Of a stretch of 34,847 bases of DNA, positions 1 to 34,847 are shown in pieces. The notes under the pieces were generated by a model, which saw only the letters and a program-made list of their open reading frames with translations, ran no database searches and was not told the DNA's origin. The DNA comes from an uncultured Nitrospina sp. (GTDB taxonomy: Bacteria; Nitrospinota; Nitrospinia; Nitrospinales; VA-1), in NCBI GenBank assembly GCA_964564655.1, contig CAZMBO010000001.1:1-34847 (forward strand). Direction: 5' to 3'. A program made the translations under genes and the position numbers. Each line of letters begins with the position of its first letter. Position 1 is the first letter of the stretch.

Positions 1-190
1 CATCGGTCAAAATAGGGCGAGTTTCTATTAAAGCTCCTGTCGCCGGAGCCACAGGCGGAACTTTTACAGAAGGTTTAGTGATAATATAAATGCCTGTAAC
101 CACCACGCAGATAAAAACTGGCATGGCTATAGCGGAGATTCGCTTTTTATTTATATTAGAAGCATTTTTTCTTGATTTTTTTTTAGTCAT
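1..190 (-). CDS. N-terminal fragment of a membrane-anchored protein of unknown family; the gene continues off the left edge
   Basis: A minus-strand ATG at 188-190 opens a frame that runs to position 1: MTKKKSRKNASNINKKRISAIAMPVFICVVVTGIYIITKPSVKVPPVAPATGALIETRPILTD... It has a basic N-terminus followed by one hydrophobic helix, which is a signal-anchor topology. It is absent from the ORF track because it is truncated. Confidence 0.35.
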   Translation of the reverse strand, partial: MTKKKSRKNASNINKKRISAIAMPVFICVVVTGIYIITKPSVKVPPVAPATGALIETRPILTD

Positions 191-306
191 TTCCTGCGAT
201 GATCCCCGCCGATAATTGAGTATTGAATATGCCTAATTATATGGACTGCCATCCGCCGATGCAACCGTCAATCCCATTGCAATGGGAGGACGTGGCTGCC
301 AAGTCA

Positions 307-984
307 TTAGCGGACAGTTTGGTACCATTTTGTTAGGATGCGGGGAGGGAACCCTAGTTCAAATAAGGTTGCGATAAGAATATTTTTTATAGTCGTGAGC
401 CAGATACCCTCTTTATTCCATCTCCGCGGCGAAGTGAGAGCTTTTTCGTTGAGAAGAATTACTGACCCTAGGTTTCTAAGTCGCTTGAAGAAATCTATAT
501 CTTCACAAATGGGGAGCTTGGTAAACCCGTTCATTTTCTGAAAGATGGAATTTTTAACAAAGAATGCTTGGTCTCCATAAGCCATTCCTAGATATTTTGA
601 ACGTAGATTTGCAAGGCGGGTAATAAGACGTAGACTCCATTTATCAGAAACAATGCAAAGCGAGAAAGCCCCACCGATTTCTTCGGGGTTTTTCATAGAC
701 CGCAACATTTTTTCATAGCTGGCGGGTTCGATACGGCTATCAGCATGAAGGAAAAGAAAAATATCACCAGTGGCGATTCGTGCTCCCGCATTCATTTGCA
801 GTGCTCGGCCAGCAGGTCCATTTACCACATTTTCGGTAAATTTTGCTGCAATTTTTAGGGTGCCGTCATCACTGCCTCCATCACTGACAATAACTTCATG
901 CGGCGAAAGTTGTTGTATATATGTCAGAGTCTCACCCAAACACTTTGCTTCATTAAGGGTGGGGATGATAATCGAAATTTTCAA
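307..984 (-). CDS. Family 2 glycosyltransferase of the small TIGR04283-like subgroup (rSAM/selenodomain-associated transferase 2 type)
   Basis: 225 aa. Motifs seen: ISIIIPTLNE...VSDGGSDDGT (GT-A fold N-terminus), GRALQMNAGA, FLFLHADS, YGDQAFF, ICEDIDFFKRLR and SPRRW. This ordered motif set matches my memory of the TIGR04283 family. Confidence 0.78.
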   Translation of the reverse strand: MKISIIIPTLNEAKCLGETLTYIQQLSPHEVIVSDGGSDDGTLKIAAKFTENVVNGPAGRALQMNAGARIATGDIFLFLHADSRIEPASYEKMLRSMKNPEEIGGAFSLCIVSDKWSLRLITRLANLRSKYLGMAYGDQAFFVKNSIFQKMNGFTKLPICEDIDFFKRLRNLGSVILLNEKALTSPRRWNKEGIWLTTIKNILIATLFELGFPPRILTKWYQTVR

Positions 985-1080
985 GGAACGATCCCTATAA
1001 TTTAATTTTGAAGTTAACTCTCTTACCTGTCGTGAGGGAAGATAGTGCTGGATTATTGCTAGAAGAAATTAGGATCTCGA

Positions 1081-1098
1081 ATTAGAATATTAGAATAT
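1081..1098 (+). promoter_or_regulatory. Tandem ATTAGAAT-ATTAGAAT, giving two phased TAGAAT -10-like boxes in the divergent GT2/bpt intergenic region
   Basis: Read directly: attagaatattagaatat. TAGAAT boxes lie at 1083-1088 and 1091-1096, about 115 nt upstream of the bpt ATG. No good -35 element is seen. Confidence 0.3.
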
Positions 1099-1209
1099 AG
1101 TGGTGGAGGTCACCCCCATCTTTGTAATCAGGCATCAATATATTATAGAATATGATAAAGTTAAACTGGATTTCATTCTTTTCTTTACGCCCAACTGGGC
1201 AAGGTAATT

Positions 1210-2001
1210 ATGTTAGCTCATTTTATAGACTCTCGATCCTTTCAGTGTGGCTATTTTCAAGATCGCCAGTCACTCTTTGAAGAATATCTGCTTGAAGATG
1301 TTTCGGAAGTGGAGTTCGAATATTTGTTAGCGCACGGTATGAGGCATTTCGGCGATTATTATTTCCGGCCCCGTTGCCAAAATTGCTATTTGTGTATTCC
1401 TATTCGTGTGCGTGTCAACGAATTTAAAATGACGCGAAATCAGAAACGGGCATTGACCGCATGCAAAAATATAAAAATGAAAATCGGTGATCCCGTATAC
1501 ACTGAAGAAAAATTTAGACTATATCTAAAGCACAAAGAAAGATTTAATTCTTTGCAAGACGATGTGGAGGATGAGAAAAATTTTCGCATGTCATTTTATG
1601 TCAACACTCCATTTGGAATCGAGTTTGAATATTATCTAGATGGAAAATTAGTTGGCGTTGCCCTAGGGGATAAAACCTCTAAATCCTTTTCAGCGATTTA
1701 TACCTTTTATGATGTGTCTGACAAGAAAATGAGTCTAGGTACCTACAGCATATTAAAACAATTGGAATATGCGAATCAATATTGTATGAAATATTTTTAT
1801 CTTGGCTATTATATTGCCGAAAATGCCTCTCTGGCCTACAAATCTAGTTTTCGTCCTAATGAAGTTTATATGGGCAGGGAATGGCGTCGATTCAGAAATG
1901 CCGCTGGAGATTATCTAATTTCTAAAAAACGACTACAATGGAAAAATTCCGATCTGCTCGTCAAAGCGGCTTCTACTAGTGTAACGTTGGAGTCCCTATA
2001 A
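1210..2001 (+). CDS. bpt: Arginyl-tRNA-protein transferase family enzyme (bacterial Bpt-type aspartate/glutamate leucyltransferase, N-end rule)
   Basis: 263 aa. The ATE_N-like Cys cluster is present: FQCGYF...HGMRHFGDYYFRPRCQNCYLCIPIRV. The ATE_C-like part is also present: SAIYTFYDV...SLGTYSILKQLEYA...YFYLGYYI. Confidence 0.8.
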   Translation: MLAHFIDSRSFQCGYFQDRQSLFEEYLLEDVSEVEFEYLLAHGMRHFGDYYFRPRCQNCYLCIPIRVRVNEFKMTRNQKRALTACKNIKMKIGDPVYTEEKFRLYLKHKERFNSLQDDVEDEKNFRMSFYVNTPFGIEFEYYLDGKLVGVALGDKTSKSFSAIYTFYDVSDKKMSLGTYSILKQLEYANQYCMKYFYLGYYIAENASLAYKSSFRPNEVYMGREWRRFRNAAGDYLISKKRLQWKNSDLLVKAASTSVTLESL

Positions 2002-2093
2002 ATAGCTAGGTGGTGAAAAAAATCTATTCAGAACCTATGAAGTTCTATTTGTTTTAAAAATCTTGGATACAGACACTCCTCCCCCAATGAAGA

Positions 2094-2225
2094 TTAAAGG
2101 ATTCCGGTGTAAACGAGAATCATCCAAATCACGAGAAGGATGTTAAAAGCCACTCCAACGTGAAAGAATACATTGAAGAATTTAGTGTGACTGTATTCGT
2201 AATCGTCTTTATTTTCTTCTGTCAT
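2094..2225 (-). CDS. Possible 43-aa single-pass membrane peptide
   Basis: Hand translation gives MTEENKDDYEYSHTKFFNVFFHVGVAFNILLVIWMILVYTGIL*. It starts 6 nt after the LRR gene stop. It has an acidic N-terminus and one clear TM helix. No Shine-Dalgarno sequence is seen, so support is weak. Confidence 0.25.
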   Translation of the reverse strand: MTEENKDDYEYSHTKFFNVFFHVGVAFNILLVIWMILVYTGIL

Positions 2226-2231
2226 GATAGG

Positions 2232-3104
2232 TCAATCCATTACCAGAGTGGTCAAACGTTTTGCTAGTTCTGAGTTGCGAATCACTTTTCTTATGGGGCG
2301 CTCTATAAAATTAAGACTCATATAAAGCCTCTCTAGATTCAAAAAAGTTTGTGATTCAGAAATGGCTTGCCCCCCTTCATCTCTTATTTCGTTTCGCCAG
2401 ATACTCAATGCTCTCAGATTTTTAAGGTAAGGTGAATTAGCTAATGCAATCGCTCCTGTATTGCCCATCTTATTGGAGCATAAATATAGTTTTTCAAGTT
2501 CTGCCAGATGTTTGCTTTCAGCAAGTGCTACGATGCCTTCATCGCCAATACCTGTGCTATCGAGATGAAGAGCTTTCAGGCTGGGCCATTTATTTGATGA
2601 GGCTATGGAAATTGCACCGTTTGGTCCAATAGGATTCGAATCGAGAAAAATGATCTCCATATTTTTTAGGTTTGAAGATTCTGCCAGGGCAGCCGCACCT
2701 ATGGGGCCGATATTATTGGCTTCCAACATAATACATTTTAAATTTTTTAACAGATCAGCTTTAGCAATAGATTTTGCTTCTTCGTCGCCGATGATATTGT
2801 GATTGAGATAAAGTGAAGTTAAGCCTGTCAAGCATTTTACTTGGCAGAGCATTTCAATAGCTTCACCACAAAGTTGATTTTGACTGAGATAAAGTTGTTC
2901 CACGCCAGATAACTCTTTGCTGGCTGCCAAAAGGCGCAACTCTTCGATGCCGATATTTTTGTCTTCTAAATCTAAAAGCTTTCCGTTGTCGACAAGATTT
3001 GCCGATATAGTATGTTCAAAGCTCACATCTTCCATTGAGAAGCGTCCAGAATAATATTTTAATGAATGACTCAGCACTCTAATGGATTTTATTTGAAAGA
3101 TCAA
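2232..3104 (-). CDS. Leucine-rich repeat protein, ribonuclease-inhibitor (RNI)-like repeat type, apparently cytoplasmic
   Basis: There are about 9 tandem 27-28-residue repeats of the form LxxLxLxxNxIGxxGxxxLAxSxxLxxL, for example LYLNHNIIGDEEAKSIAKADLLKNLKC and LHLDSTGIGDEGIVALAESKHLAELEK. No signal peptide is present. The codon at 3104 is TTG; an alternative ATG (MEDVSF) lies at 3035. Confidence 0.7.
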   Translation of the reverse strand: MIFQIKSIRVLSHSLKYYSGRFSMEDVSFEHTISANLVDNGKLLDLEDKNIGIEELRLLAASKELSGVEQLYLSQNQLCGEAIEMLCQVKCLTGLTSLYLNHNIIGDEEAKSIAKADLLKNLKCIMLEANNIGPIGAAALAESSNLKNMEIIFLDSNPIGPNGAISIASSNKWPSLKALHLDSTGIGDEGIVALAESKHLAELEKLYLCSNKMGNTGAIALANSPYLKNLRALSIWRNEIRDEGGQAISESQTFLNLERLYMSLNFIERPIRKVIRNSELAKRLTTLVMD

Positions 3105-3241
3105 ACCAAGGTTGCAAAAGCTCTAAGGAACAGGTCTAACGGAATAAGTTTCTTAAACAGTAATTACTTGGCTCAATTGATTTATTGGTTCTTATTTGTG
3201 ATGGTTGATAAAAGCATTTTAAACTGGTATTAAATAGAATT

Positions 3242-6200
3242 ATGAGCAATTTTGTTCATCTGCATCTTCATACTTCCTATAGTTTACTTGACTCTTCCAT
3301 TCGCCATGAACCACTAATCAAAAGGGCGGCTGAGTTTGGTATGCCTGCGGTTGCCATGACGGATCACGGCAATATGTTTGGCGCTATTGAGTTTTACAAC
3401 ACCGCCAAAAAAAACGGTATAAAACCCATTCTTGGCTGTGAGGTGTATGTTGCTCCTGATAGCCGTCACGAAAAAAAATCCAAAAACAATTTACGCGATG
3501 CGTCATATCACCTGATTCTGCTTTCGGAAAACCAAAGGGGATACAAAAACCTGTTACGTCTGATCACCAAGGGGTATCTGGAAGGGTTCTATTACAAGCC
3601 GCGTATTGATAAAGAACTGCTTGCAGAATATTCTGAGGGTTTGATTGCCTTGAGTTCTTGTATCCGGGGGGAGGTAGCGCATAATGTCAATCGCGAAAAT
3701 GTTCCGCGCGCCACCAAGGTTGCGACTCAATATGCGGAGATCATGGGTCCGAATAATTTTTTTCTCGAACTGCAAAATCACGGATTGGAAAACCAGGATC
3801 ACATCAACAAGGAAATCATAAAAATTGGGAGGAAACTTGACATCCCCATAGTTGCGACAAACAACTGCCATTATTTGGATAAAGAAGATTTTCGTGCGCA
3901 TGAGATTCTTCTTTGTTTGCAAACAGGAAAAACCATCACCGATCCTTACCGAATGCAATATCCGGCGGCCGAATTTTATTTTAAGTCTCCTCAAGAGATG
4001 GTGGAGTTGTTCCAGGAAACACCGGAAGCCATCACAAATACCCTCAAGATTGCTGAGCGTTGTGAATTAGAATTAGAGTTCGATAAACTCAATTTACCAG
4101 ATTATCCGGTTCCAGAATCTTATACGTTAGAAACATATCTGGAGAAGATATCGCACGAAGGGCTTATAGAGAGGTTTGGGGAGTTGGACCGGTTAGGAAC
4201 CAATTTTGATAAAACCACCTATGAAAAGCGGTTGGACGAGGAATTGGGTATCATCAAACGAATGGGGTATCCCGGTTATTTCCTGATTGTGTGGGATTTT
4301 ATCAAATATGCGAAGGAAAAAGATATTCCTGTTGGGCCGGGTCGAGGTTCCGCGGCGGGCAGCGTTGTGGCTTATGCTCTGAAGATCACCGACATTGATC
4401 CAATGCAATACGATCTACTGTTTGAACGTTTTTTGAATCCAGAACGGGTGAGCATGCCGGACATCGATATTGATTTTTGTATGGATGGACGTGATGACGT
4501 CATTAAATATGTAACAGAAAAATACGGTGGCAACCAAAACGTGACGCAGATCATCACCTTTGGCAGCATGAACGCCAAAGGGGTGATCCGTGATGTGGGT
4601 CGAGTGCTGGATATGACCTACGGCGAGGTGGATAAGCTTGCCAAACTGGTGCCGAACAAATTGAATGTCACTTTGGATGATGCATTCAAGGAAGAGAAAC
4701 AGTTCGCCAGACTGGGTAAGGAAAACGCCAAAGTTGCGGAGTTACTCGATATCGCCAAGAGCCTGGAAGGGTTGCAGCGCCATTGTTCCACCCATGCGGC
4801 GGGAGTTGTGATTTCATCAAAAGCGTTGACCGAATTTTGTCCTCTTTATAAGGGCGGCAATGACGAGGTGGTGACACAGTACGCGATGGGCAGTGTTGAA
4901 AAACTGGGTCTGCTTAAAATGGACTTTTTGGGACTTCGCACGTTGACGGTAATTCATAATGCGTTGAAACTCATCAAGCAATCTCAGAATAAAGATCTGG
5001 ACATCGGTGTGATTCCTTTGAATGATCCTGCGACGTTCAAACTTTTATCCCATGCAAGAACTCTGGGCGTTTTCCAGTTGGAAAGCTCTGGAATGCGTGA
5101 TCTATTAAAGAAATTAAAACCAGATTGTTTTGAAGATATCATCGCTTTACTTGCCATGTATCGCCCGGGTCCTTTGGAAAGTGGAATGGTCGATGATTAT
5201 GTCAAACGCAAGCATGGGGCAATGGAGTTGAAGTTCGACCTACCGCAACTACAAGACATCTTGGAAGAAACCCAAGGGGTGATTCTTTACCAAGAGCAGG
5301 TTATGAAGATCGCCAGCGTGTTGGCGGGATTTAGCCTGGGGGATGCCGACTTATTGCGCCGCGCAATGGGTAAAAAAAAGCCTGAAGAAATGGCCGCACA
5401 ACGTGAAAAGTTTATGGTTGGAGCAGAGGCCAATAAAATTAATTCTAAAAAATCGAAGAGGATTTTTGATTTGATGGAAAAATTTGCGGGCTATGGATTC
5501 AATAAGTCTCATAGTGCTGCCTATGCTCAGATTTCTTATCAGACGGCCTACCTCAAAGCACATTATCCGTTGGAGTTTTTTGGCGCATTGATCACAAGTG
5601 ATATGGATAATACCGATAAGGTTTTGCGCTATATCCACGATTGCCGCGAGATGAAAATAACGGTGCAGCCACCGGATGTGAATTTGAGCGACCGTGATTT
5701 TTCGGTTTCAGATAACAAGCTCGTTTTTGGGTTGGGAGCGATCAAAAATGTCGGTAGTAAAGCCATCGATAATATTATTGAGGCTCGTAAGGAATTAAAA
5801 AAGTTTAATTCATTGAGTCAGTTGTGCGAAAGCGTAGACCTACAGCTTGCGAACAAACGTGTGTTTGAAAGTTTGATTAAAAGCGGTGCCTGTGATTCGT
5901 TCGGGCAGAGCCGAGCACAGATGTTGAAAGAACTTCAGGCTTCCATGGAGCAAGGTCAAAAGAAGCAACGCGATCAGCAACTGGGTCAATCAAGCATGTT
6001 CGATACCTTCGCAGAAGATGTTGCGCCCGAGCAAGGTAACGGAAACCATGTTGAAGAGTGGAACGAAACCGACCGATTGAAGTTCGAAAAGGAGAGCATT
6101 GGATTTTATATCACCGGTCATCCTTTGGACCGGTTTACGAAAGATCTGGCTTGGTTCACTGATGCCACTTCGGCATCGGTTGCGGAAGCGGGCAGCAGCA

Positions 6201-6697
6201 AGACCGTCAGCATTGCGGGTATACCTATCAAACATCTTCCAAAAACCACTCGCAAGGGCGATAAGATGGGAATAATTACCCTGGAAGATTTGCATGGATC
6301 GATTGAAGTGATTTTATGGCCTGAAATTTATACGGAGGTGGAGTCCGTTTTACTTGCGGAAGAACCCATTCTTGTAAAAGGGGAGGTGGACTCGGAAGGC
6401 AATATGCCAAAAGTCATCGCCAAGGAAGTGTTCCCATTGATTCAGGCAAAGCAGAGGTTTCAGGGCAGGGTGATGATCCATTTTCGTACTTTGGGGCTGG
6501 AAAAGGAAACGCTTTTTGCTGTTAAAGAAATTTTGGCTGCAAATAAAGGCAACAACGATACAAGACTACATTTTATTTCTCCAGACAATAAGGAGCGAGT
6601 GGTTACGGTTTCTGACGATCTTCGCATCCAGCCCTCCGATGAAGTGATCGCGCAAATTCAATCTTTGCTAGGTGAAGACGCAATTCTATTTGAATAA
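3242..6697 (+). CDS. dnaE: DNA polymerase III alpha subunit
   Basis: 1151 aa. PHP-domain start FVHLHLHTSYSLLDS, MPDIDIDF, GLLKMDFLGLRTLT, FNKSHSAAYA, and a C-terminal OB-fold region. Confidence 0.97.
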   Translation: MSNFVHLHLHTSYSLLDSSIRHEPLIKRAAEFGMPAVAMTDHGNMFGAIEFYNTAKKNGIKPILGCEVYVAPDSRHEKKSKNNLRDASYHLILLSENQRGYKNLLRLITKGYLEGFYYKPRIDKELLAEYSEGLIALSSCIRGEVAHNVNRENVPRATKVATQYAEIMGPNNFFLELQNHGLENQDHINKEIIKIGRKLDIPIVATNNCHYLDKEDFRAHEILLCLQTGKTITDPYRMQYPAAEFYFKSPQEMVELFQETPEAITNTLKIAERCELELEFDKLNLPDYPVPESYTLETYLEKISHEGLIERFGELDRLGTNFDKTTYEKRLDEELGIIKRMGYPGYFLIVWDFIKYAKEKDIPVGPGRGSAAGSVVAYALKITDIDPMQYDLLFERFLNPERVSMPDIDIDFCMDGRDDVIKYVTEKYGGNQNVTQIITFGSMNAKGVIRDVGRVLDMTYGEVDKLAKLVPNKLNVTLDDAFKEEKQFARLGKENAKVAELLDIAKSLEGLQRHCSTHAAGVVISSKALTEFCPLYKGGNDEVVTQYAMGSVEKLGLLKMDFLGLRTLTVIHNALKLIKQSQNKDLDIGVIPLNDPATFKLLSHARTLGVFQLESSGMRDLLKKLKPDCFEDIIALLAMYRPGPLESGMVDDYVKRKHGAMELKFDLPQLQDILEETQGVILYQEQVMKIASVLAGFSLGDADLLRRAMGKKKPEEMAAQREKFMVGAEANKINSKKSKRIFDLMEKFAGYGFNKSHSAAYAQISYQTAYLKAHYPLEFFGALITSDMDNTDKVLRYIHDCREMKITVQPPDVNLSDRDFSVSDNKLVFGLGAIKNVGSKAIDNIIEARKELKKFNSLSQLCESVDLQLANKRVFESLIKSGACDSFGQSRAQMLKELQASMEQGQKKQRDQQLGQSSMFDTFAEDVAPEQGNGNHVEEWNETDRLKFEKESIGFYITGHPLDRFTKDLAWFTDATSASVAEAGSSKTVSIAGIPIKHLPKTTRKGDKMGIITLEDLHGSIEVILWPEIYTEVESVLLAEEPILVKGEVDSEGNMPKVIAKEVFPLIQAKQRFQGRVMIHFRTLGLEKETLFAVKEILAANKGNNDTRLHFISPDNKERVVTVSDDLRIQPSDEVIAQIQSLLGEDAILFE

Positions 6698-6792
6698 GCG
6701 CGGGCCTCGCCCGGTAGAATATGTGATAATGCCGTTCAATTTTTAAAACTAACTCTAACCTTTCAGTGGGTTTGCATGATACCCAAGGAAAC

Positions 6793-8103
6793 ATGGAAGT
6801 TAAAGAATTTGCTACAAAATATTTCAGGGACACCCTGCCTAATGGCCTGACTGTGGTTACGGTAGAGATGCCTCATATTCATACTATGGAGGTTTCGATG
6901 TTTGTACGCGCTGGTTTGCGCTATGAAACCCCCCAGAATAACGGGATATCCCATTTTTTGGAGCACATGATGTTTCGTGGCAACAAAAAATATCCTAACT
7001 CGATTGCGTTAAACGTTGAATTCGAAAATATTGGACGCGATTTAAGAGCTTCCACATTGGGAGAGTATACTCAGTACGGGTTTAGTCCCCATGTGTCAAA
7101 ACTTGAAAAAGGCTTGGAATTATTTTCGGAATTTTTTTCTTCTCCTACTTTTCCTGGGATTGAATTGGAGCGAGGAATTATTCTTGAAGAATATCTTGAA
7201 GAACTCAATGAAGAAGGAGTCAACGTTGATATAAATAATCAAGCCTGTCAGCTGCTATATCCTGATACACCTATGGCATGGCCTACGATTGGAACGGAAG
7301 AAACGATCAAGTCGATTAAAACAGAGATGTTAAGAGATTATTTTAATAGACACTATGTGCCCGGCAATATGGTGCTGGCATTTGCGGGTCCAATCAACCA
7401 TGAAAACGTATTTAAACTTTCTAAAAAATATTTTTCTGGTCTAAAGAATGGAGTGGAGCCTTTTCCCAAGGATCATTTTATTGGAAGTATTCAGGAAAAA
7501 CAGGAGACGCCGGGACTTCATTTTCAGGAAAATTCCGATAGTCAAATAGAACTGCAAATTTGTTTTCGTTCTTGTTCTTATAACGATCCTGATTTTCTGG
7601 TTTTAGCTTTGATAAGTAGAGTGTTTGATGACGGGTTTACTTCTAGACTCCAAAGGGTCTTGCGAGAAGAGAGGGGGTTGGTTTATTCCGTTGAGTGTCG
7701 GGCTACGAGCATGTCGGATCTTGGGACCATAGATTTTGATGTTACTATGCGCCCTGAAAAAGTCGTGGAGGTGACAAATATTCTTTTAAATGAAATAAAA
7801 ACTTTTTCCAAGGAAGGGCCGACGGAGAAGGAACTTGCTCATATAAAAAAGAGGTATTTTTTTGAACTCGATTCAGAACTTGATGATCCGTATAGACAAG
7901 TGGTTCGTTATGCATTTCCTCATCTTTATTCTAAGGAAATGTCTTTGGAAGAAGAAAGAGTTCTTATAGAATCCTTTACCGCAGAAAAAATACTGAAAGT
8001 GGCCGAAAAAGTTTTTGAACCCAAAAACCTAAATCTTATTCTTGTTGGACCCTACACCCCTCAGTTAAAATCCCAACTTGAGGGATTGATACAACAATTC
8101 TAG
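6793..8103 (+). CDS. M16 (pitrilysin) family zinc peptidase
   Basis: Carries the HxxEH zinc motif, HFLEHMMFRG, and has the two-domain M16 length. I place the start at ATG 6793, which is preceded by AAGGA. The 6766 start in the track is a GTG with no Shine-Dalgarno sequence. Confidence 0.85.
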   Translation: MEVKEFATKYFRDTLPNGLTVVTVEMPHIHTMEVSMFVRAGLRYETPQNNGISHFLEHMMFRGNKKYPNSIALNVEFENIGRDLRASTLGEYTQYGFSPHVSKLEKGLELFSEFFSSPTFPGIELERGIILEEYLEELNEEGVNVDINNQACQLLYPDTPMAWPTIGTEETIKSIKTEMLRDYFNRHYVPGNMVLAFAGPINHENVFKLSKKYFSGLKNGVEPFPKDHFIGSIQEKQETPGLHFQENSDSQIELQICFRSCSYNDPDFLVLALISRVFDDGFTSRLQRVLREERGLVYSVECRATSMSDLGTIDFDVTMRPEKVVEVTNILLNEIKTFSKEGPTEKELAHIKKRYFFELDSELDDPYRQVVRYAFPHLYSKEMSLEEERVLIESFTAEKILKVAEKVFEPKNLNLILVGPYTPQLKSQLEGLIQQF

Positions 8104-8118
8104 CTCCTAAGAATAAAC

Positions 8119-8892
8119 ATGTGTTTCTCTAAAAATATCTTTCCTGTTCTTAGCATTATATTTTTATTTAGTAATTTGGGTTGTTCTGCAAACATTGAGG
8201 GTTGCCTGGAAGAAGGCAGTTGTGGCCCCGCAATTAAGGTTTTAGATTTTCAGAGAAGTTTCCCAGATGATCCATTTGATACTTTCTGGGATAGCAGACA
8301 GGCTCCTATTCCAACTTCGATTGAATTGGGGCCGCAAATGATTACCAATCCTAAGTGGCCGAATCCTTCTACTAAACAAGTTTTAATTCGAGCCGGGAAA
8401 AATAGAAATGAACTTGTTATCATGCTTGAATGGAATGACAAATCTCGAGACGGTAACTTTGATCATTCTTCCTTGTATGTAGATCGCGCTGCAGTGATGT
8501 TTCCTGTAGAAGCAGATAATGAACCACCTTCCATAACTATGGGAGAACCGGGTGTGCCTGTGAATATATGGCAATGGAAATCCATTGGGGGTGAAAAGGG
8601 GCAACCTGGCGTTAAAGAAAAAGAAGCCTTGGCCTATCAGACCGTGGAGGATCTTAATGCAGAGGGTTTCAGCACATTGACTTATCAAAGTCAGCAAAAT
8701 ATAAAAGGGACTGCATTATGGAAGAATGATACCTGGCGTTTGATCTTAAAGCGTGATCTTGTAGATGGAGACCGTAATGATGTTCAATTTCGACAATCAG
8801 TTTTAATGGCAGTGGCGGTTTGGAATGGTTCGAACAGAGAGTTGAATGGCCAGAAGGGAATAGCAGGTTGGATGTTGTTACAATTCAGTTGA
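8119..8892 (+). CDS. Secreted ethylbenzene-dehydrogenase-gamma (EB_dh) domain haem-b protein, type II DMSO-reductase gamma / NxrC-like
   Basis: N-terminal signal MCFSKNIFPVLSIIFLFSNLGC. Family-typical blocks: LVIMLEWNDKSRD, VDRAAVMFPV (candidate Met haem ligand), VNIWQWKS, WRLILKRDL and VAVWNGSNRELNGQKGIAGW (candidate Lys ligand). Confidence 0.65.
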   Translation: MCFSKNIFPVLSIIFLFSNLGCSANIEGCLEEGSCGPAIKVLDFQRSFPDDPFDTFWDSRQAPIPTSIELGPQMITNPKWPNPSTKQVLIRAGKNRNELVIMLEWNDKSRDGNFDHSSLYVDRAAVMFPVEADNEPPSITMGEPGVPVNIWQWKSIGGEKGQPGVKEKEALAYQTVEDLNAEGFSTLTYQSQQNIKGTALWKNDTWRLILKRDLVDGDRNDVQFRQSVLMAVAVWNGSNRELNGQKGIAGWMLLQFS

Positions 8893-9832
8893 TGGAATTA
8901 GCTTTTCCGTATTTACTTTCCAGATTCATTTGAAATTTCTTCCATGGAGCTTGAAGAGCAGGAACCAATTTTTCTTTTAATTCATTCGGAACGTAATTGA
9001 TTTTTTCAACGGGCCAGTCCTCTACATTTCTTATATCCAGATTTTCTTTTTTGTAAGGCCCTAATAGGGCTTCTTCAAACCCATAAACCAGGGCCGATGA
9101 ATATACAATATGGTACTGCTCTTCTATAATTTCCTCGGTATGCATGCCTTTAATAAATTTTTCGAATAGAGTGTTGATGATTGGCTCCGCATGCTCGACA
9201 AATTCGGAAGTTAAGGCTGGACGCAATGTAACATAAGTGATCAGCACGTCTTGAAGTAGAAACTTTAACTCTGAACTTTCCTTTTTTGGCGGCCGCGTAT
9301 TTATATTCAAAAGTTCTTTCAATGTTTTTATATTGCGGATCATATCGTATATGATGGATTCCTCCCAACTCGCCTTATTCCAGACAAAGAATGCGCGAAC
9401 ATAATTTGCACGTCCTTTGGTATCCCACATTTGCAATGCGGTGGTTGGGCGAATTTTGTTGGAGTAGGGGATCTTTTCACCCCATTTTGGGTCGACCAGA
9501 TTTAAGCCATAGCGCCCAAAAACCTCGGTAAAATTCTTTTGATAAAGCTGCATCAGCTTTTCAAAATTTTCTTTTTCATCTAGAGGGCCGTTTTGAGGGA
9601 GGCTGACTATAGAGTATAGGCGGACGACATTGGTTCTGGCCTCCCCATCATCTAAAGCTACCATATAAGACCCCCCCCACATTCCCGCGGAAATTGGGAT
9701 CTCCAGATTATGGATCTCCTTCATTTGAAGAGAAATGTGGGCCGCAAATTCTTTGAAAAGATTATGTAGGTAATAGAGATTGATGCGTTGGTTTTGAGAG
9801 TAGAGATGTCCGGGAAGAATTTTATAGTCCAT
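8885..9832 (-). CDS. Uncharacterised soluble protein, no family recognised, likely co-transcribed with ilvD
   Basis: 315-aa ORF that starts 5 nt after the ilvD stop. It has no TM helix or signal peptide. Its 3' end overlaps the convergent EB_dh gene by 8 nt. Confidence 0.6.
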   Translation of the reverse strand: MDYKILPGHLYSQNQRINLYYLHNLFKEFAAHISLQMKEIHNLEIPISAGMWGGSYMVALDDGEARTNVVRLYSIVSLPQNGPLDEKENFEKLMQLYQKNFTEVFGRYGLNLVDPKWGEKIPYSNKIRPTTALQMWDTKGRANYVRAFFVWNKASWEESIIYDMIRNIKTLKELLNINTRPPKKESSELKFLLQDVLITYVTLRPALTSEFVEHAEPIINTLFEKFIKGMHTEEIIEEQYHIVYSSALVYGFEEALLGPYKKENLDIRNVEDWPVEKINYVPNELKEKLVPALQAPWKKFQMNLESKYGKANSIN

Positions 9833-9837
9833 ATTTG

Positions 9838-11526
9838 CTAATCCGTGACGGCACCTCTACTGGCAGAGCTAACAACCTTGGCGTATTTTGCTAAAACACC
9901 CTTTTTGTATTTAATCTCTTTGGGCTTGAAAGATTTTCTTCGAGCTTCCAACTCTTCGTTAGTCAAATCAACATCGACTCTATTTTTTGCTATATCGATA
10001 TTGATAGTATCTCCATCATTTAATAATGCAAGATTTCCCCCTACCTGTGCTTCAGGAGCGACATGGCCGATAACTATTCCATAGGTTCCACCAGAAAACC
10101 GACCGTCCGTGATCAGTGCAACTTTATCGCCTAGTCCTTTGCCAACAATAGCAGCGGTAGGTGCCAGCATTTCTCGCATTCCGGGACCCCCCTTAGGCCC
10201 TTCAAAACGAATGATAATGACATCACCAGCTTTGATCTGGTCCTCAAGAATTGCATCGAGACATTCCTCTTCCGAATTGAAAACTTTCGCGGGTCCAGAA
10301 ATTTTACGAGTTTTTACTCCAGATACTTTTGCAACAGCCCCTTCGGAACAAAGATTGCCTTTTAAGACCACAAGATGTCCTTCTATTGACTTGGGTCGGT
10401 CAATGGGAAGTATGACATTTTGATTTGCAGAAGGTTGGTCGGGAACATCCTTTAAATTTTCCGCGACAGTTTTTCCGGTGACCGTGAGGCAATCTCCATG
10501 AATCATTCCTGCATTCAACATCATTTTCATCACCTGTGGGATTCCTCCAGCATGGTGCAAATCGACGGCAACGTATTGGCCTGAGGGTTTCAAATCACAA
10601 AATAGCGGAATTTTTTTACGTATGGATTCAAAATCATCGATGGTCAACTCTACATCGGCTGAATGAGCGATGGCAAGTAGATGCAGTACTGCATTGGTGG
10701 ATCCCCCAATAGCCATAATAACGGCGATGGCATTTTCAAATGCTTTTCGGGTCATGATGTCTCGTGGAAGAATATTTTGTTTTATCATGTTCATTAGTGC
10801 CTGAGCGCAGAGTCCGGTATTGAGTTCTTTTTCTTTATCCTCGTTGGCCATGGTTGAGCTATAGGGGAGGCTCATTCCCATTGCTTCGAATGCAGAGGAC
10901 ATGGTGTTGGCAGTATACATGCCACCACAAGAACCAAATCCAGGGCAAGCGTGTTTTTCAATTTCGGTGAGTTGATTTCTATCGATAGTTCCGGCCCCGA
11001 ACTGACCCACTGCCTCAAAGACACTGACAACGGTTAGGTCTTTCCCGTCTAGATGCCCAGGTTTAATCGTTCCACCATAAACAAAAATTCCGGGGATATT
11101 GAGTCTTGCCATACCAAGCATGGCTCCGGGCATGTTCTTGTCGCATCCGCCAATGCAAATGACTGCATCCATGCTTGCGCCGCGACAAACAGTCTCAATA
11201 GAATCAGCAATGACATCGCGACTAATGAGAGAACATTTCATGCCTTCTGTTCCCATCGAAATTCCATCACTAATGGTAATTGTGCCAAAAGTTTGCGGCA
11301 TTCCCCCTTCTTTTCGGATTTGATCTGCGGCAATGTCTGCGAGCTTTCCTAGACCGGCATTACATGGAGTAATATCGCTTTGACCGTTTGCTACGCCCAC
11401 TATGGGTTTTTGAAAATCTTCATCAGAAAACCCCACTGCGCGTAGCATTGCCCGATTGGGTGCACGTCTATCTCCCTGGGTAACGACTTGGCTTTTAGAG
11501 TTTAACGATTTAGAACCCTGCGACAT
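9838..11526 (-). CDS. ilvD: Dihydroxy-acid dehydratase
   Basis: 562 aa. [23 protein letters not shown], the [15 protein letters not shown] cluster region, and a C-terminal GHVAPEA motif. Confidence 0.95.
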
Positions 11527-11540
11527 AAATAACTCCTCGG

Positions 11541-11591
11541 TTTAAAAAACAAATATCCTCATTTGAGAATAATAGTTGTACTTATTATGAG
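11541..11591 (-). terminator. Possible weak intrinsic terminator after the radical-SAM gene
   Basis: The minus strand reads CTCAT-AATAA-gtacaacta-TTATT-ctca-ATGAG followed by gatatTTGTTTTTT. The stem is AT-rich, imperfect and two-tiered. Confidence 0.3.
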
Positions 11592-11607
11592 ATGATTTTA
11601 ATCCGAA

Positions 11608-13245
11608 TTATATTCCCTGCTCTTCGATTCGATTCAATATGGGGCGATGAAAATACCCATCACCATTATTGGAATGCGAGATGGCGTAGTATACAGGATG
11701 TTCCATAGATTTTAAATGGGCCTGAGACCCGGAAATTTCAATTTTATGTTGAAAGGAAATGATCGGAGTTTTTCTGTCTTGCTTCCATGTTTTCCCAGAA
11801 ACAATGGACTTTTCAGATAAGAAATCGGGGAGACGGTAGGCCCTTTGGGAATAAAGGTAGTCGAGTTTCAATAGATCTTTGTTTTCAATCGAGGGGTTAG
11901 TGAAGAATGTTTGCTGAAAAATTTTGTATTGTTTATCCAAGGCAATTGGATTCATAAACAAATTGTTTGATTCATGGTGTTGAAGCAATCGATCAAACAA
12001 AGTGACAGGATCCATTTTTTGTAAAAGGTGGGCTATGGAAAACCGAAATCTTTTAGAATTGTAAAATCGGTCAAATATATCAGCGAATTTTTTTAAGTAG
12101 TCAACTTCTTCAGCGCTAAGTTCTTTATTGGAAATTAATTCATAGGGTGGTGTAGATTGATATTGGTATTCATGTGACTGGATCTTATTTTTTATGGGAG
12201 CACCGGGGAGAAATTTAAGAAATCCTAATTGCAGTTCATGGGGTCTAAGTGAAAGCACGTCTCTGAATGAGTTTAATATTTTCTCCATGTTCTCCCCAGG
12301 GAGACCAAAAATAAGGTCGCAATGAAAATGGATTCTATCTTGGGCCAGTAATGTTTTAATGGTGTCGAATAATTTTTGATTGTTCTGTTTTCTCTCGATA
12401 CTTTCCTGTACCGATTCGTCGGTGGTCTGAATGCCGATTTCGAATTGAAACATTCCCGGTGGAACAGTTTCAAGAAATTTTAAAATATCGGGAGTGAGGA
12501 TATCTCCGACGACTTCAAAATGAAACTCTGACCCGATGAACTGTGAGAGCCATTCCATAAGAGATTTCATTCGATCAGGTTTCAGGTTGAACGTACGGTC
12601 GACAAATTTTAATTTTTTAACCCCTGCATCAATCAGGTTTTTTATTTGATTGTATATTTGCTCGTCATCGAAGTAGCGCACTGTTTTATCCAATGCGGAT
12701 AAGCAAAATGAGCATAGGTAAGGGCAACCGCGTGATGTTTCGAAATATACGATACGGTTTTTAAGTTGGGAATAATCTTCTTTGAGGTAGGCAGGTTTTA
12801 GATCAGGAAGATCCGACCCATAAGTTTTCCAGCGATCCAGTAACTCCTTTGATGGAACCTCTCCCTGGTCAATTATCTGGAGATATTCCAACCATTTCTT
12901 TTCTCCTTCGCCGGAAATTACAGGGCAATCTGCCGATGTTTCTGTTTCAAATGAAACCTCAGGTCCTCCGATGACAATTTTTAAATTCGGGTTTTGCTTT
13001 TGTAGTCGTTCAATAAGTTCGAAGCTTTGGCTCCGGTTCCAGATATAAATGCCAATTCCTAAAATATCCGGTTTTAGTTTTTGGATTTCTGAGGCGATCT
13101 TCCAAACGGGTTGATTGATGACAAATTCTTTGATCCAAACGTTTTTGTGTCCTGCTTCTCGGGCTGCATTCCGGAGATACCGAAGACCCAGAGATGAGTG
13201 AATAAACTTGGCGTTTAATGTGACCAGCCCTATGGAACGTTGCAA
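11608..13245 (-). CDS. B12-binding-domain radical SAM protein with a DUF4080-like C-terminal region
   Basis: 545 aa. It has an N-terminal cobalamin-binding-like Rossmann segment, the radical-SAM CxxxCxxC motif in SRGCPYLCSFC, and a long helical C-terminal extension. The start codon is TTG, preceded by GAGG. Confidence 0.82.
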   Translation of the reverse strand: MQRSIGLVTLNAKFIHSSLGLRYLRNAAREAGHKNVWIKEFVINQPVWKIASEIQKLKPDILGIGIYIWNRSQSFELIERLQKQNPNLKIVIGGPEVSFETETSADCPVISGEGEKKWLEYLQIIDQGEVPSKELLDRWKTYGSDLPDLKPAYLKEDYSQLKNRIVYFETSRGCPYLCSFCLSALDKTVRYFDDEQIYNQIKNLIDAGVKKLKFVDRTFNLKPDRMKSLMEWLSQFIGSEFHFEVVGDILTPDILKFLETVPPGMFQFEIGIQTTDESVQESIERKQNNQKLFDTIKTLLAQDRIHFHCDLIFGLPGENMEKILNSFRDVLSLRPHELQLGFLKFLPGAPIKNKIQSHEYQYQSTPPYELISNKELSAEEVDYLKKFADIFDRFYNSKRFRFSIAHLLQKMDPVTLFDRLLQHHESNNLFMNPIALDKQYKIFQQTFFTNPSIENKDLLKLDYLYSQRAYRLPDFLSEKSIVSGKTWKQDRKTPIISFQHKIEISGSQAHLKSMEHPVYYAISHSNNGDGYFHRPILNRIEEQGI

Positions 13246-13357
13246 TTTAAACCTCGTTGTTAAAGATTAAATGCTATTTTCGCTAAAAAAGGAGCTAATA
13301 GGAAGTGCTAATTCCAAACTGTAATAGTGTGTTTCAATGCCCTTTTGCATATCCCCG

Positions 13358-14176
13358 CTAGAGGGACTGGCAGTGCTTGCAGAAAAAAGTGGAACGTCCG
13401 GTTTGAAAAAGACGTGAAATTGGGTGGGTGCATTTGGGACAAGGCTGACCTTCTTTGCCATATACAGATAGGTTTACCGAATAATAGCCTTGGGACCCGC
13501 TGGGATCAAAAAAATCTCGCAAGGTGGTGCCACCGCTGGCGATACTTTTGTTTAATACGTCCCGAAGGCATCCGATCCATTTCTCCCATTGAAGCAATGT
13601 GATTTTTCCGGCTTGTTTGGTGGGACGGATTCCCGCATGAAAAAGAGATTCGCAGGCATAGATGTTGCCAACACCAGTTATCCGCTGGGAATTCATAATA
13701 AAAGACTTCATGGTTGCCCGACTTTTTCTTGCCAAAACTTTCATGGTTTTTGCAGTCATATCTACAGAAAAAGGATCGCAGCCCAGGTTGTCGATCAATG
13801 GATGCTTGCCAGATTTCGGCACCCAGGAAATACTTCCAAAACGTCTAGGATCGACAAAGTGTAAATAGGTATTTGTAGAAAATTTAAAAATCACATGGGT
13901 GTGCTTTTCCCGAGGCTCAAAAGTTTGTTGGAGAACTATCCGGCCGCTCATACCTAGATGGAGCAGCATGGAACCCTCGGGTGCTTGAAATAAAAGATAC
14001 TTTCCTTTACGGGTAATGTCTGAAACTTTATGGTTGATCAATCCCTTTACCAGGGATTCCTCGGGAATAGGAAACCTGAGGGTCTTGCGGAAAAGTTTGA
14101 CCTCAGAGCAAGCTTTGTTTTTAACGAGAGGTAGTAGCGCCCGACGAAGAGTTTCTACTTCAGGCAGTTCTGGCAT
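13358..14176 (-). CDS. mutM: Formamidopyrimidine-DNA glycosylase
   Basis: Catalytic N-terminus MPELPEVE, H2TH region, and a C-terminal zinc finger CPKC...CKHC. Confidence 0.93.
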   Translation of the reverse strand: MPELPEVETLRRALLPLVKNKACSEVKLFRKTLRFPIPEESLVKGLINHKVSDITRKGKYLLFQAPEGSMLLHLGMSGRIVLQQTFEPREKHTHVIFKFSTNTYLHFVDPRRFGSISWVPKSGKHPLIDNLGCDPFSVDMTAKTMKVLARKSRATMKSFIMNSQRITGVGNIYACESLFHAGIRPTKQAGKITLLQWEKWIGCLRDVLNKSIASGGTTLRDFFDPSGSQGYYSVNLSVYGKEGQPCPKCTHPISRLFQTGRSTFFCKHCQSL

Positions 14177-14214
14177 CAGAAAAATAAGGTTTTGTAAGTC
14201 CTATGAATAATCAC

Positions 14215-14829
14215 TTAGGAATCTTCGGTTTCTTTTTTCTCGGCGGGTTTTTTTGCAATAACCACTTTGGCGGATCGTAGTATTCTTCCATTTAAGGTAT
14301 AGCCTTTGGAGTATTCCTGTATCACCGTATTTTCCTCATGTTCCTCAGATTCCTGTTGGTTTAAAACTTCATGAAGGTTGGGATCGAAAGGTTTCCCTAG
14401 AGCTTCTATAGGTTCGGCTTTCTGGTTTTTTAAAAAGGCAGTGAATTGTTTTTGTATCATCTCCACACCCTCTTTAAGACTATCAAGAGTTGCTTTTGGG
14501 ACTTCCAATGCCCTTTCCAGGTTGTCTTCTATCTGTATAAGTTCTTTGAGTAGACGTTCATTTGCAAATTGAACAAAGTCTTCTTTTTCTTTGATGAGTC
14601 GTTTCTTTAAATTTTCGAGCTCGGCTTTTTCTCGAAGGAAAGTGTCCTTCTGATTTGCTAATTCCTCGTCCTTCAAACGAATTTGTTCCTCAAGCTGCTC
14701 CAAAGGACTCAGTTCTTTTGCTTCCTCAATATTCTCTTCTTCGACTGAAGTTTCTTCGCTTTCTTGATCTACGTCTACAATTTCTTCAGGTTCTGCATCA
14801 TTTTGGTTGTCGTCGGTCTTTGTTGCCAT
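14215..14829 (-). CDS. grpE: Nucleotide exchange factor GrpE
   Basis: 204 aa. Acidic N-terminus, a long coiled coil (KDTFLREKAELENLKKR), and a C-terminal beta domain (FDPNLHEV...GYTLNGRILRSAKV). Confidence 0.9.
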   Translation of the reverse strand: MATKTDDNQNDAEPEEIVDVDQESEETSVEEENIEEAKELSPLEQLEEQIRLKDEELANQKDTFLREKAELENLKKRLIKEKEDFVQFANERLLKELIQIEDNLERALEVPKATLDSLKEGVEMIQKQFTAFLKNQKAEPIEALGKPFDPNLHEVLNQQESEEHEENTVIQEYSKGYTLNGRILRSAKVVIAKKPAEKKETEDS

Positions 14830-14838
14830 AAAACTTTT

Positions 14839-15897
14839 TTATACTCCCTGATTTTCAGATATTAATTTCGATACCTTTTGTGCGGTATGATTGACGATTG
14901 ATATGATTTTCTTATAGTCCATTCTTTTTGATCCAAATACCGCCAATGTTCCCACCTTTTCGTTGCCTAGTTGGTAGTTCTGGGCGATCAGGCTGCAGTT
15001 GCCCATTTCTTCTTGGAGGTTTTCTTGACCAATGAGAATTGTCATTCCCTCGTGATCTAAACATAAATCTAGCAAATTAATCAACTTGGTTTTTTCTTCA
15101 AGAGTTTTTAATAATTTTTTAATTTTTCCTATGTCCTCATTAAATTCAGGTTGGTCGAGAAGATTCAAGGCGCCCTGAACCAACAGTTCGTTATTGGTGT
15201 CTTCAAACAGAGCCGAAGAAAGGTCATGAGCCTTTTGCGCTAACTGATTGTAATGTTCTTTTTCGAGACGCACCCTGCTCAATAACTCCTTGCGGATCCA
15301 TTTAATAGGTTTGCCGCTGAATTCATCATTCAGGTAATTGGAAATAGAAGTGAGCTGGTTCTGAGTCAAGCTTGAATCTATAGGAAGTATTTTGTTTTGC
15401 AATATTCCTTGTTCTGAGAAAAATACCGCCAGAGCCGCTTGCGGTGCGACTTTTGTAAATTCAATATGCTTGAAACAAGTGGTGGAAAACCCTGGCAGCA
15501 TAACCAGCCCTGTTTGCTGAGATACTTTAGAAAGGTTGTCACAGGCACTTTCTAGAACACTCTGCAAATTATTTTGCTTTCCAGAGGGATATTCAAGGCT
15601 CTGGGCTTCTGATAAACTTTCTGCTTGCATTAGAAAGTTTTGGGGGCGTAGTAGATGGTCTACATAAAAACGATAACCTTTATCCGTTGGAATTCGACCT
15701 GCAGAGGTATGCGGTTGGCTTAAGAATCCACTGTCTTCCAAATCAGACATCGCATTTCTGATGGTAGCCGAACTTAAATGTTGGGGATGATTTTTTGCGA
15801 TAGTTCTGGAGCCGACAGGCTCGGCAGTTTCAATGTATTTATCGATGATTGCAAGCAGAACCGATTTACTTCGTTCATCAAGATTGAGTGAATTCAT
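14839..15897 (-). CDS. hrcA: Heat-inducible transcription repressor HrcA
   Basis: 352 aa. The winged-helix N-terminus ERSKSVLLAIIDKYIETAEPVGSRTIAK is typical of HrcA. It lies directly upstream of grpE. Confidence 0.93.
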   Translation of the reverse strand: MNSLNLDERSKSVLLAIIDKYIETAEPVGSRTIAKNHPQHLSSATIRNAMSDLEDSGFLSQPHTSAGRIPTDKGYRFYVDHLLRPQNFLMQAESLSEAQSLEYPSGKQNNLQSVLESACDNLSKVSQQTGLVMLPGFSTTCFKHIEFTKVAPQAALAVFFSEQGILQNKILPIDSSLTQNQLTSISNYLNDEFSGKPIKWIRKELLSRVRLEKEHYNQLAQKAHDLSSALFEDTNNELLVQGALNLLDQPEFNEDIGKIKKLLKTLEEKTKLINLLDLCLDHEGMTILIGQENLQEEMGNCSLIAQNYQLGNEKVGTLAVFGSKRMDYKKIISIVNHTAQKVSKLISENQGV

Positions 15898-15933
15898 AAT
15901 GGTTAATTTAAAATTAAGTTAATACTTTTATCT

Positions 15934-15962
15934 AAAGTAGCAATCGAGAATTTTAATGTCAA
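15934..15962 (-). promoter_or_regulatory. Candidate sigma70-type promoter for hrcA-grpE
   Basis: The minus strand reads TTGACA-17 nt-TACTTT, about 35 nt upstream of the hrcA ATG. The -10 element is weak. Confidence 0.3.
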
Positions 15963-16015
15963 TATTAACGAGACCTGGTTTGAGCCTCGTTTCCATTTAT
16001 TGACGTATATTGAGT

Positions 16016-16936
16016 TTAGCTAGAATTGGGGGAAGCGGTAAGATCTGGTTTTTTCTCCACAATCTGTGTTCCAATGCCATCTTCGGTAAAAATTTCTAGT
16101 AATAAGGCATGTTGAACTCGCCCATCGACGATATGAGTTTTATGTACCCCGGCCTTTAATGCATCCAGACAACAACTTACCTTTGGTAACATTCCGTCTT
16201 TGATGACTTTTTCTTTGATCATTTTTGTGACTTCTTTTTTGGTAAGTCCCGATTGAAGTTTGCCAGTTTTATTTTTCACCCCTTCGGTGTCCGTCATCAG
16301 AATAAGTTTTTCAGCTTTTAATGCAGAGGCAATTTTGGAGGCGACAAAATCAGCGTTGATATTTAAAGTCGTTCCATCTTTCCCTTTGCCAAGTGGGGCG
16401 ATGACCGGGACGAATTCATTTTTATCGAGAGTTTTAAGAATTCGTGGGTTCACCTGAGTGATTTCGCCTACCAGTCCAAGATCAATGATTTCGGGGCGGT
16501 TTGTTTCAGCTGATTGTTTTTTACCTTTTTTATGACGCTTCGCCATTATCAGATCGCCGTCTTTTCCCGTAATTCCTACTGCATTACCACCATGACGATT
16601 GATAAGAGAGACGATTTCTTTATTTATCTTTCCGCCAAGAACCATTTCCACCACGTCAATGGTTTCCTTGTTGGTGACGCGTTGGCCTTCGAAGAATTGC
16701 GACTTTATACCGAGTGCTTTGAGGGTTTTGTCGATTTGAGGCCCTCCACCATGAATGATCACCGGATTGATACCGATGTATTTCATCATCACAATATCTA
16801 AGGCAAAATTATCCTTAAGTGTTTCTGAAACCATGGCATTTCCTCCGTATTTAATAACGAAAGTTTTACCATAGAAGTTTTTGATGAAAGGTAGAGCCTC
16901 CAACAAAATTTCGGCTTTTTGAATAAGTTTTTTCAC
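16016..16936 (-). CDS. argB: Acetylglutamate kinase
   Basis: 306 aa. FVIKYGGNAM, VIIHGGGPQI, and INADFVASKIA. It starts 8 nt after the hslU stop. Confidence 0.93.
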   Translation of the reverse strand: MKKLIQKAEILLEALPFIKNFYGKTFVIKYGGNAMVSETLKDNFALDIVMMKYIGINPVIIHGGGPQIDKTLKALGIKSQFFEGQRVTNKETIDVVEMVLGGKINKEIVSLINRHGGNAVGITGKDGDLIMAKRHKKGKKQSAETNRPEIIDLGLVGEITQVNPRILKTLDKNEFVPVIAPLGKGKDGTTLNINADFVASKIASALKAEKLILMTDTEGVKNKTGKLQSGLTKKEVTKMIKEKVIKDGMLPKVSCCLDALKAGVHKTHIVDGRVQHALLLEIFTEDGIGTQIVEKKPDLTASPNSS

Positions 16937-16944
16937 GATAAAAA

Positions 16945-18363
16945 TTAAAGGATGTATCGGCTCAAATCTTCGTCTTGAATTATGTCTTTTAATTTTTCGC
17001 GAATATAAGAGGCATCAATTGTGATATTTTTATTTTCAAGGTCTGGAGCATCGAACGAAATATCTTCCAGGAATTTCTCCATAATAGTTTGTAGGCGACG
17101 TGCTCCAATATTTTCGGTTCGAAGATTGACTTGGGCCGACATTTCTGCAATCTGATCGATTGCATCTTCTTGGAAAGTCAAATGTACATCTTCAGCTTTT
17201 AACAGAGCTATGTATTGCTTGACCAGAGCATTTTTGGGTTCAGTCAAAATTTGAACAAAATCTTCTTTCGTGAGGGAGTCGAGTTCTACACGAATGGGGA
17301 AACGTCCTTGAAACTCTGGAATCAAGTCAGAAGGTTTGGATGAATGGAACGCTCCGGCAGAAACAAAAAGAATGTGGTCTGTTTTGACAATTCCGTACTT
17401 GGTATTTATTGAAGAGCCTTCTACAATAGGTAAAAGATCTCGCTGAACCCCTTCACGAGATACATCCGGTCCGCTTCCACCTTGACTCGAACGGCTGGTG
17501 ATTTTATCTATTTCGTCAATAAAAATAATTCCATTTTGTTCGACACGGTTTAAGCCTTCTTGTATCACTGAATCTTCATCTAATAACTTTTCTGCTTCTT
17601 CCTGGCAAAGTGTCTTAAAAGCCTCGGGCACCTTGAGCTTGCGTTTTTTTGTTTTGTTTGGCATTAGAGAGCCGAGCATATCTTTTAAATTGTTTCCCAT
17701 TTCTTCCATCCCCGCACCGGATACAACATCTATCATTGCAGGGCGCTTCTCCGCCAAATCGACCTCAACCTCCCGGTCATCAAGACTTCCGTCTTTAAGC
17801 ATTTGTTTGAACTTTTCTCGAGTTTGATCGTAATGCAATTTGCCGTTAGGATCAGAATTGAATCCTGTTTTTCCGGAATGTCCGGGAGGGGGAGGTAATA
17901 GCAAATCAAGTAACCGTTCGATTGCCTGTTCACGGGCTTTTTCCCTGACCTCTACTTGCATTTCTTCTTTAACCATAGTTTTGCTAAGCTCGACCAGATC
18001 CCGAACCATGGATTCGACATCTCGACCTACATATCCCACTTCAGTATATTTGGAAGCTTCCACCTTGATGAAGGGCGATTTTGCGAGTTTGGCGAGCCGC
18101 CGGGCTATTTCAGTTTTTCCAACACCTGTCGGACCGATCATGAGGATGTTTTTTGGGCCAACTTCATCTCGCAATGACTCCGGAAGTTGTTGTCTTCGCC
18201 AACGGTTCCTCAAAGCAATTGCAACAGCGCGTTTAGCATTGTTTTGCCCTACTATAAATTTATCTAGTTCCGCTACAATTTGCTTCGGAGTTAAAGAAGC
18301 CGTGGCCTGTCCATGCGGGTCTTTGGATTTTTTTTGAACCTGAGGCATTGACATTTCGTTCAT
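16945..18363 (-). CDS. hslU: ATP-dependent protease ATPase subunit HslU
   Basis: 472 aa. [17 protein letters not shown], Walker [16 protein letters not shown], Walker [10 protein letters not shown]. It has an N-terminal extension of roughly 20 aa relative to the E. coli form as I remember it. Confidence 0.95.
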
Positions 18364-18366
18364 GGA

Positions 18367-18894
18367 CTACAGTTCCTCAATCGTGAGGTTCGAGTTGGTA
18401 TAAATACAAATGGTCTCTGTAATTTTCATTGCTTCTTCAACAATTTCACGAGCAGAGAGATTGCTGTGGGTGACCAAAGCTTTGGCGGCAGAAAGGGCAA
18501 ACATTCCTCCTGAGCCTATAGCTAATATCCCATCGTCAGGTTCGATTACATCTCCCGTCCCCGATAATAGAAGGAATTGGTCTTTATTGGCCACGATGAG
18601 CATTGCTTCAAGTCGGCGTAGCATTTTATCTGTTCTCCAGTCTTTGGCCATCTCGACTGCAGATCTGTAGAGGTTCCCTTGAAACTTCTCTAATTTTTCT
18701 TCAAAGCGACCAAATAGGGAAAATGCATCCGCGGTTGAACCAGCAAATCCTCCAACGACTTTATCATTAAATATTCGCCTTACTTTACAGGCGGTGTGTT
18801 TCATTACCGTATTGCCAAGACTCACCTGACCATCCCCGCCGATAACGATTTTGCCCTTATGACGGACAGCTAATATTGTAGTTGCATGCATCAT
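18367..18894 (-). CDS. hslV: ATP-dependent protease subunit HslV
   Basis: 175 aa. [22 protein letters not shown], and GSGG. Four residues (MMHA) precede the Thr-Thr. Confidence 0.95.
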
Positions 18895-18947
18895 ATTGAG
18901 TATTGTACTTGTAACTCAGAAAAAATAAAAATTTTATTCGAAGGAGA

Positions 18948-19883
18948 TTATTCTTTTGCGCGTGGATGTGCCTGGTCATACGTTTCTACTAGTTTATCAA
19001 TTGTTAGGTGTGTGTATTTTTGTGTGGTGGAAAGGCTTGCGTGACCCAGTAATTCCTGAATGGACCGAAGGTCCGCTCCGCCTTCTAGCAAATGGGTGGC
19101 AAAGGAGTGGCGGATTGAATGAGGAGAAACTTTCTCAGGGAAATTTCCTGTTGTGACGTACTTTTCAATGACTTTCCTAACTCCTCGGGTGGAAATATCT
19201 TTGCCTCGGTAATTTAAAAATAAAAATTCGGTATTTATTTTGGCGGAGCTTAATTTTTCTGTTCGGGCTTTTATATATTTTACCAGTGCTTCACTACATT
19301 TTCGTCCAAAAGGAAGAAGCCTTTCTTTCCCCCCTTTCCCAAGCACTTTAACAATTTGTGTTGCATGGTTCAGGTCTTCAGTTTTTATTGATACCAACTC
19401 GCTGACTCTTATTCCGGTGCTGTAAAATAACTCCAGCATGGCTCGGTCACGAAGGGCTAGAAAACTATCTCCTTTAGGCAAGTCAATCAGGCGAAACATT
19501 TCATCAATAGAAAGAAAGGACGGTAATTTGTTTTCCGTTTTAGGCGCAAGAACGGTTTTCACAACATTATTTTTTAAATGACCTTCGCGACACAGAAAAC
19601 GGAAAAATGAACTTAGAGTGGAAAGCTTTCTACGCATAGTAGAAGCAGAAAACTTTTTATCATATAGAAATGCCAGAAAGGAACGGATGGCTAACCGGTC
19701 TATGGAATCTATTTTAAAGTCAGAGAACTCTCCTGCATGCCCTGACTTTTTTAGAAATTCCTTAAACTGCGAAATATCATTGAGATAACTTTCAATTGTG
19801 TGAGGCGATGCATTTTTCTCTGCCACCAAATAACTCGTGAATTCCTTGATGTAATATTCCACAAATAACCCCTTATTTATCAA
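18948..19883 (-). CDS. xerC: Tyrosine recombinase XerC/XerD family
   Basis: 311 aa. SAM-like N-domain followed by the catalytic RHSFATHLLEGGADLRSIQELLGHASLSTTQKYTH. The classic xerC-hslVU synteny favours xerC. Confidence 0.85.
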   Translation of the reverse strand: MINKGLFVEYYIKEFTSYLVAEKNASPHTIESYLNDISQFKEFLKKSGHAGEFSDFKIDSIDRLAIRSFLAFLYDKKFSASTMRRKLSTLSSFFRFLCREGHLKNNVVKTVLAPKTENKLPSFLSIDEMFRLIDLPKGDSFLALRDRAMLELFYSTGIRVSELVSIKTEDLNHATQIVKVLGKGGKERLLPFGRKCSEALVKYIKARTEKLSSAKINTEFLFLNYRGKDISTRGVRKVIEKYVTTGNFPEKVSPHSIRHSFATHLLEGGADLRSIQELLGHASLSTTQKYTHLTIDKLVETYDQAHPRAKE

Positions 19884-20034
19884 TGTTACAAAGGTAATTC
19901 AATGTTATGCAGAAGTCAAGGCCGAGGCCCCGCTATTACTATTTGAATCTATCGGATATTGAGTTCATAATTATCTGGATTCTTTTTTTGAAAACTCCAT
20001 CTAATATTAAAATGACATAAATCTAGGGAAAGTT

Positions 20035-20571
20035 ATGGCTGATTCCAATAATCAAGAGGATTTCCGAAAAATATCAGAGACTCAACAACGTCTTGATATT
20101 TTGATAGAGCATGTAGAATCTCGAAAAGAAGCTCTTGAGGAAGAAATCCAGGAGCATCTACATGAATCCTTGGCAAATGCGCGAGATTCTATGGAACTGA
20201 TTCAGGAGAACATTGCGCCCAAGGTGGAGAAAGCGATCCACACCAAGATGGAAGAAATTGATCGGAAAATGCGACGATTGAACGAAGACAGCTTGGAAGC
20301 GGTTCGAGAAGAGCTGGAAAAAGCCACACCGGAAATTTCCGAAACAATCCTCGCCGACCTTGATAAATTGGTGGCAGAAAATACCCGGTTTGTAAAAATG
20401 GAAATACTCAATGAAGTTAAAGAAGAACTCAAAAAAACGATCCAGGCCTCATTAACACCTGTTGAAGAAAAACTGGATCGCGAACTACCTACCGCAAAAA
20501 CCTTTTCAATCCTTTCTATAGGTCTGGCTACGTTGGCACTATTCGGAGTGGTCTGGCTATTAATTCGTTAG
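20035..20571 (+). CDS. Tail-anchored coiled-coil protein, uncharacterised
   Basis: 178 aa. About 150 residues are an E/K/L-rich helix, followed by one C-terminal TM helix (FSILSIGLATLALFGVVWLLI). A Shine-Dalgarno-like AGGGA lies upstream. Confidence 0.6.
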   Translation: MADSNNQEDFRKISETQQRLDILIEHVESRKEALEEEIQEHLHESLANARDSMELIQENIAPKVEKAIHTKMEEIDRKMRRLNEDSLEAVREELEKATPEISETILADLDKLVAENTRFVKMEILNEVKEELKKTIQASLTPVEEKLDRELPTAKTFSILSIGLATLALFGVVWLLIR

Positions 20572-20575
20572 TCTC

Positions 20576-20749
20576 TTAGGTTATCAACCAAAAGAGGAAG
20601 AAGAAGAGAATACCGGAGAGGATGACCTGCCATATAAAACTAAACCCAGGACCTGTGAACAATATCAGGAACGATGCTGCACAAAGAATTATAAATGCAA
20701 TTATAAGTCGTGTTCTTTGTTTTAAAATTGGTTCAGGCTCTTGATCCAT
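20576..20749 (-). CDS. Possible 57-aa two-TM membrane peptide
   Basis: Hand translation gives MDQEPEPILKQRTRLIIAFIILCAASFLILFTGPGFSFIWQVILSGILFFFLFWLIT*. It lies downstream of the 157-aa ORF on the same strand. It is below the length cut-off of the ORF track. Confidence 0.3.
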   Translation of the reverse strand: MDQEPEPILKQRTRLIIAFIILCAASFLILFTGPGFSFIWQVILSGILFFFLFWLIT

Positions 20750-20779
20750 ATAATTTTTACCGTAAATAGAAACGGGTTC

Positions 20780-21253
20780 TTAAAAAAATAGTTTTTTAAT
20801 ATCTTCTATGGCAAGAATTTCTTCGGCTTCCTGTAAAACATTAGAAAAATCCAAATCCAGATTCGATAATCCCTGATCTAGTGGACCCAACTGCGGTGAA
20901 GAATCGAAATAGTTTCGAATATCTTTTAGCGAGAATGTGTTCTTGATGCCGACAACGAACTCTTTTAGAAAAAGTTCATAATGTTTAACTTGCTCTAGTG
21001 GTATGCTGTAATGTTCCTGAATGGTTAGGGCATAACTCATTTTTAGAGAGCGTCCCCCTTTATCCAAGGGGTGATCGTTAGAAGTCTCTTCGCTCGGGTA
21101 TAGAAATTGGAGTTTTTTTTGCGCTTTTTTGAGTTGTAGAAAACTCCTTCTAAATTTTTCCCCAATCAGGTAAGACAGCCCATTCTGTATGCCATTCACT
21201 TTGGAAATCTTTAATGCTTCCTCGCAATACTCTTGAATTTGTTCGTTTTCCAT
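20780..21253 (-). CDS. Uncharacterised 157-aa soluble protein
   Basis: Clean ORF with no recognised motif. Confidence 0.5.
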   Translation of the reverse strand: MENEQIQEYCEEALKISKVNGIQNGLSYLIGEKFRRSFLQLKKAQKKLQFLYPSEETSNDHPLDKGGRSLKMSYALTIQEHYSIPLEQVKHYELFLKEFVVGIKNTFSLKDIRNYFDSSPQLGPLDQGLSNLDLDFSNVLQEAEEILAIEDIKKLFF

Positions 21254-21326
21254 AATTTGGGTAATTCATGATAATAAAGGGCTATTATTCTTGTAATTGG
21301 CTAAGAAGTAAACCCATTTGTGAAAG

Positions 21327-21923
21327 TTAGTGGGATTGCGGGATTTTTCCGTAAATACGGGCACATAGATAAGCTAGATAACGGGTCAACGCATGAATAA
21401 AGGGTTCGTTCCCCGTTATCGGCTGAATGTGGATAAAACGCATACCTACGTCAATAGCTCCTCCATCGGTAATATAGTTGTCGCCGATCATACAAATTTT
21501 AAAAGGATCGTTCAATCCGAGAAACTCTTTCATGGCGATTTCGAACCCAGCACGATCCGGTTTAGGTGGCACATTTTTTACAACTTTGACGCCGAGCTTT
21601 TCAAGAGGTTGGAACCGATCTTCTGCAGCGTTTGTATAAATTGCCACTTTTAATCCCTGTTGTAGCATTTTTTGTATGTGAGCCAATATAGATGCATCGA
21701 TATCGCGTGTATGATGTGGACCCATTGTGCCATCCGCATCTATCAAAACTCCTTTTATTCCATCCTGTAAGAGAGTATTTAATGGAACTTCATCGAAGTG
21801 TTTTACCGCGAGATATGTTGATAACCGTGAAGGTTGGAAGGGAAGAGAAAGAAAGCGCGAGACTTTAGCCCAGGTGAGACTTTCGCGCTCAGAGGAAGTA
21901 ATAGAATGGTTTGTTGGAGTCAT
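21327..21923 (-). CDS. HAD-superfamily subfamily IIIA phosphatase, YqeG / PGP-phosphatase (GEP4)-like
   Basis: 198 aa. Motif I is GVLIDADGTM (DxDxT). The downstream IYTNA and MIGDNYITDG motifs are typical of TIGR01668-type HAD phosphatases. Confidence 0.72.
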   Translation of the reverse strand: MTPTNHSITSSERESLTWAKVSRFLSLPFQPSRLSTYLAVKHFDEVPLNTLLQDGIKGVLIDADGTMGPHHTRDIDASILAHIQKMLQQGLKVAIYTNAAEDRFQPLEKLGVKVVKNVPPKPDRAGFEIAMKEFLGLNDPFKICMIGDNYITDGGAIDVGMRFIHIQPITGNEPFIHALTRYLAYLCARIYGKIPQSH

Positions 21924-22005
21924 TTAAAATTTTTATAAAAAACTATTGATAGGTTTAAGCTTTTCAACCATTATGTTTTTCAAAACGTCCCAGGGAGCAT
22001 TGTAA

Positions 22006-22029
22006 AGGTCGAAAAATAGAGGTCGAAAA
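22006..22029 (+). repeat. Exact 10-bp direct repeat AGGTCGAAAA x2 with a 14-bp period, abutting the start codon of the next gene
   Basis: Read directly: AGGTCGAAAA at 22006-22015, atag, then AGGTCGAAAA at 22020-22029, then cc and TTG at 22032. Confidence 0.6.
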
Positions 22030-22031
22030 CC

Positions 22032-23093
22032 TTGCTGAAATTAACTAGATACCAGAACATTTTATCAGTTATCGGTTGTCCTGTTCATTTAAAACCTCTC
22101 ATTCTCTTTTTTATTGTTCTGATTGTTTGGTCATTTGCTCGTGGAGCAAATGCTACAACAGCAGAAGAGTGGTATTCGCAGGCGTTTGAACAGTCTCTCA
22201 ATGCTCAGTATACCAAGGCAATTCAATCTTACAGACAGGCACTCCGATTAAAAAAGAATTGGGCTAACGCCCACCATGGATTGGCTGTTATGTATTTCAA
22301 ACTTAAAGATGGGGTAAAAGCTGCCCATCATTTACGTCTTGCTAAAAAGTTTTACTCGCAGGATGACAAAATCAATCTTGCCATTACCCAGAGGAACCTT
22401 GAAAAAACCTATGCCATGTTTGATCTGAATTCGGATGAGTTTGAGGACTTGGAAACTCTTCACCCCTTAGTGCAGAAGGTGACCTGGACTCGCATTGGAA
22501 ATGGTTTTCTGTTCGGAGAAAAAGGTTACTTATTTACCTTGTTACATAACCTCGGCAAAGCGGATGAGGTGCGAGTCCGATTTATCAATCAGTCTGTCTA
22601 TGAAGCAAAAGTAGTAAAGCGTTATATTATCTATGATCTGGCTCTCTTAAAGCTAGACTTGAAATCTCCTCCGCCAGGGTTGGTGTTTGGGGATTCCTCA
22701 GTCCTTCAGGCGCAAGACTCGGTCCAGTTTATCGACGTAAAAAACAGAGTATTAACGGGGAAATTGGAGGCATTGCGCGCCATTATGAACGACAAGAATA
22801 TTTTTGAGCTTGAGCTTCATAAGAAAAGTGTTGAAGGAATGCCATTATTGAACGATGGAAATCAGGCTGTAGGTATCGTTCTTTCATCTTCAGAGATCAG
22901 TAAAAATTTTCAGGCTGCAGGAATGGCCCCGCAGGGAGAAATTGCTTTGAAGTCCTCTTATCTACAGCGGGTATTTTCTCTATATATAAGTTCGCTGGAA
23001 GGCCCTAAGAAAAGAGGGAGTCAATCTGTAAAGAAAGAGATGAAATCAGGTGACCTCATTTCATCTCTTGCGGTCATAGAGATTCAAAAATAG
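22032..23093 (+). CDS. Membrane-anchored TPR protein fused to a trypsin-like (S1C/DegP-like) domain that lacks the catalytic serine
   Basis: 353 aa with a TTG start. It has an N-terminal hydrophobic anchor and TPR-like helices (YSQAFEQSLNAQYTKAIQSYRQALRLKKNWANAHHGLAVMYFKL). The protease-like blocks are GNGFLFGEKGYLFTLLHNL (His present), YDLALLKLD (Asp present) and KSVEGMPLLNDGNQAVGIV. In canonical enzymes that last block reads GNSGGPLLN, so Ser is replaced here. Confidence 0.62.
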   Translation: MLKLTRYQNILSVIGCPVHLKPLILFFIVLIVWSFARGANATTAEEWYSQAFEQSLNAQYTKAIQSYRQALRLKKNWANAHHGLAVMYFKLKDGVKAAHHLRLAKKFYSQDDKINLAITQRNLEKTYAMFDLNSDEFEDLETLHPLVQKVTWTRIGNGFLFGEKGYLFTLLHNLGKADEVRVRFINQSVYEAKVVKRYIIYDLALLKLDLKSPPPGLVFGDSSVLQAQDSVQFIDVKNRVLTGKLEALRAIMNDKNIFELELHKKSVEGMPLLNDGNQAVGIVLSSSEISKNFQAAGMAPQGEIALKSSYLQRVFSLYISSLEGPKKRGSQSVKKEMKSGDLISSLAVIEIQK

Positions 23094-23109
23094 GAACTCA
23101 GAGGCTAAA

Positions 23110-23784
23110 ATGAGCAATAGCTCAACCAAAACTCTTTCAACTTTAGTGCTTTTTATAGCAGGACTCCTTTTATGTAATCCATTCATAGCAAATGCTTTTA
23201 AGATAAATTTACAACTGACTGGCGATGTTAACTTCCCGGGAATTTTAAAAGTGAATGCAGGGATGGATAAAAAATTCGACCGATTATGTTTTTTAGGGCA
23301 GGACGCACTAGGGATGATTGATTTGTCTTTTTTGGAGACTTTGGCTGAAAATGGGATTCCTGAAGGGGGTTACCAGGTTGCCCATGCTTTTCCAGATGAG
23401 AGATGGCCGGTTCGTTCATTCAGTCCCAATGGTGCATTAAGGTTTTCTCCTTTACCGGAATTGCAGTCAGCTGTTTTTAAAAACTTAGGAAAAAGCGGTT
23501 TAGCAATTCACGCAAAAGATTTTTTCCCGTTGGCCGAAAAATTGACTCAGAATCCCAAAATGATTTTGTTTTTTAACGACCAACTTTTCGAAAAATTAAT
23601 GGAGCGGTGGGGAACCCTTAGAGTCTCAAACTGGGACATGGGCCGCTTTCAGGATTTTTATAAAAGAAATACCCAATCCATTGACCAATGGAAAGTGCGT
23701 GTGGAACAGGTTCCTCTGGAGACTGTGAAATCAATTTGTGAACCCCTCAAAGTACAACGTAAACCAGGTGCTGAACCGGAATAA
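23110..23784 (+). CDS. Secreted protein of unknown family
   Basis: 224 aa with signal peptide LSTLVLFIAGLLLCNPFIANA. It starts 16 nt after the preceding gene, so it is probably in the same operon. Confidence 0.58.
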   Translation: MSNSSTKTLSTLVLFIAGLLLCNPFIANAFKINLQLTGDVNFPGILKVNAGMDKKFDRLCFLGQDALGMIDLSFLETLAENGIPEGGYQVAHAFPDERWPVRSFSPNGALRFSPLPELQSAVFKNLGKSGLAIHAKDFFPLAEKLTQNPKMILFFNDQLFEKLMERWGTLRVSNWDMGRFQDFYKRNTQSIDQWKVRVEQVPLETVKSICEPLKVQRKPGAEPE

Positions 23785-23959
23785 ATTCTATTTTCAGGCA
23801 GCAAATTTGTTTTTTAGTTTTTACTATAGGAGGCCAAATATAAATATATTTCCTTTTTTCGGCTGGCTTTGAGCAGAAATCATCCCTCCGTGGTTTGAGG
23901 CTATTTTTTCACAGTTATTCTTTCTTCCCAGTTCTCATTTATTATCTAACAGGATATTA

Positions 23960-23987
23960 TTGACAAAAGGATGAAATATCATAGAAT
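23960..23987 (+). promoter_or_regulatory. Sigma70-type promoter of the ACL operon
   Basis: TTGACA (23960-23965), a 16-nt spacer, then TAGAAT (23982-23987). This implies a leader of about 130 nt before the ATG at 24127. Confidence 0.5.
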
Positions 23988-24038
23988 ACAGGCCTCGTTT
24001 TACGCTTAACCCTTATAAAAAATTATATTTATGCCGAT

Positions 24039-24057
24039 TAGACCCTAGTAGGGTCTA
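24039..24057. promoter_or_regulatory. 19-bp perfect palindrome TAGACCCTA-g-TAGGGTCTA in the ACL leader (candidate operator or 5'-UTR hairpin)
   Basis: Read directly. It has 9-bp arms and a 1-nt centre. It lies between the predicted -10 element and the GGAGG Shine-Dalgarno sequence of the first ACL gene. Confidence 0.45.
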
Positions 24058-24126
24058 CTTGGCTATTGAACTACTAGAACCTCATTTTCATTTCATTTTT
24101 TTAATCTTGGAGGGCAGGAAAATAAA

Positions 24127-25395
24127 ATGCAGATAACTGGCATGCTTTGGGGAAGAAAATTATTGGACCTGGTGGAATTCCCCCACTCTGAAGTTCGGGG
24201 TCCAGAACTGAGTGTCGATGAAATTAAAGATATGATCAAACGACACGGTCAAGTTTTCATTAAACCCTTATTTAAAGGTGGTGTTGGTAAAAAAGGAAAA
24301 TCTGGCCTGTTAGGCCGGGTTGATAATATAACCGATGCCTTGAAAGAAAAAGAACGCCTTTATTTTTGTGAACATGTTGACGGTTTCAACAAAGTGAAAT
24401 CAGACGGTGTGACATATGAAGGTGCGGTTCCTGCCGATTATGAAGTGTATTTTTCAATTACGGAAAGCACGGAACATCGTTCCCCTGTGATGACGGTCAC
24501 ACATCATGGGGGTGTAGATATTGAAGAGTTAGATTCTGACAAACTTGCAGTGGTTCCATTTGACCCATTGACAGGTTTAAAGGCATTTCATGTGTCGAAT
24601 GCATTGATGGATTTAGGAGCTCCCCCTGAAGTGATAAGCCCCTTAGTTCAGAATTTACCCAAACTTTGGGATTTGTATAACAACTATGGAATGTTGATGG
24701 TTGAGCTCAATCCCATTCGTATGCAACCGGGTAAAGGCGGACGCTTGGCTCCTATTGCCTGTGATTTTAAATGTGCCTTTGATCAGGATGATCCCGCCTG
24801 GAAAAGACTGCATTTGCCTGAACATCTTTTTGCATCTGATTACTCTGAATTTGAACAGGAAATCAATCAGCTTCGTACTTACCAAGGTCAGAGTGATGTT
24901 TTTGTTATGAATGATGAAGGGACTATCACCGCACCGACTTTTGGTGGTGGTGCAAATGCAATGGTTACGGAATTGCTGGGAGAGGATGCAACCATATCCT
25001 CGGATTTTGGTGGTAATCCTCCTTATGAAAAGATGAATGATATTTCTAAAATTAGTTTCAAATATTGGTTGCCGCAGTCGAATGTCCTATTTATTATCGG
25101 TGGTAAAGCCAACAATACGGATATTTATGAAACATTTCGTGCTATGGGGGATGGATTGCGTGAGTTTTTCCAAACGCATGGTCCGATCCCACTTTTTGTT
25201 GTTGTAGGTCGAGGAGGTCCTAACGTGATTCGTGGAATGAATTATCTTCGCGATGTTCTGGATTCTCTTGGATTGCCTTACCGTTTCTTTGGACATGATA
25301 GTGCAATGTCTGAGGTTATCAATTATGCCCTCAAAGTAAATGAGTGGATGAAAAGTGGTGGCAAGGACCAAATAAAAGCTAAATTAAAAATTTAA
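24127..25395 (+). CDS. aclB: ATP-citrate lyase small (beta, ATP-grasp) subunit-like protein, divergent
   Basis: 422 aa. Succinyl-CoA-synthetase-beta / ATP-grasp-like N-half (VFIKPLFKGGVGKKGKSGLLGRV, MVELNPI). The C-half has FGGGANAMVTE...DFGGNPP and a Rossmann segment LFIIGGKANNTD...VVVGRGGPN. There is a strong GGAGGG Shine-Dalgarno sequence, and the gene is paired with the large subunit. Confidence 0.78.
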   Translation: MQITGMLWGRKLLDLVEFPHSEVRGPELSVDEIKDMIKRHGQVFIKPLFKGGVGKKGKSGLLGRVDNITDALKEKERLYFCEHVDGFNKVKSDGVTYEGAVPADYEVYFSITESTEHRSPVMTVTHHGGVDIEELDSDKLAVVPFDPLTGLKAFHVSNALMDLGAPPEVISPLVQNLPKLWDLYNNYGMLMVELNPIRMQPGKGGRLAPIACDFKCAFDQDDPAWKRLHLPEHLFASDYSEFEQEINQLRTYQGQSDVFVMNDEGTITAPTFGGGANAMVTELLGEDATISSDFGGNPPYEKMNDISKISFKYWLPQSNVLFIIGGKANNTDIYETFRAMGDGLREFFQTHGPIPLFVVVGRGGPNVIRGMNYLRDVLDSLGLPYRFFGHDSAMSEVINYALKVNEWMKSGGKDQIKAKLKI

Positions 25396-25420
25396 CCTAT
25401 CGTAACCGTTGGAGGTTTGA

Positions 25421-28135
25421 ATGCATAAGCAAGGTGTAGGGGACTTCCCCTTTTATTGTGGCATTAACTCGTTGTCTGAATTAGCAACTAAAGATGATAG
25501 ATGCGTAGTTTTGAATATTCTTGGTAAAGAAAGCTCAGGTGTTACCCCGGTTAGCCATGACTACTCAGGAGGGAATATTGTTTTTGGCACCGGTCCGGGA
25601 AAATCCGGCAAGAGTCTGACAACGAAGTCCGGTAAAATCCCAGTTTATAACTCTATTAAAGAGGGTATGGAGGCGGGGCATAAATTCAACACCGTTGTAA
25701 TCTATCTTCCCCCTTCGGGTGTGAAAGATGGGCTCGCCGAAGCCGTACGTGACAACCCGGACCTCACTAAGGCCATTATCCTTACTGAAAAAGTTTCGGT
25801 TAAAGATTCTAGAATCATGAGGGCAATTTGTCAGGCGAATAACGTTGATCTTTTTGGTGGCAATTGTCTTGGGTTGGCTGATGCCTGGAATCACGTCCGA
25901 CTGGGTGGAGCTCTGGGCGGAAACGCTCCTGAAGAATCACTCATTAAGGGTTCGGTTGCTTTGTTTTCCAACTCCGGCAACTTCACCACGACGATAGCCG
26001 TTTATCTTTCCACTGCAGGGTGGGGGACAACGACATCTGTTTCCAGCGGCAAAGACGTCTATATTCAGTACAGTGCAAAAGAATTTCTTTATGCGTTAGA
26101 TAACGACGATCGTTCAAAAGCCGCCGTACTATACAGTGAACCAGGCGGATACTATGAGTATGGGCTGAAGTCTGACAAGCCTATCATCGCTTGTGTTGTT
26201 GGGCGTTGGAAAGCACGATTGACTAAAGCTTGCGGCCATGCTGGATCTTTGTCGGGGTCTGGAGACGATGCTCTTGCTAAAGAACAATGGTTTATGGATT
26301 ATTTTGGAGTCGACGGAGTTTATACGCCAGAAAAACCAATCTTCTCGAAAAAGGGTGCCTTGGTTACCAACATTGCATATATTCCGGAAGCTTTGACCAA
26401 AGTCATGGAACTTAACAATTCTAAGCCGGATTTCGAGCCACGCGGCAGCCTTGATTTAAAGCCGTGGTTTGGCAATAACCAGGGTTTATCTCTACCTTCT
26501 GATCTGGATCTTTCTATTGTTGAAGCAGCCAATCCCTACAATGAACAGATCGAAGCTTTGGATAAAATGATAGGTGCCCAGCATCGACGCGAAACCTTGA
26601 AAGATGCGAGTGGTGCTTCGATGATGGATCCAAAAACTCAGGTGTCGAAAATTCACAACACTTCAATTCTTGATGCCTCTATGGCAACCTTTGAAGCTAA
26701 TCTAGTGTTCGCGCTTACACGGCAATACACTTGCGAATATGGTGAGAAGATCGCAAACATCGTCTTGAATATGTATGTGAATCAGTACAATCAGCCTACG
26801 ATGGCAGCGGCTCAAGCGGCACGAGATAACGGCAATTCTCCGAATACGGTGGTCTCCTCTGCGGTAGCGATTGTTGGGAAGAAAATGGTGCAAAAGGCAA
26901 TGGATGCTTCAAGTGCACTATTAGAGTTGTTTCAGTACACTAAACTCGACGGCCCAAAAGAGACATTCGATTATGCTGCCCAATTAAAAGAAGCAGATAA
27001 ATTTAAGGGTGCACTTTTAGCCGATGGCGAAGACCCTTGCGCTAGCAAATTAGCGGAATATCTAAATAAAGCCGGCGACTCCGTGTTTATTAAGTTTGTG
27101 CAAGACTTTGCAGCTGCTAACGGTGGAAAACTTTCTACCGATGCATTATTCGGTGCCGTTTGGGTTACTTTGGGTTGGGAAGCGTTGAGAGGCAAAAAGA
27201 TTTCCAAAGGCACGCTGATACGTCTTCCTTGGTATTCTCGCATCTATAGCACCATCGTTGGGGTTTCTGCTCCTTCCTCACGACACACGGAAGATAGTGT
27301 TGCCGGAGTTAAGCTAGAAGAGTTAATTCCTAACTATAGCTTTACAAAGACAGCGTTTGTTACTTTGTTGGGTCGTCAGCCTTCTGAGTCGGAGCTTTAT
27401 GAGTTTCAGGTTCTACTCGGCCTTATCATCACTAACGGACCGGGCACTATCTCTGCTCAAGGCGCTAAAGGTGCTGTCAGTGCAGATGGCCCCGAACAGC
27501 CTCAGCGAGTACAACTGAATAAAGGTTTTATCGGTTTTCTCACGCATACCGGGTTTGCCCATGGTGGAAATGGATTTGAAGCGGCAGCATTTCTTATGGA
27601 AAACTTCAAAGGTAAAGGGTTGAAAGACCCTTCTGATACCAATCATGGTCTGGATCTCGATGCTATGGCTCTAAAGGTTGCGAAGGAATATGCTGACTAT
27701 AAAAAGAAACAAAAAGCAATCGGTAACCTAGATTATGCCAAGTTGCCTTGTGTGAATCATCCCATATTCAAGGGCAAAGATGTGAATTACGACCCACGCG
27801 AAGTTTTCGTTAATGGCCTATTCAAGGAAAAAGGTATTAGTAACGTTTTCTTGGATTTTTATCATAGTCTCGTTCAGGGGTTGTTCGATGCGAAAGTTAG
27901 TAAGAATGTTTATTGTGTAAACATCGATGCAGTTATCGCCGTTATCCTTCTAAAAATTGTCTGGACAGATTTCAACGATGGTAAGATGAAAGAGGAAGAC
28001 ATCGAGTCTGCTAGTTTCGCAACCTTTCTGTTTGGTAGAATGATTGGTTGTGCGGCTGAAATCGATGATCATACCTCACGCGGCAAAAATATGGATACCC
28101 GAACCCCGGCGAGCAAATGTTCCTATGTAGGCTAA
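25421..28135 (+). CDS. aclA: ATP-citrate lyase large (alpha) subunit-like protein with an internal extra segment of about 300 residues
   Basis: 904 aa. CoA-binding/ligase N-part with the phosphohistidine loop KACGHAGSLSG (His273 at nt 26237-26239). The C-terminal citryl-CoA-lyase / citrate-synthase-homology module reads LLGLIITNGPGTISAQGAKGAVSADG...FAHGGNGFEAAAF...FGRMIGCAAEIDDH...SYVG, which resembles the ACLY C-terminus. Confidence 0.85.
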   Translation: MHKQGVGDFPFYCGINSLSELATKDDRCVVLNILGKESSGVTPVSHDYSGGNIVFGTGPGKSGKSLTTKSGKIPVYNSIKEGMEAGHKFNTVVIYLPPSGVKDGLAEAVRDNPDLTKAIILTEKVSVKDSRIMRAICQANNVDLFGGNCLGLADAWNHVRLGGALGGNAPEESLIKGSVALFSNSGNFTTTIAVYLSTAGWGTTTSVSSGKDVYIQYSAKEFLYALDNDDRSKAAVLYSEPGGYYEYGLKSDKPIIACVVGRWKARLTKACGHAGSLSGSGDDALAKEQWFMDYFGVDGVYTPEKPIFSKKGALVTNIAYIPEALTKVMELNNSKPDFEPRGSLDLKPWFGNNQGLSLPSDLDLSIVEAANPYNEQIEALDKMIGAQHRRETLKDASGASMMDPKTQVSKIHNTSILDASMATFEANLVFALTRQYTCEYGEKIANIVLNMYVNQYNQPTMAAAQAARDNGNSPNTVVSSAVAIVGKKMVQKAMDASSALLELFQYTKLDGPKETFDYAAQLKEADKFKGALLADGEDPCASKLAEYLNKAGDSVFIKFVQDFAAANGGKLSTDALFGAVWVTLGWEALRGKKISKGTLIRLPWYSRIYSTIVGVSAPSSRHTEDSVAGVKLEELIPNYSFTKTAFVTLLGRQPSESELYEFQVLLGLIITNGPGTISAQGAKGAVSADGPEQPQRVQLNKGFIGFLTHTGFAHGGNGFEAAAFLMENFKGKGLKDPSDTNHGLDLDAMALKVAKEYADYKKKQKAIGNLDYAKLPCVNHPIFKGKDVNYDPREVFVNGLFKEKGISNVFLDFYHSLVQGLFDAKVSKNVYCVNIDAVIAVILLKIVWTDFNDGKMKEEDIESASFATFLFGRMIGCAAEIDDHTSRGKNMDTRTPASKCSYVG

Positions 28136-28197
28136 CCGGACTACGCTTGATGGGAACCGGACAGATCAATAAATCAGGTTTAATATGGAAGTTTGAA

Positions 28198-28237
28198 AGG
28201 GCCTTTACTCTTTAGAGTAAGGGCCTTTTGTATTTTT
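28198..28237 (+). terminator. Rho-independent terminator of the ACL operon
   Basis: AGGGCCTTTACTC-tta-GAGTAAGGGCCTT gives a stem of about 13 bp (two G-U pairs) with a 4-nt loop, followed by TTTTGTATTTTT. Confidence 0.72.
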
Positions 28238-28243
28238 ACCAGC

Positions 28244-28262
28244 CTTTGTTCTTAGAACAAAG
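28244..28262. promoter_or_regulatory. 19-bp palindrome CTTTGTTC-tta-GAACAAAG between the ACL terminator and the next ORF
   Basis: Read directly. It has 8-bp arms and a 3-nt spacer, and lies 34 nt upstream of the GTG at 28296. Confidence 0.3.
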
Positions 28263-28295
28263 AAAAACTAAGTTAATTCTTACCAGAGGTGTTTT

Positions 28296-29051
28296 GTGCA
28301 ATGTCAGGAAGGTTTGTTGAAAGCCCCTTATCATTATTCACTGATTCAAAAATATATTTTTGACGATTTACCCTTGATCGCCATGAATGTGGCTCGTATT
28401 GGTGCTCAGACGCCAGGAATAGCTTATGAAATCGCTGATGGCGAAAAGCATTTCGTGACGATTGGGTTTGGTCCCATGAACTGGTTACTCATTACGCCGG
28501 ATGTCCCAGCATCAGGTGGATTTAGTGTGTTCGACGAAATAGCTGTAGGGGATGAAGAAATGCCCGAGTCTGAAGGAGATATGTTGCTATATTTTTCATC
28601 CGGACATCCGAAGCTAAACCGTGAGTTAGCAAAAAGGGTTCAAGAACTATTTGGCGATAAAGCCGAGTTGATTGAGGATGTTGAAGTCGAGGGTGGTGAG
28701 CATTCCAACCTTGCAGAAGTAAAGAAGCAGGTCTTGATCGAAGACCGCAATTTCCTCGATCAGGCACAAAGTAGCTTTTTAAGCACGCATCGATTTTCTT
28801 CCATGGATGAAACGACTACCGATCTGCCGCAGCACCGTTATAATTATAAAACGGATAATGAGTCCGGCGACTATGTTTTGACCTTTGATAAAAACCCGTC
28901 AACACTGGAAGAACATAGCGAATCCTTAACTCAACCTGCAAAATCCCGTGGCCTGTTTTTTATCCCGTCTCTGGAATTATTGACTAGTTTGAGAATGGGA
29001 GGCATTCGCATGGGTTCTCTCGCTATCAACGCCCGTTGGAAAGGATACTGA
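28296..29051 (+). CDS. Uncharacterised acidic soluble protein
   Basis: 251 aa. GTG start preceded by AGAGG. No signal peptide, TM helix or recognised motif. Confidence 0.52.
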   Translation: MQCQEGLLKAPYHYSLIQKYIFDDLPLIAMNVARIGAQTPGIAYEIADGEKHFVTIGFGPMNWLLITPDVPASGGFSVFDEIAVGDEEMPESEGDMLLYFSSGHPKLNRELAKRVQELFGDKAELIEDVEVEGGEHSNLAEVKKQVLIEDRNFLDQAQSSFLSTHRFSSMDETTTDLPQHRYNYKTDNESGDYVLTFDKNPSTLEEHSESLTQPAKSRGLFFIPSLELLTSLRMGGIRMGSLAINARWKGY

Positions 29052-29107
29052 CGTGATTGGTAACAGGTAGTTAAAAATAATAATTTTAGCTCTAGGAGTT
29101 AAATTTT

Positions 29108-29911
29108 ATGAAAAGAATATTCGTATTTACTGTCATTGCTTTATTAGCTTTATTAAGTTTAGTGGCTTTGGCAAATGCAGGGGTGCAAACGAAAGAGATT
29201 GAATACAGCCATAATGGTGTAAAACTAACTGGTTACTTGGCTTTTAACGACTCCAAAGTAGGCAAACGCCCTGGTATTCTGGTGGTGCATGAGTGGTGGG
29301 GCCATAATGACCATGCCCGCAATCGCGCTATAATGCTGGCTAAATCCGGATATACTGCATTAGCCTTGGATATGTATGGGGATGGAAAACTGGCGAATCA
29401 CCCAAAGAAAGCTGGTGAACTTATGAATCTAACTTTTAGTAATTGGTTGGATTCTCAAGAGCGATACAATAAGGCGTTGGAAGTTTTGAAGGCTCATAAA
29501 ACAGTTGATGCCGCTCGCATCGGTTCTATTGGGTTTTGTTTTGGCGGTGCGGTCTCAATCAAAATGGCTAGAGGCGGTGCAGACTTAAAAGGGATAGTTG
29601 CTTTTCACAGCGCATTACCTGTCGAACCTGCGATAACTAAGAACTCCATGAAGTCAGCAGTTCTTGTTATTAATGGGTCTGAGGATGATTTTTTGAAGCC
29701 TGAAGCGGTTGCTTCTTTCTCGCAAGATATGTTCAAGGGGAATGTCGACTTTACCTATATGAGCCTGAAGGGGGTTAAGCACAGTTTCACCAATCCTCAG
29801 GCCGATGAGTTTAGCGAAAAATTTAATATCGCGGCTCTTCAATACAACAAAAAGGCGGATGAACAATCCTGGATATTTATGCTTAACTTTTTTAAACGCG
29901 TATTTAATTAG
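29108..29911 (+). CDS. Secreted dienelactone hydrolase family protein
   Basis: 267 aa with a signal peptide (VIALLALLSLVALANA). GILVVHEWWGHNDH, the nucleophile elbow GFCFGG, and C-terminal VKHSF (His). Confidence 0.85.
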   Translation: MKRIFVFTVIALLALLSLVALANAGVQTKEIEYSHNGVKLTGYLAFNDSKVGKRPGILVVHEWWGHNDHARNRAIMLAKSGYTALALDMYGDGKLANHPKKAGELMNLTFSNWLDSQERYNKALEVLKAHKTVDAARIGSIGFCFGGAVSIKMARGGADLKGIVAFHSALPVEPAITKNSMKSAVLVINGSEDDFLKPEAVASFSQDMFKGNVDFTYMSLKGVKHSFTNPQADEFSEKFNIAALQYNKKADEQSWIFMLNFFKRVFN

Positions 29912-29987
29912 TTAGGCAAATTAGAAAAATTAATAACATTTTTATAATTTGGCAATCATTATAACCGTTTGAAAGCTAGTAATGATT

Positions 29988-31022
29988 TTATTTGACGGGT
30001 ACTGCCCGTGCGCTTGGAGCGGTGTGCCTACTATAGATGTGGTCTGCGATGGCATCTAAATATGCGATGTATTTTGGCTCTGGAAATTCGGCTTTTCTAA
30101 GGTGTGATTTTGCCCGGTCGATGTAGTAGCGGGCAAAGTTAAGCGTGTAGTCTATAGACTTATGTTTGTGCATATGCTTGACGATATATTGTACTTCGTC
30201 AGGTCCGATGTTCTCGTTTTTAATGAATCCTTCGATTTCTTTTTTTAGTTCGCAGTCGGCGTTATGATAAAGGTGATGCAGTGGAAGTGTTACATGACCT
30301 TCCTTGAAATCGGTTCCAGTCGGTTTGCCTAACACCTTTTCATCGGCATCGTAGTCCAGTGCATCGTCCATTAACTGAAATGCCATGCCAAAGTCATCTC
30401 CAAAAGAAATGATTGCGGTTTCTTGCTGTTCTGTGGCGCCAGCTAGCAGTCCACCTAACCTCGCGCTTACTGAAAGAATGGACGCGGTTTTACGGTATAT
30501 TACATCAAGGATATGTTTTTCAGTTACATTGATCTTGCGGGCTTCAGCATATTCAAGGATGCCTCCTTCGACCAGAATTTTTGTGGCTTCTGTGATGGCT
30601 TGGATGATTTTTCTTTCACAGTCATCTGCTAGGATGAGAATAGCACGTGAGATTAAAAAGTCGCCAACTAGTATGCTGGCATCGGAGCCCCATTTTGCGT
30701 TGACGGTCTCTTTGCCACGTCTTACTGTAGTTTCATCTACTACATCATCGTGTAAAAGGGTTGCTGCATGAAGGTATTCGACAACGCAGCCATGTTTGAC
30801 AACAGTTTCATCTGCATCGCGACCACATAGTTTGGCTGTCAGAAGGGTCAGCATGGGGCGAATGCGTTTGCCGCCACAGCTCATTAAATAGGAACTGATT
30901 CCAGGAATAAGTGGAATGTCAGATTTATAGTTTTCGTTAATGGCTTGTTCAACTTTGGAGAGGTCGTTTGCTAAGCCCTGTGTAACGTCTATGAAATCCA
31001 TATCTACTCTTGTTGGATGCAC
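29988..31022 (-). CDS. Long-chain trans-polyprenyl diphosphate synthase (IspB / heptaprenyl-octaprenyl type; chain length not determinable)
   Basis: 344 aa. First Asp-rich motif LLHDDVVDET, second FQLMDDALDY, and KRIRPML. The codon at 31022 is GTG; an alternative ATG (MDFIDV) lies at 31001. Confidence 0.88.
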   Translation of the reverse strand: MHPTRVDMDFIDVTQGLANDLSKVEQAINENYKSDIPLIPGISSYLMSCGGKRIRPMLTLLTAKLCGRDADETVVKHGCVVEYLHAATLLHDDVVDETTVRRGKETVNAKWGSDASILVGDFLISRAILILADDCERKIIQAITEATKILVEGGILEYAEARKINVTEKHILDVIYRKTASILSVSARLGGLLAGATEQQETAIISFGDDFGMAFQLMDDALDYDADEKVLGKPTGTDFKEGHVTLPLHHLYHNADCELKKEIEGFIKNENIGPDEVQYIVKHMHKHKSIDYTLNFARYYIDRAKSHLRKAEFPEPKYIAYLDAIADHIYSRHTAPSARAVPVK

Positions 31023-31362
31023 TTATAGTGAAGGCGCCGATTTTATGATGCTACAATAATACAATCTATTTAACCTTAAAACTTTATATGCTTACTTAAG
31101 TTTTAGACCCTGTCCGGCGCGAAACTTATTCTCTCAGTTACCAGGTTGTTTTTATGCTCGGTATTAATTCGAAAGTCCCTAGTTTTATGAGAAATTTTGG
31201 AGTTTGTCAAGGTATTTGTAGCTTGTTTGAGATTGCGATATGATTGGAATTTAATGCTTTAAATTACACTTAGGATGTTGAGCTTTAGGGCCGAAAACTC
31301 CTGTTTTAAAACCTGAAACCCAAGCTTAATCAGGTAAATTTTATTTAAGAAATATTTAGAGT

Positions 31363-32214
31363 ATGAGCCCACCTTTGGTTTCGGTAATTATTCCAACTTT
31401 TAACAGAGCCTACTGTGTTGCTGAAAGCATTCGCTCCGTTTTAGCGCAGAGTGAATTGGAAATAATTGTTGTAAATGACGGTTCTACGGATGAAACAGTT
31501 AAAGAACTTGCAAGTTTTCCTACCATTCAGGTAATAAATTTAGCTGAGAATCATGGAGTTTCTTATGCCAGAAATAAGGGTCTTGAGCAGGCACGGGGAT
31601 CATTGATTTGCTTTTTGGACTCAGATGATTTATGGGAAGAGGGCAAAATAAAAGCTCAAGTCCAATGGATGCAGGGCCACCCAGAGTGTAAGGCAGTCTA
31701 TACAGATGAGTTATGGATTCGTAATGGAGTTCGTGTTAATCCCATGAACAAGCATCAGAAATTTTCCGGAGATATTTTTAGGCAATGTTTACCTTTATGT
31801 ATAGTGAGTCCATCTTCAGTTATGTTACGTAAATCGGTTTTGGATGAAGTGGGTGGGTTTGATGAGTTAATGTCTGTATGTGAGGATTATGATCTTTGGT
31901 TGAGAATTGCAGTGCGCTACCCTTTTAAGTTTTTAAGAGAAAAATTGATTGTTAAGCGTGGCGGACATGAAGATCAGTTGTCGCGGAAATACTGGGGAAT
32001 GGATCGATGGCGAATTTATGCTCTTGACAAGCTTTTACGTGGTGACGATTTAAACATGCAGCAGCGGGAGTGGGTTACCGAAATGCTGATTAAAAAAAGC
32101 AGTATTTTGATTCAGGGTTTTGAAAAAAGAGGTAAAACTGAAGAAGCTAGGGTTTATAAGAATCTTGTGTTTCATTATTCAAAGAAGGTCGATTCGGCAA
32201 CTTCAAAATTATGA
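31363..32214 (+). CDS. Family 2 glycosyltransferase
   Basis: 283 aa. VSVIIPTFNR...VVNDGSTDET, FLDSDD (DxD), and CEDYDLWLR. Confidence 0.85.
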   Translation: MSPPLVSVIIPTFNRAYCVAESIRSVLAQSELEIIVVNDGSTDETVKELASFPTIQVINLAENHGVSYARNKGLEQARGSLICFLDSDDLWEEGKIKAQVQWMQGHPECKAVYTDELWIRNGVRVNPMNKHQKFSGDIFRQCLPLCIVSPSSVMLRKSVLDEVGGFDELMSVCEDYDLWLRIAVRYPFKFLREKLIVKRGGHEDQLSRKYWGMDRWRIYALDKLLRGDDLNMQQREWVTEMLIKKSSILIQGFEKRGKTEEARVYKNLVFHYSKKVDSATSKL

Positions 32215-33332
32215 TGAGAAAGTTGATTTATATAGTGGCGTTTGTCTTCTTGGGTCTTCAGGGTTTTACTGATGCAGATTCTAAGACGGAAGGGATTTTG
32301 CAAAAGCTTCGTGAAGACTGTCAGGTATTATTAATAGAAACTTATAAAAACGAGAATTCCTTTGTGCGAGCAGCTGTGATGCGTGCGGCGGGGGAGTCTC
32401 ATGATCCTAAACTGATCCCTCTCCTTAATAGAGGGATTCGTGATTATTATCCTACAGCGCGATTGTTTGCTTTGCAGGGATTAAAAGAAATCTCATCCAC
32501 AGCTGCCCTTGCTGCAGCTCGCAAGCTCACAGAAGATCCGGACATATGGGTACGGAGTTCTGCGGTGGAAATGTTAGGGGATGAAGGTGGCTTAGAAATG
32601 GTGGAAGAAATCCGCGGCTATCTTAAATCGTATGATGTGCCGATGAAGTTGGCGGCTTCTGCGGGACTGGTCAAACTTGGGGAAATTGAATATATAGAAG
32701 AAGTGTTGAACCCATTGACGCATCCGATTCCTGATCGGCGCTATCAGGCTATCGGGCATCTTGGCAAGATAGGGGGTAAGAAAGTATTACCTCATTTGAT
32801 TAAATTATTCGATCATTCTGAGCCAGAGATGATTTATTATAGCTTAAAAGCCTTAGAAGGTAAGGCAACTCCGGAAATGTTACCGAAACTGAGAGAACTG
32901 GTAAAACATTCCAACTCTTCTATTCGCCAGGCGGCCGCCATGGCCATGGGTAATTTAAACAACGCAGAAGCTGATTTAATTCCACTATGCGCGGATGAAG
33001 ATGGCTTGACTAAACTATCTGCAGCGGTAGCGCTATATCGGATCGGCTCTGACGCTTGCCAAGTGGTATTTGAGGAGTTGTTGAGCCATCAAGACTTTAA
33101 GGTGCGGAGCTCGATGGCCCGAGTATTGGGGAAGACAGCCATCCCCAAAAGGTTGCAGATATTGACAACGGCATTGCGAGACTCTCATTCCCGTGTTCGT
33201 ACGGCAGCGGTAAGAGGTGTGGGAATGATGGGTGGCCCCGAAGCATTTCCTTTATTAGTGAAAATGTTAGAAGATCGGAAAGAAGCTATCCGCGCCTATG
33301 CGGCGGGAAACCTAATCCGCTTGCTGGAATGA
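32211..33332 (+). CDS. Secreted HEAT-repeat (PBS-lyase HEAT-like) protein
   Basis: 373 aa with a signal peptide (LIYIVAFVFLGLQGFTDA). It has repeated xxVRxxAxxALGxxG units, for example IWVRSSAVEMLGDEG, SIRQAAAMAMGNL and SRVRTAAVRGVGMMG. An ATGA start/stop overlap couples it to the upstream GT2 gene. Confidence 0.8.
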   Translation: MMRKLIYIVAFVFLGLQGFTDADSKTEGILQKLREDCQVLLIETYKNENSFVRAAVMRAAGESHDPKLIPLLNRGIRDYYPTARLFALQGLKEISSTAALAAARKLTEDPDIWVRSSAVEMLGDEGGLEMVEEIRGYLKSYDVPMKLAASAGLVKLGEIEYIEEVLNPLTHPIPDRRYQAIGHLGKIGGKKVLPHLIKLFDHSEPEMIYYSLKALEGKATPEMLPKLRELVKHSNSSIRQAAAMAMGNLNNAEADLIPLCADEDGLTKLSAAVALYRIGSDACQVVFEELLSHQDFKVRSSMARVLGKTAIPKRLQILTTALRDSHSRVRTAAVRGVGMMGGPEAFPLLVKMLEDRKEAIRAYAAGNLIRLLE

Positions 33333-34115
33333 TTATCCCAAGCGGACTTCTCCGGAATCGAAAGCTGTTTCTTCTCCTGCTTCATTGGCAATGACCAGTC
33401 TTCCTAGATTATCTAATCGAATGGCTTTCCCCGTAATGCTTTGACTGCTCTTTTTGAGGGTAATGGTTTTTCCGAATAGATCGGTATGACGAGTCCAATT
33501 TTTAATGAGCATTTCCACCGTATATTTTTTTAGTTCACTATACTGAAAATCCAATTGGGTTATTAACTGTTTGATTAATGCTGTGCGGTTTATTTCCTCC
33601 CCAGTTTCTAGCTTAAGTGAAGTAGCGATTTCTTTGATGTCGATGGGGAATTCAGTCTGGTTAACATTGATGCCGATGCCAATAATTACCGCAGGAATTT
33701 TTACGGGATAGTATTCACATAAAACACCGGCAATTTTTTTTCCATTAAGTAGAAGATCATTAGGCCATTTCAGTCGGACGCGGTTCGAAGTAAACTTATT
33801 TACCGCTATAGCAGTTGCAAGGCCTGCCATTAACGTAAGAATTGGCAATTGTTCGGGAGGAAGATTGGGTCTAATCAAAGTCGAGATATATACTCCAGTT
33901 CCAGGAGCTGAATACCAGGTTCTTCCCAATCGGCCTTTTCCGCCTGTTTGACTGTCCGCCAAGACTATTAGCCCTTGTTCAGGAGGATGATCTGCTAGCC
34001 TGCGGCTTATTTCCGCATTGGTGGAGTCGGTTTCAGCAAGAAATCGCCACTGCCTTCTAGTTTGTGAGGGCATATTTTGTAGAGCAGAAAGGTCAATGTC
34101 TCGTGAATTAGACAA
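33333..34115 (-). CDS. birA: Biotin-[acetyl-CoA-carboxylase] ligase, group I (no N-terminal HTH domain)
   Basis: 260 aa. ETDSTNAE, the biotin-binding loop QTGGKGRLGRTW, KWPNDLLLNGKKIAGVL, and a C-terminal SH3-like tail. TTG start preceded by AAGGA. Confidence 0.88.
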   Translation of the reverse strand: MSNSRDIDLSALQNMPSQTRRQWRFLAETDSTNAEISRRLADHPPEQGLIVLADSQTGGKGRLGRTWYSAPGTGVYISTLIRPNLPPEQLPILTLMAGLATAIAVNKFTSNRVRLKWPNDLLLNGKKIAGVLCEYYPVKIPAVIIGIGINVNQTEFPIDIKEIATSLKLETGEEINRTALIKQLITQLDFQYSELKKYTVEMLIKNWTRHTDLFGKTITLKKSSQSITGKAIRLDNLGRLVIANEAGEETAFDSGEVRLG

Positions 34116-34296
34116 ATTTAAATCCTTTTATTTAGAATACTAGGCCCAGCAAGGGCTGATATTTCCTATTGTAAGAGGAAATTCTTAAAAAATGATTGAA
34201 TTATTGTAAAAAAATTGATAAAAAGCGTACTTCAAAGTGGTTCCAGCTCAGCAAAACACTGCTTGGAATCAAAACTTTTTGAGAGGAGAAAGCTGG

Positions 34297-34425
34297 ATGA
34301 AAAAGTTGGTAGCTTCCTTTATTTTGGTTTCATTAGTATTGTTTTTGTCTTCCTGTTCTATGGAGCAGAGGTGTTACGAAGGTGAATGTGAGCCACCTGA
34401 AGGCGTTGAAGAGAAACACGAATAA
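34297..34425 (+). CDS. Possible 42-aa Cys-rich lipoprotein
   Basis: An internal ATG at 34297 preceded by AGGAGA gives MKKLVASFILVSLVLFLSSCSMEQRCYEGECEPPEGVEEKHE. LSSC is lipobox-like. The longer 34237 start in the ORF track has no Shine-Dalgarno sequence. Confidence 0.45.
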   Translation: MKKLVASFILVSLVLFLSSCSMEQRCYEGECEPPEGVEEKHE

Positions 34426-34453
34426 GTTTATTTTTTACTGAATTCATTTGGAT

Positions 34454-34476
34454 GGCGGGGAGTTTTCCCGCCTTTT
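34454..34476 (+). terminator. Rho-independent terminator after the small lipoprotein ORF
   Basis: GGCGGG-gagtttt-CCCGCC followed by TTTT. Confidence 0.6.
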
Positions 34477-34542
34477 GAATGTCCTCTTTGCATTCTATCT
34501 ATCTTTCCTTGCGCTTAAGCAATTACCTTCTTTTCTAATACC

Positions 34543-34573
34543 TTGACAGCACATGTTCAAGGGATGTTAGAAT
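34543..34573 (+). promoter_or_regulatory. Candidate promoter with an extended -10 element
   Basis: TTGACA (34543-34548), a 19-nt spacer, then TGtTAGAAT (-10 at 34568-34573). The spacer is long. Confidence 0.35.
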
Positions 34574-34762
34574 ACTTCCTTAATTTACAATAATTCGACC
34601 TACATAAAGCCATCTTTGTCGAAATTTTGATAGTTGAATTTTCTTTTGAGCTAAGAATATGATGGGATGATTGAAAAATGATGGTTTGGTCTGGGACATG
34701 CTCTTATTATTTTCCCGATCAAACTTTTTTCTTTTTGATCATGGGAAAAAGAGAGGAAAAAA

Positions 34763-34847
34763 ATGACAGAAAAAACCCCTGTTACAGTGGATGAAGTACG
34801 AGATGCCCAAGACAACTTTAAAAATGGGACCACCCAGCATGAAAATA
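34763..34847 (+). CDS. 5' end of an unidentified gene that runs off the right edge
   Basis: An ATG at 34763 preceded by GAGAGGA gives MTEKTPVTVDEVRDAQDNFKNGTTQHEN..., open to the window end. The fragment is too short to identify. Confidence 0.4.
   Translation, partial: MTEKTPVTVDEVRDAQDNFKNGTTQHEN

Follow-up and report, generated by a model that had tools for sequence, protein, structure and literature searches.

A putative divergent ATP-citrate lyase of the Nitrospinales with a probable second, degenerate lyase module

Organization of the locus

The window, a 34,847-nucleotide stretch of contig CAZMBO010000001.1 from an uncultured Nitrospina sp., a marine nitrite oxidizer of the Nitrospinales, contains two adjacent genes that encode the putative subunits of an ATP-citrate lyase (ACL) (Table 1). 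Both open reading frames lie exactly where the preliminary description had placed them, and the 25-nt gap and GGAGG Shine-Dalgarno sequences it reported were found on reading the sequence. The TTGACA and TA(G/A)AAT elements of the promoter-like site are kept upstream of Nitrospinales loci down to ~75% protein identity. The pair is, as judged from sequence, a two-gene operon, preceded by a predicted promoter that relatives share and closed by a strong predicted terminator. The leader also contains a perfect palindrome (24040-24056), which is unique within the window and showed no conservation in the close relatives compared. No rTCA genes other than this pair occur within the window.

Table 1. 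Features of the operon and of the large-subunit modules
Feature	Position	Strand	Basis
Promoter-like site, TTGACA-16 nt-TAGAAT	23960..23987	+	Consensus scan, 11/12 matches
Leader, ~140 nt, Shine-Dalgarno GGAGG at 24109-24113	23988..24126	+	Sequence read
Small subunit, 422 aa, AclB/CcsA-like	24127..25395	+	Pfam domains, solved relatives
Intergenic gap, 25 nt, GGAGG at 25411-25415	25396..25420	+	Sequence read
Large subunit, 904 aa	25421..28135	+	Open reading frame
Succinyl-CoA-synthetase-alpha/CcsB-like CoA-binding and CoA-ligase part, residues 1-331	25421..26413	+	Pfam, PDB
Linker, residues 332-395	26414..26605	+	Monomer model, conservation
Predicted degenerate citryl-CoA-lyase-fold module (CSH'), residues 396-620	26606..27280	+	HHalign, Foldseek, pLDDT
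Predicted catalytic citryl-CoA-lyase module (CSH), residues 621-904 and stop	27281..28135	+	NCBIfam, PDB
Intrinsic-terminator-like hairpin, 15-bp stem then T run, operon end	28196..28229	+	Consensus scan

The small subunit comprises an ATP-grasp domain (residues 54-197) and a citrate-binding domain (residues 240-403), both of which exceed the Pfam cut-offs (ATP-grasp_2, 4.7e-12; Citrate_bind, 7.7e-16). Its closest solved relatives are the citryl-CoA synthetase (CCS) subunit CcsA (6hxq_B, 2e-27) and then a Methanothrix ACL subunit (6hxi_A, 2.8e-22). Matches to ACL and ACLY structures range from 1e-11 to 3e-22, and those to the beta subunit of succinyl-CoA synthetase (SCS) are 3e-11 or weaker.

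The N-terminal part of the large subunit was described initially as SCS-alpha-like, and Pfam places CoA_binding and Succ_CoA_lig at residues 29-281. The phosphohistidine loop ACGHAGS reported with it is located at residues 270-276, and its histidine, H273 (nt 26237-26239), is kept in 52/52 sequences. Against solved structures, the large subunit matches CcsB (6hxq_A, 1.1e-26), SCS-alpha (2e-23) and AclA (2.4e-10). For both subunits, the nearest solved structures are those of CCS rather than SCS or type I ACL. In the 52-sequence set, 33% of positions in the synthetase part are at least 95% conserved, with a mean pairwise identity of 0.64. The linker that follows is disordered in the monomer model (pLDDT <50 over residues 341-377); 17% of its positions are at least 95% conserved, and D337, F338, G342, L344, L346, K347, W349, P372, Y373, G385 and R390 are conserved family-wide.

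Two lyase-fold modules in the large subunit

The C-terminal module, CSH (for citrate-synthase homology), matches the NCBIfam citryl-CoA lyase (CCL) model NF004869 over residues 621-902 (E = 7e-12), although it falls below the NCBIfam CCL cut-offs, and Pfam Citrate_synt (PF00285) returned no match to the large subunit at E <= 1. The module had been assigned to residues ~640-904; its identity stands, but its start lies at approximately residue 621. All of the CSH peptides quoted in that assignment were located (ITNGPG...SADG, 670-690; FAHGGNGFEAAAF, 712-724; GRMIGCAAEIDDH, 872-884; SYVG, 901-904). CSH also matches the CCL structure 6hxp (2.7e-4), and its AHGG, YDPR and N.D motifs align with CCL and citrate synthase. 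Residues H714, H780, R793, D836, R873 and R894 are each conserved in 52/52 sequences, and are the equivalents of H274, H320, R329, D375, R401 and R421' of pig citrate synthase. Overall, conservation of at least 95% is seen at 21% of the positions in CSH, with a mean pairwise identity of 0.53 in the same set.

The middle region is far more divergent. Neither residues 396-620 (CSH') nor residues 305-620 were matched by any sequence profile from Pfam, NCBIfam or the PDB, and only 7/225 CSH' positions (3%) are at least 95% conserved, with a mean pairwise identity of 0.31 (52-sequence set). The proposed tandem arrangement of a catalytic and a degenerate copy was nevertheless upheld by two independent tests, profile self-alignment and modeling. 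Aligning residues 396-620 with residues 621-904 in HHalign gave a probability of 92.8% (E = 3.9e-7) with close homologues only, 97.2% (E = 3.2e-11) with diversity added, and 98.1% (E = 8e-14, score 95.8, 207 columns) with the family-wide set. The two copies align colinearly across 207-214 columns, nearly the whole module, at 14-20% identity. Control scores were 12-16 for reversed profiles and at most 38 for 60 block-shuffled profiles, versus 55-96 observed.

CSH' has pLDDT values of 88-98 in the monomer model. When the middle region was modeled by itself in AlphaFold, from a 21-sequence alignment, pLDDT values were 84-98 over its helical part and 130 residues reached 90 or above. The best PDB matches of this model in Foldseek were solely CCL and ACL lyase cores, then citrate synthases. 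The top match was the CCL 6hxp (E = 3.6e-4, TM 0.52, 224 columns), followed at E = 2e-3 to 7e-2 by the C-terminal portion of ACLY (6nzy) and the Chlorobium limicola CCL core (6hxo/6qcl; TM 0.54-0.59, rmsd 4.1-4.6 Å). The statistics are modest, with TM-scores of 0.43-0.59 and 10-17% identity overall. The model covers 208-248 (typically 224-229) of the ~256-265 residues of complete CCL modules, which argues for a whole second copy rather than an extension. Taken together, the profile alignments and the model indicate that CSH' arose by an ancient internal duplication of the lyase module.

Counterparts of H714, H780, R793, R873 and R894 are absent from CSH' in the alignment with CSH and, without any catalytic residue, the module is predicted to be catalytically dead. 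The two peptides quoted from this region were located at residues 447-486 (IVLNMYVNQ...AIVG) and 585-609 (GWEALRGK...SRIY). The latter, a 'GW...R.P..Y' stretch, had been read as the C-terminal citrate-synthase signature, a reading that does not hold: it aligns with the helix pair that precedes GRMIG in CSH, and the equivalent of the true signature (R894...Y902.G904) occurs only in the C-terminal copy. Family-wide conservation in CSH' is confined to few positions (N450, P474, N475 and G486, 52/52; W586, 51/52; R468, R/K in 49/52), which cluster in the part of the alignment where CSH has its substrate-binding loop region. D574 aligns with the catalytic D836 and is nearly invariant within Nitrospinota.

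Relationship to known citrate-cleaving enzymes

For each catalytic part, the nearest solved structure is one of Hydrogenobacter thermophilus CcsA/CcsB and Ccl (6hxq, 6hxp), and the window enzyme would follow their two steps, phosphohistidine-dependent formation of citryl-CoA and lyase cleavage. Here, however, a single chain joins the CcsB-like part to the lyase, whose module occurs twice, with one copy predicted to be dead. CcsB (353 aa) and CCL (268 aa) together make up only 621 aa, against 616-617 aa for AclA chains, so the 904-aa subunit holds approximately one extra module and a linker. AclAB (C. limicola 6hxj; Methanothrix 6hxi) and human ACLY share the logic of an ATP-grasp/citrate-binding subunit and a CoA-ligase-lyase fusion; AclA (6hxj_B) is the top structural match of the whole large-subunit model, and both CSH' and CSH match the 'CCL core' of ACL structures. 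Canonical AclA nonetheless has a single CSH module, the sequence of the large subunit is much less similar to AclA than to CcsB, and no NCBIfam ACL model gave a match. Citrate synthase (PF00285) has the helical fold common to both modules, but is ~370-430 aa long, whereas the modules here are CCL-sized (225 and 284 aa) and the lyase sits inside an ATP-dependent ligase fusion.

A 'type II ACL' is said to have been postulated by Hugler and Sievert in 2011. The postulated enzyme includes Magnetococcus Mmc1_3638/3639 and proteins of tubeworm symbionts and Thioflavicoccus. The motifs VAKEEWF and NGFEAIA, encoded by published primers for type II, match residues 286-291 and 717-723, sites that flank CSH'. 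The window protein shares 70-72% identity with its Nitrospina homologues; in N. gracilis, the sole citrate-cleavage candidates are two CDS whose similarity to ACL subunits is very low (Lucker et al. 2013). The primer motifs and Nitrospina homologues are consistent with the pair corresponding to the type II ACL, as had been suspected, a likeness drawn from published descriptions and primer motifs. In the accessible literature, type II appears only as a divergent form of ACL or as a fusion of ccsB and ccl. In agreement with the original view of the enzyme as uncharacterized, there is no close solved structure, and we found in that literature no purified or solved enzyme of the ~900-aa architecture and no description of a duplication or second lyase-like module in the large subunit.

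Proposed mechanism and alternatives

We infer the reaction path, substrate and direction from homology with SCS, CCS and ACLY. The small subunit would bind ATP and citrate; H273 of the large subunit would be phosphorylated and relay the phosphate to citrate, and attack of CoA on citryl-phosphate would yield citryl-CoA. Cleavage of citryl-CoA to acetyl-CoA and oxaloacetate would then rely on H714, H780 and D836 of the C-terminal CSH, with R793, R873 and, in trans, R894. In citrate-synthase-type dimers, the arginine equivalent to R894 reaches the active site of the partner. Since R894 is invariant, CSH would still dimerize with its counterpart in a second large subunit. CSH' would act as a pseudoenzyme scaffold that stands in for the second dimer of the canonical four-module ACL/CCL core, such that the core here would be formed from two chains, not four. 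This two-chain scaffold is our preferred reading of CSH'. As a whole, the pair is likely a CCS/CCL-derived type II ACL of the Nitrospinales, with a CcsB-like part, linker, CSH' and CSH, in which CSH' is a dead duplicate and pseudoenzyme scaffold.

CSH' could instead be a regulatory, ligand-sensing pseudoenzyme domain that binds a metabolite or CoA moiety and controls how citryl-CoA swings over from the synthetase to the lyase site. We regard this as possible but rather unlikely. The few conserved CSH' residues persist despite 31% mean identity and cluster opposite the substrate-binding loop region of CSH, and near-invariant D574 also fits such a role; yet these residues fit fold or interface constraints equally well, no ligand-binding motif is identifiable in CSH', and the citrate/oxaloacetate-binding H714, H780, R793, R873 and R894 have no counterpart. 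That the middle region is an unrelated helical insertion, or the N-terminal helices of a full-length citrate-synthase fold, the self-similarity being an artefact of helical composition, is very improbable: the low inter-copy identity and the lack of a match to residues 305-620 in any profile library would suit it, but the observed scores lie far above the reversed and shuffled controls, the alignment is colinear over nearly the entire module, and the region modeled alone matches complete CCL modules.

The wider distribution of the family bears on substrate and direction. At least 583 species genomes, those of non-autotrophs included, encode the ~900-aa architecture; 80/80 of the best species-level loci span residues 1-904, and members from Burkholderiales and the Geobacter/Desulfobacter clade are 900-914 aa long. 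Non-rTCA hosts include Variovorax, Cupriavidus, Polaromonas, Geobacter, Desulfosarcina and Spirochaetia, and in these genomes the neighboring genes encode transporters (MFS, TctC), an IclR regulator, an AMP-binding ligase and a CCL-like protein. Some databases name some members 'citrate/2-methylcitrate synthase'. These hosts, neighbors and names, and the lack of biochemical proof in the accessible literature, would also suit an enzyme other than an ACL: an ATP-dependent CoA ligase/lyase that acts on a related acid (for example 2-methylcitrate, citramalate or malate), or one that forms citrate and yields ATP, in which case Nitrospinota would cleave citrate by another route. We consider this improbable given that the ACL-type citrate-binding domain of the small subunit exceeds its Pfam cut-off, CSH retains the full citrate-synthase-type oxaloacetate/citrate-binding residue set, Nitrospina has no other citrate-cleavage candidate, and citrate cleavage is reported for carriers of the postulated type II ACL, Magnetococcus MC-1 and the Riftia symbiont.

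Against the type II ACL reading that we favor stands the finding of this architecture among aerobic heterotrophs and CBB autotrophs (Cupriavidus necator, for example): the family is not confined to the rTCA cycle, and in some hosts the enzyme may run in the reverse direction or act on a related acid. The predicted tandem of a dead and an intact lyase module, apparently undescribed in the accessible literature, is common to hundreds of species.

Operon organization and class of the gene pair

Both ORFs reported in the preliminary description were recovered at the same coordinates on the plus strand, separated by 25 nt and each preceded by GGAGG, and all the peptides quoted there were found at their positions. 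A promoter-like site lies upstream of the pair and a hairpin with a T run lies downstream (table). The promoter hexamers recur ahead of the orthologous operon in Nitrospinales relatives with as little as ~75% protein identity. The pattern TTGACA...TA(G/A)AAT precedes the small-subunit gene in L001, L002, L006, L008, L014, L016, L017 and L025 (loci of relatives), and is conserved although the remaining flanking sequence has diverged. Because these elements bracket the pair and the hexamers are conserved, the two genes form a single transcription unit, with a ~140-nt leader. Base composition over both genes is unremarkable. The leader contains a perfect 8+1+8 palindrome, AGACCCTAGTAGGGTCT (24040-24056), that occurs once in the window (0 occurrences expected by chance). 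The closest relatives (L001 and L002) retain it only in degraded form, unrelated GC-rich hairpins occupy roughly this position in some more distant loci, and no conserved RNA structure was found among the leaders of relatives (alifold -2.66). We therefore dismissed the palindrome as a component of the mechanism. tRNA and Rfam searches of the window returned zero matches.

Neighboring genes in the window are of the housekeeping type (dnaE, M16 peptidase, ilvD, a radical-SAM protein, an AAA ATPase, dienelactone hydrolase and polyprenyl synthetase), and no rTCA genes were found among them. The ORFs flanking the operon, at 23110-23784 (224 aa, hydrophobic N-terminus) and 28296-29051 (251 aa), have no Pfam match.

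Features of the operon and its two products
Feature	Position	Strand	Basis or measurement
Promoter-like site TTGACA-16-TAGAAT	23960-23987	+	Consensus scan
GGAGG ahead of each ORF	24109-24113 and 25411-25415	+	Sequence read
Small-subunit ORF, 422 aa	24127-25395	+	ORF read from sequence
ATP-grasp_2	Small-subunit residues 54-197		Pfam 46.4 bits, cut-off 29.5
Citrate_bind (ACL-type)	Small-subunit residues 240-403		Pfam 58.6 bits, cut-off 26.8
Large-subunit ORF, 904 aa	25421-28135	+	ORF read from sequence
CoA_binding + Succ_CoA_lig (synthetase) part with GHAG phosphohistidine loop	Large-subunit residues 1-331		Pfam, both above cut-offs; 33% of positions >=95% conserved; mean pairwise identity 0.64
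Linker	Residues 332-395, nt 26414-26605	+	Disordered stretch 341-377 in full-length AlphaFold model; 17% of positions >=95% conserved; mean pairwise identity 0.50
CSH' (degenerate lyase module)	Residues 396-620, nt 26606-27280		3% of positions >=95% conserved (S397, L417, N450, P474, N475, G486, W586); mean pairwise identity 0.31
CSH (C-terminal lyase module)	Residues 621-904		NCBIfam NF004869 E = 7e-12 (621-902, below its cut-off); PDB 6hxp 2.7e-4; 21% of positions >=95% conserved; mean pairwise identity 0.53
Self-comparison, 120 close homologues	495-617 vs 720-879		92.8%, E = 3.9e-7, score 55
Self-comparison, Variovorax and Geobacter relatives added	405-620 vs 621-882, 214 columns		97.2%, E = 3.2e-11, score 79.1
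Self-comparison, family-wide, 52 sequences of <75% mutual identity	207 colinear columns		98.1%, E = 8e-14, score 95.8
Hairpin, 15-bp stem + T run	28196-28229	+	Consensus scan

The small subunit combines the ATP-grasp fold and ACL-type citrate-binding domain that mark an ATP-citrate lyase (ACL). Ranking of solved structures placed CcsA of the Hydrogenobacter citryl-CoA synthetase (CCS) closest (2e-27), then the Methanothrix ACL subunit (2.8e-22), with human ACLY (~4e-13), C. limicola AclB (1.3e-11) and the succinyl-CoA synthetase (SCS) beta subunit (3e-11 or weaker) scoring more weakly. The N-terminal part of the large subunit provides the CoA-binding and CoA-ligase domains with a GHAG loop that also belong to an ACL; it is most similar to CcsB (1.1e-26), followed by SCS-alpha (2e-23), with C. 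limicola AclA distant at 2.4e-10. Its GHAG loop aligns with those of CcsB and SCS-alpha. The linker that follows contains positions at which conservation from Nitrospinota to Geobacter reaches 95% or more (D337, F338, G342, L344, L346, K347, W349, P372, Y373, G385 and R390), with an invariant pattern DF.P.G.L.LK.W, PY and R390. Such invariance despite the predicted disorder suggests a docking segment, which probably binds a partner subunit.

Canonical type I AclA is 616-617 aa long with a single CSH module, whereas the large subunit here carries two modules of citryl-CoA-lyase (CCL) fold, and both C. limicola subunits are outranked by CcsB and CcsA. In the split CCS + CCL system the synthetase and lyase are separate polypeptides, whereas the CcsB-like and Ccl-like parts are here joined in one ORF; the likeness to that system is otherwise close, as CcsA, CcsB and Ccl are the best PDB matches for all three parts and Ccl (6hxp) is also the best structural match for CSH'. 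The pair differs from SucCD in its NCBIfam scores (SucD, 116 bits against a cut-off of 336; SucC, 54.7 against 370), in ~570 extra residues and in the ACL citrate-binding domain of its beta-like subunit. The large subunit has no PF00285 match at E <= 1, although a precomputed match is present in some homologues, and it resembles the citrate synthase family at the level of fold only.

A divergent type II ACL has been postulated for Magnetococcus (Mmc1_3638/3639) and tubeworm symbionts (Hugler & Sievert 2011), and the primers for it encode VAKEEWF and NGFEAIA. The window protein reads AKEQWF at 286-291 and NGFEAAA at 717-723, so the primers flank CSH'. Proteins from marine Nitrospinales/Nitrospina metagenome-assembled genomes (MAGs) share 96-97% identity with the large subunit, the best-matching locus being a Station ALOHA Nitrospinales MAG. 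Of the proposed type II cluster (divergent ACLs of Magnetococcus, tubeworm symbionts and Nitrospina), the Nitrospina members were compared: identity to cultured-lineage Nitrospina proteins is 70-72%. In N. gracilis, Lucker et al. (2013) described two CDS of very low similarity to ACL subunits as the sole candidates for citrate cleavage. Related planctomycete genes have been described as ccsB-ccl fusions between CCS/CCL and type II ACL (Thiel et al. 2017). The gene pair is probably the already-postulated divergent ACL of Nitrospinota, and the kind of enzyme is known. Its tandem dead/active lyase architecture appears to be a new structural variant, undescribed in the literature searched: the accessible publications mention no second lyase-like module and report neither purification nor a structure of the enzyme, though a prior description is possible, and the PDB (2026) contains no close relative of the large subunit.

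An intact and a degenerate lyase module in the large subunit

The C-terminal CSH module is fused to the ligase part with its catalytic residues intact, as in an ACL, and its AHGG, YDPR and N-x-D motifs line up with those of CCL and citrate synthases. The active site of pig citrate synthase comprises H274, H320, R329, D375 and R401, plus R421' from the partner subunit. Motif mapping onto this site (pig numbering) assigned H714 (AHGG), H780 (CVNHP), R793 (DPRE), D836 (VNIDA), R873 (GRM) and R894 (TRTP...Y.G). Each of these residues, and likewise the phosphohistidine H273 of the GHAG loop, is conserved in 52/52 diverse family members.

Between the synthetase part and CSH, residues ~305-620 returned nothing meaningful in Pfam, NCBIfam and PDB sequence searches, including those with a 21-sequence profile, and were recognized solely through profile-profile and fold comparison. 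The self-alignment proposed in the preliminary description matched the middle region to the C-terminal module with 92.8-98.1% probability, the signal rising as sequence diversity grew; under looser alignment settings the match from 120 close homologues was colinear over 207-209 columns. Controls scored far lower: reversed profiles gave 12-16, the N-terminal part against either module 14-18, and 60 block-shuffled profiles reached maxima of 31.7 and 38.2. The reversed and block-shuffled profiles rule out an artefact of helical composition.

A fold search with the whole protein was dominated by the SCS-alpha/AclA part and uninformative on the middle region, and a separate domain model was used. 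Residues 410-660 are the most confident of the full-length AlphaFold model (pLDDT 88-98) and are all-helical; the model of residues 305-620 alone has a pLDDT of 84-98 across its helical part. Comparison of the latter with the PDB returned H. thermophilus citryl-CoA lyase 6hxp as the top hit (E = 3.6e-4, TM 0.52, 224 columns), followed by the C-terminal portion of ACLY (6nzy), the C. limicola 'CCL core' (6hxo/6qcl; TM 0.54-0.59, rmsd 4.1-4.6 Å) and, after these cores, citrate and methylcitrate synthases. The matches span 208-248 (typically 224-229) of ~256-265 target residues, so that the middle region represents a second whole module, not an extension at the N-terminus. Profile-profile self-comparison and predicted structure, two independent lines, thus identify a second lyase module, with boundaries placed as in the table.

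CSH' lacks all six catalytic residues. The HGG position is of Lys/Met type, the His-bearing loop is deleted, DPR is replaced by DPC or another residue, and the module stops before the R894 region. This loss and the asymmetric conservation of the two copies argue that CSH' is an old, fast-evolving, catalytically dead copy that was never lost. The earlier reading of one catalytic and one degenerate CSH copy is borne out by self-comparison, fold and residue loss, with small corrections to its boundaries.

Within CSH', N450, R468, P474, N475, G486 and W586 are invariant or nearly so family-wide, and may belong to an interface or to the remnant of a ligand site.

The tandem copies could have arisen either by intragenic duplication or by fusion of two distinct lyase genes. 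Single-sequence comparison with a stand-alone Cupriavidus CCL-like protein was uninformative, even for the catalytic copy, so the two routes stay formal alternatives. Finding the tandem lyase as a protein on its own would place duplication ahead of fusion. The candidate for such a split form, the 550-aa protein P0265, proved to be an assembly artefact from a contig riddled with frameshifts. That contig (L084, JGI metagenome contig Ga0611991_2371) holds the entire two-gene operon at 2300-6700, broken by many frameshifts, so short database entries of the family should not be taken as evidence for split genes.

Distribution of the tandem-lyase family

Among 1.84 billion representative proteins the middle region occurs in 235 clusters (50% identity), most of them fragments, with full-length matches of 907-909 aa. 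In a one-genome-per-species scan, at least 583 genomes contained a relative, and the best 80 of these loci all (80/80) cover residues 1-904. At every locus checked the small-subunit gene lies directly upstream of the large-subunit gene. Hosts include Nitrospinota, a large 'Deltaproteobacteria'/Thermodesulfobacteriota MAG clade and aerobic Burkholderiales (Variovorax, Cupriavidus necator, Polaromonas, Acidovorax and Ralstonia). A second clade, of 900-914 aa, is found in Geobacter metallireducens, Desulfobacter, Desulfosarcina, Spirochaetia, Leptospirales, KSB1 and Ignavibacteriota. The tandem architecture is universal in a widespread family.

The Burkholderiales hosts do not run the rTCA cycle. 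Variovorax (L081/L082) and C. necator (L083) encode the two-gene, 907-aa tandem-lyase enzyme (genes at 8689-12724). The Variovorax operon adjoins an MFS transporter and a class II aldolase, and that of C. necator adjoins TctC receptors, an IclR regulator, an AMP-binding ligase and a CCL-like gene of 260 aa without the HGG motif. These transporter, regulator and ligase neighbors suggest a role in carboxylate catabolism, not autotrophy, and the presence of the family in aerobic heterotrophs suggests functions outside autotrophy for ATP-dependent citrate cleavage or the reverse reaction.

Homologues appear in databases as 'CoA-binding protein', 'succinyl-CoA synthetase alpha subunit', 'SucD2' or 'citrate/2-methylcitrate synthase'. 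As these names vary and the NCBIfam lyase, SucD and SucC scores fall below curated cut-offs, marker-gene surveys can miss or mislabel the enzyme. Automated rTCA surveys likely treat it inconsistently, since only some members carry a PF00285 match.

Proposed reaction and quaternary structure

By homology with SCS, CCS and ACLY, the small subunit would bind ATP and citrate, H273 would be phosphorylated and pass its phosphate to citrate, and CoA would displace the phosphate to form citryl-CoA, which would be cleaved to acetyl-CoA and oxaloacetate at the CSH copy. We infer that the gene pair converts citrate + ATP + CoA to acetyl-CoA + oxaloacetate + ADP + Pi; no purified member of the family was found in the literature searched, and the case for activity is a physiological one.

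In citrate-synthase-type enzymes the arginine equivalent to R894 works in trans, from one subunit of the dimer to the other. Given this and the invariance of R894, the partner of CSH would still be the CSH of another large subunit. As CSH' has no such arginine to offer, it would most plausibly take up the remaining interface of the ancestral CCL core of four modules. The lyase core may then be built from two large-subunit chains, with CSH' filling the second interface. Retention of a dead lyase module in every member, across many phyla, points to a quaternary architecture unlike that of solved ACL/ACLY. Canonical ACL is alpha4-beta4. We tentatively propose, as a model that we consider rather doubtful but testable, that just two large subunits contribute two active and two dead modules to a pseudo-D2 type II core, in which a homo-oligomeric interface has become an intramolecular pseudo-subunit, giving an (alpha-beta)2 enzyme. 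The main alternative is that CSH' has a regulatory role rather than that of a scaffold.

If the pseudo-D2 model is true, the ancestral tetrameric citryl-CoA-lyase core would have been remodelled a second time and independently, in parallel with the transition from which citrate synthase has been proposed to arise. The tandem architecture offers a test case for how this core is rebuilt through duplication and pseudoenzyme formation. Nitrospinota are the dominant marine nitrite oxidizers and fix carbon through the rTCA cycle, which places the predicted citrate-cleaving enzyme at the committed step of a globally relevant pathway; a core remodelled in this way would sit in the enzyme that underlies their carbon fixation.
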